From: Candidatus Omnitrophota bacterium
Lineage (GTDB): Bacteria; Omnitrophota; Gorgyraeia; Zapsychrales; Fredricksoniimonadaceae
Direction of reading: 5' to 3'
Length of the DNA: 64,000 nt
Assembly (NCBI GenBank): GCA_903908245.1
Contig: CAIVRE010000002.1
Span: 90,761-154,760, forward strand
Part shown: piece by piece, positions 1 to 64,000 of the stretch
How positions within the stretch are numbered: the first letter of the stretch is position 1
How the letters are laid out: every line of letters starts with the position of its first letter
Position numbers and translations under genes: made by a program
The notes under the pieces: generated by a model
Database searches by the model: none
Told to the model about the DNA's origin: nothing
What the model saw: the letters and a program-made list of their open reading frames with translations, nothing else

Positions 1-446
1 CCGGGCTGGATGCCCTTGACCTTCATCCCGTAAGAACAATCGACCTTAAGGTCACCGGGAACAGCCATACCGCTGATCTTGAACTTCTTTCGGATCGATT
101 CCCCCGGCATCAGGATCACCACCGGATCGCCCGAAGGGGCCTTGGTACCCCAATTCTGGCCATTAATACTACAGAATGTGGTCTTGTCATCGATCGTGAA
201 GGTCTTGAGCGCGTACTTACCCGCGTTGGTCACAACGAGATCGAACACGACCTTTTCCCCGACCTTAAATGTCTTGTTTTTGGTTTCGATGCTGATCTCA
301 AGCGCCGGATCAGCCCCTTGATCCGCGTCAACGACGTTCCCTCCGGGGACCACCGGAGCCTCGGCATCCTGCTGGGCAAGAACGGCCATACCCGGCGAAC
401 TCAATAACATGCCAAGAAATACTATGAACAAGATCCGATTCTTCAT
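1..446 (-). CDS. secreted protein of unknown function; 3' end runs off the window start
   Basis: ATG at 446-444 on the minus strand with an AAGGA ribosome-binding site 5 nt upstream. My own translation reads MKNRILFIVFLGMLLSSPGMAVLAQQDAEAPVV..., with a signal-peptide-like N-terminus. The frame stays open to position 1. It is absent from the ORF track because there is no stop codon inside the window. Confidence 0.5.
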   Translation of the reverse strand, partial: MKNRILFIVFLGMLLSSPGMAVLAQQDAEAPVVPGGNVVDADQGADPALEISIETKNKTFKVGEKVVFDLVVTNAGKYALKTFTIDDKTTFCSINGQNWGTKAPSGDPVVILMPGESIRKKFKISGMAVPGDLKVDCSYGMKVKGIQP

Positions 447-499
447 AATTTCCTTAAAGAACATGTTTAATATAAATTATAATTCTCATATATTTTACC

Positions 500-553
500 A
501 TAAAAAACCATCCCGAAGATGAAAGAGATTTTCTCTTTTATCTTCGGGATGGT
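500..553 (-). terminator. rho-independent terminator downstream of rpoD
   Basis: Stem of about 21 bp with one mismatch (ccatcccgaagatgaaagaga / tctcttttatcttcgggatgg, 508-552). A T-run follows on the minus strand (plus-strand a501-a507). Confidence 0.7.
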
Positions 554-594
554 AGTAATACTTTCTTGGGATGATTAAACAAGCCTGCGGCTTG

Positions 595-2223
<1,629 letters not shown>

Positions 2224-2236
2224 CCCCGTTTATGGT

Positions 2237-4006
2237 TCAACCCTTGATGATCGTATTAAATTGCTCCTGGAGAGAACGGACCATATCCCAGTCTCCCGCT
2301 TTCTCCGCCAGTTTCATCGCGTCGCGCAAACGCTGCCGCTCCGCTTTCTGCCGGGTCCCCTTGATGCTTTTAACACAGTCGGCGAACATCCGCTTCTGGT
2401 CATTGAACACCACATCGTCCTGCGCAAGGCGCGTCAGGATCGACCTTGTTGCATCATCCCCGAATGAATTAATAAGCGCCGCCACGCCGACCTGTTTCTC
2501 CCTGTCGAACAACTCGTAGACTTTGGCGACGATAAGCCTGATGGCATCGTCCTTCAGGTCTTCCGGCAGGATGACCACGCGCGACTCCGCCACCCATTTT
2601 GGGTCCACCAGCATGAGCTTGAGGAGCAAACTTTCCTCAGGGGAAAGCTCCTTGCGCTCATACGCCTTCTTTGCTTCACCGCCGCCCGGCCTCGACTGCA
2701 CGATATTCCCCAGACGGCGCCGTTCTTTGATAACAGCCTCCTCGGGGATCTGCAGCCTGCCCGCCAACTCCCGCACATATCCATCCCTGACCACTTCACT
2801 TGGTATTTTGTCGATGGTGGGAAGCATCTCCTGACAGATCATCGCCCGGCCTTCGATCGTATGCGCATTATGCGCGGCCATTAAACGGCCTAATTTGAAA
2901 TCGAAAAGGCTGTGAGCTTGTTTGATCCGGTCGCGGAAAGCGTCCGCCCCATCCTTGAGGATGAATGAATCCGGGTCTTCGTCGTCGGCAAGGGCGGCCA
3001 CGCGCACGTTCATGTCCTCTTCAAGGAGGATATCCAGGCTGCGCAGGGTCGCCGCTTGGCCAGCGGTGTCCATATCAAAGAGCATAATAACATTACGTGT
3101 ATAACGCCTGATCAGGCGGACCTGATCGGCCGTAAGCGCGGTGCCCAGCGAAGCCACCACGTTCTCAATACCGGCCTCGACAGGCCGGATAAGGTCCATG
3201 TAACCCTCTACAATAATGACCGCATCCTCGCGGGTGATCGCATCCTTGGCCCAGTTAAGGCCGTAAAAATGCCGGCCCTTGGTGTAAAGGATGCTCTCCG
3301 GCGAATTGATGTATTTCGCCTTGTCATCTTTCTTGAGAGCACGCGCGCCGAAAGCCAGGGCGCGGTTACGGTAATCAAAGATCGAAAATATCACCCGGCC
3401 GCGGAACCGGTCGTAAAACCCCTGGCCCTTATCGCGAGGAACAACCAGGCCGGACTTTAAAATAACTTCATCGGAAAATCCTTTTTGCTTCAGCTCTTTG
3501 GCCAACCCGTCCCAGGCGTCGTACGCGTAACCGATCTTGAAACGTTTCACGCAATCAAGGCTGACCGTCCGCGACTTTAAATAATCCCTGGCGATCCCAA
3601 CCTCCGGCTCCTTGCCGGTAACAAGATTGCGGTGATAATACTCGACCGCCACCTCGTTGGCCTTGAACACCATCTGCCGCAGGTCATCTTTGACCCTGGC
3701 GCCCGGATCTGTTTCCGGGATGACCACGCCGGCCTTGGCCGCGAGCATCCTTACCGCCTCGGCAAAATCCAGCCGCTCATGCTTCATCACAAAACTGAGG
3801 ACGTTCCCGCCTTCATGACAGCCGAAGCAATGGAAGATCTGCTTGCCCGGCGTCACAACGAACGACGGTGTTTTCTCATTATGGAACGGACAAAGAGCTT
3901 TATAATTCGCGCCCGCCTTCTTCAACGGGATATAGCTTCCGATCAACTCGACGATATTCGTCCGGTCGATAACCTGCCCGATAACATCTTCCGGTATCAA
4001 ACCCAC
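2237..4006 (-). CDS. dnaG: DNA primase DnaG
   Basis: N-terminal CHC2 zinc finger (CPFHNEKTPSFVV...HCFGC) and a TOPRIM region (VIIVEGYMDLI...MLFDMDTAG). Sits 13 bp upstream of rpoD in the classical dnaG-rpoD arrangement. Confidence 0.93.
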   Translation of the reverse strand: MGLIPEDVIGQVIDRTNIVELIGSYIPLKKAGANYKALCPFHNEKTPSFVVTPGKQIFHCFGCHEGGNVLSFVMKHERLDFAEAVRMLAAKAGVVIPETDPGARVKDDLRQMVFKANEVAVEYYHRNLVTGKEPEVGIARDYLKSRTVSLDCVKRFKIGYAYDAWDGLAKELKQKGFSDEVILKSGLVVPRDKGQGFYDRFRGRVIFSIFDYRNRALAFGARALKKDDKAKYINSPESILYTKGRHFYGLNWAKDAITREDAVIIVEGYMDLIRPVEAGIENVVASLGTALTADQVRLIRRYTRNVIMLFDMDTAGQAATLRSLDILLEEDMNVRVAALADDEDPDSFILKDGADAFRDRIKQAHSLFDFKLGRLMAAHNAHTIEGRAMICQEMLPTIDKIPSEVVRDGYVRELAGRLQIPEEAVIKERRRLGNIVQSRPGGGEAKKAYERKELSPEESLLLKLMLVDPKWVAESRVVILPEDLKDDAIRLIVAKVYELFDREKQVGVAALINSFGDDATRSILTRLAQDDVVFNDQKRMFADCVKSIKGTRQKAERQRLRDAMKLAEKAGDWDMVRSLQEQFNTIIKG

Positions 4007-4024
4007 GTGCTGCCTGCCTCTGAA

Positions 4025-4597
4025 TTATTTCTTGATCACATCTCTGAGTGTCTGCCCTACCGCCGGATTCTTCTTCTGGTCGGGCAAAAGCCGCGTCACA
4101 AAACGATCGCAAGCCTCCCGATAGAGCACCGGGGCGACCAGCAGGACATGCCTGCCGGATAATGATGATAAAGTCATGGTCTGCAAGTACTTCTGTCCGG
4201 ATGCAAGGAACAGGAACATCAGCATACTGGCAGTTAACACGAGCCGGCCCACCGCAATGACCACCGCGCCCCATTTGTCGACCGCGTTCTCCGCTTTCAC
4301 CGAAAAAAGCATCAGAAGCCCGTCACGACTGAATTTGCATACCAGCAGTGTCATCACCCATAGAAAAGCAAAAGCCGCAGCCGCAAGGAGCGTCGGCGGA
4401 ATAATTGTCTTTTGAACCACGCCGCTCAAGGCAGTATAAAAATGAAAAGAGACCATCAACGCCAACAGGAGCGCCAGGGTCTTGAGGAACTCGACCACAA
4501 AACCGGTCTGTGCGCTGACATAAAAGATCCTTATTGCGATCAGCAGAACAACAATGTCCACCCAATTAATGCTTTTGAGTATTTCCATCAGTTCCAT
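4025..4597 (-). CDS. CvpA-family membrane protein
   Basis: 190 aa, four predicted TM helices. The N-terminus MELMEILKSINWVDIVVLLIAIRIF... is typical of the colicin V production (CvpA) family. Sits immediately upstream of dnaG. Confidence 0.6.
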   Translation of the reverse strand: MELMEILKSINWVDIVVLLIAIRIFYVSAQTGFVVEFLKTLALLLALMVSFHFYTALSGVVQKTIIPPTLLAAAAFAFLWVMTLLVCKFSRDGLLMLFSVKAENAVDKWGAVVIAVGRLVLTASMLMFLFLASGQKYLQTMTLSSLSGRHVLLVAPVLYREACDRFVTRLLPDQKKNPAVGQTLRDVIKK

Positions 4598-4654
4598 CTC
4601 GCCCGAAAGCGCTCAAATTTCAATGGTTTATAGAGTGAGGCTATTGTGAATTGC

Positions 4655-4690
4655 CAAAGTATAACATATGACTTTTTAGAATGCCAATAA
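4655..4690 (-). promoter_or_regulatory. candidate sigma-70 promoter for cvpA-like/dnaG/rpoD
   Basis: On the minus strand: TTGGCA (4687-4682), an 18-nt spacer, then TATACT (4663-4658), about 60 nt upstream of the ATG at 4597. The 112-bp intergenic region is AT-rich. Confidence 0.25.
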
Positions 4691-4709
4691 AAATAACGCG
4701 TACAACCGA

Positions 4710-7649
4710 TCAGCGGACTGTCGATAACCGCCAGCGCCTCAAACCCATCCAGAACACAAGAGCCAATACCAAAAGCAGCCACGAAGGTGCAGGGGAATTG
4801 ACGCTATTCTGAGGCACCTCGGGCGTTTTCTCAAAATCAAACACATCGGACGCCGCCATCATCTGCTTCTCTTTATCCTTTAAACCCCTCCATTGAGCAT
4901 CCCGTTCAACCACCATATACGCGGTTGCCGGTGTCAGGACCCCCAGCTTCCGGCTTTGTTCAACCAGCCAGGGCTTTTCCTTATCCATTAAACGAACACT
5001 GGCCATAGCCGCCTCATTGCGAAAGATCAATTCCAGCCCATGTTCATAACCCTCATCATTCAAAAGGGATCCCGTCTTCTCCAATGGCTTGAACCCTCCC
5101 GCACCAGGATCATAGACCTCTACCCGGCCGGTATCGAGCCTGTCCGTATACCCACGCGCATCGGATGACACCGCAGAAACCCTTGATCCCTGCCGCAAAA
5201 GAACAACCCTGTCACTGGCGGAAGCTTCCGATGCGCTCCACAAAGGACGCTGTTCCCTGCCTTTATTCGGTGCAATGATCAAATACTGGCCTGCCTCGGG
5301 AATATACCTCTTAAAAACATCCATTTTCTCGGAAAAAGGCAATACATTCTGAGGCGCCCCCGTTAAAACAACAAACAGCGGATATTCCTGCCAGCAATCC
5401 GAGCCCGCACGGTCCAGGCACGTTTCTTTATATTCCAATACCGCATTCTGGATAACCCTTTGCAGGTCCAGGGACCCGCGTAAAGGCAAAGACACCCGCC
5501 CAAACGCCCTTCCCAGGTACGCGGCATCACGCACATCAACAAACCCCGAAGACAATGCCCGCGCCTCAAAATTGGCTTCCGTCAATTTCGCCTTACGGAT
5601 ACCGGGATATTGCGCGGCAACGCTCCGGATCAGCGCTTCATACGCTGCCGAGCCCATCGAAGCCTGGGCAGAACGGTCAATAATAAAATGAAAGTACGGC
5701 TTTCGCGCCAAAGCTGGCAACCGGGCGATCACGCCCCCGGGCAGGATCAGCGCAGATGCGCCGACAACGCCCGCCGAAGGAGCGTCTGCTGACGCCGCCG
5801 TCAGGACAACAGGCCGGCCATTGAGCCTGACCGCAGGATAAAAATGCTCGGGGTAAAGAAAATCGATCTCGACCTGCCGCGTCTCATTCTGCAGGACAGG
5901 GAACACCTTCAATTCCACCCGGGTCGGCGACTGATAGGCCAGAAGGCCGGGATCCCGCCGGGTATTCTTGATCTGGTCATACACCCACATGGCCGTCTTC
6001 TTTTCAAAGATCCGGCCCGGCACCATTGCATCCCCAACCTTCAGGCGAAAACCGGTGATCAACACGCCCGGAGGAAGGTCGATCGTCTGATAAAATTCCC
6101 GCGGCCCGGAAAATTGCCATGCATATTGATCTTCTTTAACTGCCGTCTCGGCCTTCGGGGCCCATGCCATCGATAAACTCAAGGTGCTCTGAACAAGATC
6201 CGAAGACGGCTTAACAGATGCCACGCCTTCTGCAACAATGTTCACCTCGCGCTCATGCGGCGCCCGCCACCCTGTACCGGCCCTCATGCGCGAGCTGCGC
6301 CCCCAATAACTGCTGACTGAAACTTCCGGCAATTCTTCACCGGAGAACAATTTGTAAACATAGCTGATCTTCTCGTCAGGCAAGACCATACCTTCAAAAA
6401 CGATCGCATTATAAAGATCGGACAAATACGGGAGCCCGTCACCCTCTTTGAATTGCTTGAGCGCCCTCATGGTCCGCGCCACATCTTGCGCCGCGCCAGG
6501 GAACTTCAGGTCCCCGTGGCCTTCCGATGAATACACATATTCCAGCGCCTGCTTCAGGACGATCTTGTCTTTCACGACCTGGACACCAAAGAACAAAGGA
6601 AGGACCAGGAGCCCTGCACAAACAAACATGACGGCTCTGCGCAGCCCGAGTCCGGCTACTGCGGCTTTCCAGTCGTCCATAAGCGCTTTCGTATGGACCA
6701 GGAACAACGCAACGGGGATCCAGGCCAGAAAGCCGAACCCGAAAAACAACACCGCCAGAATACCCAACGGCAGAAAAGGCAGGACGATCAGAAAAAAATA
6801 CGCCGTAACAAGAAAAGTGACACTGCGCAGGAATAAGCCCCAGCCCACCGATCCGGGATTTCGCAATGGCGGAAGGATCATCAGGATCCCGTTGATAGAC
6901 ACCAGAACGAACAGCAATATCCCTTCAGGCCCCGTCCACACCTGGAACACCTTTATAAAAAGAGAGATCATTGCCGGGCCGGACGCCGCCAGAAGAATAC
7001 GCAGGATGGAATTCTCCAATGCTCCTTTAACAACAAGGCTTTGATAGGTTGCCATCACAAAACGGACGAACAACTGCATGAAGAACAAACACACAGCCGC
7101 AAAAATAAAGAACGGAACAAATGAGAATGCGGCATACCTGTCCCCGAAGACCATGACCGTCCCAAGCAGCAACATCGGCATCAGAAAGATCCCGCCAAGG
7201 ATAAAAACCGGCAAACGGCCTTCATCGATCTCGAGCTTATGACAGGAGATCCTGACCACCCCGTAAAATATCCCGGGCATCATGAACGTGGCCTGGGACA
7301 GAAAAAGATCGCCCTGGTCGATGATCCAGCGGTCAATATTCATGGGGACAAGCTTCATCCCGCCATTCATAAAGATATAAAGATAAATAATATTCAAGCA
7401 CATCAGGAGCACGCTCATTTTCGCGGGGACCACGGCACCCCGCGAAAAACTCTGCCACCACAGCGCCACCGCAAGGCCGATCATCGCGGCCTCACAGGCA
7501 CCGACAGCCAGCCAACTTTCCCGGGCCTCCGGCCCGACCAGCCAGCACGCGTGGCAATTGATCAAAAGAAGGACGACCTGCGGCAGGATAAAAACCCAGA
7601 TCAACGCGGCCGGCGTCCCGAAAGACTCGGGCAGATTTGGCTTATTCAT
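4710..7649 (-). CDS. large polytopic membrane protein with a C-terminal sorting-signal-like anchor; possible exosortase-system VIT/vWA-domain protein
   Basis: 979 aa. About 350 aa of N-terminal hydrophobic helices, then about 600 aa of soluble domain. The C-terminus reads ...NSVNSPAPSWLLLVLALVFWMGLRRWRLSTVR, a Pro-rich motif, one TM helix and an Arg cluster, the tripartite architecture of PEP-CTERM-type signals. The start overlaps the stop of the upstream exosortase-like gene by 8 bp. The VIT/vWA assignment is from memory of the XrtN-system VIT family and is not motif-verified here. Confidence 0.55.
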   Translation of the reverse strand: MNKPNLPESFGTPAALIWVFILPQVVLLLINCHACWLVGPEARESWLAVGACEAAMIGLAVALWWQSFSRGAVVPAKMSVLLMCLNIIYLYIFMNGGMKLVPMNIDRWIIDQGDLFLSQATFMMPGIFYGVVRISCHKLEIDEGRLPVFILGGIFLMPMLLLGTVMVFGDRYAAFSFVPFFIFAAVCLFFMQLFVRFVMATYQSLVVKGALENSILRILLAASGPAMISLFIKVFQVWTGPEGILLFVLVSINGILMILPPLRNPGSVGWGLFLRSVTFLVTAYFFLIVLPFLPLGILAVLFFGFGFLAWIPVALFLVHTKALMDDWKAAVAGLGLRRAVMFVCAGLLVLPLFFGVQVVKDKIVLKQALEYVYSSEGHGDLKFPGAAQDVARTMRALKQFKEGDGLPYLSDLYNAIVFEGMVLPDEKISYVYKLFSGEELPEVSVSSYWGRSSRMRAGTGWRAPHEREVNIVAEGVASVKPSSDLVQSTLSLSMAWAPKAETAVKEDQYAWQFSGPREFYQTIDLPPGVLITGFRLKVGDAMVPGRIFEKKTAMWVYDQIKNTRRDPGLLAYQSPTRVELKVFPVLQNETRQVEIDFLYPEHFYPAVRLNGRPVVLTAASADAPSAGVVGASALILPGGVIARLPALARKPYFHFIIDRSAQASMGSAAYEALIRSVAAQYPGIRKAKLTEANFEARALSSGFVDVRDAAYLGRAFGRVSLPLRGSLDLQRVIQNAVLEYKETCLDRAGSDCWQEYPLFVVLTGAPQNVLPFSEKMDVFKRYIPEAGQYLIIAPNKGREQRPLWSASEASASDRVVLLRQGSRVSAVSSDARGYTDRLDTGRVEVYDPGAGGFKPLEKTGSLLNDEGYEHGLELIFRNEAAMASVRLMDKEKPWLVEQSRKLGVLTPATAYMVVERDAQWRGLKDKEKQMMAASDVFDFEKTPEVPQNSVNSPAPSWLLLVLALVFWMGLRRWRLSTVR

Positions 7650-8208
7650 AAAAGAGCTCCCTTTCCCAATAAATTATTACAGCGCACAGGACGGGAAGGA
7701 ACACCATCACTCCCACCCCCAAATGAAGCAACCCCTGGAACTTTTCCAGGCTCAAGGCTTGAGCCCAGGCATGAACATAATATGCACCCACGATCCGGAT
7801 GCCATTAAGAAGTATCGTTAAAAGGTACGCTCCCGCCACTGTCGCCGCAACCGCGGCCCATTTAAAGACAGGCCGGGACTGGTACCTGGAAAGGATATGC
7901 ACAACAGAAACAGAAACGATCAAAGAAAAGAACCCGAACGCGTCACACTCCCGTGTCACGCGGACCAGCGTCCCCGAAACCGGGATCACCCAACTCCCGT
8001 CGATCAGGGAAGGCTTCTGCCAGAAGAACAAACCCGCAATATATGCCGCCGGCTGCCCCCATAAAAAGTGGATCCATTGCGCCACTACACGATGGCCGGA
8101 CCACAATAAATTTGTGAACGCGAACAACCCGACCGCCTGCAGGACGATCAGGTCATTCTTGACAACACTATGCTGAACCTTTGTCGAACGATCGCTCATA
8201 AACGGCAC
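7642..8208 (-). CDS. short exosortase/archaeosortase-family protein (possible XrtN-type)
   Basis: 188 aa, entirely hydrophobic helices. Has a Cys in a TM context (VTRECDAFGFF) and an N-x-x-R motif (LLNGIRIVGAYY), resembling the conserved Cys/Asn/Arg of exosortases. Translationally coupled to the 979-aa protein downstream and 4 bp from the small TM gene upstream. Confidence 0.5.
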   Translation of the reverse strand: MPFMSDRSTKVQHSVVKNDLIVLQAVGLFAFTNLLWSGHRVVAQWIHFLWGQPAAYIAGLFFWQKPSLIDGSWVIPVSGTLVRVTRECDAFGFFSLIVSVSVVHILSRYQSRPVFKWAAVAATVAGAYLLTILLNGIRIVGAYYVHAWAQALSLEKFQGLLHLGVGVMVFLPVLCAVIIYWERELFYE

Positions 8209-8211
8209 CGC

Positions 8212-8418
8212 TCACTTCTGCATGGTCACGTAAGTATAAGTAAAAAGCCCCCCTGTGATCATCACGGCTCCGGCAATAAAATAAACGCCGGAAACAGCGA
8301 TCAGCTGAAGGTCCCAGCCTATCGCGTACGGAACGACCAGAAGCGAACCGAACGCTCCCAGCGTGAACACCGTCAATGCAACGGCCTTACACATTGTTTT
8401 GATAGCTTCGGGTGTCAT
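8212..8418 (-). CDS. small 2-TM membrane protein, unknown function
   Basis: 68 aa with two hydrophobic helices (AVALTVFTLGAFGSLLVV; VSGVYFIAGAVMITGGLF). Ends 4 bp before the exosortase-like gene. Confidence 0.5.
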   Translation of the reverse strand: MTPEAIKTMCKAVALTVFTLGAFGSLLVVPYAIGWDLQLIAVSGVYFIAGAVMITGGLFTYTYVTMQK

Positions 8419-8504
8419 AACAACCTCCTGTTTTAAACTGTCTCCATCGATCCATCGCCGCTCTTCCCGGGGGCGGCCTCTCCCGTCTGATCTTCCCTAA
8501 AACC

Positions 8505-9827
8505 CTACACCTCCTCCCGGCACCACCGATGATACGACATAGCGGCGAAAAAGATCCCGGCCGCGGCCACTGACCCTGTATGCAACAGGATCGTCCGTAC
8601 GTCATAAGCCGGGACACCCCAGAACTCGGCCAGCGCATAAGCGCCATACAACACAATAAGGCTCACCGCCATCCGCTGGTCCTTCCATGTAGCCACATAG
8701 GCCAGCAAAGCAAGGGTCATCTGCGTGAACACGCCGGTAAAGACCAGATAGGCCCAGAACTTCGACGAGTAAATGAACGGCAATCCCCACAGCACCGCCG
8801 GAATGATCCCGAAAAGGACCGATGTCATGACCCACGCCGCCAGAAGCGCTGCCGCCAGCAGGACGCCCCATTGCACGGCCACCCCTTCCCGGCGCACGGG
8901 ACGCAGCAGGGCGTAATCCCGGAACGCCACGGTACGGTAATAAAAACACAGCATCACCGTCAGCGGAGCCGCGACAAAAACGAGGAAATTGACATACGGC
9001 CGCGCATAGAATCCCGTCGGGCCAGCGATAAAAAGAACATAAGCCATGAACACCGCGGCCCCCGCCAGCAGCATCCCCCCGATGCCAGGGACCGCCTCAT
9101 CTTCCACATACGCCCAATGAAAAGCCTGGCCGATAAGGTTTTTCTGTTGCGCGTAAAGCGGGGCCTTCCGGTACACATAAGGGCGGCTTGATGTGCGGGT
9201 CCTGGCGCGGTGCAGCGGCCAGGACAGAACATACGCGTATTCCACCATGCCCTCGTTCAACATCGCCAGGCGCCACAGGAACCCCGTGAGCAACAGGACC
9301 GCCACCGCCGTCAACCCGTAGAACGCGGCATCCGACACGACCAGAAGCTGCAAAAGGTCCCGTGAATGCCCGACGATAAAAAGCAGGGCCCCGTAACCGA
9401 TGAAGAGGATCATCCTCCCGGAAATATACGCGATCACGATCGTGGCAAGAAAGGTCCCCAGGCACAGCACGATCCAGGCCCACTTGACCCGCTCCCCGAC
9501 AAGGTCCGTCAACCCCGACAGCCACCAGGCCGTCACAAAAGCCACGGCCAGCCACAAGAAACTCCCGACGGCAATATGCGCTGCACGGTACCCCGGGACC
9601 AGCCGCGCCATGGGAGACGCCATCTGGCGCTTGATCATGACCCCGAACTGAAAGGCCAGCGTCATCCAGAGACAAAGCCAGACGGTGGTCAGCTCGTCGA
9701 ACAGGTCCCACTGCTTTCCGGCCATGAACACCTTGCCCAGCGCAAGAACAGCAACAAACCCGAGGACCAGGGCCATCCAAAGCCAGCGCTCCCGATACAA
9801 CATGAGAACAGCCTGTATCCTTTTCAT
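8505..9827 (-). CDS. polytopic permease partner of the ABC ATPase (ABC-2-like), no recognisable family
   Basis: 440 aa with roughly 10-12 hydrophobic segments. Its start overlaps the ATPase stop (ATGA-type coupling). Confidence 0.55.
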   Translation of the reverse strand: MKRIQAVLMLYRERWLWMALVLGFVAVLALGKVFMAGKQWDLFDELTTVWLCLWMTLAFQFGVMIKRQMASPMARLVPGYRAAHIAVGSFLWLAVAFVTAWWLSGLTDLVGERVKWAWIVLCLGTFLATIVIAYISGRMILFIGYGALLFIVGHSRDLLQLLVVSDAAFYGLTAVAVLLLTGFLWRLAMLNEGMVEYAYVLSWPLHRARTRTSSRPYVYRKAPLYAQQKNLIGQAFHWAYVEDEAVPGIGGMLLAGAAVFMAYVLFIAGPTGFYARPYVNFLVFVAAPLTVMLCFYYRTVAFRDYALLRPVRREGVAVQWGVLLAAALLAAWVMTSVLFGIIPAVLWGLPFIYSSKFWAYLVFTGVFTQMTLALLAYVATWKDQRMAVSLIVLYGAYALAEFWGVPAYDVRTILLHTGSVAAAGIFFAAMSYHRWCREEV

Positions 9828-10699
9828 CGGCTCATCTCCAGAAAGATCTCTTCCAGGTTCAGATCCTCGACGTCCACCTTTACGCCCAGCGCCTTCTCAA
9901 GGCCCTGACGACGGCCCTCGTTATAACCGCGGACGGTCAATATGGCCTGCTGTCCACGGACATAACTGTTGACCAGCCCCTCCATCACCAATGGCGGCAG
10001 GGCTCCGGTAGGGCAATGCACACGGATACGCTTGACCTCGTCTTTGAGCTCATCAAGCCCGCCGCAGAAATCGATCTTGCCGGACCGCAGGACCGCCACC
10101 GTATCGGCCACACGCTCAAGGTCGGAGGTGATATGCGTCGAGAAGAAAATGGTGCACTTGCGCTCGGAAACAACTTCCAGGATGGTCTTAAGGAACTCCC
10201 GCCGCGCCACCGGGTCCAGGCTTGCCACCGGCTCGTCAAAAACCAAAAGTTCCGGCTCATGGCCCAGGGCAAGAATAATAAGGAGCTTTTGCATCTCTCC
10301 CTCTGAAAGGACCTCAACGCGCGTGGCAAGGTCCAGATCCCACTCCCGCACAAGCCTGTCCACCAGTGCAGCATTCCAATGCGGATAAAAGGACGCCGTA
10401 TACTCGATAAGCCTGCCCGCCTGAAGCCACGGATAAGGCCGATACCCCTGGGGGACATAACCGATCAACGCCTTGGCCTTGTTGGACAGGTCCCATGATC
10501 CCTCGCCGAAAACCGTCATCTTCCCCGAATCCGTCTTGAGCAAGCCCAGGACACATTTAAGCAGCGTCGTCTTGCCGGCCCCGTTCTTTCCCAAAAGGCC
10601 GATCACAGACCCTTCGGGCACATCCAGAAAGACTCCGTTGAGGACCGCCTTGCGGCCATAAGCCTTTTTGACATCTTCACAATGGATAACGTTAGACAT
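9824..10699 (-). CDS. ABC transporter ATP-binding protein
   Basis: Walker A GLLGKNGAGKTTLLK, signature LSEGEMQKLLIILAL, Walker B LLVFDEPVASLD. Confidence 0.9.
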   Translation of the reverse strand: MSNVIHCEDVKKAYGRKAVLNGVFLDVPEGSVIGLLGKNGAGKTTLLKCVLGLLKTDSGKMTVFGEGSWDLSNKAKALIGYVPQGYRPYPWLQAGRLIEYTASFYPHWNAALVDRLVREWDLDLATRVEVLSEGEMQKLLIILALGHEPELLVFDEPVASLDPVARREFLKTILEVVSERKCTIFFSTHITSDLERVADTVAVLRSGKIDFCGGLDELKDEVKRIRVHCPTGALPPLVMEGLVNSYVRGQQAILTVRGYNEGRRQGLEKALGVKVDVEDLNLEEIFLEMSR

Positions 10700-11096
10700 G
10701 ATGATCTTCCTCCCAGATATTTTTCAATTTCGTCAGGACGCTCTCCTGGTCAAGGGACAATTGCCGCGCGCTGTTAACCACTTCCCTTATAAGCAGGATC
10801 AACCGGTCCTGGCTCATATCAGGAATAGTAATATTTTCCGCTTTGGCCGGTATCCGCATCCCCTGGCCACGCACGAATTCAATAATGCCGCTCTTCTCTA
10901 ATAAAGAATACGCCTTTGACACGGTCATGGGATTGACTTCAAGGCTCTTGGACACATCCCGGATCGAAGGCAGGAATTCACCGGCAGTGAACTTGCCCAT
11001 CGCAATTCCGATCTTGACCTGGTCATAGATCTGCCGGTAGATCGGCACGCCCGATGTTGGATTGATCTGAAAGTATAACCTGGCATTAATATCCAT
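10692..11096 (-). CDS. GntR-family transcriptional regulator, short YtrA-like subtype
   Basis: 134 aa. N-terminal GntR winged HTH (LPSIRDVSKSLEVNPMTVSKAYSLLEKSGIIEFVRGQGMRI). Short C-terminus and first gene of an ABC operon, as in the YtrA subfamily. Confidence 0.85.
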   Translation of the reverse strand: MDINARLYFQINPTSGVPIYRQIYDQVKIGIAMGKFTAGEFLPSIRDVSKSLEVNPMTVSKAYSLLEKSGIIEFVRGQGMRIPAKAENITIPDMSQDRLILLIREVVNSARQLSLDQESVLTKLKNIWEEDHHV

Positions 11097-11329
11097 ATTC
11101 CTCCTCGTATGATCTTATACTGCATCAGTAGTATAATACACAGATACACCAATGTCAATACTGAACAACATAATTCATTAATATCTGTTAATTATTGCAG
11201 TATATTGACTTAAGATAATATTATTACTATCGATAAATATTTTCTTACGAACATTTACATATGTGCATTATTCATATGATACAGTACTTATCGTAGCAAT
11301 TGTATGCATTAGCGAGCGGGTGACGCCAG

Positions 11330-11530
11330 ACGCTTAGGGCGAAAGCATCTAACCCAATGCGATTGAGGGCTCGGCTTACCACCATATAAGATAAAGACGA
11401 GACCTCCTAGCATTGGGTTAGATGCTGAAGCCAAAGCGATGAGCCCCAGGCGACAGTACCCGCGAGCAAATGGGAGGCGTGATGGCAAAAGGGCGGAAGC
11501 ATTCATGCCAATGCGATTGAAGGCTCGGCC
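11330..11530. repeat. structured repeat element between the smc terminator and the GntR operon promoter
   Basis: Perfect 15-bp inverted repeat, gcatctaacccaatg (11335-11349) against cattgggttagatgc (11400-11414), with a 50-nt spacer. A roughly 40-nt direct repeat also occurs: gaaagcatctaacccaatgcgattgagggctcggc (about 11330) and gaagcattcatgccaatgcgattgaaggctcggcc (about 11487). Confidence 0.5.
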
Positions 11531-11535
11531 TTCTA

Positions 11536-11569
11536 ATAAAAAAGCCCGTGTCAAAAGATCGACACGGGC
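11536..11569 (-). terminator. rho-independent terminator of smc
   Basis: Stem gcccgtgtc / gacacgggc (11544-11552 / 11561-11569) with an 8-nt loop. On the minus strand a TTTTTTATT run follows. Lies 23 nt after the smc stop. Confidence 0.75.
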
Positions 11570-11592
11570 TTGAATACACCAAGGAAACTTTA

Positions 11593-14500
11593 TTAAACAG
11601 CCGCGAGAGCTTCGTCCTGCGATTGGGCATTGGCTTCAAAAGACGCACTGACTTCCGCCTCGACGGGAACCGGCACAGGCAAAGCTTCAGGTGCCGAAAC
11701 AACTTCCGGTGCGGAAACTTCCATGGCCGCGGCGCCCGTCGGCTCTTTGGCTTTTTCAGCGAACTTCACCGAAACCACGCGCGACACGCCGGTCTGCTGC
11801 ATAGTGATGCCATACATCACATCCGCGTGCGCAATAGTCTTTTTATTATGCGTGATCACGATGAACTGCGCGACCTTCGCGAACTCCTTGAGGACACTCG
11901 CAAAACGGTCCACATTGGCCTCATCGAGCGCCGCGTCGATCTCGTCAAGCACGCAGAAGGGGCTGGGGTTCACGCGGAACACCGCGAAAATAAGCGCGAT
12001 GGCCGTCATGGTCTTTTCTCCGCCCGACAGCAGGCTGATGGTCTGCAGCTTCTTACCCGGCGGGCGGGCCACGATCTCGATCCCCGACTCCAGCGCGTTC
12101 TCGGGGTCCAGCAGCACCAGCTGAGCCTCGCCGCCGTTAAATAACATGCGGAAATACGAACGAAACTGTTCATTGACCTTCACAAAAGTATCCATGAACA
12201 ACTGCCGGGTCGTCTTGTTGATCTTGCGGATGGTCTGGTCGAGCAGGTCCTTGGCCGCCAGCAGGTCGCTCTGCTGCTTGGTAAGGAAATGGAACCGGTT
12301 CTTGAGCTCTTCGAATTCCTCGATCGCCATCAGGTTCACACCGCCGAACGATTCGCAGCGCTTGGCCAGCGTCTGGATCTCAAGCTTTAACGCCTCAACA
12401 TCAATTTGAGGCTGTGCCTGTTCGGGAGCCTGCGAACCATCCATCCCCGGCATATCCATCGCCACGCCCGGCGTTGCCGCAGCCGCGTTGAGGTCAATAT
12501 TATATTTCTGGAACACGCGCTCCTTGACCGCCTGCTCCTGATACTCGATCTGCTGGACCTTCATTTCCTTCTCGTGGACCATATCGCGATTATCCGCGAT
12601 CTCTTTTTCCATCATCATGATCTGCGTACGCACGCTCGACAGGCGCTGGGAAACATCCTGCTCCTCCACCTCAAAACGGCTCAAGGACCCGTGTAATTCT
12701 TCTTTGGCCGCCTTGAACTGCTCGATATTGCGCTGAAGCTGTTCAATATCCTCATTGAGCTTGATCCTGCGTTCGCCAATAGAGGCCGCTTCCGTGTTCA
12801 ACCGGGAGATCTCGTCCAGAAAGCTGTTTAGGGCGGCCCTGAACATCTCCAGGTTATCCCGCCAGGAACGTTCCTTATCTTTCAGGGCATTAAGCTCGCT
12901 CTCCATCTGGGCGGACGCCACTGCAGCCTCTTCGCGCTCGTGACGCCTGGCCGACAGCGACTCCTCGCGGCCTTTAAGGCCGCTGCGGATGAACGCCACT
13001 TCCTCTTCCGCACGCGTCAACTCGGCCCGTAAATGGCCGTCTCTTTCGTTCGATCTCGTCAACCCCTGGTCGACTTCCGCGACCTCCATCGCGACGGCCT
13101 GGATCTCGTCGGATATCTTCCTGGCCTCAAGCCCGATATCATTCTGCTGGGCCTCGCAAACAGAGAGGCGGCGTTCTTCGGCGTGGATCTCGCCCAGGAT
13201 ACGGTCAATAAGCTTTGACTGGTCGGCAGCCATCGCCACCTTGACCTGCTTTTCGATCACCAGGTTCTTGACGTCCTCCTCGATCGCGCTGATCTGCGCG
13301 GCCAGCGACTGGGGGTCAAGTTCAATGAATTTTGTTTCGCAGATGATCTCGTAAAGGGCTCCGCTGTCAAAACGGCTCAAATGGCTTTTCAAACTTTCAT
13401 GACGGGACGGATCGACCGCGATCACTTCCTTGATCTTGCCCATGAATCCGGTCTGCCCGGCCACCGGCACGCTGGCCGACAGGAAACGCCCGTCGATCAC
13501 AGGGTCCGGCATGTCCTGGTACTGCACATGCATCTTTTCAATAAAATCTTTTTGGGAAATAAGGAAGAATTTCTTTTTCTCCAGGCCGTCAATAGACGAC
13601 GCCAGCGCATTAAGCTCTTCATTCTGGCGGCCGAGGATCTCCTTCTCACGGAACAGGTCCCCGCTCAAACCGTCGCGCCGCGCCATCACATCCACGATCC
13701 CCTGCGATATCCCGGCCAGGCGGCGTTCGATCTCTTCCTTTTCCGTCTGCGCCTTTAACTGCTCGACATCCAGGCGGCGGCGGCGGGCCAGGAACCCCTG
13801 CGTTTCTTTCATCACTTCCGTCAAGGCATTGGTTGTTTCCACCTGGCGCGCGGTCATCGCAAGGATCGTCTCCTCGTCCTTGTGCATGGCCTCCTGGCAC
13901 TCCAGGATCGCCTGCGCAGCGCCGGCAAGCTCGGCCTTCTTGGCGTTCAAACCCGCCAGGGACGCTTCAACATTCGCGTTGAACATCGCGAGCGCACCTT
14001 CAAGCTCGCTGATCTTTTCCTGATGCCCGCGGCATTTATCGGCGAGAACGACCTTCTGGTCCGCGATCCGCTTTTCATTCTGGTCCAGGTTCGCGAGGCG
14101 CTCCTCGTCAAACCCGGCCTGGCGGTTGGCCATATCGATCTGATTCTCCAGCTTGATATCCTGCTCACGCACTTCCTGTACTTTGGCCTCAAGGTCTTCG
14201 AGCAGGATCGACTCGCGCTCCACCACCTGGCGGTACTCCTCGAGTTCGCGCGAAACATCCGTCTCCTTGCCCTGCACTTGCGCCAGGAAAGACTGCACCT
14301 CTTCCCTCTCCCTCTTGAAACCATCGAGCTGATACAACGCGAAGATCTGTTCAAACCCTTTGAGCTTTTCGAACTCTTCCTTGTAACGCTGGGCCTTGTT
14401 GGCCTGACGCTCGATGGACGATATCTGACGCTTGACCTCAACGACAATATCATTGATGCGCAGAAGATTATCCTCGGTCTCCTTGAGCTTGCCCTGGGCT

Positions 14501-15027
14501 TCGCGCTTTTTGGATTTATATTTGGTGATCCCGGCCGCCTCATCGAAGATCATGCGGCGGTCATCGGCTTTCGCGCTTACAACCAGGTCGACCTTGCCCT
14601 GCTGGACCAGCGAATAAGACTCGGCACCCACGCCGGTACCCATGAAAAGCTCAGTCACATCCCTCAAACGGGAAGTCTCTTTATTGATCAGGTATTCACT
14701 CTCACCAGAACGGAACAAGCGGCGGGTGATCAAAACCTCATCCGCGTTCAACTGAAGGGTCCGCGACCTGTTATCAAAAGCAACGCTGACCTCGGCAAAA
14801 CCGAGGGCCAGCTTGGTATCGGTCCCGTTAAAAATAACATCCTGCATCTCGCCGCCGCGCAGCTGCTTGACGCTCTGCTCGCCGAGCACCCAACGGATGG
14901 CATCGAACACGTTGCTTTTCCCGCAGCCATTCGGCCCGACCACCGCCGTAACCCCTGGCTCGAAATTAAGCACGGTCTTTTCCGCGAAGGACTTAAACCC
15001 GAATATTTCCAGACGTTTAAAATACAT
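11593..15027 (-). CDS. smc: chromosome segregation protein SMC
   Basis: 1144 aa. N-terminal Walker A (GPNGCGKSNVFDAIRWVLGEQS), long coiled coils, a hinge, C-terminal signature LSGGEKTMTAIALIFAVF and Walker B CVLDEIDAALD. Confidence 0.95.
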   Translation of the reverse strand: MYFKRLEIFGFKSFAEKTVLNFEPGVTAVVGPNGCGKSNVFDAIRWVLGEQSVKQLRGGEMQDVIFNGTDTKLALGFAEVSVAFDNRSRTLQLNADEVLITRRLFRSGESEYLINKETSRLRDVTELFMGTGVGAESYSLVQQGKVDLVVSAKADDRRMIFDEAAGITKYKSKKREAQGKLKETEDNLLRINDIVVEVKRQISSIERQANKAQRYKEEFEKLKGFEQIFALYQLDGFKREREEVQSFLAQVQGKETDVSRELEEYRQVVERESILLEDLEAKVQEVREQDIKLENQIDMANRQAGFDEERLANLDQNEKRIADQKVVLADKCRGHQEKISELEGALAMFNANVEASLAGLNAKKAELAGAAQAILECQEAMHKDEETILAMTARQVETTNALTEVMKETQGFLARRRRLDVEQLKAQTEKEEIERRLAGISQGIVDVMARRDGLSGDLFREKEILGRQNEELNALASSIDGLEKKKFFLISQKDFIEKMHVQYQDMPDPVIDGRFLSASVPVAGQTGFMGKIKEVIAVDPSRHESLKSHLSRFDSGALYEIICETKFIELDPQSLAAQISAIEEDVKNLVIEKQVKVAMAADQSKLIDRILGEIHAEERRLSVCEAQQNDIGLEARKISDEIQAVAMEVAEVDQGLTRSNERDGHLRAELTRAEEEVAFIRSGLKGREESLSARRHEREEAAVASAQMESELNALKDKERSWRDNLEMFRAALNSFLDEISRLNTEAASIGERRIKLNEDIEQLQRNIEQFKAAKEELHGSLSRFEVEEQDVSQRLSSVRTQIMMMEKEIADNRDMVHEKEMKVQQIEYQEQAVKERVFQKYNIDLNAAAATPGVAMDMPGMDGSQAPEQAQPQIDVEALKLEIQTLAKRCESFGGVNLMAIEEFEELKNRFHFLTKQQSDLLAAKDLLDQTIRKINKTTRQLFMDTFVKVNEQFRSYFRMLFNGGEAQLVLLDPENALESGIEIVARPPGKKLQTISLLSGGEKTMTAIALIFAVFRVNPSPFCVLDEIDAALDEANVDRFASVLKEFAKVAQFIVITHNKKTIAHADVMYGITMQQTGVSRVVSVKFAEKAKEPTGAAAMEVSAPEVVSAPEALPVPVPVEAEVSASFEANAQSQDEALAAV

Positions 15028-15056
15028 GTGCAGTTTCCCTGATATGAAGGCTTAAA

Positions 15057-15302
15057 TTAGGATCCCACTTGTGCGGTAGAGTCAGCTTCCAGCCACTTGT
15101 CGATACGGTCGCGGCGAAATCGCCACAAACCGACCGTCTTCATGGCAGGGATCTTCCCCTTCTTGACCCAGTCATAAACCGTGCGTTTCTTGACCCTCAA
15201 ATAACCCGCGACCTCATCAATGGTCATCAGGTTCCCGATCTGTTCGATATTAGGCTTTGAATTCTCCATAACTATATATAGACCCCCAACTGGATAATAC
15301 AC
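15057..15302 (-). CDS. excisionase-family / MerR-like HTH DNA-binding protein
   Basis: 81 aa. MTIDEVAGYLRVKKRTVYDWVKKGKIPAMKTVGLWRFRRDRIDKWLE matches the excisionase-family HTH pattern. Lies 29 bp upstream of smc. Confidence 0.7.
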   Translation of the reverse strand: MYYPVGGLYIVMENSKPNIEQIGNLMTIDEVAGYLRVKKRTVYDWVKKGKIPAMKTVGLWRFRRDRIDKWLEADSTAQVGS

Positions 15303-15410
15303 GCTAAATGTTGTGCGTTGATCACGAAATTACTTTAATAAAGGAAAGGGAATACGTCAACGGAAGTTTAATAAATTATTAATATAGCAGAAAATGCCAT
15401 CCTGTGACAT

Positions 15411-16610
15411 TTAGCACTGGTCTATCTTAAGGTCGATCTCAACATCCGCGTTATAATCAACACCCTCCAGGCCAAACCCGAAAAGGCGCAGGAATTCCCT
15501 GTTATAACTGTCAACACCGCCAAACTGGTTGGCATTCGCAGTCGTAACCGCGGTCCACATGGCGCTGACTTCTTTCTGGACATCCGGCCGGACTTCCCAA
15601 TCGTCAACACGGATGCGCCCTTCTTCATCCACCGGCACCGCGGACAGCGGACGGCAGTTGAAAAGCCGGTCACGAAACAGGCGCGTGACCTGCTCTATAC
15701 AGCCCTCATGAATGTTCTTTTCTTTCATCACTTTCATCAACAGGACAATATAAAGTGAAATGAAAGGGATCGCCGAACTGGCCTGCGTCACCAGCGCCTT
15801 GTTGACCGAAACAAATGCCCTGCCATCAATGGCGCTCATCTTCCTGTCAAGCTCATGCGCGGTCTTTTCAAGATGGTCCTTGGCCGCTCCGATCGTCCCC
15901 TGGCGGTAGATCGGCTGTGTCACCTCCGGCCCGATATACGAATAGGCCACGGTCACCGCGCCATTCGCGAGAAGGTTCTTTTCCGTCAAACGGTCGATCC
16001 ACATCTGCCAGTCCTCGCCGCCCATCACCGCGATGGTCTGCTTCACATCCTCCGGCGTAGCCTGCTCGAGAGAAACTTCCGTGACCTCACTCTTGTCGAA
16101 ATCAAAGGATTTGTTCGTATAACTGCCGGTGATCGGCTTTAAAGTGGACTTGAAAAGCTCTCCCGTTTTCGGATGAAGGCGGCGCGGGGACGCCAGGCTG
16201 TAGACCACCATATCGACCTGGCCCAGGTCCTTGGCAATGGCCGCGCAAACCTTCGCCTTCATATCGTCGGAGAACGCGTCCCCGTTAAGACTTTTGGCAT
16301 AAAGGCCCTGCTTGCGCGCGGCCTGTTCGAACGCATATGTATTGTACCAGCCCGCGGTCGCGGTCCGCTTGCCGTCGGATTCTTTCTCGAAAAAAACCCC
16401 CAGTGTCGCGGCGCCTGAACCGAAAGCCGCGGTAATGCGCGACGCCATCCCGTACCCCGTGGAACTGCCGATCACCAGGACCCTTTTAGGGCCGCCCGCG
16501 ATGGGGCCGTCCTTCAAAACATGCTGGATCTGTTCCTGGATATGCCTGGCACACCCGGCAGGATGGGCCGTGGTGCAAATAAACCCGCGGGTCTTGGGCT
16601 GGACGATCAT
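15411..16610 (-). CDS. fabV: trans-2-enoyl-ACP/CoA reductase (NADH), FabV type
   Basis: 399 aa. The N-terminus MIVQPKTRGFICTTAHPAGCARHIQEQIQHV...VLVIGSSTGYGMASRI is the FabV signature. Confidence 0.85.
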   Translation of the reverse strand: MIVQPKTRGFICTTAHPAGCARHIQEQIQHVLKDGPIAGGPKRVLVIGSSTGYGMASRITAAFGSGAATLGVFFEKESDGKRTATAGWYNTYAFEQAARKQGLYAKSLNGDAFSDDMKAKVCAAIAKDLGQVDMVVYSLASPRRLHPKTGELFKSTLKPITGSYTNKSFDFDKSEVTEVSLEQATPEDVKQTIAVMGGEDWQMWIDRLTEKNLLANGAVTVAYSYIGPEVTQPIYRQGTIGAAKDHLEKTAHELDRKMSAIDGRAFVSVNKALVTQASSAIPFISLYIVLLMKVMKEKNIHEGCIEQVTRLFRDRLFNCRPLSAVPVDEEGRIRVDDWEVRPDVQKEVSAMWTAVTTANANQFGGVDSYNREFLRLFGFGLEGVDYNADVEIDLKIDQC

Positions 16611-16630
16611 TTCTTCAAGCCTTTCTGAAA

Positions 16631-17848
16631 TTAACTTTCAATTGCTGTTCTTTTGGCCACAATAACGATCCCCGACGCCGTGACCGCAAAACGCTTGCGG
16701 TCAAGGTCAAGGTCATAACCGATCTTCTCGCCCGGAGGGACATGCACCTGCTTGTCAATGATCGCGTTCTTGACCTGCGCGCCTTCTCCAATAACGACGT
16801 TCTCCATGATCACCGAGTCAAGCACCTGGCTGTCGCGCCGCAATATCACCTGCGACGACAATACCGAACGCTCCACGCGGCCGCCCTCGATCACGCAACC
16901 GGGGGAAATAATGGAATCAACGACCATGCCCGTCACACAACGCTCCTTGTCGCAAACCGTCTTCATCATCACCGGAGGATAATGCGAATAGTGCGTACGC
17001 ACCGGCCAGGTCTTGTCGTACAGGTTGAACGACGGGTTCACCGCGACCAGGTCCATGTTGGCCTGATAGTACGCATCGCGCGTCCCGATATCCCGCCAGT
17101 AAGTGGACTGCTGGCCAAAATCATACGACAGGACCTTTTTATTTCCGGCCAGCATTTTAGGGATGATATTCTTTCCGAAATCATGGTCGGAACGGACATC
17201 GACGCTGTCACGCTCCAGCTCCTGGACCAGCACCTTGCGGCTGAAAAGGTATACCCCCATCGACGCGAAGATCTTGTCCGGCTCATGAGGGATCGTTTTG
17301 GGGACAACCGGCTTTTCCTGGAACCCGGAAATAAAATGATGCTTGTCCACCTCGATCACCCCGAAATGAGGCGCCTCTTCCTTGGGCATCTTGATGCACG
17401 CGACCGTCACATCCGCATGGTTCGCGATATGGGCCGCGATCATTTTCTCGTAATCCATCTTGTAAATATGGTCGCCGGCCAGGATAAGGATATGTTCCGG
17501 CGAGTAATCGCTGATCGCGTAAAGGTTCTGAAAAATGGCATCCGCCGTCCCCTTATACCAGTCCGCCCCGAGGCGCTGCTGGGCCGGGATAACATCAATG
17601 AATTCCCCCAGCTGGCTGGAAACCACATCCCACCCGGAAAGAACATGACGCTGCAGCGAAAAAGACTTGTATTGGATAAGCACAAAGATCCGGCGCAGGC
17701 CGGAATTGATACAGTTAGAAAGCGTAAAATCAATGATACGATAGATCCCCCCGAAAGGGACCGCCGGCTTGGCACGGTCGCGCGTAAGCGGATCGAGCCG
17801 CTCCCCCCTGCCTCCCGCCAGAATAAATGTCAATACCTGTTTGGACAT
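16631..17848 (-). CDS. glgC: glucose-1-phosphate adenylyltransferase
   Basis: LAGGRGERLDPLTRDRAKPAVPFGGIYRIIDFTLSNCINSG, plus a C-terminal left-handed beta-helix region. Confidence 0.9.
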   Translation of the reverse strand: MSKQVLTFILAGGRGERLDPLTRDRAKPAVPFGGIYRIIDFTLSNCINSGLRRIFVLIQYKSFSLQRHVLSGWDVVSSQLGEFIDVIPAQQRLGADWYKGTADAIFQNLYAISDYSPEHILILAGDHIYKMDYEKMIAAHIANHADVTVACIKMPKEEAPHFGVIEVDKHHFISGFQEKPVVPKTIPHEPDKIFASMGVYLFSRKVLVQELERDSVDVRSDHDFGKNIIPKMLAGNKKVLSYDFGQQSTYWRDIGTRDAYYQANMDLVAVNPSFNLYDKTWPVRTHYSHYPPVMMKTVCDKERCVTGMVVDSIISPGCVIEGGRVERSVLSSQVILRRDSQVLDSVIMENVVIGEGAQVKNAIIDKQVHVPPGEKIGYDLDLDRKRFAVTASGIVIVAKRTAIES

Positions 17849-17850
17849 AA

Positions 17851-20019
17851 CTATTTCTTCTCCATCAAAACCTTGACCTCGTTGAGAAGCGCCCCTGCCT
17901 TCACCTTAAGATCTTCCTTTTCCTTCTTGTTCGCTAAAATTGGAACTAATATATCATATCCCCGTTTGTATTGCTTGTTTTTCACATACGCTTTTGCGAG
18001 CGCGTATTTGCATTCCACATTGTCACTCTCCAGCTCTACCGCCAGTTCTGCCTGCTCCACCGCTTTGGCAGGATTATTCAGCGCAAGATACGCCATCGCG
18101 AGGTTCTTGCGGTACGAAGCATCCCCGCTATTATGCGCGCACAACAAACGGTAATACTCAAAAGCCTTTTGAACATCCCCCTTTTTTTCCGCCGCGTCTC
18201 CCAAAACCCGGAACGCCTCGTCATACCCCGGAAGCACCCTGAGCGCGGCCTGGGCCTCGGCCACGGCGGGATCAATGAACCCCATATCATACAAGGTCCT
18301 CGCCCGGCGGATATAACGGTACGGGACCACTTTCGCGGGCCCCAGCTCCTGGAGGTCCAGCTCTTTGGGCTTCCAGGACGCGAGATCGATCCCGAACTTC
18401 CTGATCCATTCCCGGTTTTCCGGGGCATCTTTTAAAAGAATGATCGCGTCAAAATCAAAATAAACCGGCTTCCATTCAGGCTTCCCGGCCAGCATTTTAA
18501 GGAGCTTCTCCGGGGCGGAATAACCCGCCGTACTGACGAACGCCCCCGTCAAATGATACCGCCGGACAGCCGCCTCGAACACTTTCGCGTCGCCGTTATT
18601 CCAGATCTTCTGATATTCCTTGAAGAAAACAGGGCCGCGCAATTCCGTGCGCCCGTCCATATAAACCATCACATCAGGATAAGCCCGCCCCACCAGGTAC
18701 GCCCCGGAATTGAAATCATTGAAAAAATTCCCCTTGATCCTGTTATCGATCAGGAACTGCACCCCCTTCTCCGGAAAATTGCGCTGGGAGATCCCGAGGA
18801 ATTCGCTCTTTTGCTTGTACTTGTCGAAATCATAATAGCCGTGCGAGGAAAGCGCGTTCCCAAAATCGATCAGCTGCACCATCAACAGGAGCGCCAGCGC
18901 AGCCCCGGTCAAAAGCAGGAACTTCTCACTGTTGAAACGGAATGGCACCACGTCCGAAAAACGGACCTCGGCCAGGTTATACCCGGTCACCAGAAAAGCC
19001 GCGAACGCAAAATAGACCATATTCCTGATCGCGCCCAGCGAAAAAAGGAGGAATACCAGCCAGAGCATCACGGCGCTGATATCAAGCTTGCGGCGGTTAA
19101 AAATAAAACTGATGAACGACAGCAGGATGATCGACTTGAACACCCACTGGTCATCCGCGTAAAAAAGCGTCTTCCAGGCCAGGGGCCGCTGAAGCTCGGT
19201 AATACACTCGAAGAATACTTTCGAATCCCCGGAGATACCGATCAGCGTCCGGATGGGATACAACACGCCTTCGAGCCCCATCGGATTAAAGAACATGGCC
19301 GCAATAAGGGCGGCCGCGATAAGCCACAGGCGCTGAAACTCGTCATCTGTCAACCGCCCGATCTTGTTCCATTCATACGGCAGGGGCAGGCGGCGCTTCA
19401 TCGCCTCGGCCAGGAGCCCGATCAATACAAAGATGACACCCCAAAGCGAATACCCGTGCATATTCGTCCAGGCCACCTGCATAAAGAACAGGACCCACAC
19501 CGACCATGGCCGGTTCAAATACGATGAAAGGATCACGATATAACTGATGAAAAAGAAAACGCTGAAGATATCCGGGCGGATGGTGAAACGGGTCTGATAG
19601 ATCTGAAGCACAAAGAAAAGGAAAGGGATGATGACCAGCTGGCGGTCTTTATCGTACACCAGCATTAACGCCAGAAGGAATGTTAAAAGAACGATACCGG
19701 CCTGCATATAAATAAGGCCGTCAAACCCGAAAGCCTCACGGACCAGATGAACCACGACCTGGAACAGCCACTCATGATTGACCCAGGGCTGGCCGAAGAA
19801 AGACGCCGAAAGGACATCGAACGACGGCACATAACCATGGTGGACAATATACTCGCCCATCCTCAAATGCAGCCAGAGGTCGAGGTCCTTGATCTCGATC
19901 GTGGAGGCGAACAGGACCACACCGAACAATATGCCCAATGCGATCAGCCCGAAGGCCCAGTTCAATTTTCTGAAGAAATCAATGCTCATAAGCGAGATCA
20001 GGCCCCTATAGTCCCCCAT
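17851..20019 (-). CDS. polytopic membrane protein with C-terminal TPR repeats (possible GT-C-type glycosyltransferase)
   Basis: 722 aa. About 10 TM helices, a periplasmic-type domain, then TPR-like repeats at the C-terminus (AEAQAALRVLPGYDEAFRVLGDAAEKKGDVQKAFEYYRLL...). No diagnostic family motif found. Confidence 0.45.
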   Translation of the reverse strand: MGDYRGLISLMSIDFFRKLNWAFGLIALGILFGVVLFASTIEIKDLDLWLHLRMGEYIVHHGYVPSFDVLSASFFGQPWVNHEWLFQVVVHLVREAFGFDGLIYMQAGIVLLTFLLALMLVYDKDRQLVIIPFLFFVLQIYQTRFTIRPDIFSVFFFISYIVILSSYLNRPWSVWVLFFMQVAWTNMHGYSLWGVIFVLIGLLAEAMKRRLPLPYEWNKIGRLTDDEFQRLWLIAAALIAAMFFNPMGLEGVLYPIRTLIGISGDSKVFFECITELQRPLAWKTLFYADDQWVFKSIILLSFISFIFNRRKLDISAVMLWLVFLLFSLGAIRNMVYFAFAAFLVTGYNLAEVRFSDVVPFRFNSEKFLLLTGAALALLLMVQLIDFGNALSSHGYYDFDKYKQKSEFLGISQRNFPEKGVQFLIDNRIKGNFFNDFNSGAYLVGRAYPDVMVYMDGRTELRGPVFFKEYQKIWNNGDAKVFEAAVRRYHLTGAFVSTAGYSAPEKLLKMLAGKPEWKPVYFDFDAIILLKDAPENREWIRKFGIDLASWKPKELDLQELGPAKVVPYRYIRRARTLYDMGFIDPAVAEAQAALRVLPGYDEAFRVLGDAAEKKGDVQKAFEYYRLLCAHNSGDASYRKNLAMAYLALNNPAKAVEQAELAVELESDNVECKYALAKAYVKNKQYKRGYDILVPILANKKEKEDLKVKAGALLNEVKVLMEKK

Positions 20020-20717
20020 TCTACAATCTTCCCTGACCGCATGACAGCAATTTTATGCGCAATTCGGTGCGCGGCCTTGATGTTATGCGTGATAAAAATA
20101 TACGTCAGCCCCCGGTCCTTTTGCAGTGCCACCAGGCAATCAAGGACTTCTTTCTGGATGATAACATCAAGAGACGAGACCGCCTCATCAAGGACCAGCA
20201 GTTTCGGGCCGGTCATCAGCGCACGGCCAATGGCGATACGCTGACGCTCCCCGCCGCTGAATTCATGAGGATAACGCGACAGGATCTCGCCCGAAAGCCC
20301 GACAGCCGTCAATACCGACTTCATTTTAGACGAACAAGCCTCTGCCGAGCACTTCGGTTCAAGATGCAATGCCTCCTCAAGAATGGACCGGACCGTATAC
20401 CGCGGATCAAGACTGGCGAAAGGGTCCTGAAAGACCATCCGCGCCATCCGGCGAAAATAACGCTCGCGCTGCCGGTCTCCCCAAACAGGCTGCCCCTCAA
20501 AAAGCATTTCCCCCGCGTCCGGCCGCACCAGGCCCATGACGATCCGCGCGAGCGTGGTCTTGCCGCAACCCGACTCTCCGACGAGCGCGCAGCTTTCGCC
20601 GGCCGTGACCGACAGCGACACGCCATCGACGGCCCTCACCTGACCGCCAGCCCGATCGGCAAAAGTCTTTTGGATATTCTTTAACTCCAGCAACATCCTA
20701 CAGGCCCTCCGCTTCAA
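19998..20717 (-). CDS. peptide ABC transporter ATP-binding protein (OppF/DppF-like)
   Basis: Walker A GESGCGKTTLARIVMGL, signature LSGGERQRIAIGRAL, Walker B LLVLDEAVSSLD. Confidence 0.9.
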   Translation of the reverse strand: MKRRACRMLLELKNIQKTFADRAGGQVRAVDGVSLSVTAGESCALVGESGCGKTTLARIVMGLVRPDAGEMLFEGQPVWGDRQRERYFRRMARMVFQDPFASLDPRYTVRSILEEALHLEPKCSAEACSSKMKSVLTAVGLSGEILSRYPHEFSGGERQRIAIGRALMTGPKLLVLDEAVSSLDVIIQKEVLDCLVALQKDRGLTYIFITHNIKAAHRIAHKIAVMRSGKIVEWGTIGA

Positions 20718-21483
20718 GAAGTGTCCGGGTATACCCGCAACGGGGCGAACTCAACACCGCCTCTGCCTTGCCCTGCTCGGCCACTTCGCCTTTGCACAGG
20801 ACCACGACCTCATCGGCGACGCGGCGCACAACACCGAGATCATGCGTAACAAGAACAATGGCCAATCCCAGCGAACGGCGCAATTCTTTAAAAAGATCCA
20901 GGATCTTGTCCTGGGTATTGACATCCAGGCTACTGGTCGGCTCATCAGCAATAAGCAGCTTCGGGCGGCAGACAATGGCCTGGGCGATCATGGCGCGCTG
21001 GCGCAGGCCGCCGCTAAGCTCGAAAGGATACGCTGCGGCCACCCGCTGCGCGTCATTGATCCCGGCCGAACGCAAGGCCGCAAGCGTACGCTCACGCACG
21101 ATCGTCCCGGAAACATTCTCATGCGCCAAAACTGTTTCCCCGATCTGCGCGCCGATAGTCATGACCGGATTAAAAGCGCTCATCGGCTCCTGAAATGCCA
21201 TGCTCACGCCGGCCCCGCGCAGAGCGCGCATCTGCTGCCCTGAATGATCCGTGATATCCTGGCCGTCAAATACGATCCGTCCGTCTGTCCGTTCCATGAC
21301 ATCCGGCAAAAGCCCGAGAATAGCCAGTCCGATCGTCGTCTTGCCCGATCCCGACCCACCGACAATGCCCGTGATCGAACCCTGGGGAACATCAAACGAG
21401 ACATCGCGCAAGATCCGCGTATGGCCCAAACTTACCGACAAATGTTGTATGCAAAGGATATCCGTCATGAAATTAATTACCAA
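20698..21483 (-). CDS. peptide ABC transporter ATP-binding protein (OppD/DppD-like)
   Basis: Walker A GGSGSGKTTIGLAILGLL, signature LSGGLRQRAMIAQAI, Walker B LLIADEPTSSLD. Confidence 0.9.
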   Translation of the reverse strand: MVINFMTDILCIQHLSVSLGHTRILRDVSFDVPQGSITGIVGGSGSGKTTIGLAILGLLPDVMERTDGRIVFDGQDITDHSGQQMRALRGAGVSMAFQEPMSAFNPVMTIGAQIGETVLAHENVSGTIVRERTLAALRSAGINDAQRVAAAYPFELSGGLRQRAMIAQAIVCRPKLLIADEPTSSLDVNTQDKILDLFKELRRSLGLAIVLVTHDLGVVRRVADEVVVLCKGEVAEQGKAEAVLSSPRCGYTRTLLEAEGL

Positions 21484-21515
21484 TAAGGCAGCCCATTAAG
21501 TCAATCTCCGCGGCA

Positions 21516-22532
21516 CTAAACATTCGCCTCCCTCTTCAACATCGGATCAAGCGCGTCGCGCAGGGCGTCGCCGATCACGTTAAAACAAACAACACTGATA
21601 AAAATAAAGAACGCGGGCCACAGGATCCACGGTGCAAATTTAATACGCACGATGCTCATCGCGTCCGAAAGCATGTTCCCCCAGCTGGCATACGGATCCT
21701 GTATCCCCAAGCCGATCAGGCTAAGCGCCGACTCGCCCAGAATATAACCCGGGATCGACAGCATCACCGCCGCGATAGAATACGCCACCGTATGCGGCAG
21801 GATATGACGGATAATGATCTGGACATCGCTTAAGCCAAACGTTTTTGCCGCCAGCACATAATCACGCTCACGCAACGACAAGCACATCCCGCGCACCACC
21901 CGCGCCAACCCCGCCCAGCCGATCACCGAAAGGATAATGACGATCGCAAAATACACCTGCACCGAATTAAAATTGTCCGGCACCGCCGCGCGCAGGGCCA
22001 GCAAAAGGTAAAACCCCGGCGCCATCATCAGCACTTCGCACAGGCGCATCAAGACATTATCGATCCGCCCGCCGTAATATCCGGCGATCCCCCCCACCAG
22101 AAGCCCCAGCGCGAACGATATGAGCACGCCGATCAACCCAATGGTCAAAGATACCCGCGCGCCATAAATGATGCGGGAGAAAACATCACGCCCCCGGCTG
22201 TCTGCACCCAATAAATATAATCGCCCGGGTGCATCCACCAAGAACAACCTGGACGAAAAGAATTTAACAGGATACACCTTGGCACGATCCGTCACATAAA
22301 TGCGCTGGCGATACTCGTTAAAGGTCAATTTCATCCCGTAAACGAACGGAGACCGCAACCGGCCTTCATGAATGATATGGATAGCGGTCGGCGGGCAATA
22401 CGAAAGGCCGCGGGCTTCATCCTTAAAAGAATAAGGCGCAAGAAAATCGGCGAAAAGCGCGCAGGCATAAAGCGCGCCCAGTGCCCACAACGCAGCCACC
22501 GCCCATTTATTCCTTAAGAACGCGTCTTTCAT
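21516..22532 (-). CDS. peptide ABC transporter permease (OppC/DppC-like)
   Basis: 338 aa, 6 TM helices, with the binding-protein-dependent permease EAA-like region (ARAKGL-type region: YVLAAKTFGLSDVQIIIRHILP). Confidence 0.85.
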   Translation of the reverse strand: MKDAFLRNKWAVAALWALGALYACALFADFLAPYSFKDEARGLSYCPPTAIHIIHEGRLRSPFVYGMKLTFNEYRQRIYVTDRAKVYPVKFFSSRLFLVDAPGRLYLLGADSRGRDVFSRIIYGARVSLTIGLIGVLISFALGLLVGGIAGYYGGRIDNVLMRLCEVLMMAPGFYLLLALRAAVPDNFNSVQVYFAIVIILSVIGWAGLARVVRGMCLSLRERDYVLAAKTFGLSDVQIIIRHILPHTVAYSIAAVMLSIPGYILGESALSLIGLGIQDPYASWGNMLSDAMSIVRIKFAPWILWPAFFIFISVVCFNVIGDALRDALDPMLKREANV

Positions 22533-23539
22533 AAAGAAGCCTTCTCCTGCCTTATCCGCGGGTCCGCCTTGGCCAGCAGGATATCCGCGATCAGATTCCC
22601 GATGATGAACATCACCCCGCCCATCAGCATGCTCGCCATCACCAGGTAAATATCTTTGGAACGCACCGCCGTCAGCATCAGCGCGCCCAGCCCCGGCCAG
22701 CTGGTAATGATCTCCATGATCGCCGCGCCGCTGAGCAATCCCGCGAATTCATATCCCAAAAGAGTGATGAGCGGATTGAGCGCGTTGCGCAAGGCATGCA
22801 CATAAATGACCCTGTCCTCCGGCAACCCCTTCGCCCGGGCGGCCAGCACATACTGCTTGCCCAATTCTTCGAGCATATTCCCGCGCATGATGCGCTGTAA
22901 CGCCGCCACCGATCCCAGCGATAATGCCACGGTCGGTATCACCAGATGCGCGCCCAGGTCAAGCGCCTGGCGCCACCAGGGCATAAGCTCGAAACCAGGG
23001 CTGTGCATCCCGCCCAGCGGAAGCACTCCGGTCTGGCTCGCCCAAAATAACAGGATCATGGCCACGAAAAATCCGGGCAAAGACAAGAACACATACGCCA
23101 GGACCTGCGCCACCCTGTCCACCCAACGATTGCGATGCAGTGCCGCCCAGACGCCCAAAGGGATCGCCAGAAGCCAGGTCAGCAAAAACGCGCTGAGCGA
23201 CAGCACAAACGTGTTCCAGATGCGCCCGCCGATAATACTGGTCACCGGCACATTGTAATAAAAAGAATAGCCCATTTCCCCGCACAAAAGGTTCTTGAGC
23301 CAATAACCGTATTGCAGGAACGCGGGATCGTTCAAATGATAAAGCTTTTCATAATGCGCCAGTGTTTCCGACGATATCTGCGGGTCAAGCTTGAGCGTGT
23401 CCAAATAATTCCCCGGCGTCAGGCGCATGAGCATGAACGTCATGAAGCTCATGGCGAGAAGAAGAAAGACCGCGATGAATAAGCGTTTAAGGATGAACTT
23501 CAACATAGATCTCTTCAAGGTTATGAAAAACCCCGCCAT
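22529..23539 (-). CDS. peptide ABC transporter permease (OppB/DppB-like)
   Basis: 336 aa, 6 TM helices, with YVLAARAKGLPEDRVIYVHALRNALNP, the permease signature loop. Confidence 0.85.
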   Translation of the reverse strand: MAGFFITLKRSMLKFILKRLFIAVFLLLAMSFMTFMLMRLTPGNYLDTLKLDPQISSETLAHYEKLYHLNDPAFLQYGYWLKNLLCGEMGYSFYYNVPVTSIIGGRIWNTFVLSLSAFLLTWLLAIPLGVWAALHRNRWVDRVAQVLAYVFLSLPGFFVAMILLFWASQTGVLPLGGMHSPGFELMPWWRQALDLGAHLVIPTVALSLGSVAALQRIMRGNMLEELGKQYVLAARAKGLPEDRVIYVHALRNALNPLITLLGYEFAGLLSGAAIMEIITSWPGLGALMLTAVRSKDIYLVMASMLMGGVMFIIGNLIADILLAKADPRIRQEKASL

Positions 23540-25208
23540 AGACCGCGGGCTTTAAATTGCCGAATTTATTGCGTACGGCCGTCAAACGCGCGCTGAGCGC
23601 CGTATAAACCATGGGGACCTCATCCGCAACGATCGTCTGGTATTCATCGTAATACGCCTTGCGCTTTGTTTCATCAAGTTCCTGGGCGCCAGCGGCAAAT
23701 ATTTCATCAATGCGTTTTTCCCAGGCCGTTGCCGGAACCGTCTGCTTCGGGTTCCACATGTGCAGCTGCCCCGACGACAGCCAGACATTCTGCCCGAAAT
23801 GCGGGTCAACAGACCCGGTCAACCCGAGCACGACCGCATCCCACTCGAACGTCGACGTCAGCTTCCCTACCAGCGTATTGAACTCGACAAGCTGGAAATT
23901 CACCTTCATGCCGACACTCTCAAGGTCATTACGGATAATGGACGCAATATCCACCCGCTCGGTATTATCCGCGTTGGTCAGCAGGGTGAACTCCAACGGC
24001 CGCCCGTCCTTGTCTTCCAGTACCCCGTCATTATTAATGTCCTTGAACCCCGCCGCGCGCAATAACTCGCGCGCCTTGTTAAGGTCATAATCGTATTTGC
24101 GCACATCTTTACAATAAAAGAAACCGGAGCCGGGGCTTTCGGGAGAATACTGGGGATAGCCCAGGCCATTCTTGACGATCTCAATGATCCGCGCCTTGTC
24201 CACCGCGTGCGCCACAGCCCGGCGGAAATCACGGCTGGAAAACCACGCCAGCTTATGCGGCGCGACATAAGGCTTGCCCGTTTTCATGTTCCTGCCGGGA
24301 TTCTGGTTGAAGACCACAAAACTCGCGCCCATATCGGGGCCAAGGTCGTAGATCTTAAAATGCCGTTCACTCTCCAACGGTTTTAATAACGGATAGTCCA
24401 TCCCGCGCACGCCATACGCATCGATCGAGCCTTCCATGAATTTCAAGAGTTCCACATCCATGCTCGGCACGATCACATACCGCACCCGGTCCAGATACGG
24501 CAGGGCATCGCCATTATCGGACTTCTTCCAATAAAACGGGTTGCGCTTGAGTACCACGGCCTGTCCGGGCTGATACGCCTCAAGGATGAACGCCCCGCTG
24601 CCGACGATCGACTTCGGGCTGTCAATACCCCAGGTGAACGCGAAACGCCCTTCCTTAACCGCTTTTTCCAGGACATGTTTGGGCAGGATCTCCTGCCCCA
24701 TCCCGCGCAGGAACGGCGCGAACTTGCAGGGAAGAATAAAACGAACGGTTTGCGCGTCAACCTTCTCGACCTTGAGCGGATGGCCTTCTATTGTAAAAAT
24801 ATCCCGCGCGGAATTCGGCACCGCATCGTTGAAAATAAGGTCATTAAACGTGAACACCACATCATCCGCCGTCAGTGCAATGCCATCCGACCAGCGAAGG
24901 CCGCCGCGCAGGACAAAAGTCCAGGTTAGCCCATCCGGGCTGACATCCCAACGCTGCGCCAGGTTTGGCTTCACCTTCATGTCAAACGCGTCAACCGTGG
25001 TCAGGCCTTCGAACAGGCGGCTGGTGATCTCGGTCGTGGATGTTTCTTTCGCGAGGACAGGATTAAAGGATTTCGGGTCGGAGGTGATGGCCAGCACAAG
25101 TTCACCGCCGTAACGCGCCTGGCCGCCAGCCAGCACCACCCCCGTAAAAACAAAAAAACACAGCAGGATAAGTGCTGTGTTCTTTGTGATATTAAAAAAG
25201 AATGTCAT
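23487..25208 (-). CDS. ABC transporter substrate-binding protein, family 5 (peptide/nickel)
   Basis: 573 aa. N-terminal signal peptide (MTFFFNITKNTALILLCFFVFTGVVLAGG), a size and architecture typical of SBP family 5, and first gene of the opp/dpp operon. Confidence 0.85.
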   Translation of the reverse strand: MTFFFNITKNTALILLCFFVFTGVVLAGGQARYGGELVLAITSDPKSFNPVLAKETSTTEITSRLFEGLTTVDAFDMKVKPNLAQRWDVSPDGLTWTFVLRGGLRWSDGIALTADDVVFTFNDLIFNDAVPNSARDIFTIEGHPLKVEKVDAQTVRFILPCKFAPFLRGMGQEILPKHVLEKAVKEGRFAFTWGIDSPKSIVGSGAFILEAYQPGQAVVLKRNPFYWKKSDNGDALPYLDRVRYVIVPSMDVELLKFMEGSIDAYGVRGMDYPLLKPLESERHFKIYDLGPDMGASFVVFNQNPGRNMKTGKPYVAPHKLAWFSSRDFRRAVAHAVDKARIIEIVKNGLGYPQYSPESPGSGFFYCKDVRKYDYDLNKARELLRAAGFKDINNDGVLEDKDGRPLEFTLLTNADNTERVDIASIIRNDLESVGMKVNFQLVEFNTLVGKLTSTFEWDAVVLGLTGSVDPHFGQNVWLSSGQLHMWNPKQTVPATAWEKRIDEIFAAGAQELDETKRKAYYDEYQTIVADEVPMVYTALSARLTAVRNKFGNLKPAVYGGVFHNLEEIYVEVHP

Positions 25209-25573
25209 TATTTTGCCGTATTCACAGGAACTGCCGGCGACTGCGCGTTAAGGGTGATCGTCTGCGATGGCGCCTGGTCGAACAGCTTTTCCACGTCAAC
25301 CGTCTTCGTTTTGGCCGCGTGCGCGGGGACCCGCCTCATCAGGGACGTCCCCTGCCGGGCTGTCAATACCGCCAGGCTCAAACACGTGAAAAGAAAAACA
25401 CACGCGATCCCCGTCGTTACTCTCACCATGACAACACTGGTCTGCGCGCCCAGAAGGCTCTCGGCCGAACTGAAACTTTCCGCCAACCCGCCGCCTTTAC
25501 CCGACTGCATCAGGATGGTCGCGACAAGCAGGATACATGTAATAATATGAACAACCGTTAAAAATGTGATCAC
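25208..25573 (-). CDS. secG: preprotein translocase subunit SecG
   Basis: ILMQSGKGGGLAESF matches the SecG LLQSGKGxGL motif. Two TM helices, downstream of tpiA as is common. Confidence 0.85.
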   Translation of the reverse strand: MITFLTVVHIITCILLVATILMQSGKGGGLAESFSSAESLLGAQTSVVMVRVTTGIACVFLFTCLSLAVLTARQGTSLMRRVPAHAAKTKTVDVEKLFDQAPSQTITLNAQSPAVPVNTAK

Positions 25574-25586
25574 ATCGAACCCCCGT

Positions 25587-26345
25587 TTAATTCATCGAAT
25601 TTCTGACAAGCGCGGCAAAAGAATCCGCCTTGAGGCTGGCTCCGCCAACCAGCGCGCCGTCAATATCCGGCTCAACAACGAGCTCGGCGATATTCTCCGG
25701 CTTCACACTGCCGCCGTACTGGATACGCGTGGCATCCGCCGTGGCCTTGTCGAACATCTTAAGCAATATTTCGCGAATGAACTTGTGTACTTCCTGCGCC
25801 TGGGTCGCGGTCGCGGTCTTGCCCGTACCGATCGCCCACACCGGCTCGTAAGCCAGCACCACTTTAAGCATATCTTCCTTGGTAAAACCCGCAAGCGAAC
25901 CGGTCACATGATCGCGGATAACATCGAACGTCCGGCCGCTCTCGCGCTCGGCAAGATTCTCACCCACACACACGATCGGTTTCAACCCGTTCTTCAGCGC
26001 CGCCCTGGTGCGTTTATTAACGGTCTCATTCGTCTCGCCAAAAAACTGCCGGCGCTCGGAATGGCCGACGATCACATACTTCACGCCCACAGACGCCAGC
26101 ATCGGGCCAGAAACCTCGCCGGTGAACGCCCCGGAATCCTCCCAGTAAACATTCTGCGCGCCGACAGCGATCGCGCTGGCCCGGCAATTCTCGACCGTTG
26201 CCCCCAAATGGACGAAAGGCGGGCATACCACCACATCCACCGCGGTAACGCCGCCGATGTCTTTCTTGAGAGCGGCCACCAGTTCCGCCGCCTCGGATGC
26301 TGTCTTGTACATCTTCCAGTTACCTGCAATAATTTTCTTGCGCAT
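25587..26345 (-). CDS. tpiA: triosephosphate isomerase
   Basis: MRKKIIAGNWKMYKT...IVGHSERR...AYEPVWAIGTGKTAT matches the catalytic Lys/His/Glu motifs. Confidence 0.95.
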   Translation of the reverse strand: MRKKIIAGNWKMYKTASEAAELVAALKKDIGGVTAVDVVVCPPFVHLGATVENCRASAIAVGAQNVYWEDSGAFTGEVSGPMLASVGVKYVIVGHSERRQFFGETNETVNKRTRAALKNGLKPIVCVGENLAERESGRTFDVIRDHVTGSLAGFTKEDMLKVVLAYEPVWAIGTGKTATATQAQEVHKFIREILLKMFDKATADATRIQYGGSVKPENIAELVVEPDIDGALVGGASLKADSFAALVRNSMN

Positions 26346-26357
26346 AGTGGATATCCC

Positions 26358-27581
26358 TTAATTACACGAACAACTGCAGCCGCAACCGCCCGTGGATTTC
26401 TTGTCGTTAAGCGCCGTGATCCCGGGAAGCTCTTTGCCTTCCAGATATTCAAGGGAAGCCCCGCCGCCTGTTGAAATATGCGTCATTTTGTTGTCCAGCC
26501 CGAACTTGAGCACCGCCGCCGCGCTGTCACCGCCGCCGATAATGGTCTTGACGCCCTTGTCTTTCAGGGACGCCAAATGGAACGCGATCTCCCGGGTGCC
26601 ATTGGCGAACGCATCGCGCTCGAACACGCCCAGCGGGCCGTTCCACACAACGGTCTTCGCACCATCAAGCACCTTCTTGAACTTGGCACGGGTCTTGGGG
26701 CCGATATCCAGCGACTCGAAACCATCGGGGATAACATCCGATATCTTGCCATCATTGGAATCAAAGTTCGGGACGATCACAAAATCCTCGGTCAACTCAA
26801 CGCGAACGCCCGCGGCCTTGGCCTTCTCTAAAAGAGTCCTGGCCAGGTCGATCTTGTCTTTTTCCAGCTTGGAATTCCCGATATTGATACCCTGCGCTTT
26901 CAGGAACGTATATGCCATGCCGCCACCGATGATGATCGTGTCGGCTTTCTTAAGCAGGTTCTCGATGAGCATGATCTTGTCGGACACTTTCGCGCCGCCC
27001 AGGATGACCACCAGGGGACGCTCGGGGTTATTGACCGCGAGGCCGAGATACTGCAGTTCTTTTTCGATCAGAAAACCGCTCACCGCCGGAAGGTACGCGG
27101 CGATACCGGCGGTCGAGGCATGCGCGCGGTGCGCGGTGCCGAACGCGTCATTGACATAAATATCCGCCAGCGACGCGAGCTCTTTGGCAAAAGCGGGGTC
27201 GTTCTTTTCTTCTTCCTTGTGAAAACGAAGGTTCTCAAGAAGCGCCACTTTCTCCGCCGCCGAAGCGACGCCGCTTTTGACGTCCGCGCCCACACAGTCA
27301 GACATCAACTTGACCGGATACCCCAGAAGCTCCGCCAGGCGCTTTGCCGCCGGGGCAAGAGAGAATTCTTTTTCGAAACCAACGCCCTTTGGACGGCCCA
27401 GATGGCTCATCAGGATCACTTTCGCCGCGCCATTATCAACAACGTATTTAATGGTCGGTATGGCGGCACGGATACGGATATCATCCGTGATCTTGTCCCC
27501 CTCCAGCGGGACATTGAAATCCACGCGGATAATGACCTTTTTTCCTTTTAAACTCACATCCCGTACTGTCTGCTTATTCAT
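26358..27581 (-). CDS. pgk: phosphoglycerate kinase with an unusual Cys-rich C-terminal tail
   Basis: [17 protein letters not shown] and the rest of the Pgk fold. The C-terminus extends past the usual end as ...[18 protein letters not shown]. Confidence 0.93.
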
Positions 27582-27653
27582 AACGCCTCCGAATGATCAA
27601 ATAAGAAAGAAAATGAACCCCTATTATATTTAGTGAAGCCCTTTTGTCAAACC

Positions 27654-29135
27654 TCAAATCATTCGCCGGAAAAGGACCCAATGTTCACTGACGAACATGG
27701 GCGTCCACATTATTCCAAGGCGGGAAAGATCCTGGTCCCCCCAGTTCCGTCCCCATAAGTAATAACGGGTCTTCGCGTCCCCGAGGATCGCCCCGACCGT
27801 AGGCGTAAAAATAAAATCCTTGTACCCTTTGCCGTAAAGGGCATTCACCTGGCTGACGATCGCGTTGCACGGTTCGATCGCATTGCCCCGGACGACCGCG
27901 CCCGACTCAAGTTCATGTTCAAAAAGGGCATTGGTCGCCATCCACTTCATCAGGTTCGCCGTATCATATTGATAGGTGGAATGGAATTTCAGGACCGTAG
28001 CGCTGACGACCAGGACAAAAACAAACGACCCTGCGGCGAGCACGGCGAACGAAGGCAGGGGTAACGCCTCCACCCTTTCCGCCAGTAAAACAGCGAGCAC
28101 AAACGCAAAGAAAAAACCAAACGGAAGGACATAATACCCCCAGACAGCCCAGGGAAGAAGGACCAGCAGATATCCCGCGTAAGCCAGGGCTCCCGTTAAA
28201 AATACCCACAGCCTCGCGCGGGTCCACGGGCGGGAAACAGCTCCTTTCTGAAACACCATCAGGACAACAGCCAACAGGATCCAGGGCGCGTGATACAACA
28301 GGTCTTTTTGCGCCCACAACAACACATTCTGTCCAATAGCGCTGAAATTCGTGACCACATAGACCGAAGTATACTCGCTCCTGCTAAAGAAATTATTCAG
28401 GAACACTGCATAGGCCGCGGCAACCAAAAGGCAGGCGACCCCGAACACCAGGACCCCTTTCTTTCGGTCGAGAAGAGACACAATGATCGAACTTGCCCCC
28501 ACAGCCCCCATAGTCGCAAGAAATGGTTCTTTGGAACCGACGGTTAACAACAGGAAAAAGATCCCTGCCGCCATTGCCCCCCAACGGATCGTCCCGCCAT
28601 TGTCCAGCCTCTGCTCAAACGCATTCAGAAAAAACAAAAGAGCAAACCCGAAGAACAGGACACCGAGGATCTCGTGCGTGGAAAGGTAAAAGAAAGCATC
28701 GTAAATCTGGCAAAAAGACAATACCGCAAAAACAAAAAGCGGCGCAGCAAAATGACTGCGCGTAACCCGGAAAGCCAGAAAGGCCCATACCCCCAATGCC
28801 AGGACACACTCGGCCCAACGGAAAATATAGAATGCGGCCGGACTGCTGGCAAAGACCTTATAAAAGACCGCAGAATGCAATGCCAGAGTGGGGCGGATAT
28901 ACCCGGAGGCCATCCAGGCCTGGCAAAACCCTGTAAACCTTTCCCACCAATTGCCGGGCTGTTTAAGCATGCCGAAATCGTCCATCAAACCCCAGGACCA
29001 TCCGCCTAAGACAAAAGAGACCAGGATCACGGCCAAAGGCACGAACGCCAGGATCAGCCACCCATGCGCCGACGACATATTGCACTTTCCGGAATTATTT
29101 TGATCCATCGCACCCTCCCAGGGATTGCTTGCCAA
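27654..29135 (-). CDS. polytopic membrane protein (possible GT-C-like glycosyltransferase or polymerase), unknown family
   Basis: 493 aa with at least 10 hydrophobic helices. It is the first gene of the glycan locus and overlaps the next gene by about 40 bp. Confidence 0.5.
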   Translation of the reverse strand: MASNPWEGAMDQNNSGKCNMSSAHGWLILAFVPLAVILVSFVLGGWSWGLMDDFGMLKQPGNWWERFTGFCQAWMASGYIRPTLALHSAVFYKVFASSPAAFYIFRWAECVLALGVWAFLAFRVTRSHFAAPLFVFAVLSFCQIYDAFFYLSTHEILGVLFFGFALLFFLNAFEQRLDNGGTIRWGAMAAGIFFLLLTVGSKEPFLATMGAVGASSIIVSLLDRKKGVLVFGVACLLVAAAYAVFLNNFFSRSEYTSVYVVTNFSAIGQNVLLWAQKDLLYHAPWILLAVVLMVFQKGAVSRPWTRARLWVFLTGALAYAGYLLVLLPWAVWGYYVLPFGFFFAFVLAVLLAERVEALPLPSFAVLAAGSFVFVLVVSATVLKFHSTYQYDTANLMKWMATNALFEHELESGAVVRGNAIEPCNAIVSQVNALYGKGYKDFIFTPTVGAILGDAKTRYYLWGRNWGDQDLSRLGIMWTPMFVSEHWVLFRRMI

Positions 29136-30347
29136 ACGCCGCCATAGCTCCGGTCAAAACCCAGAATATGGCGGTCAATTGAGACGAATAAAGCGTCGTA
29201 TCCAGGCCGCTGTGCACCAAAAACCCGCACCAGCCGGCAAAAAAAGCGGCCAGCAGCCAGCGCTCCGGCGCTTGCGGCAAGCGCCGGATCAAAAACGACA
29301 CCTGAACAATGATCGCGGTCAGGAACCACAAGAATAAAGCCAACCCGACCAGCCCGAGCTCCGCCCCCATTTGCAAATAACAATTATGGGGATAGATCGC
29401 CCACATGGTCACATATTTCTTGATCACCATTGTGTATGTATTAAGCCCTGTTCCAAGGACAGGGTTGTCTTTAATGATATTGATCGCGTCATGCCAGAAC
29501 GTGAGCCTCCCGTTCCCGTTAAACGACAGGATCTTCTCCTGTTCCATCACCGCGTCCGAAACAAGGGACACATCGCGGACCTTGAGGAGCAACGGCTGAA
29601 AAACCACAATGAACAGGGCCATGAACGCCAAGACCACCGGCCAAAAACGGCGGTTAAAAAGAATAAAAACAACCACCGCGACCACCATTCCCAGCCAGGC
29701 GCCCCTGGAATAGGTCAGGCCCAGCGCCGCTGAGGCTATCCCCACAAAAAAGATCCCTCCAAAGGCCAGCAAAGCGTTCTTGAGCGTATATTCGATCAAC
29801 GAACGGGCGCCGGCCATGATCATGAGCATGATCGCGGGCAAAAGAACAAGGATCAAATACGCCCCAAAATCATTAGGATGCTTGAACGACGCCATCACAC
29901 GGCCGCTGTTGAACGTGGCGCGCACAAAAATATCATACCCCGAGAACGCCTGCCAGAGCCCGTCGAGAGAAATGATCCCCGCCGAGACCAGAAAAACACC
30001 TATCAAAATACCATAGCGTTTACGGGAAGAAAGCGTTTCATAACTTATAAAGAACAAGAACATGGCATAAAGAGATTTACCGATAAAACCCTTAAGGCTT
30101 AACAAAGGGAACTGGCTCCAAATGATGGAAAGGCCAGACCATCCGAAATATAATACTGCGGGAAGGAGCACCCACTTGACCGGGAGCTCCCTGAAAGCCG
30201 CCCACCCCAAGGAACCACGCTTAAAGAAAAAAACCAGGATAGCGACCGACGCGGCCACCTTGACAAAAGCATTCGTAGCCGGGAGAAAGAACATCATCAG
30301 ACAAAGCAGGACGAACAGGATACGGTCACACAACAGGGTCATTGTCA

Positions 30348-30348
<1 letters not shown>
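29095..30348 (-). CDS. O-antigen ligase / Wzy_C-family membrane protein
   Basis: 417 aa. Wzy_C hallmarks YSRGAWLGMVVAVVVF and PHNCYLQMGAELGLVGLALF. Confidence 0.75.
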
Positions 30349-32301
<1,953 letters not shown>

Positions 32302-32302
<1 letters not shown>

Positions 32303-33720
32303 TAATAAGCTCCTTTTCCTTTAAGCACGACAGGGAGCGTTTCCAGCAGGATGCTGACATCCAGCCAGAACGACCAATTATTAATATACCAGGTATCCCA
32401 CTTGATCAAACGATGGAAGGGAAGGTCGCTTCGGCCGCGCACCTGCCACAAACCCGTGATACCCGGGCGAACCTCCAGGCGTTTTAACTGTTTCGGATCT
32501 TCCTGCTCCACCTGGTCGAGCGGCAACGGCCGCGGGCCGACCAGGCTCATATCCCCCATCAGAACATTAAAAATTTGAGGAAGCTCGTCGAGGCTGTATT
32601 TTCTTAAAAATTTCCCGACCCCGGTCACGCGAGGGTCCTGGCGGATCTTGAAAATGGGCCCGTCCACCTCATTCTTCGCCTTAAGGTCACCCAGCATCGC
32701 GTCCGCATCCGCCACCATACTGCGGAATTTCCACATCTTGAACACCCGCCCGCTCCGTCCGTAACGGCTGGAAAAATAAAATATCGGGCCCTTGCTGTCG
32801 CATTTGATCAAAAGGCCGATCAACACAAAAACCGGCATCAGAAATACCAGTGCCAACCCGGATACGGCACAATCGAACAGGCGCTTGCCGTATTGCATAC
32901 GGTTATGGCCCAATTCAAAATACTCCAGGACCGGGATATAACCGATATTGAATTTGAAGATATCCCCGACCGCCTGGTCGAAGGCCACCGGGATCACACG
33001 CACCGCGACCCGCAGGTCCTTGGCGGTCTCGATCATGTCGTAGAAGACATTCCCCGGCGGGTGGATCGTAAAAAAAACCTTTTGCACAAAATTCTTCCGG
33101 ATGACCTCTTCCAGATTGGAAAGCTTTCCCAGCACTTTGTGGTCAGGCCCAAGCTCGGTCGTTGTCTTCACGTCATCAAGAAACCCGACCACCTTCAACC
33201 CCAAGCCTGGATGGCGCTTGATCTCCTGGTCGAGCATCATACCCGTCCGCCCGGCGCCAATGATCAGTACATTAAAATTGTTATAACCATTCGATGCCAG
33301 GAATTCGACAAAAAGCCTTTTGAGGAACCGCCACAGGCAGAACAACACAGTGGTAAAAACAACGATCAGCAGGAAAACCGACCGGGGGAACCCCACGATC
33401 TTCATGCTGTAAACGAATATCAGGACCGTGCCCGTCGCGAAAAGGATCGATCGGATCACCTGCCCGATCTCGTGCACCTCGATCACTTCCCGGCGGGTCT
33501 GATATAAATGATGAACGGCGTTAAAGAACAGGACCGTCACAAACCAGATCACAAAGACCAGATGGAACGGATTGCTCGCATCGAAGAACAATTCCTGCAG
33601 GGTCATCGGAAAAGCAGCTTGCCTGAGCCAGGAAGCAAGAAAAATGCTCAGAAAGATACACCCGATGTCAATGGAGACATAAGACAAACGAATAATGAAA
33701 GCCAGGGCTCTGCTAATCAT
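32302..33720 (-). CDS. undecaprenyl-phosphate sugar phosphotransferase (WbaP/CpsE-type initiating transferase)
   Basis: 472 aa. N-terminal TM helices plus the C-terminal bacterial sugar transferase domain ([57 protein letters not shown]). Confidence 0.9.
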
Positions 33721-34463
33721 TTTTTACGCGTGAGATCCATTATTAACCAATAAATAAAGAGAGTATTCCCGACCAAATACCGCTTCCAAAGCCGCCGCGG
33801 CTCACAACACAACCGGAACAGCCATTCCAGTCCGCCCGCCTGCATCCAGCGCGGCGCCTGAGGCTTGACACCCGCGTGAAAATCAAATGCCGCGCCAATA
33901 CCGATCATGACCGGAACATCCAGCGCCACACGGTTGAACGACATCCAGAAGTCCTGCTTTGGCGCGCCCAAACCCACCCAAAGGATATCAGGTTTGGCGG
34001 CATTGATCTCCCGGATCACATCCGCCGCAAGCGCTTCAGCCCTGTCTATATAAGCCGGCGATATCTTCCCAACTACTACAACCCCGGGGAATTTTGCCTT
34101 TAAATTGTGTTCCAATCTATCACAAACAGGCCCTGTTGCGCCATAAAAAAAATGACGAAATCCTTGCGGCCGGCCCTGGTCACACACTTGAAGCATCAGG
34201 TCGGGACCATACGTACGCCGCACATCCTTATTTCCTTTTAAACGGCCGAGCCAGGCCACAGGAGCGCCGTCGGGCGTGACCATCGCCGCCGCGTTGACCA
34301 CAGCCCTGTACTTCGGGTCGCGCCGGGCATCCACGATCGTTGACACCGGGGCCACACAAACATAGCCCTTACAACGAGATACGACCATGTCACGGATAGC
34401 GGCAAAGGCCGTATCCAGGTTCACCGCCGAAACGTGAACATCCAGGACATCATAACTAAACAT
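33717..34463 (-). CDS. WecB/TagA/CpsF-family glycosyltransferase (GT26)
   Basis: 248 aa. VTPDGAPVAWLGR...GVGAPKQDFWM matches GT26 signatures. Confidence 0.8.
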   Translation of the reverse strand: MFSYDVLDVHVSAVNLDTAFAAIRDMVVSRCKGYVCVAPVSTIVDARRDPKYRAVVNAAAMVTPDGAPVAWLGRLKGNKDVRRTYGPDLMLQVCDQGRPQGFRHFFYGATGPVCDRLEHNLKAKFPGVVVVGKISPAYIDRAEALAADVIREINAAKPDILWVGLGAPKQDFWMSFNRVALDVPVMIGIGAAFDFHAGVKPQAPRWMQAGGLEWLFRLCCEPRRLWKRYLVGNTLFIYWLIMDLTRKK

Positions 34464-34486
34464 ATCTTTATCACCACTAATAAGTA

Positions 34487-36028
34487 TTAATGCTCGCGGC
34501 CTATCACAAAAGTATTCGACGCGCTCCTGACATCCACCAGAAATGGCGCGAATGCAACATCAGGCGCAGCCACTTCAACGATCTCCCCGGCCCGGACGGT
34601 CCTGGCCCTTTCCAATAACGCTCTGTCCTCGGCCCTTAAGACACCATACGCCGATCGACCAAAGTCTGGCCGATGCGCACGGACAACAGACGCCGCGGTC
34701 ATCGACAAGGCCAACAAGATACATCCCAGGAAAATGCGCGAAGGCTTGCCCAGCTCAACAGCCACAAAAATAAACATCCCGACCAAAGGGATCAACAGGA
34801 AACGGCTCTGCTGTGACCCGAAAAACCATAAAGCCCAATATACCACAACAAAAACCGCCAGGACAGGCATCTTTCGGTCCTTGAGCCTCTGCCAGGATAT
34901 CAACAGGAATGGAAATAGAGAAATCAGAAATATCAAACCTAGTGGATAATCAAAAGAATTATTCACGCCTTTTTCAGGAACAGCAATAAGCCAGAAATGT
35001 CCCATGAACGCGAGCAAAGAACGGCCATGGCCATAACCGTCCTTGATCTCTTTCCAGATACAGGAAACCTGATCCACCGAAGAAAGCCTCTCGCGATGGC
35101 CCGGCGCGCAATCATCCCGGCTTAAAACAACCCTGGTCACCGGATAAAGCGGCGTTCCCGCGACCAAAATTGATTTGGCCATGAACGGGCCGGCGACAAG
35201 AATACTGGCCAACAAAAAATAAAACGCACCCTTCTTCCAGGGATAACTGGGAAAAACAACACTCCCCCGCGCTATACGAAAAACAAGATAGGACACGATC
35301 ATCCCGATCAAGACCATCACCATCAACGCCGGCATCAACGGCTTCGACCAGAGAAAGAACGCAAACTCAACAGCCGCCAACCTTATGTTACCCGACAAAA
35401 AACTATCAACAGCCGCGAAGAACAAATAACAAAGCGCTATATCCAGCATCCCGGTCCCGACCTGAATACCAAAAGAATGAAGGCCAAACACAGCCGTCAC
35501 CGCAACGACCGATGCCGCCATCCGCCCGTTGGACCAGCGCGCCGTCAAACAAGCGGCCACGGCGGCTACTCCCAACATAAAACAAAATTGTGGCCATTTA
35601 TTAGGTAATTCCGTTGCCAGCCAGAAAGGCGCAAGGGCAAAATCAATGGGCAACAGGAAGAGATCTGCCGATGACCATGGCAAATGCGCAAAAGATCCGG
35701 CGATCAAGTGCTGACGGGGCAACGTAATATGGTAATTAATAACATCGAATTCCTGGGGCAGGTGCGGCGGAAGCAAAGACGCGGCGAATGCAACACAAAC
35801 AATAACGCCCACAAGCCCGGCCGCCGCGAATAAAAACCATTTGGGCAAGTCCAGTGCGCGGACCACGATCTTTTCACGACAGACAACCGCCAGGGCCGCT
35901 ATCGCGAACAAGACCGTCGCGATCCAGGAAGTATGCCCTGTAGAATGAGGCCAGGCATAAAGCTCCAGCCAGTAGATCGGATAACCTATTAAAAGAAGCA
36001 ATGTTGGAAGATGGGCGAGCGGTATCAT
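34487..36028 (-). CDS. polytopic membrane protein of the glycan locus, unknown family
   Basis: 513 aa with about 12 hydrophobic helices. No diagnostic motif found. Confidence 0.5.
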   Translation of the reverse strand: MIPLAHLPTLLLLIGYPIYWLELYAWPHSTGHTSWIATVLFAIAALAVVCREKIVVRALDLPKWFLFAAAGLVGVIVCVAFAASLLPPHLPQEFDVINYHITLPRQHLIAGSFAHLPWSSADLFLLPIDFALAPFWLATELPNKWPQFCFMLGVAAVAACLTARWSNGRMAASVVAVTAVFGLHSFGIQVGTGMLDIALCYLFFAAVDSFLSGNIRLAAVEFAFFLWSKPLMPALMVMVLIGMIVSYLVFRIARGSVVFPSYPWKKGAFYFLLASILVAGPFMAKSILVAGTPLYPVTRVVLSRDDCAPGHRERLSSVDQVSCIWKEIKDGYGHGRSLLAFMGHFWLIAVPEKGVNNSFDYPLGLIFLISLFPFLLISWQRLKDRKMPVLAVFVVVYWALWFFGSQQSRFLLIPLVGMFIFVAVELGKPSRIFLGCILLALSMTAASVVRAHRPDFGRSAYGVLRAEDRALLERARTVRAGEIVEVAAPDVAFAPFLVDVRSASNTFVIGREH

Positions 36029-36101
36029 CGCGCGATAAAAACAACCGCCCGCCAGGCAAGATAAACAACCGTAATAATAATGCAGTAAATATCAACCGCT
36101 C

Positions 36102-37262
36102 TCATGAAAGAATATCTCCACCCCACAACTGCTGACAAAAGTCTTGCCATGGCATGATCATAATATCCCCCACCCGGCGCATGGCGCGTTCATTACAAAC
36201 AAGGATCGCTTTCCTGGGTTTATACTGATCAACAAAAGATCGTAATCCCCGCATATCCGCGCTATCAACCCTTGAGACACCTTTAACCTCCACCGCCACT
36301 TCTCCGCCGGCCAGAACAAAGTCAACCTCATGCCCCGACTTGGTCCGCCAATAATTGATCTCAAAATCCTTACGGTCATATTCACGGAACGCGGCCAATT
36401 CCATAAAAATAAAATGTTCAAACGCTTTCCCGAAAACATCCCCTTTTAGGTCATGGATCTTCCGTTTAAGCACAGCACCCGCCACCCCGACATCAAAAAG
36501 ATAAAATTTCTCCGCCCGGGTAATAACGCCCCTGTCCTGGGATCGTTTAAAGGGAGCCACCAAACGCCCCAGAAGGGTATCCACCAGGATCTGATAATAT
36601 TCCCTGACCGTTTTCGCCTCCACACCGCAATCACGCGCGATATTCGCGAAATTCAACATTTCACCATGGGAATAACTCATGGCATCAAAGAATCTTGAGA
36701 ACGCGGGAATGTTGCGCACCAACCCCTCGCTCGCAACCTCTTCTTTCAGGTAATCCTGCACATAAGCCGTCAAAGACCGTTGCGCGTCATCCTGCAAATA
36801 GTGGGAAGGGATCAATCCGTTATTCAATGCTTTTAACAAGTTGAAGCGCGGCAATTCCGCGGAAACAAACGGGAGCATTTCATATCGCCACGCCCTGCCG
36901 CCCAAAAGATTGGCGTGCCCGCGCCTCAACTTGCGGGCGCTTGAACCGCAGAGAATGAACCGCAGCCCTTTCTCTTCGATCAAATAATGGACCTCATCCA
37001 TCACTGCCGGGATCTTCTGAACTTCATCAAGGATAACAGGATGGGAAAGCTGTACAGGCGTCAACCCCAGGATCCGGTGCCGCAGGACAGAAGGGCTTTT
37101 ACTCACATCAAAAAAAAGGTCTGTATCAAGAAAATTAAATGAAACACTATCAGGGAAATTCTTACGTAAGAATGTCGTCTTCCCCGTCTTGCGCGGGCCC
37201 CATAAAAAAGCTGACTGCCGGGAAGGAAGCTTTATTCTCAATCGACGGATCATGTTTTCCAT
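36102..37262 (-). CDS. AAA+ ATPase fused to a C-terminal PD-(D/E)xK nuclease-like domain (COG1373 / AAA_14+DUF4143 type), paralog 1
   Basis: Walker A GPRKTGKTTFL, Walker B VILDEVQKIP. The C-terminus has HEVDFVLAGGEVAVEVKGVS, a D...(D/E)xK nuclease-like motif. Confidence 0.8.
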   Translation of the reverse strand: MENMIRRLRIKLPSRQSAFLWGPRKTGKTTFLRKNFPDSVSFNFLDTDLFFDVSKSPSVLRHRILGLTPVQLSHPVILDEVQKIPAVMDEVHYLIEEKGLRFILCGSSARKLRRGHANLLGGRAWRYEMLPFVSAELPRFNLLKALNNGLIPSHYLQDDAQRSLTAYVQDYLKEEVASEGLVRNIPAFSRFFDAMSYSHGEMLNFANIARDCGVEAKTVREYYQILVDTLLGRLVAPFKRSQDRGVITRAEKFYLFDVGVAGAVLKRKIHDLKGDVFGKAFEHFIFMELAAFREYDRKDFEINYWRTKSGHEVDFVLAGGEVAVEVKGVSRVDSADMRGLRSFVDQYKPRKAILVCNERAMRRVGDIMIMPWQDFCQQLWGGDILS

Positions 37263-37336
37263 ACAGGAACAAACTCCCTTGGGGTTCTACCAATCGGGAA
37301 TATACTACATATAAGTTATACTTGCAAGGCCTTTCT

Positions 37337-38377
37337 TCATCGAAATAATTTCTTATTCTGTTCGATCCACTCCACGATCCGGGTAACGCCCTCCCGTGGA
37401 ACGACCGTCGGTTTCCATTGAAGCGATCGTTTGACTTTGGCAATATCGGAAATATAAACCTTCTGGTCGAACTTGCGCCAGTCATCAAACCCGACCTTGA
37501 CCGAACGACCCGTAATATCCTCGAGCAACCCGATGAGTTCCAAAAGCGAAAGCGTGTTGTCCGGCCCGCCGCCAATATTTAAAACAACCGAAGGGTCTTT
37601 GGACAGAATAAATTTATCGAACGCATTGACCAGGTCCCCCACCCACAGCACATCGCGCACCTGCTTACCGTCCCCGTAGATCGTGAGCGGCTTGCCCTGG
37701 ATAAACCGGATCGCGAACCAGGCGATCCAGCCCTGGTCCTCAAACCCGAACTGCCGCGTGCCATAAGTGCAGCTCATGCGAAAAACCCCGGTGCGCAAGC
37801 CGAACGACTGCGCCGCGTCCTGGACATAAAGGTCGCCCGTCAACTTGGAAACGCCATAAGGCGTATGCCCGCAATGATCAATGGAACAGGTTTCCGGCAC
37901 GCCCTTGATCGTACGAAAGACATACCGGGTCTTTTTCTCAAGGATCGGATAACGATTCACGTTATCCCCATAAACTTTATTGGTCGAACAATACACCAGC
38001 GCGGCCTTGGGGTTGGCCTGACGCAAAGCCTCAACAACATTCAACGATCCAACAGCATTGATGGAAGCATCCTCGCAGGGATCCGCCAGAGAGAACCCCA
38101 CCCCCGGCTGGCCCGCGGCATGAACTACGGCATCGGGCTTGAATTTTTTAAACGTCGCTTCCAGGATTTTACGATCGCGGATATCCGCCTTGACCAACTG
38201 GATATTCCTGAACTGTTTTAAAAAATTCCAGTTGTACTCAACAGACTTCTTGTCGACGCCAAATATCTTCGAACGCATCAGGTTGTCGTAGACCAGGACC
38301 TCACAGCCCTTGTTGGCAAAATGTTCCGCCGCATGCGAGCCCACCATCCCCGCGCCGCCTGTGATCAGTATCTTCAT
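37337..38377 (-). CDS. NAD-dependent sugar-nucleotide epimerase/dehydratase (CDP-paratose 2-epimerase-like)
   Basis: MKILITGGAGMVGSH...VLVYDNLMRSKIFGVDKKSVEYNWNFL...catalytic YxxxK. The insertion after the Rossmann motif resembles the TyvE-like subgroup. Confidence 0.75.
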   Translation of the reverse strand: MKILITGGAGMVGSHAAEHFANKGCEVLVYDNLMRSKIFGVDKKSVEYNWNFLKQFRNIQLVKADIRDRKILEATFKKFKPDAVVHAAGQPGVGFSLADPCEDASINAVGSLNVVEALRQANPKAALVYCSTNKVYGDNVNRYPILEKKTRYVFRTIKGVPETCSIDHCGHTPYGVSKLTGDLYVQDAAQSFGLRTGVFRMSCTYGTRQFGFEDQGWIAWFAIRFIQGKPLTIYGDGKQVRDVLWVGDLVNAFDKFILSKDPSVVLNIGGGPDNTLSLLELIGLLEDITGRSVKVGFDDWRKFDQKVYISDIAKVKRSLQWKPTVVPREGVTRIVEWIEQNKKLFR

Positions 38378-38426
38378 TTGTCTCTCCTGAATCGTTTGGA
38401 AAAACCCGGATCCTTAACTCAACGAT

Positions 38427-39737
38427 CTATTCCGCCAAAACATACTCCTGGAACTTCCACAACAAATAGAGCGGGATATTCCTCAACCTCTCACCGGAAA
38501 GATTGTCCAGGGATGTTGTCACCGCGATCTCCGGCGAATATCTCTTCCTGTACTCCGCAAGGCTGCGGGATCTGTTATTACGCCCGGATTTCACTTCAAC
38601 AGGCACAATCCCTGACCCGATCTGTACTATAAAATCAAGCTCTGCCAAATTATTAGACTTCCAATAAAACGGCATAGAAATACCGGAATTCAACAACTCC
38701 GTCAATACAAAGTTCTCCGCCAAAGCCCCTTTAAACTCTTTGTACACCTCCGGTCCTTGATAGATCGTCTCGGCAGGCAATTGGGCCATTTTTCTCAATA
38801 AGCCAACATCCGCCGCATACAATTTAAAGTAATTACGATCGGCATACGCGCAAAGAGGCATAAACGGTTTCTCTATCCTGGCAACTTTATGAACCATACC
38901 GGCCGCGATCAGCCATTCAAGGGCATCTTCAAGCTCTTTCGCCCTTGCCCCCGGCCTGACATGGCTAAAAATAAATTTGCCATTCTCCCTGGCAAGCTGG
39001 CTGGGAATGGACTTCCAGATCAGATTCAACCTTGGAATATCCGCTACAGGCGCGTGCTTGGCAAAATCCAGTTCGTAAGAATCCAATATCTGCTGCTGAA
39101 CCATTTCGACAGCAGAAACATCTTTTGTTTCTACCCATTTAGCAACAGCTTCCGGCATACCACCCGTAATATAATAATTTCTCAAGAGATCAACCAGTCT
39201 CCCGGTAAACAATTCAGGGATCGGCTCCGACTTCTTCAAGCCAGACAAGAAATCAAGGATATCTTTTCCCTGTTCCGCCAAAACAAATTCATAGAAACCC
39301 ATCGGGCGCAATGTCAGAAAATCAACCTTGCCGACAGGAAAAGAAAATGGCTTTGCTACGGCGATCCCGATCAATGATCCAGCGCAAACCACATGATACT
39401 CAGGCGCTTTCTCACAGAAATACTTCAAAGAGGTTAAAGCAAGGCCGCAAAATTGTATCTCATCAAAAATGATCAACGTTGCTTCAGGCCTAATGGCTTT
39501 TCCGCGAAACACGCCCAACTCTGTAACTATTCGCCGAGGATCAAGGTCCCGCTCAAAACATTTCTGTAAATGTTCATTACCTTCAAAATTAAAATAAGCG
39601 ACATCATCATAAGCTCGCCTTCCAAATTCTTTAAGAAGATAAGTCTTCCCGGACTGCCGCAACCCCTTTACTAATAGTGGCTTGCGAACCTTTGAATCTT
39701 TCCAGTTATAAAGGTCTTTTATCGCTGATCTATCCAT
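38427..39737 (-). CDS. AAA+ ATPase fused to a PD-(D/E)xK nuclease-like domain (COG1373 type), paralog 2
   Basis: Walker A GLRQSGKTYLL, Walker B LIIFDEIQFCG. The C-terminus has AELDFIVQIGSGIVPVEVKSG. Confidence 0.8.
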   Translation of the reverse strand: MDRSAIKDLYNWKDSKVRKPLLVKGLRQSGKTYLLKEFGRRAYDDVAYFNFEGNEHLQKCFERDLDPRRIVTELGVFRGKAIRPEATLIIFDEIQFCGLALTSLKYFCEKAPEYHVVCAGSLIGIAVAKPFSFPVGKVDFLTLRPMGFYEFVLAEQGKDILDFLSGLKKSEPIPELFTGRLVDLLRNYYITGGMPEAVAKWVETKDVSAVEMVQQQILDSYELDFAKHAPVADIPRLNLIWKSIPSQLARENGKFIFSHVRPGARAKELEDALEWLIAAGMVHKVARIEKPFMPLCAYADRNYFKLYAADVGLLRKMAQLPAETIYQGPEVYKEFKGALAENFVLTELLNSGISMPFYWKSNNLAELDFIVQIGSGIVPVEVKSGRNNRSRSLAEYRKRYSPEIAVTTSLDNLSGERLRNIPLYLLWKFQEYVLAE

Positions 39738-39795
39738 ACGGTCAAATATACCATAATTGGCATATAAAATGCAATAATATCTGCATTATTGGCAC

Positions 39796-40569
39796 TTAAT
39801 CGCGCTTGTTGCTCGACATAAATAAAGTCCGATGCTTGGCAATGATGCGTTTCAAATAATTGATGAGCGTGAAATACTCATTGATCGTCCGCAGGACATT
39901 GATCTTGCTCGCTCCCTTTTTCTTGCCGTAATTATACACAAAAGGGACCTCGATGATCTTGTCCGTCAAAAGGGACAGCTTGACCAGAAGCTCCGCGTTG
40001 GCCACAAACCCTTTGGATTGTATCAACCCGAACGGCCCGAAATATTCCGACGCTTTCTTGAGCACGCCCGCCCGATAGGCCCTGAAGAAAATCGTGTAAT
40101 CTTCCACGGAAGCAACAGGGAAAAATGCCCGCATCAGGCGGTTGGCGCAATGACTAAAGACCACTCTTGGTAATGGAAAATTGACATATTTCCCGCCCGG
40201 AAGATACCGCGAAGCAACCACAATATCCGCCTCGCCACTGGTAATGCGCCCGGCCATGGGCAAGACCAGGTCCTGCTCGCTCGTCTGGTCGCTTTCCATA
40301 ATAACGACCACATCATCATCGGCAGCGCCTTTAAGCGCCTCATGAATACCCGCGGAAAATACCGCGCCGACATTCATATTGATGACCGAACCCGAGATCA
40401 CAAGGTCATTGCCCTGTTCTTTTTTAAGGAATTCCAGGGAACCGTCGGTAGAACCGTCATTGACCGCGACCATCCGGTACGGCTTGCCCGCCATCATCCG
40501 GCGGATACCCGCGATAAGCCCGGGCAAATTGTCTTTTTCGTTATAAACAGGAAATATGAAATGGATCAT
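39796..40569 (-). CDS. GT2 polyprenyl-phosphate glycosyltransferase (Dpm1/GtrB/ArnC-like)
   Basis: IFPVYNEKDNLPGLIAGIRRMM...VNDGSTDGS. The likely true start is the ATG at 40569 (MIHFIFPVYNE). The track ORF extends to 40671 but that overlaps the upstream gene. Confidence 0.8.
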   Translation of the reverse strand: MIHFIFPVYNEKDNLPGLIAGIRRMMAGKPYRMVAVNDGSTDGSLEFLKKEQGNDLVISGSVINMNVGAVFSAGIHEALKGAADDDVVVIMESDQTSEQDLVLPMAGRITSGEADIVVASRYLPGGKYVNFPLPRVVFSHCANRLMRAFFPVASVEDYTIFFRAYRAGVLKKASEYFGPFGLIQSKGFVANAELLVKLSLLTDKIIEVPFVYNYGKKKGASKINVLRTINEYFTLINYLKRIIAKHRTLFMSSNKRD

Positions 40570-41651
40570 GCTTTTTTGTACCCTTTCCATGACAACAACG
40601 AATCCCACAGCCATCCCAACAGGAACGCCGCAAGCGGCATGACCCAGGTGATCTGGCGCAGGAGAAACCAATATTGTTTAAAAAGTGTCGTAAGCAACAC
40701 AAACTGAAGACCAAGGACGACAACCAGAAGCAGGAACCCGGCCTGCTTGCGCCGCTGATCATTCCACGGCACGAACAAAGCCAGCAACCCAATGGCTGTC
40801 CATTTCAACTTGGAGAATCCGATCATGTTACCGAAGATCGCCTTCAAGAACCCGCCCATATCCGCCAACGGATTAGGCAGGTATTCAAACACAGGCCGCG
40901 TTTGCTCGAACGCGGATCGCTCAAAACCAAATATCCCGAGGTTAGGCGCGGCATACCAAAGCCACATCCCGGCCAGACAACTAAAAATAAGCAGAAGATA
41001 GATCAAGAACGCCCCGGATACCGGCTCGGATCTGAGATCATTACGCCGGGAAAGGAACTGAAAGATCAACAGAAGCGTCAGAATAACAAAACTGTAAATA
41101 TGGAAACTGACAAAATAAACAAGGAACAACGCGATCAAGCCCTTGGACCAAACATTCATCCGCCGAAACCCGGTGAACAACAGGTCCAGACACAGAAACC
41201 CGCCCAAAGCCAGGATCGGCAGAACGCCGTAAGGCCGAAATTCAAACGCATGATAGACCAGGCTCTGATTCATGGCCACAACGGCAAATGTCACAACAAA
41301 CGCGAACGCTGTCCGAAAATACCGGCGGCACAGAAAATACAAGATCACAAAGCCAATGATCGCGACCAGGATATGGGGGATCATAATGCCCCACTTATTA
41401 TTCCCGAACAAGGTTACGAACGGCCAGGAGATCAGATAATCGCCGGGGAAACAGGAGAAATCGCCATAAGCATTATGCGACCAGAAATGCTTGAACGGCC
41501 CCTGGATCAAACCTAACTGATAGATCTCGTCGCCCCAAAGTTCACGCCCCGCCAGTGAAGCAAAACGCTGCTGAAGCCCCAAGAGAGACACTAACCCGCA
41601 GATCAGCGGAATACGCCAGGCGTAACATTTTGAAAAGATCCTGCCTATCAT
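40566..41651 (-). CDS. GT-C-fold membrane glycosyltransferase partner of the Dpm1-like GT2
   Basis: 361 aa, polytopic. Has an N-terminal ELWGDEIYQ motif (the W-x-DE-x-Y motif in the first extracytoplasmic loop typical of ArnT/PMT-like GT-C enzymes). Ends where the GT2 gene begins. Confidence 0.55.
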   Translation of the reverse strand: MIGRIFSKCYAWRIPLICGLVSLLGLQQRFASLAGRELWGDEIYQLGLIQGPFKHFWSHNAYGDFSCFPGDYLISWPFVTLFGNNKWGIMIPHILVAIIGFVILYFLCRRYFRTAFAFVVTFAVVAMNQSLVYHAFEFRPYGVLPILALGGFLCLDLLFTGFRRMNVWSKGLIALFLVYFVSFHIYSFVILTLLLIFQFLSRRNDLRSEPVSGAFLIYLLLIFSCLAGMWLWYAAPNLGIFGFERSAFEQTRPVFEYLPNPLADMGGFLKAIFGNMIGFSKLKWTAIGLLALFVPWNDQRRKQAGFLLLVVVLGLQFVLLTTLFKQYWFLLRQITWVMPLAAFLLGWLWDSLLSWKGYKKA

Positions 41652-41679
41652 CCCTCGTCCTTATCACTTCCCGAACCGA

Positions 41680-42906
41680 TCAAAAAGCGGTCCAAGGAAT
41701 AGCATAAATATTCGTCGCCACTGAGTAGGTCTTGCGCCCGCCATAAACAATGATCCCCTTGCCTGCTTCCGGATGGGCCGCGAGGAACTCCCGCATTGAC
41801 CGGGTATCTTTGAAATTAATTTCATTCGATGATTTCACCTCAACCCCAATAACCTGGCCGCTGGAACGGATCACAAAATCAACCTCAGCCGCTCCATTCT
41901 TTGGCCTCCAATAAAACAATTCCGGCGTGATCATCTGCAGGGAAGCCCAGGACATTATCTGTTGAAGGACAAAATTCTCAAAATAACGCCCTTTGATCTC
42001 GGTTTTACCCAAACCGCGGGAAGAATGGATCCCCGCGAGAAAACACGCCACCCCTGAATCAAACCAATAATATTTAGCCTGCTTATACGCCCTCTCCCCC
42101 TTAACGGAATATCCCTTTAATTCATACAATAAATTGGTATCCTTCAGAAGACTCATATATCTGCTGACATTTGTCCTGGTTTCGCCGCAAAACTTCGACA
42201 ATTCCTCCTGCACGCTCTCCCAGCCAGTCGCCTGAGCCAAAGCCTCCATTAATCGGCGAAAATGCTCGGGATGCCGTATCCTTACCAGATCCTGAATATC
42301 CCGTTGAATAAAAGTATCCACATAGCTGTTCATCCTCTCCAACGCGATCTTGTCGTTCCTGGCCAATACAACACCCGGCAGGCAACCCCGCCATACAACT
42401 TGCGGCATATTACCATCCGAAGATGCATCCCCCGGCTTGGCCTCTTTGCCTTCCCATATCTGATCAAATACACCCGCCGTCAACGTCGGATTTAATTCTC
42501 TCGATGAAAAACCCGTTAAATGCAAATATTTTGCCCGTCCGGCCAAAGTTTCCCGGGGAGCCTGGCGTAATGAAATATTCCCGGAGCCTGATAGAACAAA
42601 TTTCCGCTGACGATCAGACTTATCAACAAAATATTTTACTGTCACCAATAATTCGGGAGATCTTTGGATCTCGTCAATAATGGTCGGCCTGTCCTGCGAA
42701 AGCAATCCCTTGGGGTCTTCCTTGGCTTGCGCCAGGACATCCGCGTCATCCAGGGTCAAATATCGCCAATCCTTTAAAAAGCCCGCTTGCTCCAGAAGCG
42801 TGCTCTTGCCAACCTGCCTTGGCCCTGTCAGAATGACCACCGGATGCGAATGAAAAGCCTCCGCGATCCGCGCCTCCATCCGACGTGAAATATACTTCAT
42901 ACGCAA
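41680..42906 (-). CDS. AAA+ ATPase fused to a PD-(D/E)xK nuclease-like domain (COG1373 type), paralog 3
   Basis: Walker A GPRQVGKSTLL, Walker B TIIDEIQRSP. The C-terminus has AAEVDFVIRSSGQVIGVEVKSS. Confidence 0.8.
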   Translation of the reverse strand: MRMKYISRRMEARIAEAFHSHPVVILTGPRQVGKSTLLEQAGFLKDWRYLTLDDADVLAQAKEDPKGLLSQDRPTIIDEIQRSPELLVTVKYFVDKSDRQRKFVLSGSGNISLRQAPRETLAGRAKYLHLTGFSSRELNPTLTAGVFDQIWEGKEAKPGDASSDGNMPQVVWRGCLPGVVLARNDKIALERMNSYVDTFIQRDIQDLVRIRHPEHFRRLMEALAQATGWESVQEELSKFCGETRTNVSRYMSLLKDTNLLYELKGYSVKGERAYKQAKYYWFDSGVACFLAGIHSSRGLGKTEIKGRYFENFVLQQIMSWASLQMITPELFYWRPKNGAAEVDFVIRSSGQVIGVEVKSSNEINFKDTRSMREFLAAHPEAGKGIIVYGGRKTYSVATNIYAIPWTAF

Positions 42907-42976
42907 ATCTCCTTATACAAGCAGCGGGCGGACCTTGTGTCCGCCTTGCACCATTACACAAGAGCATACCATAGAA

Positions 42977-43042
42977 TTATGCACAAAAGAACAATATATT
43001 ATGCACAAGTTGACACGATATTATGCACAAATCGACACGGAT
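42977..43042. repeat. three tandem 22-bp iteron-like repeats, candidate operator
   Basis: TTATGCACAA begins at 42977, 42999 and 43021, an exact 22-bp period. The units read ttatgcacaaaagaacaatata, ttatgcacaagttgacacgata and ttatgcacaaatcgacacggat. They lie between the GT4 stop and the start of AAA paralog 3. A 7-bp hairpin, ggcggac-cttgt-gtccgcc, sits about 40 bp away. Confidence 0.6.
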
Positions 43043-44151
43043 CATGCCTCGTCATCTATTTTCAAAAAGACATCTGACATCATCTTGCCATAAACGCCCA
43101 GTGAATAACATTGCTCAAAGCGCGCCCGGTTGGCCTGGCCCATCTTCCGCCGGCGGCCTTCATCCGTAACCAGAGCGAGGACATTGGACGCCAATGCGCA
43201 GGCATCGCCTTTTGCGAACAAAAGCCCATGATCCGCATCGGGCAATATCTCGGGGATCGTGCCCTCTCTTGAGGCCACGATCGACACCCCCTCGGCCATG
43301 GCATGAAGAAGCACCAGCCCGAAAACGTCTCTCATCGTTGGAAAAATAAAAATATCCGCCGAACGGAATATCGCCGTCCGTTCACGGCTCTGATCGATAT
43401 AACCCAGATAACTCACCCTGCCCGGAAATTCTTTCTGCAGCGTTTCAAGGCGCACCGCAACAGCATCATCCTCGATCGGCCCGGCGAAAGTCAGGCGGAC
43501 ATCCCTGTGCCCTTTAAGGATCAATGGCACCGCATCAAATGCCACAAAAATACCCTTATCCCGGCTTAAATGCGAAAAATAAAGGATATTAACACCGCCC
43601 ACAGCCCGCTGATCGCCTAAAACAACCGACTTTGTATCTTCCGCCGTGCCTGGGACAACAAAGAGTTTCCCCGGCGCCATCAGCCCGTCATAACGCGGCT
43701 TCACAGCCTCGCCCATAACAATGCTCGCGGCCGCGTGTTTGAGCATCCATCGTAACATCGCCTGCTGCCACCCGGGCAAAGCATCGTAAAGCTCACGCAC
43801 ATACTGGCCATGATCATGGATCACAACCTTTTTACCCAAAAGGATCCCTGTGGCACAAAACAAAAAATCTTTCAGGAAAGGCATCTTGTAAAAACTGATA
43901 TTGTAGAGGACATACTGCGGACGATGCAACGCCAGCCGCCAAAGGTACTGGCTAAAATACTTCACCAATTTAAAAAGCTTTCCGCCGGTAACCTTCTTGT
44001 TTGTCTCATAAGACCAGAAATGCATGTCCAGGAATATAACGTCAAGGGCTTCGACGAAGGACGAGCGCATGAGCATTTCATAAAGCATGCTGTGACCGAA
44101 ATACGGCGGCGGAAGGACTCCGCAAACAAGAACGCGCACTCTTGGACTCAT
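43042..44151 (-). CDS. GT4-family glycosyltransferase
   Basis: 369 aa. C-terminal GT4 signature FPTMRDVFGLVLLHAMAEGVSIVASREGTIPEIL. Confidence 0.85.
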   Translation of the reverse strand: MSPRVRVLVCGVLPPPYFGHSMLYEMLMRSSFVEALDVIFLDMHFWSYETNKKVTGGKLFKLVKYFSQYLWRLALHRPQYVLYNISFYKMPFLKDFLFCATGILLGKKVVIHDHGQYVRELYDALPGWQQAMLRWMLKHAAASIVMGEAVKPRYDGLMAPGKLFVVPGTAEDTKSVVLGDQRAVGGVNILYFSHLSRDKGIFVAFDAVPLILKGHRDVRLTFAGPIEDDAVAVRLETLQKEFPGRVSYLGYIDQSRERTAIFRSADIFIFPTMRDVFGLVLLHAMAEGVSIVASREGTIPEILPDADHGLLFAKGDACALASNVLALVTDEGRRRKMGQANRARFEQCYSLGVYGKMMSDVFLKIDDEA

Positions 44152-44185
44152 TTTAACGCCTTCTCCATCAAAAGAACATTATGAA

Positions 44186-44208
44186 ACCACGGTATTTTTG
44201 CAGCAGGC
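44186..44208. promoter_or_regulatory. perfect 23-bp palindrome, candidate operator upstream of the GT4 gene
   Basis: TTTTGCAGCAGGCTGCTGCAAAA is an 11+1+11 perfect dyad, sitting in the 125-bp intergenic region upstream of the ATG at 44151. No U-tract follows on either strand, so it is not a terminator. Confidence 0.5.
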
Positions 44209-44276
44209 TGCTGCAAAATCAGAGTCAGATCTTGCGACTTCCTTATTTCGCTCATATCGGATACCTTAAACTCATT

Positions 44277-46298
44277 TTATCGACTCGCTCCAACAACTGA
44301 GTAAAGCTCCCAGCCGGTATCGGGCGTGGTCAGGACATGGACAGGGAAATAACGCATCAGCGCAACCCTAAGCGAAGGCCCATTCTCCCGAAGCATTCCC
44401 GGATTAATAAGAATATACTTCCCTTCCCCGCACCAGGGATCGCTGGAATCAAAATTCTTGATATGTATCCGCCCGTCGAAGATGGCATGTAAGACACCGC
44501 TATAAGTGACAACATAAACAAGCGGCCGCGCGTCTCTATCCAAAAAGAAACGATTGAGCGTCCGCACTTCCTGAAAGGTCGGAAGGTTTTGCTCCCTGTT
44601 ATCTTCTCTGTTCTTCACAAATTCAGCTGCGGCATGATACCGCTGTTCAGACGTTATTAAAAACAACCCCCAATAACGCTTTTCAAACCACCACACCTGA
44701 AACAATAAAGAAAGCATCAGGCTGATAATAACCCATACGCGCACAAGCTTCTGTATACCCGAGCGAACACGATCAGAAGAAGGCACCTCCATGTCGGCCA
44801 TCAATGCCATGGCCAGGATCATCAACGTGCTTGAAGCAAGGAACACGCGGCTGTAATGCAATCCCAAACTCCAGGACACCAGCTGAAATATAAATAACCC
44901 TGCGATCAGATCAAGGGCTTTGTTCGAACCGCGAAAGAAGGGCCAAAAGAAAACCCCCAAGATAAACGGGAACGGCCATCCCATTGACGTTGTTCGCATA
45001 GCAGCCATCGGCAGGCAATTCAAAAACGGCAAGGCCTTGGCCAGCAACTCCAAACCGACACCCAAGGCAAAAACCAGGTAAACCTGCAGGACAACCGGCG
45101 GAAAGCCCACAATATTCCAGTTTGCCCTGAACCATTCCATGGTAAAAGTAGAAACATAAGTCCCGTTCTGGAACGGCCAAAAAGGTTTGGTAGGATAAAT
45201 AGGATTGCCATAGATCACAATATTCGCCCAGCATCCAGACGCGGATATGAACATCAAAAAACAGAACAACGCAAAGACAACTGCAAATGCCGCCCAAGGG
45301 CGCCGAAGAAACTTGTTCAAAAAGAACCACCCGCAGCCAGCGCACAACACCATGACAATGATCCCTGAAAACCGATTCCCGAACGCGAACGCCGCACCGG
45401 CCAAGGCAAAGACGGACAAATAAGCCGCGGCCCGCAACGATCCTTGCGACTCCGTATCCTTCCAATAGATCACGAACGCCATCGCAACCGCCAATAACGC
45501 CGCCAGTTCAAACATCATCACAACCGCATCAACCTTTGTTGATACTGCCAGATAAGATAACTCGGGGATAGACAAAAAACCGGCGACAGCCGTCAGCGAC
45601 CAGAAACGACGCGCGCCAACAAGCCTCAAAAAAGAAAAGACACCAAATCCGCAGAACACAAAATTCAACAAACGGGCAAAACGCACCAGCCAGGTATCAT
45701 TGACCAGGCCATAAAGCATGGCATCCCAGCTTTGTACCATGAAAGAACTTCCATAACACTGCGGGCCTTTTTCATGCAACATGTCCTGCAATGTCCGCCC
45801 TGACGACATAAGCTTTGAGAAATACCCATACGCCACGATCTCATCCCGGTCCGACCACGGGATCGTCACCCGGTAAAAGTACATTGCCAACACCAAGGCA
45901 ATGAACAAAAGAACGAACTTTTCTGCCCGACTCAACCGAACGGTCAGACGCTTCCTGAACTGCCCAAAATCCGCAAGAACAGGCCACGCCCATATCAGCG
46001 CAACAAGACCCAACACCCCGTTGACGGCCTGGCAATAAGCCCAAGGCAAACTGCTCGTAAAACCCCACACAGGGACCATCGACATTACGCCACAACTCAG
46101 CGCCCATGCCAGGAAACATAAGAACAAAGACGCATAAAATACCCCGTTCTTCTGAGTGCCGGCATAAAGCCTTAAAGGCTTACCTACAGCATCATTGATC
46201 ACTTTCAGCGTGGCTAAATAAAAACCCGCCAAAGCGAAAATAACGGAAAACCATCCCAACATGAACACTCTCCCAATATCAAAATTTACGGGCGACAA
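44277..46298 (-). CDS. large polytopic membrane protein, unknown family (possible polymerase/GT-C)
   Basis: 673 aa with about 14 or more hydrophobic helices across the whole length. Confidence 0.5.
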   Translation of the reverse strand: MSPVNFDIGRVFMLGWFSVIFALAGFYLATLKVINDAVGKPLRLYAGTQKNGVFYASLFLCFLAWALSCGVMSMVPVWGFTSSLPWAYCQAVNGVLGLVALIWAWPVLADFGQFRKRLTVRLSRAEKFVLLFIALVLAMYFYRVTIPWSDRDEIVAYGYFSKLMSSGRTLQDMLHEKGPQCYGSSFMVQSWDAMLYGLVNDTWLVRFARLLNFVFCGFGVFSFLRLVGARRFWSLTAVAGFLSIPELSYLAVSTKVDAVVMMFELAALLAVAMAFVIYWKDTESQGSLRAAAYLSVFALAGAAFAFGNRFSGIIVMVLCAGCGWFFLNKFLRRPWAAFAVVFALFCFLMFISASGCWANIVIYGNPIYPTKPFWPFQNGTYVSTFTMEWFRANWNIVGFPPVVLQVYLVFALGVGLELLAKALPFLNCLPMAAMRTTSMGWPFPFILGVFFWPFFRGSNKALDLIAGLFIFQLVSWSLGLHYSRVFLASSTLMILAMALMADMEVPSSDRVRSGIQKLVRVWVIISLMLSLLFQVWWFEKRYWGLFLITSEQRYHAAAEFVKNREDNREQNLPTFQEVRTLNRFFLDRDARPLVYVVTYSGVLHAIFDGRIHIKNFDSSDPWCGEGKYILINPGMLRENGPSLRVALMRYFPVHVLTTPDTGWELYSVVGASR

Positions 46299-47943
46299 TG
46301 ATCGTTTGCGTCAAAAACACAGGCCAAACAACCTCCCGGTAAAGGATCTCTCCGTGCCGGTCGACCAAACGCACAACCTCTTCGGCTCTTAACGGACGCT
46401 CGTCATTGAAGATCCAAAGCCCGAGCAACACCGACCAGAACCGGGTAAAATGATAAAGCCACGTCGATGTGGGGAATGTCAACAACACATGGCCGCCCGA
46501 CTTTACCACATCAAAATGCGACTTCACCGCCGCCATCGTCCCTTCAGGCGAGAAATGTTCTATCAACCCGGCACTGAAAGCAATATCCATCCCACCGGGC
46601 ATATCCAGGTTCAGGATGTCCTTGTTATATAAACGAACATTGCCCACGCCTTGCACTCTTTGGCGTAACTTTTCCAATCCTGTCTCGTTATTATCCACAA
46701 TGTGATACTCTCCAGGCCGTATCTCTTTGAGGATCCCATCTAAAAAACAACTATTAGCCCCGCCCAACTCCATAAGTTTCGATCCACGCCCTTCATCCTT
46801 TACATACGTCTTGATATTGCCCAGAATACGTTGTTCCATGATCTTGCGGGTCATCCTGGCCGAAGCAAAAGGTTTTTGATAATAAAGGTCCCAATCCGTC
46901 TTTTCATAACGATTGTCCGATACAAAAATAAAGTCGCGCTGGATCAGGAAATTCAAAAGGAAAAGGCCCATCTCAACAATGATCTTGGCCAGGAAAACAT
47001 TGAAACCAAAGCCCTGCACCAAGACCATAATGGCCGCACAGGAAATGCCCCCCAACAAAAGAACAAGAAGAAAATATTTGCTTAAAACCCGGTAATCTTT
47101 CTCTGTCGAATAAAAAACCCTGGTCTTGATCAGCCGGTAATTCACCGCCATGGCTGAAACACGGGATACCGCGATACTTAACGCAACCTGGGAACACACG
47201 CCATACACCAGCATAAAAACGATAAGATCGATCAGTGCGGTAAGGACAGAGACAAGAAAGAACCTGAAGAAAACAAACCCTATCTTCATGGAATCAAGGA
47301 CAGGATTAAAACGGGATCGTAAAGTGATATCACTGACCAAGGCGATCGAAACACGCCTGACGGGAATATTGTTGTATTTACACAACAAAATAAGATCCAT
47401 ATCGAATTCATAATAATTGGACCGGATCTTTAAACATAACGGGATGAACGACCGCGGGATAGCCCTCATGCCCGTTGTAACATCCTGCAGATCAGCCCCA
47501 GTGAACGCCCTGAACAAAAAACCAGGGACAACGCCCAAACCTCCCGACAAAGAAGGTTTGTTTTCCAAAGGCCGGCCCACTCCCTGAACAAGGCTATTCG
47601 GCGACATTTCCAGTTCACGCGCCAAAGCCAAGGCATCTTCAAAGCGATGCTGTCCGTTGGCGTGCATTACGACAGCCCCCGCGTGCCCCGGATGCTGGCA
47701 ATAAACATAATTAAGGCCCGCCTTGATCGCCGCGCCTTTGCCTGAATTTACCGCGTGTTTTAAAACTGTCAGCCTGGAGTTCTTTGCAAACGGGGAGAGC
47801 ATGTCGTCATAAATACTGCCGGACCCATCATCCACCACAACAACCGCGGCGATATCCGACTTTAGCAAGGAATCCAGAAGAGAAAAAAACCGTTCCCGGT
47901 GGGGTAAATTATAAAACGGGATCACGACAGAAACATTTAACAT
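46279..47943 (-). CDS. tri-domain fusion: GT2 glycosyltransferase, GtrA-like 4-TM module and class I SAM methyltransferase
   Basis: N-terminus VVIPFYNLPHRERF...VVVVDDGSGS (GT2). The middle has 4 TM helices ending AMAVNYRLIKTRVF (GtrA N-x-x-N-R-x-x-F-type motif). C-terminus LMELGGANSCFLDGI...LYNKDILNLD...AFSAGLIEHFSPEG (methyltransferase motifs I to III). Confidence 0.7.
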   Translation of the reverse strand: MLNVSVVIPFYNLPHRERFFSLLDSLLKSDIAAVVVVDDGSGSIYDDMLSPFAKNSRLTVLKHAVNSGKGAAIKAGLNYVYCQHPGHAGAVVMHANGQHRFEDALALARELEMSPNSLVQGVGRPLENKPSLSGGLGVVPGFLFRAFTGADLQDVTTGMRAIPRSFIPLCLKIRSNYYEFDMDLILLCKYNNIPVRRVSIALVSDITLRSRFNPVLDSMKIGFVFFRFFLVSVLTALIDLIVFMLVYGVCSQVALSIAVSRVSAMAVNYRLIKTRVFYSTEKDYRVLSKYFLLVLLLGGISCAAIMVLVQGFGFNVFLAKIIVEMGLFLLNFLIQRDFIFVSDNRYEKTDWDLYYQKPFASARMTRKIMEQRILGNIKTYVKDEGRGSKLMELGGANSCFLDGILKEIRPGEYHIVDNNETGLEKLRQRVQGVGNVRLYNKDILNLDMPGGMDIAFSAGLIEHFSPEGTMAAVKSHFDVVKSGGHVLLTFPTSTWLYHFTRFWSVLLGLWIFNDERPLRAEEVVRLVDRHGEILYREVVWPVFLTQTIIVARKF

Positions 47944-49514
47944 TGCTCGCCTTTATTACGCGCGCTCAATTGATGGGAATACGCCCAGGCAACACCAAAC
48001 ACAGCCCAGAACGGGACTGCATTATAGGGTAATTCCAAAATGACCCCGAACTGCGCATTCACGATCCAGAAGATCAAAACACTCACCAACAACCCGCCTT
48101 GCCAGGAACGCGCCCGCAAGAAAGCCTGCACCATCCTGACAAGAGAGAAAACAAGGAAACCGATCATAGCCACTCCAACGATCCCGCCACGGTATATAAA
48201 ATACAAGAACGAATTATGCGGCATGATCCACCCATCCCTGGACCACTCTCCGTATGCGATTCGCGCTATCTCGATCGAGGTCGATCTAAGCGGCTTACCA
48301 AAACTGAAGCCAAACAAAGGCCGTTCTTGCAACAATTCCTTAAGCATATCCCGCCAAATAAATAACCGGAATACCGCGTTACCATAAGCAGGAGCTAATG
48401 CACGCAATGACCGGGGTGAATGCTTCTGAACATCAGGCGTTTCATTTTGACAAACCTTTTCACAAGAAGGCTCTCCTGAAGGGGTTATTACAAGCTTAGG
48501 AGAAGACATCTGATGTGAGGATTGCGTCATATCAGGAGCACTGGCCAGGGGAACAGGCTCACACTCTACTTCTTTTAACGGAGCTACCACCGAAACGGCT
48601 ACTGGAGGAACCAACAAAGCGTCCCCCGGCTGTTCTTCTTTGTGGTAGATCTGCGCCTGCAGCTTTAGAGGAACAAAACTATTTCTTTGTCGTTTAATAA
48701 TCTGATCATTTTCGCGATATGAATTAATGATACGCCCTGGCGTGATCATCGAGGTCGCCGCATTGCGATCTCCCCATATCCATAAACTCATGCCAAAAAG
48801 TATCCCTATGATCGAAATAAGAAGCAACTGCCGTAATAAAGAAAACCCCATAATCCTGGTGGCGTACCAGACAAGGAAAACAATGCCGGCAACAACGCCC
48901 AACAGACACCCACGCCCGTTATTTAATGTCACAAACCGGAACAAAAAAAGACAAACAAAGAATCCAACAAACCCCCACCGTAACCCACCATGAGATATAC
49001 CGAATGCAACACATAACGCCAGGATAAGAAAAATATACTGCAAGCTCACGTTCGGGAACACAACGAATATCACAGCAAGAAAAATAGCACTGAACAAACC
49101 CAACCCTTTGTGATAACCGATCTTCACCTTCCCCAAAAAGTGCTCCACAAGGATCGCAAAAACCGGATAATAAAACAACGCCGCATTGCGCAGCGCATAC
49201 GGTCCTCCGCTTATATACCCTTGCGCAGTCTTAACCATCACCCAGGTAAAATAAACCAAAACCCACAAACGCCAACCGCGCTCTGCGCGCCAGTCAACAG
49301 GATCAATAAAAAGATGCGCGATCAAAACGATCACACAAAAGATCATCAGCAGTTCGCCGACAAAGACAGGAAAATCAAGGAAAGACAACTGAACACTGAT
49401 CTCCGCGAAACGGGAACCGGCCACGGCATAAAGCAAAGTCACTAATGCCACCAGCCCAAGGCATAAATAACTTGATACCCTGATGAACATTGAAGATCTT
49501 TGCGTCATGCCCAA
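47937..49514 (-). CDS. O-antigen ligase / polymerase (Wzy_C)-family membrane protein with a long hydrophilic insert
   Basis: 525 aa. EWSRDGWIMPHNSFLYFIYRGGIVGVAMIGF matches the Wzy_C motif pair S-R-x-x-W and H-N-x-x-L...G-x-x-G. A hydrophilic insert of about 110 aa is rich in Pro, Ser and Glu. Confidence 0.6.
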   Translation of the reverse strand: MGMTQRSSMFIRVSSYLCLGLVALVTLLYAVAGSRFAEISVQLSFLDFPVFVGELLMIFCVIVLIAHLFIDPVDWRAERGWRLWVLVYFTWVMVKTAQGYISGGPYALRNAALFYYPVFAILVEHFLGKVKIGYHKGLGLFSAIFLAVIFVVFPNVSLQYIFLILALCVAFGISHGGLRWGFVGFFVCLFLFRFVTLNNGRGCLLGVVAGIVFLVWYATRIMGFSLLRQLLLISIIGILFGMSLWIWGDRNAATSMITPGRIINSYRENDQIIKRQRNSFVPLKLQAQIYHKEEQPGDALLVPPVAVSVVAPLKEVECEPVPLASAPDMTQSSHQMSSPKLVITPSGEPSCEKVCQNETPDVQKHSPRSLRALAPAYGNAVFRLFIWRDMLKELLQERPLFGFSFGKPLRSTSIEIARIAYGEWSRDGWIMPHNSFLYFIYRGGIVGVAMIGFLVFSLVRMVQAFLRARSWQGGLLVSVLIFWIVNAQFGVILELPYNAVPFWAVFGVAWAYSHQLSARNKGEQC

Positions 49515-50308
49515 TAAGCTCCATGAACAAGCTTCAATAAAGAACGCTCAACACGCGCGATCACCATAAAACAATAACGAAAGGATGCCCGCAATGATCC
49601 GGGCAAACCACGCAAGAACCGATCGTGCTCAAGCAAGGCCCGCTCCATTTCTTCTTTCTGACGCCCGGACTGTTTCTGACTTTTAGCATCCGTATGCCAT
49701 CGAAAATCCGCAAGCATCTCCGTAATGTGTTGAAACCGATAACCCCGCAAAGCAAGCCGGAGAAAAAGATCATAATCCATCGCATAATGATAACCGATGT
49801 CGAGAAAATTACCATCATCGAATACCCGGCGCTTGAAAAAAGTCGTTGTGCTGGGAATATATAGAATATGCAAATATTTCAGCATGAACATATCAAAGGC
49901 GAGCTCTTTACGCAAACGAATAAGCCTGCCCTTAAGATCAACAAGCCGGTAATCCCCATAAACAACATCAGCCTCGCCATATTCGTTGAATGCCAGCGAA
50001 ACCTTCCCAAAACACCCGGGAAGATACTTGTCATCCGCGTTCAACCAACCGACAATATCCCCCGTAGCCGCCTTGAACCCTTTATTAAGCGCGTCGCTCT
50101 GCCCCTGATCCGGCTCACAAATGACCTTCAAGTGCGGATAGCGGGCCAGCACTGAAGCTGTCGTATCCGTCGAACAATTATCCACAATAATATGCTCAAG
50201 ATCCGAATATCCTTGAGACAACACACTCTTTATCGCTTCTTCAATGAATATTCCCTGGTTAAACGAGGGGGTAACGATAGAGATCTTTAAAGAAGACAGT
50301 ACCGGCAT
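49505..50308 (-). CDS. GT2-family glycosyltransferase
   Basis: SIVTPSFNQGIFIEEAIKSVLSQGYSDLEHIIVDNCSTDTT...LNADDKY has a GT2 N-terminus and the DXD motif. Confidence 0.85.
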   Translation of the reverse strand: MPVLSSLKISIVTPSFNQGIFIEEAIKSVLSQGYSDLEHIIVDNCSTDTTASVLARYPHLKVICEPDQGQSDALNKGFKAATGDIVGWLNADDKYLPGCFGKVSLAFNEYGEADVVYGDYRLVDLKGRLIRLRKELAFDMFMLKYLHILYIPSTTTFFKRRVFDDGNFLDIGYHYAMDYDLFLRLALRGYRFQHITEMLADFRWHTDAKSQKQSGRQKEEMERALLEHDRFLRGLPGSLRASFRYCFMVIARVERSLLKLVHGAYWA

Positions 50309-50312
50309 AAAT

Positions 50313-51266
50313 TCAACTGACTCGCTGATAACGGATCAACTTCTTCACAAAAGCCTTACAGCTCTTTTGAAAAGGGTATAAGAGACGCATCATATCCGAA
50401 GAGGCCTTCCCCATGAACGACCCACCCGTATAATAATGGGGCATATATCCTTTTGCGTCACCCTGAAAATGCAAAGCATGCGCCCGAATAGTCACGCCAT
50501 CACGGCCGCTTTTGAACAACAAGGGTTTTCTATTCGCGAATCTTACCTTCTTCATCCCGTCTGTCACTGTATATTCATCCGGCTCGTACGCCGACGCCGA
50601 ATTAATATTGTTATTAAAAACACTGCCTTCACGATCCACGGCCAGATTTAAAACACTCGAAATATTCTCCCGACAGAAAAGATACAGAACCGTCATGTCG
50701 CAGATCCCGCCAGACATTCCTGTCGCCATATAATCTTTCCAGAAACCCTTTAATTTATTTAAATACTTCGGGATGGAATAACATTGAAGGATAAAGTCAC
50801 AAAACTTCTCCAGCCATTCCCGCGTCCAAAAACTTATATGAGCAGACGCTGCGCCAGACTCCTCCTGCTGCCGTGGAATAAAGCAAGCACACCCGCGCTT
50901 GTCCCGGCCATAAACCCCCATGATCTCCGGCATTGAACTGTACAACAACACATCGGAATCGAGGCACATAACGGATCGAACACCCTCGGACCTCATGTAC
51001 TCCAATAAATAAAACCATCTTAGAAAACAAACCGACTCAAACTCTTCCGAAAGAGTGCTCATATGAACATACGCCTGTTGGAACCTTGCCGCATCAGCAC
51101 CGCTCAACTTGTCCAGAGCAGCATATCCGATACCCTCATATCCACCGGAATCTCCCAATAAAACCACATCCGAATCAGGGCTACTATGCTTAGCCTGATA
51201 TAAAGCGTAAGGCAAATACCAGCTGCGGCCCCGATGAACAAATACAATTTTTGTGTCCAGATCCAT
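50313..51266 (-). CDS. putative GT-A-type nucleotide-sugar transferase with DXD motif (uncharacterised family)
   Basis: 317 aa, soluble, with VMCLDSDVLLY as a D-x-D motif in context. No closer family assignment. Confidence 0.4.
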   Translation of the reverse strand: MDLDTKIVFVHRGRSWYLPYALYQAKHSSPDSDVVLLGDSGGYEGIGYAALDKLSGADAARFQQAYVHMSTLSEEFESVCFLRWFYLLEYMRSEGVRSVMCLDSDVLLYSSMPEIMGVYGRDKRGCACFIPRQQEESGAASAHISFWTREWLEKFCDFILQCYSIPKYLNKLKGFWKDYMATGMSGGICDMTVLYLFCRENISSVLNLAVDREGSVFNNNINSASAYEPDEYTVTDGMKKVRFANRKPLLFKSGRDGVTIRAHALHFQGDAKGYMPHYYTGGSFMGKASSDMMRLLYPFQKSCKAFVKKLIRYQRVS

Positions 51267-51268
51267 TC

Positions 51269-52015
51269 TTACCCCTTAAAAATAAGACAAGTGCTACTCC
51301 AAAACTGGATGGATAATATATCCCCTTGCCGATGATCCATATCAGAAATGATCTTCTTAAAAAATTCATCCATATCCAGACGGTCATTATCCAAAGTCTC
51401 ATCCGCAGGATTGTACTTCATACCAGGCCAAACCTCCCGAACATTGCCCTGATCCAATGGAAAATAAGAACACCCCAGATCTTCTATAATGTACACGCCC
51501 CCTTTTTTCAAATGCTTGAACAAACAATCAAAACTTTTGATCATATGCTTGTTAACATGGCTTCCATCGTCAAGGATAATATCAAATCCGCCGGATTTCT
51601 TCGCCAACCCCTCCAAGACTGCCGCATCTGCCTGGCTTCCGATCTCTATACATATCCTGTTTTCCTCGAACTGCTTCGTTCCCGGATCAATATCAAGGCC
51701 ATAAATATTACTCCCGGGAAAATATCGTTTCCACATTCTCAGAGACTCACCGCGAAAAACCCCGATCTCCAGCATACTTATTGGCTTCCCCCTGAAAGGG
51801 GCCAAACACTTTGCGTACACATCCAGATAACTGACACCTTTGTACGAATGGTTTTCGTCACCCTTATCCGTTTCATAAATCCGGCCAAGCATCTGTAAAT
51901 TGCCTGAGAAAGGCAATGACAAGACAACCTCATATAAACCCCTGAGGACCTTGATCTGCCCGGGTGTTAATTTTCTTTTTAACAACTCGCGAAAACTTTC
52001 TTTCTCACTTTTCAT
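51269..52015 (-). CDS. class I SAM-dependent methyltransferase (CmcI/TylF-like, Methyltransf_24-type)
   Basis: MLEIGVFRGESLRMWKRYFPGSNIYGLDIDPG...IILDDGSH resembles the macrocin-O-methyltransferase/CmcI family. Confidence 0.65.
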   Translation of the reverse strand: MKSEKESFRELLKRKLTPGQIKVLRGLYEVVLSLPFSGNLQMLGRIYETDKGDENHSYKGVSYLDVYAKCLAPFRGKPISMLEIGVFRGESLRMWKRYFPGSNIYGLDIDPGTKQFEENRICIEIGSQADAAVLEGLAKKSGGFDIILDDGSHVNKHMIKSFDCLFKHLKKGGVYIIEDLGCSYFPLDQGNVREVWPGMKYNPADETLDNDRLDMDEFFKKIISDMDHRQGDILSIQFWSSTCLIFKG

Positions 52016-52042
52016 AATCCGGCACCCTCTCTCTTTTCATTT

Positions 52043-53212
52043 TCATGTGCACATATCTTCAATTATTGTTTGAAAAGCATCCCCAAATTGCGCGGTCCGG
52101 TCTTCCAACCGATTCCTAAGGTCATCCTTTGTGTTCAAAAACCCCGGCGCTTCACTTATTGACCAAGCCATTCTTATCTTATCCGCCAAACTCTTGGGAT
52201 CCTTCGGATCAAAATATATTCCCCCAACCGGATCCTGTTCCCGATGGACAGGGATATCAGAAAGCAGTATCTTCTTCCCAATACTTTTACACTCCTCAAC
52301 CGTCGTACTCCAGCCTTCAAATAACGATGGATTAACTACTGCTAACGAGGCCGCGTAAAGAAGAAAAACATGCTCAAAAGGAACCCGGCCCAACAAAAGA
52401 ATATTTTTCTGCAAACCCCAATGAACAATAAACTCCCTTAAACCGTCGCTGTGTTCCTTATTCCTGCAGTTATCCATTGACCCGCTGCAAACAAGGACAA
52501 CATCCAATCCCTCGCTTTTCAAAAGGCGTATTGCCTCAAAAACAACAGCATGATTCTTATGTTTCCAGAATTGATTGGGCAAGTACAGGAATTTAGCAGG
52601 CAGATCATACTTTTCCCTGATCAACTGAATATCTTTTTCATGAAAGTCGAAGAATTTACGGTCAACCTGGCCAACAAATGTCAGTACCCTTGCTTTGGAT
52701 GAAGCCCCCGGAGAAAACAATTCAAGATCTTTCATTGCATCACGGCTGCTAAGAATGATCCGGCCGCTTGTTGTTGCCGCCACCTTGAAACTTTTATCTC
52801 TCGATATTAAATCTCTCTTTGTAAATAACTCTCCCAAATGCATATGCTGAAAATCAGCTATCCAGGCAATATCCCTGACCTTGTGGAATGCGAACAAACT
52901 GGGAGTATGAAAAATCACCCGAATATCGTTTTTCAACAAAAACGATTCAAAAAGACCCTGTCCACATCCCAGAAGTCCAAAGGATCTTGAAATAACCCAT
53001 AAGAGAGAATACCGGTCCAGAAGCGGCGTTGTAATGATCTCAGCATATTGGGAATAAGCATCAATCGTATCGCGAGATGCCCCCGTCCCCAGAAAAATAA
53101 CCGGCGTAATCATTCGGTCTTTAATCTTTGAAATAGCATACAAAAGATTTTTTAAATAATTCTGCCCGCCGAGCCATTCACCCGAGAGGCCAATAAAACC
53201 GACACGGATCAT
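52043..53212 (-). CDS. GT4-like glycosyltransferase (paralog of 56600..57838)
   Basis: FWKHKNHAVVFEAIRLLKSEGLDVVLVCSGS...NPSLFEGWSTTVEECKSIGKKILLSDIPVHREQ. These motifs are shared with the gene at 56600. Confidence 0.75.
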   Translation of the reverse strand: MIRVGFIGLSGEWLGGQNYLKNLLYAISKIKDRMITPVIFLGTGASRDTIDAYSQYAEIITTPLLDRYSLLWVISRSFGLLGCGQGLFESFLLKNDIRVIFHTPSLFAFHKVRDIAWIADFQHMHLGELFTKRDLISRDKSFKVAATTSGRIILSSRDAMKDLELFSPGASSKARVLTFVGQVDRKFFDFHEKDIQLIREKYDLPAKFLYLPNQFWKHKNHAVVFEAIRLLKSEGLDVVLVCSGSMDNCRNKEHSDGLREFIVHWGLQKNILLLGRVPFEHVFLLYAASLAVVNPSLFEGWSTTVEECKSIGKKILLSDIPVHREQDPVGGIYFDPKDPKSLADKIRMAWSISEAPGFLNTKDDLRNRLEDRTAQFGDAFQTIIEDMCT

Positions 53213-53223
53213 TGTGCGCTCTC

Positions 53224-53847
53224 CTATACTTCCAATTGCTTGACTACACGCGCCGGATTACCGGCAACAATGGATCCTGCCGGAACATCTTTGGTCACTA
53301 CGCTTCCGGCGGCAACAATACTCCTCGCGCCGATCGTTACCCCTTTTAATATAATAGAATTACAACCGATCCAGACATCATCTTCGATCAAAATAGGCGC
53401 CGATACAATATCAGCAACAGTTCTCGACCCTGCATCTCTGGGATACCCTTCCATCACGATCTTGACAAAATGCTCATGCCTTACATCTGCCTCAAGAGGA
53501 TGACAATTCGTATCCTGGATATTAACCCCATGAGAAATAAGAACCCTGTCTCCGATCTTAACCTTCACGGCAGAAAATATCCTTGAATCCAGCCCGAGAT
53601 AACACCATTGCCCAATTTCTATATTCCCACCATGGCCAAAAACAAGTAAAACACCCTGAAGAACCGTATTGGCACCCACATTTATAATATTGGGATCTTT
53701 TAAAGCATTCTCGATCTTCGCGCCATCCAACAATTGCGCGCTTCGATGAATAGTCGCGACCTGTCGATAATATAACTCATGGAAAAACAGTCCCAGCCCT
53801 TCCAGCTTCTTATAAAAGAGATATGGCAACTTTAACAGTTTCTTCAT
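53224..53847 (-). CDS. hexapeptide-repeat (LbH) sugar O-acetyltransferase
   Basis: [45 protein letters not shown]. Confidence 0.85.
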
Positions 53848-53871
53848 TGATACCCCTGCGTTTAACTTCTT

Positions 53872-54789
53872 TTAAATCTTTTCAATGACATTTGTTTCAA
53901 CATTCAATACCGGCAGCCCCTTAATAAGATTCAACCTGTCATCTCCACTAATATAGGTGAGACCGCCTTGAACATCTTTACTTTCTCTAAATTTTGAAGG
54001 GACATAAGCTTGCTCGGCAATAAGAACCTCCAAATCGTCATTTAACAAATCCTTCCTTACATAAAAGGCATTACTACCAGTAGTATTTATCCCAACCAAT
54101 AAATACCCTCTTTTATTCGCAAGATATGATATCGCGGCTAACGAAGCACCCCAGTAAAGATTGGAATAGTGTTTCTTTGTACGAGAGAACTCCCGCTCAT
54201 AAGGAACCGATATTTTCCTTACAGCGCCGAATACTGCGTTATATTCACATACCAATATACGCGGTTTAAAAAGATTGATTGCTTCAAGAATGAAATAATC
54301 GTTGCCATCCAAATCAATAGACAAAATCCCAAGGTCCTCATTAAAGCCGCTTTTAGCCAACAAATGATTTATATTCTCTCTGGTAATAAAAGCATCGATA
54401 GCGCCAAGATGATATTTCCAAAAAAAGTGTGATTTTTTCAATCTCTTAATATTTCCTGACGAGCTATCGATCACAAAGCCGCTCCAATTGTCTTTCATTA
54501 GCAGAAAACGGCAATTTGACTCAAAAAAGTCTTCAACTCCAAACTCAATAAATGTTTTCTCCTTTATTTCAACAACCTTGGTCAGACGTTGAATGATCCC
54601 GTCTTCTCCCCATTGTGAGAATATCTTGAATTCATAATCTTTAAGATGTTTTGACTTCTTGTTTTCATTTAAAGCAGACAGCATGATGCCCTGATTTATT
54701 TTTATCTCATCGAACCTTTCATTTATTCCAAAAGCTCTCAGTATTATTCTTGTTAATTCGGCAGTCACAATTCTTAATGATCCCATCAT
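53872..54789 (-). CDS. hypothetical protein of the glycan locus
   Basis: 305 aa, soluble, AT-rich coding sequence. No motif I can assign (FKIFSQWGEDGIIQRL). Confidence 0.4.
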   Translation of the reverse strand: MMGSLRIVTAELTRIILRAFGINERFDEIKINQGIMLSALNENKKSKHLKDYEFKIFSQWGEDGIIQRLTKVVEIKEKTFIEFGVEDFFESNCRFLLMKDNWSGFVIDSSSGNIKRLKKSHFFWKYHLGAIDAFITRENINHLLAKSGFNEDLGILSIDLDGNDYFILEAINLFKPRILVCEYNAVFGAVRKISVPYEREFSRTKKHYSNLYWGASLAAISYLANKRGYLLVGINTTGSNAFYVRKDLLNDDLEVLIAEQAYVPSKFRESKDVQGGLTYISGDDRLNLIKGLPVLNVETNVIEKI

Positions 54790-54818
54790 TTAATCCCCCG
54801 AATATCCCAATTCAATAA

Positions 54819-55736
54819 TCACATCCACCCGATCATTCCTTTTGCCACCATCCAAACATACCTTGGGACAGAAAGCCTGTAAAAAAGATCGCGCGTAACA
54901 ATATCCGCTCGCCGATCCACTGCAACATCCTCCGGATGCCTTAGAGGAAAGCTCAATCCTTCCTTCGGAAGCGCAACAACATAATGATCCCCTTTTTTTG
55001 TATGCGTACTATCCTGACCAAATCCGATATTCGAAACCAGATTAATCGCAGGCATAACCGAAAGGCCCTTCATCATCCAACATGTAAAGATCCACTGATA
55101 GTCCCATGTATTAAGGCGTCCTGAAAAAGCCAGATCAAAATACCTTCTCCAATACAACCGCTCCGGCGGATCTGCCATGTTGAGAGCTCCTTGACCCAAA
55201 ACCTGCGGCCAACGGCGCATATTCACATCGTAATGCAGCCATGCCCGACGCCAGGACGCCCACCCCCAAATACCGCCATATTTTGAAAAATAATAACTGT
55301 GCGAACACGCCGCACCACTCTGAAAATTATTACCGGAGATCATCATCACACGCTCATTATGACGGTACTTCTCCAACAACTCCATGCAAAACCGGAAGAA
55401 ACTGACATCCGGCAAACAGTCATCCTCCAGAATAATCCCTTCTTCCTCATTCTCAAAGAACCAGTTTATTGCCCCGCTAACAGCGCGCTTACATCCCGCA
55501 TTCTTGTCCCTGAAAAGAGTCTTTACCTCACATTCCCAATCAATATTGCCCATGACATAAGCACGCACTTCCTGAACTTTCAGACCCTCCCCCGGTTTAT
55601 CCTCCCTAGGACCATCCGCGGCAATATACAAACGCGCAGGCTTGGCCTGCCGGATAACCTGGAAAACCCTGGCTGTCGTATCCGGGCGATTAAAAATAAC
55701 AAAAAGAACAGGCGCCGAAAAACCCGCTTCACCCAT
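54819..55736 (-). CDS. GT-A-type glycosyltransferase (HlpA-like GT2 subgroup), paralog A
   Basis: APVLFVIFNRPDTTARVF...IILEDDCLP...WGWASWRRAW. Paralogous to 60926..61870. Confidence 0.65.
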   Translation of the reverse strand: MGEAGFSAPVLFVIFNRPDTTARVFQVIRQAKPARLYIAADGPREDKPGEGLKVQEVRAYVMGNIDWECEVKTLFRDKNAGCKRAVSGAINWFFENEEEGIILEDDCLPDVSFFRFCMELLEKYRHNERVMMISGNNFQSGAACSHSYYFSKYGGIWGWASWRRAWLHYDVNMRRWPQVLGQGALNMADPPERLYWRRYFDLAFSGRLNTWDYQWIFTCWMMKGLSVMPAINLVSNIGFGQDSTHTKKGDHYVVALPKEGLSFPLRHPEDVAVDRRADIVTRDLFYRLSVPRYVWMVAKGMIGWM

Positions 55737-55748
55737 AGTGCTATATCC

Positions 55749-56603
55749 TTACTGCCACTTGTGATTATAAATCCCGAATGTTTTTCTGAAAACCGTTGCC
55801 AGCCCGCCGTAAATAACCTTTAAAAGATTCAAAGGCTTCCATGGCCAGGGACAAGCCAACGCCACAAATACGAACCATGAAAACGGGTTGCTCGAAGACC
55901 GCCTGGAAAAGTAATCCCTGAAAAACTCCCCTCGGCTGGCCGCACGATGCCAGGCATGAAAGCCTGTCGTAAGTTCATCCACCTTAAGGGTAAGAGCCGG
56001 ATCGGTCATCAACCGGTAACCCTTGTGGTGCGCCCGAATGGTGAACTCATAATCCGACAAATAATGCGGCAACACTGCCGGATAAAATCCTCCAATATCC
56101 AGAAAATCTCCCGCTCGAAGAAAAAGCCCGCGGGTCGACAAACAATTAACCTCTTCCGGGATCTCTGTATGATCGAATGTGAGCCGCCGCCAATCCGCGT
56201 GAACCCCCGCCTCTCCAAGCTCTCCGCTCTGCTTTCTGAACACTCGCGCCAATAAAAGCGTCTTTGGCTCTTTAGCCAGGAGCTCGGCCGCGGTCTGAAA
56301 AAAATCCGGGGCAAACTCCGTATCATTATTGATCAAAAGCACAACATCCTGTGGATCAACGCCATGCTTCTTGATCCAAAGATACCCTTGATGCAAACCG
56401 CCCGCCCACCACCAGTTGCCACTCCCCGTAATAACGGTCAGCCCTTCAACCTTGCTTCTTACATAATCTTGCGTACCATCGGTCGAACCGTCATCAACAA
56501 GAATAAGATGATAATTGCCATAAGATTGCGACAGAAGGCTATCAATAAAAAGCCTGGTCTTTTCAATACGATTGTGAACAGGAAGAAAAATATAGATCTT
56601 CAT
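55749..56603 (-). CDS. GT2-family glycosyltransferase
   Basis: MKIYIFLPVHNRIEKTRLFIDSLLSQSYGNYHLILVDDGSTDGT. Confidence 0.85.
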   Translation of the reverse strand: MKIYIFLPVHNRIEKTRLFIDSLLSQSYGNYHLILVDDGSTDGTQDYVRSKVEGLTVITGSGNWWWAGGLHQGYLWIKKHGVDPQDVVLLINNDTEFAPDFFQTAAELLAKEPKTLLLARVFRKQSGELGEAGVHADWRRLTFDHTEIPEEVNCLSTRGLFLRAGDFLDIGGFYPAVLPHYLSDYEFTIRAHHKGYRLMTDPALTLKVDELTTGFHAWHRAASRGEFFRDYFSRRSSSNPFSWFVFVALACPWPWKPLNLLKVIYGGLATVFRKTFGIYNHKWQ

Positions 56604-57838
56604 CGTAAAATGCAGTGCCCAACTGTCCCGTTAACAATCTCTAAGAAACGATTGCCATAATCACGCATTTCTACGGCATTCCTGGTCCTTGCAACAACCT
56701 CCTGCTCCAGATCAGGCCCGGGCAAAAACTCCCGCCACTTATCCGCTAAAATTGATGCCAGGCTCTCCGGAGAAGCAGGATCAAAAAAGATGCCTTTCGG
56801 AGGATCCTGTTCCTGATGAACAGGAAGATTTGACAAAATGACCGGCTTACCGAGCGCTCTCGCATCCTCAACAACAGTACTCCAACCCTCAGAAAGAGAC
56901 GGTTGAATAACACCCAAAGACCTCCGCATCAACTGGATCTGATCACTGCGCGGTATTAGCCCCATCAAATGAACCTGTTGGGCAATACCTGATCTTTGAA
57001 TGACCTGGAGAATTTCATCCGAGTACGCAGGATGACGATAATCATTAATATGGCCGGTACAAACAATAACGGGGAAAATTGACCGGGCTCGCAATAATTT
57101 CAATGCTTCAAAGACGACATGATGATTCTTATGCTTCCAAAATTGATTACACACCATAAGAAAACGATCGGGAAGGTTATACTCCCTCTGGACTCTTAAA
57201 GGGTCGACCTCGAACCATTGCGGCTGGCAATATGTCTTGAAAGACATCACTGCCGCCTTTCCGGTCGCCTGCGGATAAAATTGATGAAAATCAGACATAA
57301 CCGTCCGACTGCTAAAAACAACAACCGGAGCCTGGCTCGCGATCGTCTTGCATGAAAGATCTCTTACTTTAACTTCTTCTTCTATAAAAAAACCGGGTAA
57401 ATGCTTATGCTGAAAATCAGGGATCCAGGCGGCGGATCTGTATTCCTTCAAACTTTGACGGTCAGGAAGATGGGGATAAACAAAATCGATCTTTTCTTTT
57501 CGAATAAACGCGTCAAATCGAGGTGCCCTCTGATGAGAAAGAATACTCCTGGCCTTCCATCGCAATAAATTTACAAGAGTCCGCTTGCTCATAGCGTCTT
57601 CTAATTGATAGATCCGGTCAACACAGGCCCTGAGATCACCGTAAAAGACTTGCTCCATTTCCGGTGGACAGATCAAACATAATTCAAAAGTCTTTCGGAC
57701 ATCTGCAGGCAAACTATTTAAAGCTAAAACAAGATTTCTGATATATTCAATGCCTCCGATCCAGCTGCGGCCTCCTGCCATAACCAGCCCGATCCGTAAA
57801 GGTTTCTTCATGCGGCACCCGATTCCAAAAGGCACCAA
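56600..57838 (-). CDS. GT4-like glycosyltransferase (paralog of 52043..53212)
   Basis: FWKHKNHHVVFEALKLLRARSIFPVIVCTGH...QPSLSEGWSTVVEDARALGKPVILSNLPVHQEQ. Confidence 0.75.
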   Translation of the reverse strand: MVPFGIGCRMKKPLRIGLVMAGGRSWIGGIEYIRNLVLALNSLPADVRKTFELCLICPPEMEQVFYGDLRACVDRIYQLEDAMSKRTLVNLLRWKARSILSHQRAPRFDAFIRKEKIDFVYPHLPDRQSLKEYRSAAWIPDFQHKHLPGFFIEEEVKVRDLSCKTIASQAPVVVFSSRTVMSDFHQFYPQATGKAAVMSFKTYCQPQWFEVDPLRVQREYNLPDRFLMVCNQFWKHKNHHVVFEALKLLRARSIFPVIVCTGHINDYRHPAYSDEILQVIQRSGIAQQVHLMGLIPRSDQIQLMRRSLGVIQPSLSEGWSTVVEDARALGKPVILSNLPVHQEQDPPKGIFFDPASPESLASILADKWREFLPGPDLEQEVVARTRNAVEMRDYGNRFLEIVNGTVGHCILR

Positions 57839-58731
57839 TGAACAAAATCCTTAAGGCCGGATTCAAAAGTCATGGAAGGAGTAAAACCCAATGCCCGAAT
57901 TCTTGAAATATCCGCCCTCCAGTTTAACGGAACACCATTGGGCAAGGCACCGGAAAAATGCACCATCGACTGCGCATCCACTATCTTGCATATCAGCGAA
58001 GAAAGCTCTCTTATCATCGTTTCCTCTCCACTGGCGATGTTATAGGCTTCCCCTTTCATCGGCGCGACATTAACGATCACATCGACCGCCAGGGCAACAT
58101 CAACCGCGTGAAGGAAATCACGGCTTTCCCGGCCACTCCCTTCCAGGACAACACGGGTTTGTGTCTGCACTTTGGAAACGATATCCCAGATCACTTGCCG
58201 CCGTAACCCCGGACCATAAGCGGAGAATAACCGGGCAATGGCCGTTCGCATAGAGTAGATCTTCGAGAATTCCTGGCAAAGGATCTCGCTCTGTAACTTG
58301 TGATAACCATAAGTTGATATCGGGCACAAAGCCTGATCCTCATCTACAGGAAGCTTTGCCGGATTCCCATATACAGCGGCGCTTGAAAGCATGATAAACC
58401 CGCAATCCGGCCTGTGCCGCCGGATCGAATCAAGAAGAAAAAACGTCAGGGCCGGGCCATTCTTATAATCCATGCCGGGATCGATCATCGATTGCACAAC
58501 AGAAGCAAGGCCGCCGCAATGGATACAAACATCGGGCTTCCAGCGCTCGAATAATTGCCCTAATTGTTCATCCGGCAAATGCAAAGACTCATAACCAGCC
58601 AGATCAGACAACGGCGCCTTTGCCGCAACCACAAGGTCTACCCCGAAAACAAGATTACCTTGACGACGAAAATGCCCGACAAAAGCACGGCCAAGGAATC
58701 CAGCGGCTCCAATGATCATTATTCTTTTCAA
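57808..58731 (-). CDS. NAD-dependent epimerase/dehydratase family protein
   Basis: MKRIMIIGAAGFLGRAF... (Rossmann GxxGxxG), catalytic YGYHK. Confidence 0.8.
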   Translation of the reverse strand: MKRIMIIGAAGFLGRAFVGHFRRQGNLVFGVDLVVAAKAPLSDLAGYESLHLPDEQLGQLFERWKPDVCIHCGGLASVVQSMIDPGMDYKNGPALTFFLLDSIRRHRPDCGFIMLSSAAVYGNPAKLPVDEDQALCPISTYGYHKLQSEILCQEFSKIYSMRTAIARLFSAYGPGLRRQVIWDIVSKVQTQTRVVLEGSGRESRDFLHAVDVALAVDVIVNVAPMKGEAYNIASGEETMIRELSSLICKIVDAQSMVHFSGALPNGVPLNWRADISRIRALGFTPSMTFESGLKDFVHWCLLESGAA

Positions 58732-59630
58732 GACCGCCCCCCATTCATGTGCTTAAAACCAAAAAATGTATACATCACCCCGGGACTCTTCAACCTGAAA
58801 GAAGCGAACGCCGCTAACGCATTATTCAAATGCCTTAACCAAGGCATTCGATCGCCGAGAAGAACATCCGAAATCCGGCGGCCAAGACGCTTTCTGACCG
58901 GCGATTGAATTTCTGCGACCCAATCCGCATATGTTTGAGGAAAATAGTTAATCGGAGTATCATAACAACCGAAGACTTTCGTTATTCTAATGCCCGAATT
59001 CCGAATGGCCGCAATATATTCCGATAGCAAAAAAGCGTTCTCTCCTCCATACAAATGATGAAGAGGATGATCCTTTAGGAACAACTCCAAATCACTCTTC
59101 TTGCTAATCACATGCTCCCTGCACGCAATAAAACACCCGCCAGGCTTCAACACACGCGCCGCCTGCCGACAAAGCCCGGATAGATCACAGGAATGATGAA
59201 GTGATTGCCGCGTATAAACAAGATCAAAAACAGCATCCTCCAGATCAATATCCTCTCCCGCCTTCTCTATGACAGTAACGGCCAGGCCACTTTCTCTTGC
59301 AAGAGATCGTATCGCTCCAGCTCCGACCAGGTGGCTGGGATCTGGCTCCGCCGCGATCACCTCCCAACCAGCCTTGGCAAGCGCGTAAGAGCTGATGCCG
59401 CGGCCCGCACCCAGATCAAGGGCCTTACCCGGTTTCCGGGGCAATAATTCCAACGTTGCCTGCCACTCATCACTTTTAGAAAACCGCTCTGCAGCCTCCA
59501 ATAACGGGTCGTCATAATAACAAGCACGCACCAATGCCTGCTGATCATGCTGATCTCTCAACCATTCAACGGCCTGCTCCCATGACATTTTATGATCCAT
59601 TATGTAAAACTTCTCCTGCCTAGCGCTCAT
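58728..59630 (-). CDS. class I SAM-dependent methyltransferase
   Basis: ALDLGAGRGISSYALAKAGWEVIAAEPD (motif I). Confidence 0.75.
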   Translation of the reverse strand: MSARQEKFYIMDHKMSWEQAVEWLRDQHDQQALVRACYYDDPLLEAAERFSKSDEWQATLELLPRKPGKALDLGAGRGISSYALAKAGWEVIAAEPDPSHLVGAGAIRSLARESGLAVTVIEKAGEDIDLEDAVFDLVYTRQSLHHSCDLSGLCRQAARVLKPGGCFIACREHVISKKSDLELFLKDHPLHHLYGGENAFLLSEYIAAIRNSGIRITKVFGCYDTPINYFPQTYADWVAEIQSPVRKRLGRRISDVLLGDRMPWLRHLNNALAAFASFRLKSPGVMYTFFGFKHMNGGRS

Positions 59631-60195
59631 TCTCCGGGATCTCCCGGATCACCCGCGCCGGATTACCAGCCACAATGGTCCACGCAGGAACGTCTTTGGT
59701 CACCACAGAGCCCATGCCGACCACAGCTCCTTCCCCTATCGTGACACCCTTCATAATAATAGCCCGTGCCCCGATCCATGCCCCTCTATTCACCCTGATG
59801 GGAGCAGTCCGGACCGTACTCCAATCATGTTGCCCTATTCGCCATCTCGCCAAATCATTCTTTCTGACGCTATAGCTGATACTATGATTATTACTATCGG
59901 AAAGAAGGCATTGATACGAAATCAACACATCCTCTGCAATAGAAATATTGGCGACACAATCAAACATTGTTCCTCCGCCAATATTAACATTATCAGCAAT
60001 ATCGATCCGGCTCGAAGATACCTCGGTAACAAGAGATCCCTGGATAAAACAACCTTTCCCTATCACGATCACTCCCCCGGGATCGCGTTTATCAATAAGC
60101 CCTGTTATCTCGGTATTTTCTCCAACCGTTATTATCCGCCTCAGCTTTCGCATACGAATCTCATCGCGCACTTTAACAAGGAACTTGCGTATCAT
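59620..60195 (-). CDS. hexapeptide-repeat (LbH) sugar O-acetyltransferase, second copy
   Basis: [45 protein letters not shown]. Confidence 0.85.
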   Translation of the reverse strand: MIRKFLVKVRDEIRMRKLRRIITVGENTEITGLIDKRDPGGVIVIGKGCFIQGSLVTEVSSSRIDIADNVNIGGGTMFDCVANISIAEDVLISYQCLLSDSNNHSISYSVRKNDLARWRIGQHDWSTVRTAPIRVNRGAWIGARAIIMKGVTIGEGAVVGMGSVVTKDVPAWTIVAGNPARVIREIPENER

Positions 60196-60945
60196 TTACT
60201 CTCCCTCTTTAAAACAAATGATCCATTTGCCCAGCGAAATGTCATCCTCCCATCTTGAATCAATAATATAAACATTCTTATACACACGCCTGAATTGTTT
60301 CTCCCACCAGGCAACAGAATTATTATGATAACTTTGATACGTTTTTATCCAACCCTCGTCTTTGCCTGTTCTTGAAACAGGGATCATATGATACGAACCA
60401 TGCCTGGTAATACGGCAAGTTTCCGATATAAATTGAGCGATCCCCTCTTCCGTAAAGTGTTCCAATGATCCAATGGAATAAGAACAATCAAATGCATCCG
60501 TTTCATACCCTGTTTTCGTAGCATCACACACTTTAAGGCGCTCTTTGGCAATACCCCGATCGATCGCTTTTTGGATCAGAAAATCTGAAATATCAAACCC
60601 ATGCAGTTCAAGATCCTGGAATGAAGCGAGCTTTTCGATCGTTTTCCCGGTACCGCAGGCAATATCCAACACCTTCCCCTTACAATTAACCATCAGGAAC
60701 TGGATCTCAACCCAAGCATTCCCTTCCCCCCATGTTTCCAATAACGCGGCCATCTCACTATCCCAATACACACCCAAGTCCTGACCGCTCCTGGGGGCAA
60801 TGGCAGGACAAACCTTTATTAATCTTGCCTTGAACGCTCGCGCCTTATTCCACCCAAACCCCAGGCCTTTCCACAAGACAGGCGGAACTATTTGACGCAA
60901 TATCTCTTTTTTCGTCATAAAAGCCTCATTGTACAGTGCCAACAC
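60196..60945 (-). CDS. class I SAM-dependent methyltransferase
   Basis: KVLDIACGTGKTIEKL (motif I). Confidence 0.75.
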   Translation of the reverse strand: MLALYNEAFMTKKEILRQIVPPVLWKGLGFGWNKARAFKARLIKVCPAIAPRSGQDLGVYWDSEMAALLETWGEGNAWVEIQFLMVNCKGKVLDIACGTGKTIEKLASFQDLELHGFDISDFLIQKAIDRGIAKERLKVCDATKTGYETDAFDCSYSIGSLEHFTEEGIAQFISETCRITRHGSYHMIPVSRTGKDEGWIKTYQSYHNNSVAWWEKQFRRVYKNVYIIDSRWEDDISLGKWIICFKEGE

Positions 60946-61870
60946 ATTGCTCTAAACATCGCTTGAAGACCGCTTTAACCCTGCCCTTAAACTGCACAGC
61001 AAAAGAACCTTTCCATGTCCTGAATAAAGCGTCGAAAGCCTTGCGCGCGCCACGGTGTTCGATCACCTCAATTTCTTTTAGAATAATAGGGGATTGTGTC
61101 AATTGAACATCTCTATCCCGATTGACAGGACAATGCTGCCCACTTCCATCATTGCCAATATTACAAACTAACGACCTGCCCGGGTAGAGAGTCAACTTGT
61201 TATTCAAGAATGCTGACGCATGCCATCGCACCGCCCAGGATTGATTCTTCCCGGCAATTTGCGCCTTCAGCATATCTATATACGGATAAGCCCCGTTACG
61301 ATCAAAATCCCTCGTTAATCGCTGATTCATCAATCGTTTTAATAAAACCTCTCCATTTTCTTCAAACAGATCCCAACCGCGCTTCCATGTTGCCCATCCC
61401 CAGCAAGAAGCGCCTCGAATAAAGAATGTTTCCGGCAAAGAAGCTTTTACAGGAAAGACATGCCCAAGGACACTGATCACTCGATGATCCTGTTCATAAA
61501 GATCAAGCCCCTCATTCATATACTTCAAGAAATACGGACTTGTCTCCAGGTCGTCTTCTAAAACAATCACCCGCCCATATTCTTTAACGATTTCCGTAAC
61601 GCCAGCAATAATACTCTTGGCTAACCCGCGATTTTCTTTCCCCTCGCGGATCTGGATCCGCTTAAAGCCGGCAATGGTCTTAAGATATTGCCGAACCTCA
61701 TCTACTCTGCCACGCGCTTCTTCATTTCTAGGCCCATCGGAGAAAATGAACAGCTCACTCTCCGCAGCCAAAAAATTCTTTCGCAATGCTTCCACCGTCT
61801 GGCGGGTATGCCAGGGGCGGTTATACGTAAACAATACGATCGGAGCTAAAGACATCTTTATCCATCCCAA
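60926..61870 (-). CDS. GT-A-type glycosyltransferase (HlpA-like GT2 subgroup), paralog B
   Basis: APIVLFTYNRPWHTRQTVEALRKN...VIVLEDDLETSP...WGWATWKRGWD. Paralogous to 54819..55736. Confidence 0.65.
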   Translation of the reverse strand: MGWIKMSLAPIVLFTYNRPWHTRQTVEALRKNFLAAESELFIFSDGPRNEEARGRVDEVRQYLKTIAGFKRIQIREGKENRGLAKSIIAGVTEIVKEYGRVIVLEDDLETSPYFLKYMNEGLDLYEQDHRVISVLGHVFPVKASLPETFFIRGASCWGWATWKRGWDLFEENGEVLLKRLMNQRLTRDFDRNGAYPYIDMLKAQIAGKNQSWAVRWHASAFLNNKLTLYPGRSLVCNIGNDGSGQHCPVNRDRDVQLTQSPIILKEIEVIEHRGARKAFDALFRTWKGSFAVQFKGRVKAVFKRCLEQCVGTVQ

Positions 61871-61873
61871 AGA

Positions 61874-62578
61874 TCAATGCCAAACAAAGAGCTCCCGAAG
61901 GATCTCCCAATAAAATGATGCGCCCCAACGAAGGATCTGAAGCTTCCTGACGCCTCCAACGCGTGCCGGTTCATCGCCAGGAACTTCGGCTATCTTGAGT
62001 CTTCTCTTTGCGGCCCGTATCGACATCAACGGCTCCCAACTGACATCGGTATTAAAGATCTTCTCTTCAAACGCATAACTCTCATCTTTATCAAGGTCCA
62101 ATTCCGTAACAAGATCTTTCCGATAAATACGGTAAATAACCATGGCGTCTGTATAACGGGCACGATGGAAAAAGTTTATGGAATTAGTAAAAAGCCAGTT
62201 GCCAAAACCGGTAACAGCATCATCATCATAACTTTTTGCACCCGGAGCATAACGAGAAACGATCACCATGTCATAGCCCTCATTAAACTTCTTAATACAT
62301 GGCTCCAAACATTCGATTAAAGAATTGCCATCGGGACTAAAAGTCAGAACTGCGTCCCCCGTAACATGGGGCCATGCATCAAGATAAGCTCCACGTACAC
62401 CAGGCCGTTCCTGGATAACAACTTCAAAACCCATTTCACGCGCGATCTCCACCGTGCGGTCGCTGGATTTCCCGTCGACCACCAGGATCTGATGAAAAAG
62501 GCTCCGGTCGACCTTGGGCATGATCTCGCGCATGCCGACTTCTTCATTCAATGTTGGGATAAGCAGAGTAACCTTCAT
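61874..62578 (-). CDS. GT2 polyprenyl-phosphate glycosyltransferase (Dpm1-like), second copy
   Basis: MKVTLLIPTLNEEVGMREIMPKV...ILVVDGKSSDRTVEIA. Confidence 0.8.
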   Translation of the reverse strand: MKVTLLIPTLNEEVGMREIMPKVDRSLFHQILVVDGKSSDRTVEIAREMGFEVVIQERPGVRGAYLDAWPHVTGDAVLTFSPDGNSLIECLEPCIKKFNEGYDMVIVSRYAPGAKSYDDDAVTGFGNWLFTNSINFFHRARYTDAMVIYRIYRKDLVTELDLDKDESYAFEEKIFNTDVSWEPLMSIRAAKRRLKIAEVPGDEPARVGGVRKLQILRWGASFYWEILRELFVWH

Positions 62579-62590
62579 AAATTCCTTTCT

Positions 62591-63748
62591 TTATCTTAGA
62601 TTAAACAGATGTAAATATTTCCAGATCCGGGGGATCGCCAAGGCTATCAGCAGCAACAAAAAGATCCTTTGGATCACCCATGACCGGCTTGATTCCATAA
62701 GCCGTACCAAAACAAACGTTGACACAATGATCCCGACAGGAGCAAGAAAAATAAAATGCCGGCCATCCATAAGATAGCCCGCGCCGGGCCCTGCTTTTAT
62801 CTTAAAAATAAGCAACATCATCATAGCGGCCATCAACATCATCCCGGGATAAAATACAGCCCCCAATCGACAAGCCTCCTTGCGCCAAAGATAAATACCT
62901 GCCGCTCCAACCAATAACAACCGCTCGATCGGAAAATTGGCTGTAATCAACTTCCACGGAGCATCAGGAAAAGTAACAGGGAATTTGGGTGTCTGATTAT
63001 AATAATAGAAACAAATAAAAACCGGGATCATTGCCATCATTACAAGATCCCTCTTCTTCCCGTACCCAAAAAGAAGAAACAACCCGGAAACCCACACGAT
63101 CTGAACAATGCTTCCTGGGGCGGCAAATGCCAACAGGATATGCGTAAGGATCAGTCCGCGAAGACTTCTCGATCTTTGTGAAGAATCCTGACAAGACAGT
63201 ACAAGAAAGGATTGAACCGTCGTCAGAAGAAATAATAACGAATACGGCCGCGCTTCAGCCCAAAAAGACCAGACCATGAACGTCGACATTGTCATCAGCC
63301 AGGCACACAGCCCTGCCCATAACGCCACATTGATCGAAAAATAATAAAAGATCAACGCGATGGCCAATGACATCCAAACCACAGGGCTGATCCGCAGGAT
63401 CAACTGCGCTTTCTGATCCACATATGTCCCGGAAGCCACCACCCCCTTCGGGATCTCATAGCCAAAAACCTGGCCTGCGAACTTCTGGACCAAATAATAA
63501 AAAGGGCCATTATTCCCTTCGCTCACCCGCCCTTCGATAAGATCAAGATAACCATGCCCTCCAATAGTCGATACTTGTGAATATACTTCGTCATTCCATA
63601 AGGATTTATTTCGGGCCAAAGACAATCCAACCCAACAAGAAAACAAGAAAACCAACATCGCAAGAAAGAGATATAACTGTTTCATCATGCCCTCCCAAAT
63701 AACGCAACCGTTAATGCGATCCGGATCAAAAGCATAGCTACCCATCAA
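62591..63748 (-). CDS. GT-C-fold membrane glycosyltransferase partner, second copy
   Basis: 385 aa, polytopic. Has an N-terminal SLWNDEVYSQ, the same W-x-DE-x-Y loop motif as the gene at 40566. Confidence 0.55.
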   Translation of the reverse strand: MMGSYAFDPDRINGCVIWEGMMKQLYLFLAMLVFLFSCWVGLSLARNKSLWNDEVYSQVSTIGGHGYLDLIEGRVSEGNNGPFYYLVQKFAGQVFGYEIPKGVVASGTYVDQKAQLILRISPVVWMSLAIALIFYYFSINVALWAGLCAWLMTMSTFMVWSFWAEARPYSLLFLLTTVQSFLVLSCQDSSQRSRSLRGLILTHILLAFAAPGSIVQIVWVSGLFLLFGYGKKRDLVMMAMIPVFICFYYYNQTPKFPVTFPDAPWKLITANFPIERLLLVGAAGIYLWRKEACRLGAVFYPGMMLMAAMMMLLIFKIKAGPGAGYLMDGRHFIFLAPVGIIVSTFVLVRLMESSRSWVIQRIFLLLLIALAIPRIWKYLHLFNLR

Positions 63749-64000
63749 GATTTATAACTTTTCCATCTAACCCGTAAACAGTACAACTAAAACCTTTTTC
63801 CCATAAGAAACCACTATTAAAAATATCCATATTATTAGAAAGGACATCTTGAACGGGATGATGATCTTTGGAGAAATAGGCATCTTTCCAATAATTACTC
63901 TTTATTCCCTCAAGCTGCCTTGGCGAATACTCGAAAAAAACAATACGACCAGCGATCACCACACAAAACCACCGATGCATGCCTTTAGCCCAGGAAAATA
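63738..64000 (-). CDS. hypothetical protein, 5'-partial (N-terminus lies beyond the window end)
   Basis: The frame is open from 64000 down to the stop at 63738 (...FSWAKGMHRWFCVVIAGRIVFFEYSPRQLEG...). The track's Met at 63980 is probably internal. Confidence 0.4.
   Translation of the reverse strand, partial: FSWAKGMHRWFCVVIAGRIVFFEYSPRQLEGIKSNYWKDAYFSKDHHPVQDVLSNNMDIFNSGFLWEKGFSCTVYGLDGKVINLDG

Follow-up and report, generated by a model that had tools for sequence, protein, structure and literature searches.

A mini-exosortase and its polytopic neighbour form a divergent XrtK/MSEP-CTERM pair downstream of a GntR-ABC cassette

Three adjoining genes occupy positions 8418 to 4710 on the minus strand of the window, by which we mean the whole 64-kb stretch of DNA that was analysed. 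A three-gene cassette lies upstream of them on the same strand. The genes and the one promoter match, in order of reading, are as follows.

11130..11158, minus strand: sigma-70-like promoter match TTGACA-17-TATACT (11/12, the best match; a consensus match only), upstream of the GntR gene
10692..11096, minus strand: GntR-family regulator, 134 aa (Pfam GntR), first gene of a probable six-gene operon
9824..10699, minus strand: ABC transporter ATP-binding protein, 291 aa (Pfam ABC_tran)
8505..9827, minus strand: 440-aa polytopic membrane protein, presumed permease partner of the ABC ATPase
8418..8212, minus strand: 68-aa two-TM protein (ATG start, AGGAGG Shine-Dalgarno)
8208..7642, minus strand: XrtK-like mini-exosortase (Xrt), 188 aa from GTG 8208 or 185 aa from ATG 8199
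7649..4710, minus strand: 979-aa protein of the MSEP-CTERM family, predicted to be the only substrate of the adjoining exosortase

The last three open reading frames were found as the original prediction had described them. Judged by sequence conservation they are real genes and not chance reading frames, because conserved homologs exist for all three: 131 representatives for Xrt, at least 29 for the 979-aa protein (several of which carry the NCBI name "MSEP-CTERM sorting domain-containing protein"), and nine proteins plus 16 loci for the 68-aa protein. The junctions between them had been given as 4 bp and -8 bp. The second is indeed an overlap of 8 nt between the Xrt stop and the start of the 979-aa gene, but the first is a spacer of 3 nt from the 68-aa stop to the GTG start of Xrt, or of 12 nt to the ATG start at 8199 that gene callers have chosen in public assemblies.

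Our results also support the proposed placement of the 188-aa protein among the exosortases, since it passes the exosortase/archaeosortase signature TIGR04178 (28.0 bits, cutoff 23) and has invariant Cys, Arg and His residues. XrtK (TIGR04287) is its best subfamily match, at 32.9 bits and below the cutoff of 55. Partner enzymes from Bacteroidota score 165-175 bits on the XrtK model, and all of those tested from other groups (Omnitrophota, Kiritimatiellae, Verrucomicrobia, Planctomycetota, Gammaproteobacteria and Leptospirales) score 26-54 bits. The shortfall is therefore due to a narrow model and not to a different enzyme. The 188-aa protein itself has no Pfam exosortase match; its relatives pass Pfam Exosortase_EpsH, aligned only to profile positions ~105-252 of 254. 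It had been called unusually short, a description that does not hold, as the XrtK profile has 163 positions and the relatives are mostly about 130-230 aa long. The 185-aa form is almost wholly membrane-embedded, and its AF2 model has five helices and a small beta-sheet (pLDDT 90). Three features of the gene bear on catalysis.

7945..7947, minus strand: codon TGT for the Cys predicted to be catalytic (C85 of the 185-aa form, C88 of the 188-aa form), where TM3 ends on the outer side
7795..7806, minus strand: N-x-x-R motif, N132 and R135 (185-aa numbering; codons AAT and CGG)
7723..7725, minus strand: codon of the invariant His, H159 (185-aa numbering), third member of the inferred Cys/Arg/His triad

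Residues C85, N132, R135, H159, G163 and F167 do not vary among 40 homologs whose column identity averages 29%. The Cys and N-x-x-R had been picked out earlier as exosortase-like; the invariant His had not. Together they agree with the Cys/Arg/His triad that has been described for the exosortase/archaeosortase superfamily (10.1101/2023.06.07.544157). The loop between TM3 and TM4 has a net charge of +2.4, which would orient the Cys, Arg and His residues to the outer face. Based on these sequence features, we predict that Cys85, Arg135 and His159 form the catalytic set.

The 979-aa protein matches the NCBIfam equivalog TIGR04286 ("MSEP-CTERM sorting domain-containing protein") nearly from end to end, with positions 6-914 of the 920 in the profile aligned and a score of 340.8 bits (cutoff 150). 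Its AF2 model (pLDDT 78.7, pTM 0.77) and alignments allow four parts to be placed.

6531..7649, minus strand: polytopic N-terminal domain (aa 1-373) with about 11 TM helices and its N-terminus inside
5862..6089, minus strand: VIT domain, aa 521-596 (Pfam PF08487, 37.7 bits, gathering score 26.5)
5250..5708, minus strand: vWA-like domain (roughly aa 648-800) whose MIDAS motif is degenerate
4713..4796, minus strand: tripartite sorting signal, comprising S952-P-A-P-S956, TM helix 957-970 and basic tail R971-R-W-R974 (by alignment)

The N-terminal helices span residues 14-373. An earlier count of about 10 was right as to the polytopic character, and the charge pattern resolves 11. The same pattern places the ectodomain (about residues 374-950) outside and the C-terminal tail inside, the tail having a net charge of +2.4 across the family. 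Within the polytopic domain lies the motif that the family conserves best, YFFLVFLPFLPL...G.GFL...P..LF..HTK. In the ectodomain, the VIT domain falls inside a match to ITIH1 (6fpy) of about 600 alignment columns (E 3e-10), and vWA domains are matched as well. D658-x-S660 of the vWA-like domain is invariant, the third Ser and the Thr of the MIDAS motif are unconserved, and its Asp is replaced by Gly in this clade. The ectodomain is thus a VIT plus vWA-like unit with an ITIH-like fold.

The C-terminal sorting signal that had been proposed for this protein is conserved. P955 is invariant, the family motif is [S/P][E/A/S]P (PEP in 10 members), and the spacer to the TM helix is 0-1 residue in 60 of 64 members. 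A motif that abuts the TM helix is a property of signals cut by membrane-embedded sorting enzymes (10.1101/2023.06.07.544157). The literal MSEP motif is absent from the 979-aa protein, which has SPAPS instead. The signal is also modular, as seen in a natural swap where the adjacent Xrt is missing: a Hymenobacter homolog retains the body of the family (772 bits, reaching profile position 891 of 920), but its C-terminus is a PID-CTERM domain (40.7 bits against a cutoff of 26). No other open reading frame with a C-terminus of Pro motif, TM helix and basic tail was found in the 64-kb window.

The placement of the enzyme next to its predicted substrate, stressed in the original prediction, is widely conserved. 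Xrt stands directly upstream of the MSEP-CTERM (MSEP) gene on the same strand in 70 of 77 loci and within 3.3 kb in three more, which amounts to 91-95% adjacency across many phyla. The two genes usually overlap, by 4, 8 or 17 nt, and their pairwise-distance matrices correlate at r=0.98. By these genomic measures Xrt and MSEP are a conserved, translationally coupled pair. The large protein shares only 24-26% identity with the Bacteroidota members, and we describe the pair as a divergent member of the enzyme-substrate kind that databases already catalogue as XrtK/MSEP-CTERM. A short enzyme and a polytopic substrate, the latter once regarded as atypical, are the norm for this curated family. The view that it is uncharacterised experimentally agrees with our reading of the literature, in which no paper, experimental study or solved structure was found for XrtK/MSEP-CTERM.

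Taken together, these observations make it likely that the two minus-strand genes (7642-8208 and 4710-7649) specify a dedicated XrtK/MSEP-CTERM exosortase system in which one enzyme serves one substrate, with the 68-aa gene outside the pair. We predict that the 979-aa protein is inserted in the inner membrane by its 11 N-terminal TM helices and would display the ITIH-like VIT/vWA ectodomain, about 575 aa, on the outer face. The far end of the ectodomain would be held by the C-terminal signal, in which SPAPS abuts a TM helix followed by the cytoplasmic RRWR tail. The 185-aa enzyme, with five TM helices, would be the counterpart of the C-terminal, catalytic half of canonical exosortases, its predicted catalytic residues all facing the outer leaflet. 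Cleavage at or beside the motif would then remove the C-terminal helix and tail and, by analogy with archaeosortase A and the sortases, the new C-terminus may be passed to an acceptor through a thioacyl intermediate. Because the N-terminal domain anchors the protein, the outcome would be maturation or covalent attachment of the free end of the ectodomain and not release.

In the cassette upstream of the pair, the 440-aa protein has about 10 hydrophobic segments and no Pfam or NCBIfam match; its gene overlaps that of the ABC ATPase by 4 nt and is conserved together with the cassette in 18 loci. The ATPase is nearest to PmtA (NF047565, 157.5 bits, cutoff 350) and the regulator to PmtR (NF047563, 62.3 bits, cutoff 200), both below cutoff. 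The SMC gene that precedes the cassette is closed by a terminator whose stem measures 13 bp (11542-11571), the only strong promoter-like site is the consensus match upstream of GntR, and no terminator-like site lies between the modules. The 86-bp gap before the 68-aa gene has neither a promoter-like nor a terminator-like site. The cassette, the 68-aa gene and the pair are therefore probably one six-gene operon (11096..4710) in this lineage.

Such an operon suggests that in the Omnitrophota-like lineage all six genes (GntR, ABC ATPase, 440-aa permease, 68-aa, Xrt and MSEP-CTERM) might serve one functional system, which we regard as possible but rather unlikely. One role of the transporter might be the export or recycling of the acceptor, or of the C-terminal peptide after cleavage; alternatively, it might sense the state of the envelope, with the GntR repressor controlling expression of the sorted protein. 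The six-gene order is kept in the window and in two other loci (L092 and L093) despite completely different flanking genes, and recurs in nine genome and three metagenome loci whose MSEP proteins are 32-36% identical to that of the window. The distance matrices of all six genes correlate (r>=0.82), although this may reflect only shared phylogeny. However, the cassette is missing from about 60 Xrt/MSEP loci, and a profile HMM check found the cassette and the 68-aa gene without Xrt/MSEP in two loci (L085 and L091). The modules also have discordant histories. In L004 the cassette proteins are 81, 75 and 56% identical to those of the window and Xrt and MSEP only 34 and 32%, while in L092 the corresponding values are 50, 60 and 27% versus 69 and 62%, and recombination between modules is therefore implied. 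Further, a PrsW-family protease gene and another gene lie between the modules in six loci (four genome, two metagenome), and GntR-ABC cassettes like this one are generic and often met with.

As first described, the 68-aa protein contains two hydrophobic helices; its family alignment shows 14 invariant columns. It had been taken as part of a three-gene unit. In a three-component system of this sort the two-TM protein would be an accessory subunit of the exosortase, which we consider improbable, and as a general unit the trio is already largely refuted. Of 80 Xrt/MSEP genome loci, 71 lack the gene, among them all those of Bacteroidota and Verrucomicrobiota, and where it does occur the GntR/ABC-ATPase/440-aa cassette accompanies it (18 of 18 loci). 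It follows the 440-460-aa gene immediately in 15-16 of these related loci (the genome loci except L002, all seven metagenome loci, and L092/L093), and at a distance of 103 bp in L004. Two unrelated genes separate it from Xrt in L007, L008, L009, L013, L088 and L090, where the 460-aa neighbour is kept. On the other side, it ends 3-12 nt before the Xrt start in the window, adjoins Xrt in L003, L004, L006, L015, L087, L092 and L093, and in L002 comes straight after the MSEP gene. Its divergence in the L004 comparison (35% identity) also tracks Xrt/MSEP and not the cassette. By position, then, the 68-aa gene appears to be the last gene of the upstream ABC cassette and to stand outside the Xrt/MSEP pair, an assignment that is not absolute.

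A final reading, that the exosortase-like protein leaves its neighbour uncut and has other substrates or a non-proteolytic role, the C-terminal helix being a permanent second anchor, agrees with a literature that holds no experimental evidence of cleavage in the family and with a substrate that 11 TM helices already anchor and whose loss of one more has no obvious sorting purpose, but it is very improbable given the adjacency, junction overlap and correlated distances of the two genes across phyla, the invariant Cys/Arg/His, the conserved motif abutting the TM helix, the different curated sorting domain that replaces the signal where the enzyme is missing, and the window's single candidate substrate.

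The dedicated one-enzyme/one-substrate system that we favour is closest to XrtK/MSEP-CTERM of Bacteroidota (TIGR04287/TIGR04286), with which it shares the 11-TM N-domain, the VIT and vWA-like domains, the tripartite signal, the small enzyme type, the gene order and the overlapping junctions. It differs in the divergence of both proteins and the lower XrtK score of the enzyme, and in having SPAPS in place of MSEP. The Bacteroidota loci also lack an upstream GntR-ABC cassette, whereas the window pair is directly downstream of one and probably co-transcribed with it. XrtN/VIT (TIGR04476/TIGR04477), a possible correspondence in the original prediction, likewise pairs a dedicated exosortase with a VIT-domain target, and the VIT/vWA-like ectodomain bears out that much of the resemblance. 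Identity with this family was rejected: the target scores 55.8 bits against a cutoff of 250, through the VIT region alone (residues 506-598 with profile positions 351-442), and the window enzyme has no XrtN match at E<=1, the XrtN profile having 406 positions versus 163 for XrtK.

ITIH-like proteins with LPXTG, PEP-CTERM or GlyGly-CTERM signals have been published, and the LPXTG form has a dedicated adjacent sortase (PMC3237569). Similar to the window pair, this Gram-negative system (TIGR03784/TIGR03788, "marine proteobacterial sortase target") sets one enzyme beside one VIT/vWA protein that is ITIH-like and carries a tripartite signal at its C-terminus (PMC3237569). The 979-aa protein has a weak VIT-region match to TIGR03788; the systems differ in the enzyme, a sortase beta-barrel versus a polytopic exosortase fold, and in the LPXTG motif. 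The TIGR03788 target presumably has a signal peptide and not a polytopic N-domain.

Archaeosortase A (ArtA)/PGF-CTERM of Haloferax volcanii is the best-studied member of the superfamily. It shares with the window enzyme the superfamily itself and the inferred Cys/Arg/His triad. The motif of ArtA substrates abuts the C-terminal TM helix, which is removed, and lipid is attached (10.1101/2023.06.07.544157; PMC6098224). In contrast to the window, with its one polytopic predicted substrate, the system is archaeal and has many secreted glycoprotein substrates. ArtA is presumably also larger than the 185-aa protein. Exosortases A and B (XrtA/B) with PEP-CTERM belong to the same superfamily; the window's motif class, [S/P][E/A]P, resembles PEP-CTERM, and relatives of its enzyme match the C-terminal half of the EpsH profile. 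XrtA/B are many-to-one enzymes with signal-peptide substrates and are usually embedded in EPS loci (10.1101/2023.06.07.544157). They are longer by about 100 profile positions at the N-terminus.

Lastly, the ectodomain is similar to ITIH1 (PDB 6fpy) in its VIT and vWA folds over the matched region, but the two share 12% identity with low TM-scores (0.21-0.30), and the window MIDAS is degenerate. ITIH proteins are also secreted, eukaryotic and without membrane domains. ITIH heavy chains are cleaved close to the C-terminus, and the end so formed is joined covalently to a glycan, a form of processing that may offer a parallel, suggestive only, to the fate we predict for the window protein.

Our analyses have shown that a small exosortase-like enzyme and a large membrane protein are encoded as a conserved pair in this Omnitrophota genome. 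The original prediction had placed three tightly packed minus-strand ORFs in this part of the window, and all three were found:

8418 to 8212, minus strand: 68-aa protein with two TM helices
8208 to 7642, minus strand: 188-aa mini-exosortase, XrtK-like (Xrt)
7649 to 4710, minus strand: 979-aa MSEP-CTERM family protein (MSEP)

Each of the ORFs has conserved homologs, and all three are therefore regarded as real genes. The middle ORF encodes 188 aa if read from a GTG codon and 185 aa if read from the ATG at 8199; gene callers in public assemblies chose the latter (residues of Xrt are numbered here in the 185-aa form). An AGGAGG Shine-Dalgarno sequence lies ahead of the 68-aa gene. The close packing of this gene with Xrt held, but the gap is 3 nt (GTG) or 12 nt (ATG) rather than the 4 bp first given. 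The second junction was described correctly, with the Xrt stop and the ATG of the 979-aa gene overlapping by 8 nt, and the GGGAG-type Shine-Dalgarno of the latter sits within the upstream gene. In a metagenome assembly of the same organism (L082:3551-6489, ENA ERZ27313089), gene calling splits the 979-aa gene into ORFs of 688 and 281 aa, and these fragments (P0045 and P0046) are also in NCBI and ENA records; a frameshift, an assembly error or a pseudogene variant might account for the split.

A genome scan with an alignment of the MSEP family yielded 80 loci from Omnitrophota, Verrucomicrobiota, Victivallales, Kiritimatiellae, Planctomycetota, Bacteroidota, Gammaproteobacteria, Leptospirales and Treponema, the best match to the 979-aa protein being 36% identical. 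Upstream DNA was sufficient in 77 of these loci. An Xrt gene lies immediately upstream on the same strand in 70 of the 77 and 1.7-3.2 kb upstream in three more; four have none. The junction overlaps are typically 4, 8 or 17 nt. This adjacency and the overlapping junctions confirm that Xrt and the large protein form a conserved, translationally coupled pair. Across loci carrying all six genes of the wider locus (the three above and the three-gene cassette described below), the distance matrices of Xrt and MSEP correlate at r=0.98. Haft describes a "dedicated system" as a one-to-one enzyme/target pair from consecutive genes (10.1101/2023.06.07.544157), and the window pair, judged from its sequence, fits this description. 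The literature search found no paper on the MSEP-CTERM/XrtK family, which agrees with the earlier belief that no member had been characterised. Directly downstream of the MSEP gene is a CvpA/Colicin_V-family gene (4025-4597, minus strand; PF02674, 49.4 bits), which is not conserved beside the pair in other loci.

The assignment of the 188-aa protein to the exosortases was upheld. It scores 28.0 bits against the exosortase/archaeosortase signature model TIGR04178 (cutoff 23), with residues 82-182 matching profile positions 1-92 of 97, and it has the invariant Cys, Arg and His. Its top subfamily match is exosortase K (TIGR04287) at 32.9 bits, under the 55-bit cutoff, and the NCBIfam profile search gave no other Xrt subfamily at E<=1. 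Partner enzymes of MSEP-family proteins were scored on this model from L001, L002, L003, L017, L020, L024, L033 and L037, loci of Omnitrophota, Kiritimatiellae, Verrucomicrobia, Planctomycetota, Gammaproteobacteria and Leptospirales. All eight of these enzymes from outside Bacteroidota fall under the XrtK cutoff (26.2-53.7 bits), whereas two Bacteroidota enzymes reach 165-175 bits. Based on this difference, the XrtK model is narrow, and the window enzyme is therefore an ordinary member of a wider clade that partners MSEP-family proteins.

The Pfam model Exosortase_EpsH (PF09721) did not match the window Xrt at E<=1. A relative 70% identical to it (P0002) scores 19.3 bits against a gathering score of 25.7, while three relatives of 31-32% identity (P0048-P0050) and one Bacteroidota XrtK pass at 31.7-36.5 bits. 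Since the EpsH alignments of Xrt relatives span only profile positions ~105-252 of 254, the name mini-exosortase is apt: what they share with a canonical exosortase is its C-terminal, catalytic half. The window enzyme itself has 185-188 aa. A HMMER search returned 131 representatives, mostly about 130-230 aa long; some from Omnitrophota have only 147 aa, and the XrtK profile itself has 163 positions.

Alignment of 40 Xrt homologs (mean column identity 29%) revealed six invariant residues, C85, N132, R135, H159, G163 and F167. The Cys and the N-x-x-R pattern first read from the 188-aa protein are thus C85 and N132-x-x-R135, and both are invariant. The stretch matching TIGR04178 contains C85, R135 and H159. 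A nearly invariant Cys, Arg and His make up the inferred catalytic triad of the exosortase/archaeosortase superfamily (10.1101/2023.06.07.544157), and we infer from the alignment that C85, R135 and H159 are the predicted catalytic residues of Xrt. The AF2 model of the enzyme (pLDDT 90, pTM 0.83) has five TM helices and a three-stranded sheet right before the Cys. Cys85 stands at the start of TM3, Asn132 and Arg135 in the outer part of TM4 and His159 at the start of TM5. Positive-inside analysis gave the TM3-TM4 loop a net charge of +2.4 across the family. This loop is therefore placed in the cytoplasm, which directs Cys85, Asn132/Arg135 and His159 toward the outer leaflet. The model thus depicts a deeply membrane-embedded polytopic protein with a putative active site near the outer leaflet. 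Profile-based and fold-based searches of the PDB copy used here detected no solved exosortase or archaeosortase structure.

On the NCBIfam equivalog TIGR04286, "MSEP-CTERM sorting domain-containing protein", the 979-aa protein scores 340.8 bits (cutoff 150), with an alignment that spans profile positions 6-914 of 920. Relatives in MAGs of Omnitrophota and Desulfobacterales already bear the MSEP-CTERM name at NCBI. The AF2 model of the 979-aa protein (pLDDT 78.7, pTM 0.77) starts with helices at 14-373, continues into a mixed ectodomain and closes with a helix at 956-978. The alternation of loop charges fits 11 TMs and an N-terminus on the inside; the loop ahead of the last TM of the N-domain is positive (R336-R337 in the window protein), the ectodomain is outside, and the C-terminal tail of the family is inside with a net charge of +2.4. 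The 11-TM N-domain matched no known family or fold. That it might provide the N-terminal half that Xrt is "missing" relative to canonical exosortases was rejected, as hhalign gave a probability of 0.5%.

The ectodomain contains a VIT domain at the Pfam gathering score together with a vWA fold, as in ITIH-like proteins. A complete MIDAS site (D-x-S-x-S ... T ... D) was not found in the vWA-like domain: D658 and S660 alone are invariant, conservation is lacking at the third Ser and at the Thr, and the window's clade has Gly in place of the Asp ("VLTGAP"). A published precedent is given by ITIH-like VIT/vWA proteins with PEP-CTERM, GlyGly-CTERM or LPXTG signals, the LPXTG form being served by its own dedicated sortase encoded next to it (PMC3237569). 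Identity of the pair with the XrtN/VIT system, which had been suggested, was rejected: the large protein scores 55.8 bits against 250 on TIGR04477, through the VIT region only, and the enzyme has no XrtN (TIGR04476) match at E<=1.

The C-terminal Pro-rich motif, TM helix and RRWR tail of the 979-aa protein, as originally described, proved to be a conserved tripartite signal. The motif S952-P-A-P-S956 is followed by a hydrophobic helix (957-970) and the basic cluster RRWR, and P955 is invariant in the family alignment. The literal M-S-E-P signature does not occur in the window protein, where the motif reads S-P-A-P-S. Across the genome loci, the [S/P][E/A/S]P core is SEP in 34, PAP in 17, PEP in 10, PSP in two and SAP in one; the motif reads MSEP in Bacteroidota, TSEP in Gammaproteobacteria and (S/T)P(A/E)P(S/P) in the PVC/Omnitrophota lineages. 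Only 0-1 residues separate motif and helix in 60 of the 64 motif-carrying members. A motif abutting the helix has been noted as a property of signals cut by membrane-embedded sorting enzymes (10.1101/2023.06.07.544157). No second tail of this type was found within the 64-kb window.

Homologs lacking a nearby enzyme bear on the specificity of this signal. In the 6 kb upstream of a Hymenobacter saemangeumensis homolog (L069:5890-8835) there is no Xrt. This homolog retains the family body (772 bits, reaching profile position 891 of 920), but its C-terminus is PID-CTERM, another of the curated sorting domains (NF046080; 40.7 bits, cutoff 26). A matching of enzyme and signal is supported by this swap, because the PID-CTERM tail is carried where no Xrt is nearby. 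A second homolog without Xrt (L021:5965-8856) has a PEP-like tail (VVPEP) with weak matches only, and a third, labelled Janthinobacterium (L080:300-3167), has an unclassified tail and no adjacent Xrt detected in its only 288 bp of upstream DNA.

The original prediction also made the 68-aa gene part of a three-gene unit with the pair. This was a mis-assignment, as the position of the gene goes with a cassette directly upstream:

11096 to 10692, minus strand: GntR regulator
10699 to 9824, minus strand: ABC ATPase
9827 to 8505, minus strand: 440-aa membrane protein

The 68-aa protein belongs to a real, conserved family (14 columns of the alignment are invariant), and Pfam and NCBIfam returned no significant match (best TMEM_230_134 in Pfam, E 0.18). 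Single-pass phmmer (E 1e-8 to 1e-17) found it in nine of the 80 genome loci, all from the Omnitrophota-type group nearest the window. All nine also carry GntR, the ABC ATPase and a polytopic protein of 440-460 aa in the window order. The small gene comes directly after the 460-aa gene in the genome loci, with the sole exception of L002, where it follows MSEP. A separate metagenome scan with the 68-aa alignment gave a similar picture: the small gene follows the 440-aa gene in 7/7 loci and Xrt/MSEP come next in three, while in L085 and L091 profile HMMs found neither Xrt nor MSEP in the 3-4.5 kb downstream of the cassette. Two of those three metagenome loci (L088 and L090) and four genome loci (L007, L008, L009 and L013), all from one Omnitrophota subgroup, have two genes between the 68-aa gene and a 147-aa Xrt, e.g. 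in L013:3993-5525:

inserted gene 1: 265-aa protein, no family match
inserted gene 2: 229-aa PrsW-family intramembrane metalloprotease (PF13367, 98 bits)

The PrsW insertion puts a second membrane protease beside the exosortase.

The two closest relatives of the window locus (large proteins 62% and 57% identical) have the same six-gene order and entirely different flanks. In the Omnitrophota MAG ELA167 (L004), GntR, ABC ATPase and 440-aa protein are 81, 75 and 56% identical to those at window 8505-11096, and the 68-aa protein, Xrt and MSEP only 35, 34 and 32%; this mosaic implies recombination between the 440-aa gene and the 68-aa gene. L092 has 50, 60 and 27% identity over the cassette, 69 and 62% over Xrt and MSEP and 59% for the 68-aa protein. 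Since these per-gene identities are discordant, Xrt/MSEP and the cassette have separate histories. At the level of sequence there are two modules, GntR-ABC-440aa-68aa and Xrt-MSEP, which are often, although not always, juxtaposed in one clade. The divergence of the small gene itself is ambiguous (35% in L004, 59% in L092), and its module assignment rests on position. Mirror-tree correlation was rejected as a means of placing it, since r was 0.82-0.89 with all genes. The cassette proteins match only the generic GntR and ABC_tran Pfam domains. They fall short of the PmtR and PmtA equivalogs NF047563 and NF047565 (62.3 vs 200 and 157.5 vs 350 bits), so likeness to the PmtR/PmtA export cassette is limited to gene organisation.

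Consensus scans located the following transcription signals around the six genes:

11571 to 11542, minus strand: strong terminator, after the preceding SMC gene
11158 to 11130, minus strand: best promoter-like site, just upstream of GntR
4687 to 4658, minus strand: next promoter-like site, past the MSEP stop and ahead of the CvpA-family gene

The same scan found no promoter- or terminator-like site in the 86-bp gap before the 68-aa gene. Because a promoter-like site precedes GntR and this gap contains no signal, the six genes are likely co-transcribed in the window, as far as consensus matches indicate. GC skew is negative in every 2-kb bin of window 1-64000, and the long ORFs not overlapped by longer ones are all on the minus strand; transcription thus seems to run in one direction over the whole window. 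No Rfam family, including rRNA, reached its gathering score in the window.

Exosortases are often linked to EPS loci. At 44000-64000 of the window, a minus-strand surface-polysaccharide cluster coincides with a drop in GC from about 0.54 to 0.43-0.47; the cluster lies more than 36 kb from the Xrt/MSEP pair. Two paralogous ATPase genes are near each other at the composition change:

38427 to 39737 and 41680 to 42906, minus strand: AAA_14 + DUF4143 ATPases
46279 to 47943, minus strand: GT2+GtrA+methyltransferase fusion, polysaccharide cluster
47937 to 49514, minus strand: Wzy_C-like protein, polysaccharide cluster
52043 to 53212 and 56600 to 57838, minus strand: GT1/GT4 glycosyltransferases, polysaccharide cluster

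Taken together, family membership, the invariant Cys/Arg/His, translational coupling and a modular signal are established for the pair, and topology places the Cys/Arg/His of Xrt on the same side of the membrane as the motif of the substrate. We predict that Xrt would cleave at or beside SPAPS and so take off the tail together with the helix before it. If Xrt behaves like ArtA and sortases, the new C-terminus could then be transferred to an acceptor. The cleaved protein would stay anchored through its 11 TMs, so the outcome would be maturation, or covalent attachment of the free end of the ectodomain, rather than release. Covalent attachment can be extended to a reading in which the pair is a self-contained machine and not a sorting system: the exosortase would ligate the freed ectodomain C-terminus to an envelope glycan or lipid, the 11-TM N-domain would supply or present the acceptor, and the cassette would regulate or feed the process in Omnitrophota-like lineages. 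We regard this extended scheme as quite improbable. It would parallel the eukaryotic ITIH heavy chains, which are cleaved and ester-linked to glycosaminoglycan.

At the catalogue level the Xrt/MSEP pair is known biology, as each partner has a curated model and relatives of the large protein carry a specific name at NCBI. The pair is mainly valuable as a minimal model of exosortase biochemistry and structure, and it gives grounds for broadening the XrtK model; an enzyme of 147-185 aa with one adjacent substrate is perhaps the simplest system for testing exosortase cleavage and possible transpeptidation. There is also a fixable annotation gap, in that non-Bacteroidota substrates are named specifically through TIGR04286 and their enzymes only generically. 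The recurrent link to the cassette in one clade offers a lead on regulation. The closest known system is the XrtK/MSEP-CTERM pair of Bacteroidota, with which the window pair has architecture, gene order and signal logic in common. It differs from that system in its SPAPS motif, in its link to a GntR-ABC cassette and in an enzyme score below the XrtK cutoff, the last of these being general outside Bacteroidota.

Follow-up and report, generated by a model that had tools for sequence, protein, structure and literature searches.

The 979-aa protein encoded at 4710..7649 on the minus strand of the window (the whole 64-kb stretch of DNA analyzed here) ends in a real and conserved C-terminal sorting signal of the MSEP-CTERM family, as confirmed by the analyses described below. 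It is very probable that this tripartite tail is processed by the 185-aa exosortase homolog encoded next to it, which would act as a dedicated enzyme in a one-to-one system. Dedicated one-enzyme/one-substrate pairs of this type are already known in the form of curated NCBIfam models, and the signal is not of a new kind but belongs to a family curated before, of which it represents the form found outside Bacteroidota ([TSA]P[AE]P).

The ORF terminates in ...PQNSVNSPAPSWLLLVLALVFWMGLRRWRLSTVR, in which re-translation places three elements one after the other, all on the minus strand: the signature motif S-P-A-P-S (residues 952-956; 4782..4796), a 14-residue hydrophobic, membrane-spanning segment also outlined by hydropathy (WLLLVLALVFWMGL, residues 957-970; 4740..4781), and the basic cluster RRWRLSTVR (residues 971-979; 4713..4739), which is predicted to face the cytoplasm and is followed by the stop codon (4710..4712). 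The first-pass annotation had quoted this tail as the last 30 residues of the protein; the layout of SPAPS, helix and RRWR is real, and the quoted string comprises 32 residues. In an AlphaFold2 model of the entire protein (mean pLDDT 78.8), residues 943-956 form a low-confidence linker and residues 957-978 a helix. The combination of motif, C-terminal hydrophobic segment and basic cluster is found in this ORF only, among the 191 ORFs of at least 80 aa in the window. A search for other proteins with the same tail, as had been suggested, thus returned no second SPAPS-type tail in these 64 kb, which fits a one-to-one dedicated system better than a many-substrate one.

The protein passes the NCBIfam model TIGR04286 ("MSEP-CTERM sorting domain-containing protein"; 340.8 bits, cutoff 150), with residues 13-972 aligned end to end on profile positions 6-914 of 920. 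The proposal of a PEP-CTERM-like variant signal is borne out by this full-length match and by the conservation of the motif in 75 orthologs. We recovered 29 homologs and aligned the 25 full-length ones, which share 23-62% identity with the window protein; those from Omnitrophota bear the NCBI name 'MSEP-CTERM sorting domain-containing protein'. The annotation alone is routine, as the NCBI pipeline would name the 979-aa protein from the existing model. A literature search returned no paper on MSEP-CTERM proteins or XrtK, their cleavage included. Alignment to variant-family models, also proposed at the outset, succeeded for TIGR04286, and no above-cutoff match was obtained with the PEP-CTERM, VPEID-CTERM and related models. 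The tail, which is devoid of the Glu of PEP and MSEP, scores 14.3 bits with the generic PEP_CTERM model TIGR02595, below its cutoff of 16. Tail residues 16-37, starting from the first Pro of P-A-P, align there with profile positions 2-23, and P-A-P presumably falls on the P-E-P of this model. MYXO-CTERM (15.2 bits, cutoff 20) was the only other model to come up at E <=10 and is likewise sub-threshold; VPEID-CTERM, VPLPA-CTERM, PID-CTERM, IPTL-CTERM and the other NCBIfam variant-signal models gave no match in this range, and no sorting domain, PEP-CTERM included, was matched by the tail in Pfam.

We next compared the tails of 75 full-length orthologs from at least six phyla. The last Pro of the signature (position 4) is invariant (75/75), position 2 is occupied by Pro in 48 and by Ser in 26 sequences, and position 3 by Glu in 41 and by Ala in 28. 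The SPAP of the window protein aligns with MSEP, TPAP and TPEP of the orthologs. Here, MSEP represents the Bacteroidota form, its literal sequence being confined to the 22 Bacteroidota-type orthologs, and [TSA]P[AE]P the form found in Omnitrophota and the PVC phyla. Literal M-S-E-P is absent from the window protein, whose SPAP has the final Pro alone in common with it; the tripartite layout is present. The spacing between the invariant Pro and the first Lys/Arg is nearly constant (median 15, IQR 15-15) and amounts to 15 in the window protein, in a clade that carries about nine added linker residues (KTPEVPQNSVN) ahead of the motif. On average, the tails of the 25 aligned homologs contain 4.2 K+R vs. 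0.7 D+E. The alignment indicates that the name-giving MSEP motif is the lineage-specific, Bacteroidota form, and that the family as a whole has x-[PS]-[EA]-P as its signature, located a fixed 15 residues before the basic cluster. Recognition in the window branch would not require the Glu of PEP, with P-A-P being present in 28 of the 75 orthologs.

The rest of the protein consists of two parts. An N-terminal polytopic membrane domain (residues ~14-358; 6576..7610, minus strand) is outlined by hydropathy peaks and AlphaFold2 helices, and is inferred to contain 11 transmembrane helices with a cytoplasmic N terminus. K+R-rich and K+R-poor loops take turns along the 25 homologs, consistent with an N-in topology with 11 transmembrane helices, an outer ectodomain and an inner tail; this topology is based on the positive-inside rule and on helix counting only, and one of the helices (112-136) is not strongly hydrophobic. 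The membrane domain contains no Pfam domain, and a Foldseek search against the PDB returned GPCRs and rhodopsins at an insignificant E of ~1 and hence no fold match. The second part is an ITIH-like ectodomain of VIT and vWA-like type (approximately residues 465-940), which harbors a VIT domain at residues 521-596 (5862..6089, minus strand; Pfam PF08487, 37.7 bits, cutoff 26.5). Foldseek places inter-alpha-inhibitor heavy chain 1 (6FPY, E 3.4e-10) first among the structural matches of the ectodomain, and a profile search against PDB sequences weakly recovers this protein again (E 0.057). D658-x-S660 is all that is kept of the metal-site motif D-x-S-x-S in the window protein.

The neighboring gene (7642..8199, minus strand) encodes the short, XrtK-like exosortase-family protein of 185 aa and shares 8 nt (ATGAATAA) with the substrate gene, the stop codon of the former overlapping the ATG of the latter. 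Its longest ORF opens at a GTG at 8208, which defines the 188-aa numbering; from the ATG at 8199 onward, it is identical to P0030. The protein passes the exosortase/archaeosortase signature model TIGR04178 (28.0 bits, cutoff 23, residues 82-182). With the XrtK model TIGR04287, it reaches 32.9 bits and stays below the cutoff of 55, yet this is the best specific exosortase model for the protein. We found no Pfam match to the enzyme at E 0.01 or better, and a PDB sequence search gave no match up to E 10, so that there is no solved relative. Cys, Arg and His residues make up the presumed catalytic triad in the exosortase/archaeosortase family (10.1101/2023.06.07.544157). The putative catalytic residues of the window enzyme are, in 188-aa numbering, Cys-88 (7945..7947), Arg-138 of N135-x-x-R138 (7795..7797) and His-162 of H162-x-x-x-G166 (7723..7725), with all three minus-strand codons verified. 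Among 76 aligned partner enzymes, Cys-88, Asn-135, Arg-138, His-162 and Gly-166 each show 97% conservation. The first-pass annotation had named as evidence against its reading a lack of motif conservation in orthologs and a sortase that is not an exosortase; what we found is a conserved motif and an enzyme that carries the exosortase family signature.

Partner enzymes from Bacteroidota score 160-175 bits with the XrtK model, and the six non-Bacteroidota partners tested all score 26-44 bits, below the cutoff of 55; the curated model thus misses partner enzymes outside Bacteroidota. The 185-aa protein probably acts like XrtK, and it occupies the XrtK position, although the curated model would not give it this name. 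Its orthology with the Bacteroidota XrtK rests on context and not on the model. Across 38 non-Bacteroidota pairs, the enzyme column that best tracks Glu vs. Ala at motif position 3 corresponds to window residue 146, which is Arg in 6 pairs with Glu, and His, Ala or Asp in 22 pairs with Ala. By eye, Glu seems to go with a non-basic residue at this position in Bacteroidota (Gln) and Gammaproteobacteria (His). This apparent covariation is confounded by phylogeny and represents a weak lead.

The substrate-enzyme pair is found in Omnitrophota, Verrucomicrobiota, Lentisphaerota, Kiritimatiellota, Planctomycetota and Gammaproteobacteria, besides Bacteroidota. Culturable Bacteroidota with the MSEP/XrtK pair include Aequorivita viscosa (L062) and Flavobacterium polysaccharolyticum (L074). 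Of the 78 testable loci, which come from at least six phyla, 66 have the enzyme gene adjacent and in the same orientation, and 4 more have it 0.7-3.3 kb away. The idea of a dedicated short sortase next door is supported by this linkage, together with the TIGR04178 score and with XrtK as the best model. The exosortase-family gene is the only neighbor family conserved across phyla. Other neighbors are restricted to Omnitrophota-type loci: a small hydrophobic protein of 68 aa (8212..8418, minus strand) accompanies the pair in a lineage-specific manner, with homologs in the loci of seven relatives (L004-L006, L008, L009, L011 and L017), and in L004 its gene is located downstream of the substrate gene and not upstream of the enzyme gene. 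Further upstream, a cassette (8505..11096, minus strand) encodes a 440-aa polytopic membrane protein (8505..9827), an ABC ATPase (9824..10699) and a GntR regulator (10692..11096). It is supported by family matches, and its synteny extends to relatives, with GntR and ABC ATPase genes in 6 loci and the 440-aa protein in 7. The cassette is probably co-transcribed with the pair. A promoter-like site (11158..11130, 11 of 12 matches) follows a terminator-like hairpin (11571..11542), both being consensus matches only.

Signal swapping, and consecutive genes in one-to-one systems, have been used as criteria for real sorting signals (10.1101/2023.06.07.544157). We found that orthologs whose loci lack an Xrt gene within 6 kb carry other tails, which pass the generic PEP_CTERM model in four loci (L010, L014, L015 and L016; 20.4-25.7 bits, cutoff 16) and the PID_CTERM model in two (L078 and L082; 29.2 and 45.5 bits, cutoff 26). 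This swapping of the tail type where the enzyme gene is absent supports the tail as a real sorting signal, and makes the orthologs a natural experiment in which a dedicated tail, PEP-CTERM and PID-CTERM replace one another. It is unlikely that the C-terminal helix is instead a plain last anchor that is never cleaved, with the exosortase homolog acting elsewhere or as a non-catalytic partner. A twelfth helix would be plausible in a protein that already has about 11, and the window tail is missing the Glu of PEP, but a plain anchor leaves unexplained why the invariant Pro stays at a fixed 15 residues from the basic cluster, why PEP-CTERM and PID-CTERM tails appear in precisely those loci that lack the enzyme gene, and why Cys, Arg and His are kept in 97% of the partner enzymes.

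We consider it somewhat less probable still that the tail is a PEP-CTERM-like signal processed by a general XrtA-type exosortase encoded elsewhere, and that the adjacent small protein is merely an accessory. The orthologs with no adjacent enzyme gene have canonical PEP-CTERM tails, which presumably are served by a general exosortase, and the window tail comes near the PEP_CTERM cutoff (14.3 vs. 16 bits). However, in loci that have the adjacent gene, the tail takes the divergent form, which mostly stays sub-threshold for the generic model, the neighboring protein has the full putative catalytic set and passes the family signature model, and the 64-kb window contains no other exosortase or PEP-CTERM tail. 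Finally, although the motif is short, a chance resemblance to a sorting signal in one sequence is next to negligible, because this is the sole such ORF among 191, the tail is conserved in 75 orthologs from at least six phyla, and the full-length match to the curated model takes in the tail.

In the mechanism that we propose for a dedicated substrate-enzyme pair, the 979-aa protein would be inserted into the cytoplasmic membrane by about 11 transmembrane helices and, at the outer surface of this membrane, would expose its ITIH-like VIT/vWA ectodomain. The ectodomain would be followed by a flexible linker, the S-P-A-P-S motif, a short membrane helix, and an Arg-rich stop-transfer cluster in the cytoplasm. 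The XrtK-like enzyme (Cys-88/Arg-138/His-162) would be translationally coupled to this substrate and would serve as its dedicated partner. If the enzyme behaves as other exosortases and archaeosortases do, cleavage may occur at or beside the motif via a Cys acyl-intermediate and may take off the helix together with the basic tail, with the new C terminus being either freed or passed to an acceptor in the envelope. The processed protein would stay anchored in the membrane through its N-terminal domain. Tail removal would thus not amount to 'sorting' in the usual sense, because about 11 N-terminal helices remain.

It is conceivable, but we think improbable, that the XrtK-like enzyme goes beyond clipping the tail and couples the new C terminus of the VIT/vWA ectodomain to a glycan or lipid of the envelope. 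This reading starts from ITIH1, the nearest structural relative of the ectodomain, which has a processed C terminus in ester linkage to a polysaccharide. If so, the window protein would bridge the cytoplasmic membrane, via its 11-helix domain, and an outer envelope polymer, a bacterial equivalent of the coupling between heavy chains and glycosaminoglycan. A pair with one enzyme and one substrate would be a handy system for learning what exosortases attach to a cleaved C terminus.

We compared the window pair to known systems. ITIH heavy chains are synthesized with C-terminal extensions, and a glycosaminoglycan becomes ester-linked to their C termini (PMC7170535). ITIH1 (6FPY) is the best structural match of the window ectodomain, with a VIT plus vWA-type fold, at ~11% identity and with low TM-scores of 0.21-0.30, as the alignment covers no more than part of the model. 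In contrast to the window protein, ITIH heavy chains are eukaryotic and secreted, with no membrane domain and no exosortase, and the parallel in C-terminal processing is an analogy rather than a demonstrated homology in mechanism. The VIT protein of the XrtN system (TIGR04477) is likewise an exosortase-sorted protein with a VIT domain and shows local similarity to residues 506-598 (55.8 bits); the window protein, however, stays far below the cutoff of 250, with the VIT region alone matching, and its partner enzyme is not XrtN: a single partner, from Verrucomicrobia (L020), matched the XrtN model at all (17 bits, cutoff 200). The PEP-CTERM/exosortase system (XrtA, EpsH) has in common with the window pair the Pro-x-Pro signature, the hydrophobic helix, the Arg cluster and an enzyme of the same superfamily, and true PEP-CTERM tails are found on some orthologs of the window protein. 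It differs in that one XrtA enzyme serves many substrates, whereas the window pair is one-to-one; the window enzyme is shorter (~185 aa, the XrtA model having 261 positions) with fewer helices, its substrate is a polytopic membrane protein, in contrast to secreted substrates bearing a signal peptide, and the tail, without Glu, is sub-threshold for TIGR02595. The MSEP-CTERM/XrtK system (TIGR04286/TIGR04287) differs from the window pair in its motif (M-S-E-P vs. S-P-A-P, i.e. Pro for Ser and Ala for Glu in the window), in the 32.9 bits of the window enzyme being below the XrtK cutoff of 55, in the ~9 extra linker residues of the window clade, and in the Omnitrophota-specific upstream GntR, ABC ATPase, 440-aa and 68-aa genes. 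It shares with the window pair the full-length substrate architecture, the gene order, the overlapping genes and the tripartite tail geometry, as well as a short enzyme (~175-200 aa) with Cys, N-x-x-R and H-x-x-x-G at the same positions.

The 979-aa product (ORF 4710..7649, minus strand) ends in ...DFEKTPEVPQNSVNSPAPSWLLLVLALVFWMGLRRWRLSTVR. Re-translation places an SPAPS motif at 4782..4796, followed by a hydrophobic stretch (WLLLVLALVFWMGL, 4740..4781), the basic cluster RRWRLSTVR (4713..4739) and the stop codon (4710..4712), all on the minus strand. The first-pass annotation, which had read this tail as a variant PEP-CTERM-like signal, gave the correct string and coordinates, but the string has 32 residues rather than 30. 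No other of the 191 window ORFs of at least 80 aa has a PEP-like motif together with a hydrophobic segment at its end and a basic cluster, and a search among these ORFs for other proteins with the same tail returned none. When the tail was scanned alone, its score on the generic PEP_CTERM model was 14.3 bits, slightly under the cutoff of 16, and it matched none of the other named variant signals. The PEP_CTERM match starts at tail residue 16, the first Pro of P-A-P, and covers profile positions 2-23, with P-A-P at the presumed place of the model's P-E-P. Residues 938-951 (FDFEKTPEVPQNSVN, 4797..4838, minus strand) include about 9 extra linker residues between a conserved acidic LEFEE-like block and the motif, a trait of the window clade that is also found in the database proteins P0002 and P0003; T-P-E-V-P within this extra linker resembles a degenerate second copy of the signature.

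We surveyed orthologues at 80 loci in species-representative genomes of Omnitrophota, Verrucomicrobiota, Lentisphaerae/Victivallales, Kiritimatiellae, Planctomycetota, Gammaproteobacteria and Bacteroidota, and aligned the tails of 75 full-length proteins. The signature reads MSEP in 22 of these (all Bacteroidota-type), TPAP in 16, TPEP in 7, APAP in 6, SPAP in 5 and APEP in 4, with rarer forms in the remainder. Its fourth position is Pro in 75/75 orthologues, the second is Pro (48/75) or Ser (26/75), and the third is mostly Glu (41/75) or Ala (28/75). The median distance between the invariant Pro and the first Lys/Arg is 15 residues (interquartile range 15-15), as in the window protein. The motif, its spacing to the basic cluster and the cluster itself are thus all under constraint, and 'MSEP', which gave the family its name, is only the Bacteroidota version of x-[PS]-[EA]-P, which holds across the family.

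The conserved tripartite tail sits on a full-length family member. NCBIfam model TIGR04286 ('MSEP-CTERM sorting domain-containing protein') matches the 979-aa protein end to end (340.8 bits, cutoff 150; residues 13-972 on profile positions 6-914 of 920), and Pfam places a VIT domain at residues 521-596. A large protein collection contains 29 homologues, several of which already carry the NCBI name 'MSEP-CTERM sorting domain-containing protein [Candidatus Omnitrophota bacterium]'; 25 aligned full-length homologues share 23-62% identity with the window protein. An AlphaFold2 model computed from 25 sequences (mean pLDDT 78.8, pTM 0.76) has a helical membrane domain to about residue 374; a beta-rich and an alpha/beta domain occupy about 465-940, and a low-confidence linker (943-956) leads to a terminal helix (957-978). 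In a fold comparison with the PDB, inter-alpha-inhibitor heavy chain 1 (6FPY, E 3.4e-10) ranks first and von Willebrand A domains match more weakly; for the membrane domain, no PDB fold reaches significance. In the 25 homologues, loop Lys+Arg counts alternate between rich and poor along the protein, and the tail after the final helix carries on average 4.2 Lys+Arg versus 0.7 Asp+Glu. This alternation fits a predicted topology in which the N-terminus is inside, 11 transmembrane helices follow, the ectodomain lies outside and a final helix returns to leave the Arg cluster inside. In the vWA-like domain, near 5676..5684 (minus strand, residues 656-658), only D658 and S660 of the metal-site D-x-S-x-S are invariant and the window protein has Gln in place of the second Ser, so the metal site may be non-canonical or lost.

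Directly upstream lies an exosortase-family ORF (7642..8208, minus strand), most likely starting at the ATG at 8199; the resulting 185-aa product is identical to the database protein P0030. The end of this gene overlaps the start of the 979-aa gene by 8 nt, ATGAATAA. The enzyme passes the exosortase/archaeosortase signature model TIGR04178 (28.0 bits, cutoff 23), and its best specific model is exosortase K (TIGR04287), where it stays below the cutoff (32.9 bits, cutoff 55). An iterated profile search of all ORFs of the loci recovered 74 such proteins, and Cys88, Asn135, Arg138, His162 and Gly166 are each 97% conserved among 76 aligned enzymes. Upstream sequence suffices for this comparison at 78 loci: at 66 of them the enzyme gene is found immediately upstream of the substrate gene on the same strand, and at a further 4 it lies at a distance of 0.7-3.3 kb. 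When all flanking ORFs were clustered, it was the sole cross-phylum neighbour family. The exosortase homologue is dedicated and translationally coupled, and it keeps the putative catalytic residues. On the XrtK model, Bacteroidota partners score 160-175 bits, and those of Gammaproteobacteria, Planctomycetota, Verrucomicrobia, Kiritimatiellae and Omnitrophota 26-44 bits. The window enzyme is thus typical of the non-Bacteroidota branch, to which the curated model does not extend. The first-pass observation is confirmed, and its interpretation as a variant signal next to a dedicated short sortase is supported.

Among 38 non-Bacteroidota pairs, motif position 3 shares more mutual information with the His146 column of the enzyme (7771..7773, minus strand) than with any other, a ranking confounded by phylogeny: Arg occurs with substrate Glu, and His, Ala or Asp with substrate Ala. 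By eye, Bacteroidota and Gammaproteobacteria depart from this pattern. On a sibling metagenome contig (ERZ1426628) encoding an identical exosortase protein, gene calling splits the substrate into two ORFs of 688 and 281 aa (genes 7461-9527 and 9554-10399) in place of one of 979 aa, reflecting a frameshift, stop or assembly error in a related population.

Eight of the 78 loci lack an exosortase gene within about 6 kb. Four of these, L010, L014, L015 and L016 (Chthoniobacterales, uncultured bacterium, Lentisphaerae and Verrucomicrobiota), carry tails scoring 20.4-25.7 bits on the generic PEP_CTERM model, above its cutoff of 16, which suggests that the substrate has been handed over to a general exosortase there. 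In two Hymenobacter loci with no exosortase-like gene, a PID-CTERM replaces the MSEP-type tail on the same 11-TM/VIT protein (L078, ~6930-7061, 29.2 bits; L082, ~8700-8835, 45.5 bits; NF046080, cutoff 26). L039 and L043 run off their contigs, with tails outside the sequence. Signal swapping and, for one-to-one systems, enzyme and target in consecutive genes are both listed in a preprint as marks of genuine sorting signals (10.1101/2023.06.07.544157), and both are seen here.

The pair is located between smc and a cvpA-dnaG-rpoD cluster. Upstream are a 68-aa hydrophobic protein (8212..8418, minus strand) and a conserved cassette (8505..11096, minus strand) of a GntR regulator, an ABC ATPase and a 440-aa polytopic membrane protein, preceded by a promoter-like site (11158..11130, 11/12 matches) and, before it, a terminator-like hairpin (11571..11542), both consensus matches only. 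These neighbours are kept solely in Omnitrophota-type relatives, the regulator and ATPase at 6 loci and the two membrane proteins at 7, where the 68-aa protein adjoins the pair. The best NCBIfam matches of the regulator and ATPase are PmtR/PmtA-like, both far below cutoff, and neither membrane protein has a family match; the cassette resembles an ABC exporter under GntR control whose permease is unclassified. At L004, the 68-aa protein (6380-6589) is encoded downstream of the substrate gene instead of ahead of the enzyme, which suggests that it moves together with the pair. In a comparison of window 4710..11096 with L006 (497-7039), the closest relative by flanking genes, L006 shares 81% (GntR), 75% (ABC ATPase) and 57% (440-aa protein) identity with the window, versus 35% for the 68-aa protein, 34% for the exosortase and 32% for the MSEP-type protein, the latter three being no closer than those of other Omnitrophota. 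This mosaic points either to rapid evolution of the envelope module or to its replacement as a cassette.

We propose that the tail helix would cross the cytoplasmic membrane, leaving the Arg cluster on the inner side, and that a flexible linker would carry S-P-A-P-S at the outer leaflet. The enzyme Cys would attack at or next to the motif, the helix and basic tail would be cut away, and the new C-terminus would be either hydrolysed free or moved to an acceptor. The fixed 15-residue spacing may reflect a ruler that measures from the cytoplasmic face to the active site. Since about 11 N-terminal helices would remain, processing would free or re-attach one end of the ectodomain without releasing the protein. 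ITIH heavy chains lose a C-terminal extension, and their C-termini become ester-linked to glycosaminoglycan (PMC7170535); as these are the best structural relatives, transfer of the new C-terminus to a glycan is an attractive hypothesis.

The pair is a dedicated system of the MSEP-CTERM/XrtK type, which is present as curated NCBIfam models. The literature searched yielded no publication on it, and as far as we have seen the system is known from databases and experimentally unstudied. The window pair differs from the curated system in its signature (SPAP instead of MSEP), in an enzyme that scores under the XrtK cutoff and in its lineage-specific upstream synteny.

Follow-up and report, generated by a model that had tools for sequence, protein, structure and literature searches.

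The genes around the element described here all lie on the minus strand of the window (the whole stretch of DNA analysed, 64 kb in length). On this strand, the element comes after the strong intrinsic terminator of smc and before the promoter of an operon encoding a YtrA-like GntR regulator and an ABC ATPase (Table 1). That promoter (TTGACA-17-TATACT) is part of an AT-rich zone, with a GC content of 0.22-0.31 at 11100-11300 against 0.50-0.58 at 11300-11550. The GC profile and the smc terminator thus agree with the first-pass annotation, which had described a GC-rich block between a terminator and an AT-rich promoter zone. Immediately upstream of smc, at 15057-15302, is a small HTH_17 gene (excisionase-like fold), which we regard as a backbone gene rather than an island marker because the same position is kept in the relative L104. 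Elsewhere in the window, two paralogous AAA_14/DUF4143 ATPase genes (36102-37262 and 38427-39737) lie within a gene cluster for the biosynthesis of polysaccharides (Wzy_C, sugar transferases, epimerases) at about 29-41 kb.

Table 1. Features of the locus, in window coordinates.
Feature	Position	Strand	Description or basis
RpoD gene	595-2214		
DnaG gene	2237-4006		
CvpA gene	4025-4597		
8-bp direct repeat, second copy, cvpA side	4686..4693		AATAAAAA
Lineage-specific insertion, 6.84 kb	about 4697..11533	-	Synteny, empty site in L104/L105, gene calls
ABC ATPase	9824-10699	-	Pfam
GntR regulator, YtrA-like	10692-11096	-	Pfam
AT-rich promoter/operator of the GntR cassette	11097..11312	-	-35 TTGACA 11158-11153; -10 TATACT 11135-11130; operator-like GTGTATCTGTGTATTATAC
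U1, forward copy, left arm of the long hairpin	11305..11390	+	Alignment; nhmmer E = 3.6e-23
Imperfect hairpin/cruciform of U1 + U2, ~150 nt	11316..11463		Predicted, -71 kcal/mol on +, -74 on -
Left arm, perfect 17-bp inverted repeat	11344..11360		AGCATCTAACCCAATGC; includes core GCAT-N8-ATGC common to all three units
U2, reverse copy, right arm of the long hairpin	11385..11475	-	Alignment; nhmmer E = 5.5e-16
Right arm, perfect 17-bp inverted repeat	11410..11426		
U3, forward copy, most diverged	11459..about 11533-11544	+	Alignment; nhmmer E = 1.5e-20; fold
8-bp direct repeat, smc side	11535..11542		AATAAAAA; terminator T-tract on -
Intrinsic terminator of smc	11542..11571	-	13-bp stem, 4-nt loop, then TTTTTTATTA
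SMC	11593-15027	-	

The repeats that had drawn attention to this region are both present. The inverted repeat, initially described as a perfect 15-bp match with a 50-nt spacer, is slightly longer: its 17-bp arms are 100% complementary and are separated by 49 nt. The direct repeat, for which a length of about 35-40 nt and a distance of about 150 bp had been given, spans 55 nt at 76% identity with a spacing of 154 nt (11336-11390 vs 11490-11544), or 40 nt at 85% when delimited by blastn. With a seed of 12 nt, only five inverted repeats were detected over the 64 kb, with no other of the same kind nearby, and there are exactly two occurrences in the window of the 22-mer CCAATGCGATTGARGGCTCGGC, where none is expected (100 shuffles). 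The repeat structure is real and far beyond chance. What the earlier description missed is that the two repeats are one thing. Alignment resolves them into three copies of a single unit of about 85 nt, whose orientation alternates from forward (U1) to reverse (U2) and back to forward (U3), and each of which matches the unit profile with nhmmer E values of 1e-16 to 1e-23. U1 and U2 share 70% identity over aligned columns together with the perfect 17-nt core, outside of which the identity among the units is 55-70%. A perfect run of 17 bp within arms that are about 70% identical is mildly above chance (p about 0.03) and hints at selection or gene conversion acting on the stem or on the GCAT-N8-ATGC site. 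The last 15 nt of U3 form a small hairpin, GAAGGC-TCG-GCCTTC, and the unit terminates at 11533, which is also the boundary of a larger insertion (see below). Alternatively, the element can be described as a palindrome of about 150 bp (U1 + U2) present in 1.5 tandem copies, the second being cut at 11533.

How did this element come to lie between smc and its neighbors? The C-terminus of SMC assigns the organism to a Candidatus Omnitrophota bacterium. In relatives (L002, L004-L011), smc is directly followed by the orthologues of the CvpA, DnaG and RpoD genes of the window. A closer relative (L104/L105), with an SMC 85% identical and synteny over 20 kb, has an empty site: its smc-cvpA spacer of 157 nt comprises a terminator hairpin and a T-tract, directly followed by TTGGCATTC...CATATGTTATACT, the cvpA promoter. 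When the window is compared with L104, homology on one side reaches the 3' end of smc, beyond which a terminator hairpin of different sequence and a T-tract occupy the same position, and on the other side it resumes at 4696 (TTATTTTTATTGGCATTC...) with about 90% identity. It follows from the adjacency of smc and cvpA in the relatives and from this empty site that the window holds an insertion of about 6.84 kb, flanked by the two copies of the 8-bp direct repeat and interrupting a gene order that is conserved in Omnitrophota. From the smc side onward, the insertion contains the three repeat units, the AT-rich promoter, and the genes for the GntR regulator, the ABC ATPase, proteins of 440, 68 and 185 aa, and a VIT-domain protein of 979 aa. 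The repeat element makes up its smc-proximal 220 nt. The VIT-domain gene (4710-7649) is split into ORFs of 688 and 281 aa in some population variants (L097, an ERZ1426628 contig); aligned to the window, L097 shows a gap of 1 nt, and the cause is either a polymorphism that shifts the frame or an error in assembly. The orthologue of the 185/188-aa protein in L088 has a weak match to exosortase EpsH. Another MAG (GCA_015232565.1; L001 6906-12903, L103 1-8891) has a different large insertion at the smc/cvpA site, with smc followed by a giant ORF of >1966 aa, and with an ORF of >2327 aa, an SLFN/AlbA_2-HATPase_c_4 protein and a 1078-aa protein before cvpA. From these comparisons, the spacer between smc and cvpA seems to be a preferred site of lineage-specific insertions.

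The genes of the insertion are found elsewhere without the repeat element. GntR homologues 81-88% identical to that of the window belong to the same cassette in other genomic contexts: adjoining a divergent radical-SAM gene in L092, adjoining a different divergent gene in L088 (truncated by the end of the contig, with 95 aa called), and after two co-directional genes in L091. Upstream of the cassette, the window and these three loci have in common only the promoter/operator (TTGACA...GTGTATTGGTGTATTATACT). The conserved motif reads TTGACA...GTGTAT(T/C)(G/T)GTGTATTATACT (window 11125-11200) and is probably an autoregulatory GntR operator. A second, inverted copy of it lies about 95-130 nt upstream, facing the divergent gene, in L088 (310-350, 450-490) and L092 (2012-2053, 2150-2189). 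The closest cassette, in L094, has a GntR protein 96% identical and an AT-rich region about 93% identical to those of the window, and diverges at about 11312, where the element starts. Past the AT-rich region, the flank of L094 (about 85 nt of real sequence) matches nothing among the collected loci; the start of this contig (L094 1-45; ERZ4201038 NODE_460380) is the Illumina TruSeq adapter GTGACTGGAGTTCAGACGTGTGCTCTTCCGATCT, a contamination. The element is bounded on both sides by comparative breakpoints and, as judged from the loci compared, it is private to this lineage. The conservation in related genomes that the first-pass annotation proposed to look for was not found, as none of the relatives examined has the element.

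Contigs of this population come from seven assemblies, and over the element they are 99.98-100% identical. Because it is near-invariant in the population and absent from relatives, no covariation can be measured. The outer edge of the element is less uniform. Three independent assemblies of this population end at 11518-11533. Two contigs end at exactly 11533, and one of them, L086, continues with nine different bases: on the plus strand it has CACTTTATA instead of TAATAAAAA in the window, which reads TATAAAGTG on the minus strand. Seven of these nine bases are like the sequence that follows U1 (CACCATATA). They could fit a haplotype with U3, a loop and a fourth unit, but also another junction or an assembly artefact. 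A Logan contig spans 4690-11518, almost exactly the insertion, and the neighboring contig starts at 4670. In another assembly no gene is called after smc and the contig probably ends soon after. Overall, contigs breaking at the edges of the insertion (11518-11533 and 4670-4690) include L082, L085, L086 and L099. The alternative bases of L086 suggest local heterogeneity at the outer edge of the element.

What kind of element is it? On balance, we favor a DNA palindromic repeat specific to this lineage, with an architecture resembling that of REPINs and BIMEs, present in at most low copy number and having passive effects only. REPINs and BIMEs, which have been described in Pseudomonas and Enterobacteria, are doublets of REP sequences that form hairpins and are mobilized by RAYT Y1 transposases (PMC3116915, PMC3337134); REPIN doublets are better conserved than singlets (PMC3337134). 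The element resembles them in being extragenic and directly after a terminator, in having an inverted-doublet hairpin (11316-11463, with the 17-bp core and the 49-nt spacer), and in that its adjacent singlet is more diverged than the doublet; as in BIME clusters, its copies alternate in orientation. It differs from them in that we found it at one locus, against tens to hundreds per genome, in that its unit of about 85 nt is not itself a short imperfect palindrome, and in that its doublet hairpin is about 150 nt long against about 90 nt. A REP core, i.e., an imperfect palindrome of 20-40 nt with a conserved flanking tetranucleotide, was not found: the arms of the core GCAT-N8-ATGC are only 4 bp long, and the 6-bp hairpin mentioned above exists only in U3. 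No RAYT was seen, a Pfam scan of the window ORFs from 4.7 to 40.7 kb found no transposase, and no relative of the element turned up in the searched collections.

Other families of intergenic repeats provide a similarly partial match. ERIC/IRU in enterobacteria and Correia/NEMIS in Neisseria are palindromic, MITE-like intergenic repeats of 100-160 bp; each of these families comprises many copies and is conserved between strains, and the terminal inverted repeats of Correia elements are defined and accompanied by a TA duplication. Like them, the element is an imperfect palindrome of about 150 bp, lies in an intergenic region near promoters and terminators, and can fold in read-through transcripts. 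Unlike them, it is found at a single locus in 1.5 tandem copies, with no flanking duplication specific to the hairpin. Its arms are inverted repeats, as in MITEs, but it lacks the target-site duplication and the multiple copies that also characterize these short elements; the hexamer GCGAGC, found at 11312-11317 and 11462-11467, reflects the homology between U1 and U3 and is not a target duplication. Finally, template switching at rearrangement junctions yields inverted and tandem duplications, as in quasipalindrome formation and fold-back repair. The element resembles such products in lying at a rearrangement junction, in its forward-reverse-forward order, in its strand symmetry and in having no counterpart in relatives. 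It differs from them in that its units have diverged to 55-70% except in the 17-bp core and in that no source copy was identified. This divergence implies that a template-switch event would be old, or that the core has been maintained.

The resemblance to REPINs raises the possibility that the element belongs to a dispersed family of non-autonomous mobile repeats (REPIN/BIME- or MITE-like), with copies elsewhere in the genome and a transposase acting in trans from outside the window. The shape of the element (an inverted-doublet hairpin with a more diverged singlet beside it) and its extragenic position immediately after a terminator are what one would expect of such a family. RAYTs, which are Y1 HUH transposases with genes usually flanked by REPs, are single-copy, so that one could be encoded elsewhere in the genome. 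The repeated assembly breaks at the outer edge, one of them with an alternative flank, could also indicate further copies elsewhere in the genome, as a multi-copy sequence would produce them. Yet, the search for other copies, which the first-pass annotation had proposed, returned none in the window, in related loci or in public collections. We found no other copy of the unit in the 64-kb window, in a further 10 kb of the same scaffold and other new loci (117 kb), or in 80 Omnitrophota smc loci (about 0.8 Mb). A search of 107 loci (about 1.07 Mb) by blastn and nhmmer, with the element and with the profile of the unit as queries, recovered nothing but the identical contigs of the population. The exact 22-mer had no match in the GTDB species representatives, the JGI metagenomes or IMG/VR, and blastn against plasmid and phage collections returned nothing. 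A degenerate pattern built from the three units, with 21 specified bases, had a single match in the JGI metagenomes and IMG/VR (L093). This match falls within coding sequence located downstream of an FtsK-like gene; we judged it to be due to chance.

A six-frame translation of the element had no relative among 5.8 billion proteins (E <= 10), which implies that no ORFs were called on other copies of the element in that collection. At the usual density of REP sequences, one per 5-20 kb, several copies would be expected in 64-74 kb, and the lack of a second copy excludes such a density. With no transposase among the window ORFs scanned and a unit that, unlike REP, is not a short imperfect palindrome, we consider a dispersed family unlikely. 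The "REP/MITE-like remnant" of the first-pass annotation is therefore right for the shape and unproven as a family: the inverted-doublet hairpin and the diverged singlet stand, while multiple copies were found in none of the places searched.

The position of the element at one terminus of the insertion suggests a different role in mobility. It could be a cis-acting end, such as an att-like or transposase-binding module, used by a recombinase acting in trans and targeting terminator T-tracts. Transposon ends typically bear repeated subterminal units in both orientations, as the element does, and it lies exactly at one terminus of the insertion, which the 8-bp repeat AATAAAAA flanks in the manner of a target-site duplication. 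The Logan contig and its neighbor suggest heterogeneity for the presence or absence of the insertion in that sample, and the same site has received a different large insertion in L001/L103. However, neither blastn nor nhmmer identified a copy of the unit or a related sequence at the other end, the insertion of 6.84 kb has no terminal inverted repeats, and its gene calls include no recombinase. The flanking 8-mer, composed of A and T and shared by a terminator tail and a region upstream of a promoter, is weak evidence. Besides, L094, with its 96% identical GntR, has the cassette but lacks the element at that position, and in L088 the cassette extends beyond the VIT-domain gene, so that the inserted block gives the impression of an arbitrary piece of a longer stretch and not of a mobile unit with set limits. 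An insertion end is, in our opinion, quite improbable.

Could the element act as an RNA instead? The first-pass annotation had proposed a small RNA or a leader, possibly a riboswitch, for the GntR operon. The predicted fold is very strong, with z scores for the whole region, relative to shuffles, of -6.2 on the plus strand and -5.4 on the minus strand. Alternative structures are possible, as U2 has two potential partners: U1, with which the core is perfect, and U3, which matches it at 76% over the core. A lineage-specific structured RNA could thus be a plus-strand small RNA, divergent from the GntR promoter region, or a minus-strand 3'-UTR or insulator RNA, and a weak promoter-like sequence (TTGACT-17-TATCGA, 11206-11234) faces the element on the plus strand. 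Yet, the fold is symmetric between strands and almost devoid of G-U pairs (1 among the 47 pairs of the plus strand and 4 among the 54 of the minus strand, nearly all being Watson-Crick). The near-absence of G-U pairs and the equal stability on both strands point to an inverted duplication of DNA, with no strand-specific selection on an RNA. We found no credible plus-strand promoter for the element, the terminator hairpin has no U-tract in the plus direction, and no pair of promoter and terminator frames the element on either strand; on the minus strand, it lies after a strong terminator and before the operon's own promoter.

The Rfam scan that had been proposed was run and gave no match at gathering score in the whole window (Rfam 15). 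In E-value mode, the best hits were generic hairpins (miRNA precursors) or terminators with 12-25 bits against thresholds of 41-113. No relative from which covariation could be measured has the element. A small RNA is not supported, and neither is a leader. A leader should be located downstream of the promoter, ahead of the start codon, and be conserved with the operon. Here the GntR promoter (11158-11130) is downstream of the element on the minus strand, which excludes the element as leader of this operon, and the GntR cassettes of relatives lack it. We consider a dedicated structured RNA very improbable and lean towards an element acting at the level of DNA, as the strand symmetry of the palindrome suggests. 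Neither is there support for a coding function. The lack of protein relatives in six frames indicates that the element is not a recognizable pseudogene, and none of the small ORFs in the region has coding support (a Pfam search with the 81-aa ORF included).

The array of three GCAT-N8-ATGC sites could also bind a dimeric protein in the upstream regulatory region of the GntR operon, since GCATnnAnnCCAATGC is kept in all three units (3 matches in the window vs 0.58 expected) and the site centers, 66 and 88 bp apart, would correspond to 6 and 8 turns at 11 bp/turn, but this is hardly credible: the units resemble each other over 40-85 nt, much more than the length of a binding site, a distance of 190-380 bp separates the sites from the -35 hexamer downstream of them, and the motif is missing upstream of orthologous cassettes and elsewhere in the window. 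Three other candidates were rejected. A tRNA origin of the units of about 85 nt was dismissed, as an ARAGORN scan for tRNA and tmRNA found none. In a diversity-generating retroelement (DGR), U1 and U3 would be template and variable repeats, but their differences are not adenine-specific and no reverse transcriptase is encoded among the neighboring genes scanned. An invertible promoter was rejected because only 49 bp lie between the perfect arms and the assemblies break outside of them.

To return to the lineage-specific palindromic repeat that we favor, its history could be as follows. The insertion brought the GntR-regulated ABC/VIT cassette in behind the smc terminator, ahead of the cvpA promoter, and the element would either have formed where the inserted cassette was joined or have come along with it. 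The repeat itself may result from an inverted and tandem duplication, whether through template switching at this junction or as a decayed element of the REPIN/MITE type with low copy number. Its effects would be passive. In a transcript escaping the smc terminator, the element would fold as a hairpin of about 150 nt, which could hinder 3'-exonucleases or read-through into the repressor-controlled operon. As DNA, it could pair ectopically and promote local rearrangement, an effect with which the breaks in the assemblies and the variant junction at its outer edge would agree.

These results have consequences mostly for the annotation of the locus. We see in the element no more than an ordinary repeat at the junction of a gene insertion; it should not be filed as a candidate riboswitch or small RNA, and it has little import beyond annotation. 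The GntR-ABC-VIT cassette is here a recent insertion of 6.8 kb that has entered the conserved backbone smc-cvpA-dnaG-rpoD in an uncultured lineage of Omnitrophota. There is also a bolder reading, to which we give little credence. The repeat may be the functional end of a mobile cassette devoid of transposase, or the first REPIN-like family in Omnitrophota, inserting into terminator T-tracts with an 8-bp duplication and being still polymorphic in the sampled population. The contig breaks at both boundaries of the insertion and the alternative junction at 11533 hint at it. If this reading were true, as a multi-copy repeat or as an active insertion end, the element would offer a first means of studying mobile repeats in a phylum where genetics hardly exists.

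Follow-up and report, generated by a model that had tools for sequence, protein, structure and literature searches.

Three divergent ATPase-nuclease genes of the PDC-S01 family, probably self-contained defence or selfish units, embedded in a variable glycan operon of an Omnitrophota bacterium

The window, i.e. the whole stretch of 64,000 nucleotides analysed here, contains three genes on the minus strand (A1, A2 and A3), each encoding an AAA_14 ATPase domain followed by a DUF4143 domain, which alternate with genes of a polysaccharide operon (Table 1). An earlier note, made from the letters alone, had described three COG1373-type proteins interleaved with an epimerase gene, a GT2 plus GT-C pair and a GT4 gene. 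The three ORFs were recovered where that note had placed them, and the intervening genes were as described when compared with Pfam and NCBIfam. The start of A3 is most likely the ATG at 42900, as in its homologues (AAGGAG lies 8 nt upstream), rather than the TTG at 42906.

The HMM comparison proposed in the note gave matches above the Pfam gathering cut-offs for AAA_14 (27 bits) and DUF4143 (28.1 bits) in all three ORFs, with respective scores of 66 and 108 bits for A1, 80 and 119 bits for A2, and 88 and 121 bits for A3. All three also matched PADLOC models of the candidate PDC-S01, the best model being a different one in each case: PDC-S01 for A1 (166 bits), PDLC04786 for A2 (553 bits) and PDLC04790 for A3 (338 bits). 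On these matches, the proteins are assigned to three different subfamilies of the AAA_14-DUF4143 family (COG1373, PDC-S01). The family, correctly described in the note as being of unknown function, is already catalogued as a defence candidate.

The strong divergence noted previously was borne out by pairwise identities of 20-25%. A1 and A3 were 25% identical (E 3e-31), and A2, which has ∼60 additional residues beyond the ATPase core, gave only local matches to the other two. The Walker A motif GxxxxGK(S/T)T that had been ascribed to all three is present in A1 (GPRKTGKTT) and A3 (GPRQVGKST), but that of A2 ends in tyrosine (GLRQSGKTY). The Walker B motif hhhDE(V/I)Q and the C-terminal nuclease-like motif E(V/L)DF(V/I)...VEVK(G/S), also described in the note, were seen in every copy. 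The family HMM found three matches within 6.8 kb and none in the remaining 57 kb of the window. A single match, lying outside the glycan genes, was found in 80 comparable Bac_transf-centred polysaccharide loci (1.30 Mb). The clustering of A1, A2 and A3 is far above chance.

Table 1. Genes and putative regulatory elements of the interval (window positions)
Feature	Position	Strand	Description	Basis
26-aa ORF	36025..36105	-	Hydrophobic conserved ORF, MRAVDIYCIIITVVYLAWRAVVFIAR	Translation; homologous small ORFs in L005, L011 and L015
A1	36102..37262	-	386 aa; AAA_14, wHTH and DUF4143 (PD-(D/E)XK); A1 subtype of PDC-S01	
A1 promoter	37299..37327	-	Putative own promoter, TTGCAA-N17-TATATT, then conserved leader CCCGATTGGT	Consensus scan
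Epimerase	37337..38377	-	NAD-dependent sugar epimerase/dehydratase; host gene between A2 and A1	Pfam match
A2	38427..39737	-	436 aa; AAA_14 and DUF4143; A2 subtype	
A2 upstream region	39745..39790	-	Palindrome-like AATAATGCAGATATTATTGCATT, then extended -10 TATGGTATATT	Sequence
GT2	39796..40569	-	ArnC/AglJ-like polyprenyl-phosphate glycosyltransferase, 257 aa; host gene	Pfam and NCBIfam
GT-C	40566..41651	-	GT-C-like membrane glycosyltransferase; host or cargo gene	Weak PMT_2 match (Pfam E 1.3e-4, sub-gathering)
A3	41680..42900	-	406 aa; AAA_14, wHTH and DUF4143; A3 subtype	
Hairpin	42927..42945	-	GGCGGAC-ACAAG-GTCCGCC	Within ∼40-nt leader segment
A3 operator/promoter	42963..43038	-	Putative; three 22-bp direct repeats and extended -10	Sequence; array in other A3-type loci
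GT4	43042..44151	-	GT4 glycosyltransferase; host gene upstream of A3	Pfam match

The AlphaFold2 model of A3 (pLDDT 88.5, pTM 0.91) ends in an alpha-beta-beta-beta-alpha-beta core that bears the conserved catalytic residues. Across 127 sequences of the three subfamilies, G26/G31/K32 of Walker A, D76/E77/Q79 of Walker B, and E308, D341/F342 and E354 were invariant and K356 nearly so (at least 90% conserved). The nuclease residues, all found in A1, A2 and A3, were also invariant in a 40-sequence alignment of the domain. The C-terminal domain is thus predicted to adopt a PD-(D/E)XK fold with a complete catalytic signature (E in helix 1, D at the start of strand 2 and (D/E)xK in strand 3), in agreement with the nuclease-like C terminus that had been suggested for structural checking and with the listing of DUF4143 as a PD-(D/E)XK family (PMC3424549). 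Fold matches of this domain included the R2 retrotransposon nuclease. The closest PDB matches of the full-length model were the archaeal AAA+ proteins 2fna and 2qen, Orc1/Cdc6 (2qby_B) and RuvB, with TM-scores of only 0.25-0.51. A Thermus homologue of the family has been found to be induced 6.6-fold when a plasmid is present (PMC4406477).

Each gene is preceded by promoter-like elements of its own type. The architecture TTGaca-N17-GTATACT-CC(C/A)nATTGGT occurs upstream of A1-type genes in four unrelated contexts (L090, L092, L159 and L160). Upstream of A2, the elements ATGCA-N-ATTGC and TG-n-TATGCT are shared in similar form with two further loci (L094 and L161), so that conservation across these three loci is weakly established. 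The 22-bp repeat of A3, TTGTGCATAA, has its core TTGTGCATAAT at 43030, 43008 and 42986, and the array leads into the extended -10 TATGGTATGCT (42973-42963). In ∼30 of 33 A3-type loci, which lie in unrelated contexts, the array is found at -89/-67/-45 from the ATG and overlaps the promoter; 71 units gave the consensus aTGTtgaTTTGTGCATAAtttT. In the window, the repeats of A3 are separated from the ATG by 40 nt more than in any other A3-type locus, and only this copy has the ∼40-nt leader segment with its hairpin. By this comparison, in which A1- and A3-type promoters are conserved across unrelated contexts and A2-type elements are shared with few loci, the subtype-specific promoters appear to travel with the genes. 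Changes in the repeat core go together with changes at residues 241, 243 and 248, in the predicted DNA-recognition helix, in three or four lineages that are not nearest relatives, and this co-variation suggests that A3-type genes are autoregulated through the repeats.

The operon into which these units are set is conserved in related Omnitrophota. In L005, the orthologues of the epimerase (86% identity) and of GT2 (82%) are present, the epimerase gene directly adjoining the genes for GT2 and a membrane protein. GT2, whose most likely start is 40569 on the basis of the gene call in L001, is translationally coupled to the GT-C gene upstream, for which no orthologue or best hit was found in 21 related loci (L005-L025); gene content upstream of GT2 varies among relatives. 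Orthologues of GT4 in L011 and L007 are adjacent to or near the epimerase gene. At 82-86% identity, compared with 90% for PGK and TIM, conservation of the flanking glycan genes is on a par with that of housekeeping genes.

In L005, L006, L011 and L015, the order GT2, epimerase, small ORF and membrane protein, or GT4 and epimerase, is contiguous and free of ATPase genes. A1 is absent from the epimerase|membrane-protein junction in L005, L011 and L015, and A2 from the GT2|epimerase junction in L005, L006 and L015. Homology at the DNA level is lost precisely around A2, where 1.45 kb of the window stands against 19 bp of L005, and around A1, where the lengths are 1.27 kb and 35 bp. Because the same glycan genes, 82-86% identical, lie directly adjacent in relatives without an intervening ATPase gene, A1 and A2 are read as lineage-specific insertions into a conserved polysaccharide operon. 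The relatives' junctions are tight, scar-free ATGA-type overlaps. In the window, the ATG of the 26-aa ORF overlaps the A1 stop codon and its own stop overlaps the start of the gene for the 513-aa membrane protein. Homologous small ORFs come straight after the epimerase gene in L005, L011 and L015, and the 26-aa ORF marks precisely where the A1 insert ends on its downstream side. From each ATPase stop to the next ORF start there are 0-49 bp, the 49 bp after A2 being mostly insert. Among related genomes no comparable empty site was found for the A3 junction; insertion of A3 is therefore inferred from its portable promoter and from the other locations of its homologues. GC3 was lower in the ATPase genes (0.49-0.54) than in their neighbours (0.61-0.66). 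All three genes point the same way as the operon and none is followed by a terminator, so that transcription of the operon would still read through.

No transposase, terminal repeats or att sites were found for these single-gene units, no repeats able to serve as recombination sites were found at the junctions, and the upstream repeat motif of the A3 type did not recur downstream in 26 loci. The sequence ATGA(A/G) occurs at both edges of A1 and is too short to count as a target-site duplication. A transposon or insertion sequence was rejected, there being no bounding repeats, transposase domain (Pfam) or countable target duplication at the locus. An integron gene cassette was likewise rejected, as each unit has its own 5' promoter and the window holds no integrase. 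A free-standing homing endonuclease gene would call for a recurrent single target, and homologues of 70-87% identity instead lie at different loci in different genomes.

Homologues are numerous and widely dispersed. Those of A1 (65-90% identity) occur across phyla, those of A2 (60-80%) in Elusimicrobiota, Clostridia and Actinobacteria, and those of A3 in more than 120 clusters at 68-85% identity; for the PDC-S01 family as a whole, a profile retrieved over 20,000 clusters formed at 50% identity. Close homologues (60-87% identity) were found in defence islands, at the edge of a conjugative element, in a dcw operon, among housekeeping genes and sometimes in other glycan clusters. Their neighbours include AbiEii, type III RM and Fic genes; rplT with Tra genes; RlmL with NhaP; HipA, SMODS and serine recombinase genes; and numerous housekeeping genes. 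One homologue lies between ftsW and murG, with toxin-antitoxin genes. In a small sample of 25 independent loci that is biased towards long contigs (17 A3-type, 5 A1-type and 3 A2-type), the neighbours differed in essentially every context, consistent with a single-gene organization without a conserved partner, and approximately one-third of sampled neighbours were bona fide defence or toxin-antitoxin genes. Glycan-cluster contexts numbered 4 of the 25 (three of the five A1-type and one of the three A2-type), and in two of these four, two divergent paralogues were interleaved with glycosyltransferase genes. None of the 17 A3-type loci was embedded in a glycan cluster, as judged by an insensitive phmmer screen for glycan genes, and the closest relative has its A3-type gene on a different contig, flanked by genes for an rRNA methylase and a Na/H exchanger. 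For A3, this occurrence at unrelated loci, with no association to glycan cassettes, is the second of the observations that the note had named as refuting its proposal. For the A1 type, on the counts given above, a weak link to glycan loci may exist, in function or in mechanism.

Taken together, A1, A2 and A3 are probably self-contained genes of a defence or selfish kind lodged within a variable glycan operon, and not machinery for cassette exchange. The empty junctions in relatives and the location of homologues at unrelated loci support this half of the earlier note's proposal. Each unit of ∼1.3-1.45 kb would hold a single ORF behind a short promoter/operator specific to its subtype, with hardly any further DNA, and those of A1 and A2 would have been inserted in this lineage at junctions of an otherwise conserved, vertically inherited operon. 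The protein is predicted to combine an ORC/Cdc6-like AAA+ ATPase, a winged helix-turn-helix and a C-terminal PD-(D/E)XK endonuclease. From fold and context, the winged helix would bind DNA, and ATP binding or hydrolysis would gate the nuclease against foreign or aberrant DNA, which would make the protein a single-chain equivalent of restriction systems that pair a motor with a nuclease, such as McrBC. At other times, the protein probably binds the repeated operators and so represses its own promoter. Its presence in a glycan locus may reflect the nature of that locus, a variable region that is long, co-directional and prone to recombination and in which embedded genes are tolerated; the proteins would act neither on glycans nor on cassette exchange.

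An unlikely alternative is that these are mainly selfish genes that secure their own spread or retention by homing-like cleavage of empty junctions or by addiction, embedding then being insertion behaviour and not immunity. Insertion exactly at gene junctions with translational coupling kept (the A1 stop and 26-aa ORF start, and ATGA(A/G) at both edges), a promoter that moves with the gene and the embedding of family members in other non-defence operons (dcw in L090 and glycosyltransferase clusters in L159 and the P0124 context) would all fit such behaviour. Some homing endonucleases, and also the R2 retrotransposon, employ PD-(D/E)XK domains, and PDCs are defined by embedding alone. However, there is no conserved target site, A3-type neighbours differing at nearly every locus; terminal repeats and clear target duplications were not found; the AAA+ module and the winged helix with operator repeats are foreign to known homing endonucleases; and the share of defence and toxin-antitoxin neighbours is as expected for defence islands. 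A bolder proposal, to which we give little credence, is that PDC-S01 genes are autonomous, self-regulated units with an active capacity to enter gene junctions of long operons, whatever the operon serves (glycan synthesis, cell division or defence); the winged helix would read the carried operators and an ATPase-gated nuclease would promote insertion or retention. If the family does embed actively, the embedding that lies behind its label as a defence candidate would be a signature of mobility and not of immunity.

A role of the ATPase-nucleases in marking or promoting the exchange of glycan gene cassettes, the note's other suggestion, or in some other action on the polysaccharide locus, is improbable. 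A3 and A2 do flank the GT-C and GT2 pair, in which GT-C lacks an orthologue in relatives, the genes upstream of GT2 do vary, and A1- and A2-type genes do occur in glycan clusters of other genomes, in two cases with another divergent paralogue only a few genes off. However, the GT2|epimerase and epimerase|membrane-protein junctions, at which the note had proposed looking for cassette swapping, show conserved order and no interruption in L005, L006, L011 and L015, and thus no swapping. The single family member in 80 polysaccharide loci, the A3-type contexts outside glycan clusters, the unrelated location of the closest relative's A3-type gene and the lack of repeats usable for recombination at the junctions also argue against such a role. 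Ancestral presence with loss from relatives is most improbable: deletion of non-essential genes is common, but the genes are absent from at least five relatives spanning 65-87% priming-transferase identity, including the two closest, the junctions in relatives are scar-free, and the ATPase genes differ from their neighbours in GC3 and have their nearest homologues in other contexts and other phyla.

The locus offers a clean comparison of filled and empty sites for PDC-S01 and presents a member of this family as a portable one-gene unit that can sit in a non-defence operon. It also counsels caution, in that embedding in an operon need not imply a function shared with it, be it glycan synthesis or phage defence. 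The comparative data yield a testable regulatory model, in which three 22-bp operators over a promoter would be read by a specific helix, together with a candidate set of point mutants.

Several known systems invite comparison. Can2/Card1 and Cap4 differ from A1-A3 in being switched by cyclic nucleotides through CARF or SAVED domains, the regulatory module here being an AAA+ ATPase. Homing endonuclease genes and integron cassettes are similarly single genes with little extra DNA, placed between conserved genes and missing in close relatives; A1-A3 differ in having a promoter inside the unit and a large ATPase, and no conserved target locus, attC or integrase. SSO1545 (2fna), PAB2304 (2qen) and Orc1/Cdc6, the best full-length structural matches at TM-scores of 0.44-0.51, would share with A1-A3 an AAA+ core followed by a winged helix but are without the C-terminal nuclease, and their functions are replication initiation or unknown. 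Repeated elements that resemble binding sites lie beside the A3-type gene, as they do for Orc1/Cdc6 and plasmid Rep proteins; in the A3 type they overlap the promoter and show no sign of an origin.

McrBC resembles the mechanism proposed here in pairing a motor (the AAA+ McrB) with a PD-(D/E)XK nuclease (McrC). It differs in having two subunits, GTP and an N-terminal methyl-DNA reader, in contrast to one chain with a predicted ORC/Cdc6-like core and central winged helix, and no sequence similarity of A1-A3 to McrBC was found. The closest known counterpart is PDC-S01 itself, a widespread candidate with an ATPase and a PD-(D/E)XK domain that has been reported to rank fourth in frequency among prokaryotic "defence" genes (PMC12988326). 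No member has been validated for protection against phages or plasmids (PMC12988326; bioRxiv 10.1101/2024.01.29.577857), and no description of portable promoter/operator arrays or of an empty-site comparison for the family was found in the literature searched. A1-A3 share with PDC-S01 the domain architecture, single-gene organization and strong HMM matches, in a family that is very abundant and often multi-copy. PDCs were found as genes embedded in BREX, DISARM and type I RM operons (bioRxiv 10.1101/2024.01.29.577857), whereas the host of A1-A3 is a polysaccharide operon.

A1, A2 and A3, the three ATPase-nuclease genes of the window, are independent lodgers of the phage-defence candidate family PDC-S01 in a variable co-directional operon. 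Their interleaving with glycan genes, described in the earlier note, proved correct, with small corrections to the start codons of A3 and of the GT2 gene; along the coding strand the genes run GT4, A3, GT-C, GT2, A2, epimerase, A1, a 26-aa ORF, a 513-aa membrane protein and WecG. HMM searches confirmed AAA_14 and DUF4143 in all three ORFs, and each matched PADLOC PDC-S01 models, the best model differing for each. The copies are as divergent as had been claimed, with 25% identity between A1 and A3, and A2 resembling the other two solely in the vicinity of its Walker and C-terminal motifs. A family HMM revealed no fourth copy in the window and just one member in 1.30 Mb of comparable polysaccharide loci, so the occurrence of three copies within 6.8 kb is not a matter of chance. 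No solved relative was retrieved by PDB sequence search, no NCBIfam model matched the ATPases, and no functional study of DUF4143, COG1373 or PDC-S01 was found in the literature searched.

DUF4143 was placed in the PD-(D/E)XK superfamily in 2012 (PMC3424549). In an alignment of 127 sequences covering the three subfamilies, residues G26, G31 and K32 (Walker A), D76, E77 and Q79 (Walker B), and E308, D341, F342 and E354 are invariant, and K356 is nearly so. The AlphaFold2 model built on this alignment (pLDDT 88.5, pTM 0.91) comprises a predicted AAA+ core, which among solved structures most resembles archaeal ATPases (2fna, 2qen), Orc1/Cdc6, RuvB and clamp loaders, and a predicted winged helix (helices 211-223, 231-238 and 242-254, then a β hairpin). 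The C-terminal domain is predicted to adopt an αβββαβ arrangement of the PD-(D/E)XK type, consistent with the nuclease-like fold proposed earlier from its motif, with E308 in helix 1, D341 at the start of strand 2 and E354-x-K356 in strand 3.

Each copy represents a large subfamily of its own, with 60-90% identity across phyla: A3-type homologues occur in Omnitrophota and Chlamydiota, A1-type in Desulfobacterales, Aminicenantes and Proteobacteria, and A2-type in Elusimicrobiota, Clostridia and Actinobacteria. The family profile matched 20,594 clusters at 50% identity (E ≤ 1e-10). A phage-borne family was rejected, as only 25 distant members (22-32% identity) were present among 2.9 million viral contigs.

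The A3-type homologues lie between rplT and conjugative Tra genes (82%), in the same MAG as the related locus L005 but on another contig, flanked by rlmL-like and nhaP-like genes with a PIN toxin nearby (75%), with AbiEii on one side and a type III RM system on the other (72%), and beside tpiA (L022). The A1-type homologues are found within the dcw operon in the ftsW/murG gap with toxin-antitoxin genes (87%), 3' of AbiEii, with LPS-type genes and another member of the family next in line (83%), beside a YhcG nuclease gene and heptose/epimerase genes (76%), between HAD hydrolase and H+-pyrophosphatase genes (76%), and in a GT2/GT4 gap, a further divergent paralogue lying two genes away (68%). 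The A2-type homologues occupy a nucleotide-sugar cluster (71%) or adjoin radical-SAM and pilin-like genes (69%) or an efflux operon (68%). A metagenome scan yielded 38 additional A3-type loci, with both housekeeping neighbours (M48 peptidase, ApbE, PFOR, SmpB, ABC transporter) and defence or mobile ones (a second family member, HipA, AbiEii-like with a STAND protein, serine recombinase, SMODS/AGS-C); essentially no glycan genes were detected near them in an insensitive phmmer screen with the window's own proteins. Glycan clusters account for 4 of 25 independent contexts, mostly of A1 type, in a small sample biased to long contigs.

The dcw case (L090/L091, an Omnitrophota-like contig) shows this highly conserved operon split by a block of ∼4.5 kb that carries the A1-type ATPase, an XRE-type HTH gene, a PhdYeFM-PIN toxin-antitoxin pair and an HTH_24 protein; another PIN gene lies 3' of murG. 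In L159 and in the context of the A1-type homologue P0124, two mutually divergent AAA_14-DUF4143 genes stand few genes apart, interleaved with glycosyltransferase/LPS genes (GT2, GT4, APS kinase; GT9, Wzy_C), which is the pattern of the window at non-homologous loci. The GT4 gene beside the A1-type gene of L159 was rejected as an orthologue of the window GT4 (23% identity). Within ∼50 nt 3' of the A3-type gene, L110 and L115 carry an apparent tRNA or tmRNA 3' end (GGTTCGAGTCC...CCA in L110; L115 meets the contig edge before CCA), and in L121 the A3-type locus adjoins smpB. Such tRNA, tmRNA and smpB sites are classical integration hot spots.

A conserved 5' region specific to each subtype is kept wherever that subtype occurs. 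In the A3 type, three (range 2-4) direct repeats of consensus aTGTtgaTTTGTGCATAAtttT with exact 22-bp spacing were present in ∼30 of 33 loci, with TGTGC cores at -89, -67 and -45 from the ATG; the repeats lead into an extended -10 (TATGGTATGCT) and then an AAGGAG ribosome-binding site. The last repeat sits between the -35 and -10 positions, where a repressor would be expected to act. The array (core TTGTGCATAA) covers the promoter in the window, L085, L087, L089, L022 and L096-L124, ∼30 unrelated loci. In the window an extra leader segment of ∼40 nt between the -10 and the ribosome-binding site shifts the array. This segment contains a GC-rich hairpin (GGCGGAC-ACAAG-GTCCGCC), is seen in this A3 copy only, and may serve as a regulatory leader or represent a small repeat inserted there. 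Variation in the repeat core goes together with variation at residues 241, 243 and 248 of the predicted recognition helix: core TGTGCATAA accompanies helix TRT-NVSR-Y in more than 20 loci, TGTGAATA(A/T) accompanies TRS-NVSR-H in L112, L123 and L128, TGTGCACAA accompanies KRS-NVSR-H in L111, and TGTACATAA accompanies NRV-NVSR-Y in L124 and L106. L112, L123 and L111 are not mutual nearest relatives. This co-variation is evidence for, though no proof of, an A3-type protein that binds its own predicted operators. The A1 type has TTGaca-N17-GTATACT-CC(C/A)nATTGGT in five loci, and the A2 type a palindrome-like element with an extended -10 in three. No convincing terminator was found 3' of A1, A2 or A3 in the window, so transcription of the downstream glycan genes is probably also driven from the inserts. 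TGCATWAT was dropped as a locus-wide motif of the ATPase-flanking spacers; its copy 3' of A1 falls within the 26-aa ORF.

Almost every gene of the window lies on the minus strand. Housekeeping genes (dnaG, smc, Opp transporter, tpiA, pgk) fill the left third, and one very long polysaccharide locus includes two Wzy-like genes, GDP-mannose dehydratase, a Bac_transf priming transferase, WecG and many GT2, GT4, methyltransferase and acetyltransferase genes. Whereas G+C is ∼0.53-0.55 among the housekeeping genes, it drops to 0.43-0.47 in the distal part of the polysaccharide locus, which suggests foreign origin or recent exchange of the outer glycan genes. The window contains no tRNA genes or Rfam RNAs, and PADLOC found no further defence-like genes among its unannotated ORFs.

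Features of the window and of compared loci
Feature	Location	Position	Strand	Remark
A1	window	36102-37262	-	AAA_14 + DUF4143 above Pfam thresholds
A2	window	38427-39737	-	AAA_14 + DUF4143 above Pfam thresholds
A3	window	41680-42900	-	AAA_14 + DUF4143 above Pfam thresholds
A3 leader hairpin	window	42927-42945	-
A3 repeat array	window	42976-43030	-
A3 array/promoter region	window	42963-43038	-
GT2	window	39796-40569	-
GT-C-like	window	40566-41651	-
GT4	window	43042-44151	-	upstream of A3
26-aa ORF	window	36025-36105	-
Polysaccharide locus	window	∼27.6 kb to window end
Low-G+C distal part	window	48000-56000
Split dcw operon	L090/L091	7001-11391		at ftsW/murG
Paralogue pair	L159	4309-10054
A3-type locus	L121	7016-7477		beside smpB

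The GT-C-like and GT2 genes are translationally coupled and look like a side-chain glycosylation pair of the ArnC/ArnT or GtrB/GtrC type. No orthologue of the GT-C gene occurs among 21 related Omnitrophota loci, which points to a recent addition beside A3. The GT4 also scored above the gathering cut-off of PF20706, “Family 4 glycosyltransferase in conflict systems” (31.6 versus 26 bits); its general GT4 matches are far stronger, and it has no PADLOC match. The hydrophobic 26-aa ORF (MRAVDIYCIIITVVYLAWRAVVFIAR) separates A1 from the membrane-protein gene and shares an ATGA overlap with each of them. Homologues come after the epimerase gene in L005, L011 and L015, with a conserved Y-x-A-W-R-x-x-x-F (Y-x-x-W-R in L011) and a C-terminal Q-R in L005 and L011 and A-R in the window. 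The 26-aa product probably serves the glycan module as a small membrane subunit, and such ORFs are likely unannotated in most genomes.

Species-representative genomes were scanned with the window priming transferase, and the best matches were Candidatus Omnitrophota MAGs (≤87%). An arrangement with pgk-tpiA-opp on one side and a polysaccharide locus on the other is common to ∼20 relatives, none of which has an ATPase at the junctions concerned. In L005, the GT2, epimerase, small-ORF and membrane-protein genes are consecutive with overlapping stop and start codons; the GT2-epimerase junction is the same in L006 and L015, as is the epimerase-membrane-protein junction in L011 and L015. DNA homology between the window and L005 stops exactly around A2 (1.45 kb versus 19 bp) and A1 (1.27 kb versus 35 bp), and the A1 edge is exact, its stop codon overlapping the ATG of the 26-aa ORF. 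Flanking glycan proteins share 82-86% identity with those of L005, close to the 90% of PGK and TIM. GC3 is lower in the ATPase genes than in their neighbours. At the A3 junction, gene content varies among relatives. Short matches around the ATPase genes were at chance level for bounding repeats (IS ends, att sites, cassette recombination sites), and the A3 repeat motif did not recur 3' of the gene in 26 loci. The simplest reading of these comparisons is a vertically inherited operon into which the ATPase genes were inserted later.

The empty junctions in relatives and the homologues in unrelated contexts support the earlier suggestion of a defence or selfish element lodged in a variable locus. 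That the genes are selfish, their embedding reflecting their own mobility, carries substantial weight, and embedding in operons fits this equally well as it fits defence. Loss of the ATPase genes from the relatives, rather than insertion in the window, is highly improbable. An ATPase-nuclease bounding swappable glycan cassettes, also proposed in the earlier note, is not supported: the junctions of relatives are conserved and intact without an ATPase, recombination repeats are lacking, and a single member in 1.30 Mb of Bac_transf-centred loci speaks against general enrichment in polysaccharide loci, which was rejected there and, from the insensitively screened A3-type contexts, for the A3 type as well. 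A1-type genes do recur in glycan clusters, where that type may be enriched.

Defence is ranked first, above selfishness, since defence or toxin-antitoxin genes make up many of the neighbours elsewhere, a Thermus homologue is induced by a plasmid (PMC4406477), and the predicted architecture parallels motor-plus-nuclease restriction systems. A defence gene of this kind would settle wherever insertion is tolerated. PDC genes were first identified by their embedding between genes of BREX, DISARM and type I RM operons (bioRxiv 10.1101/2024.01.29.577857); in the window glycan operon and the dcw case, the family is embedded in non-defence operons.
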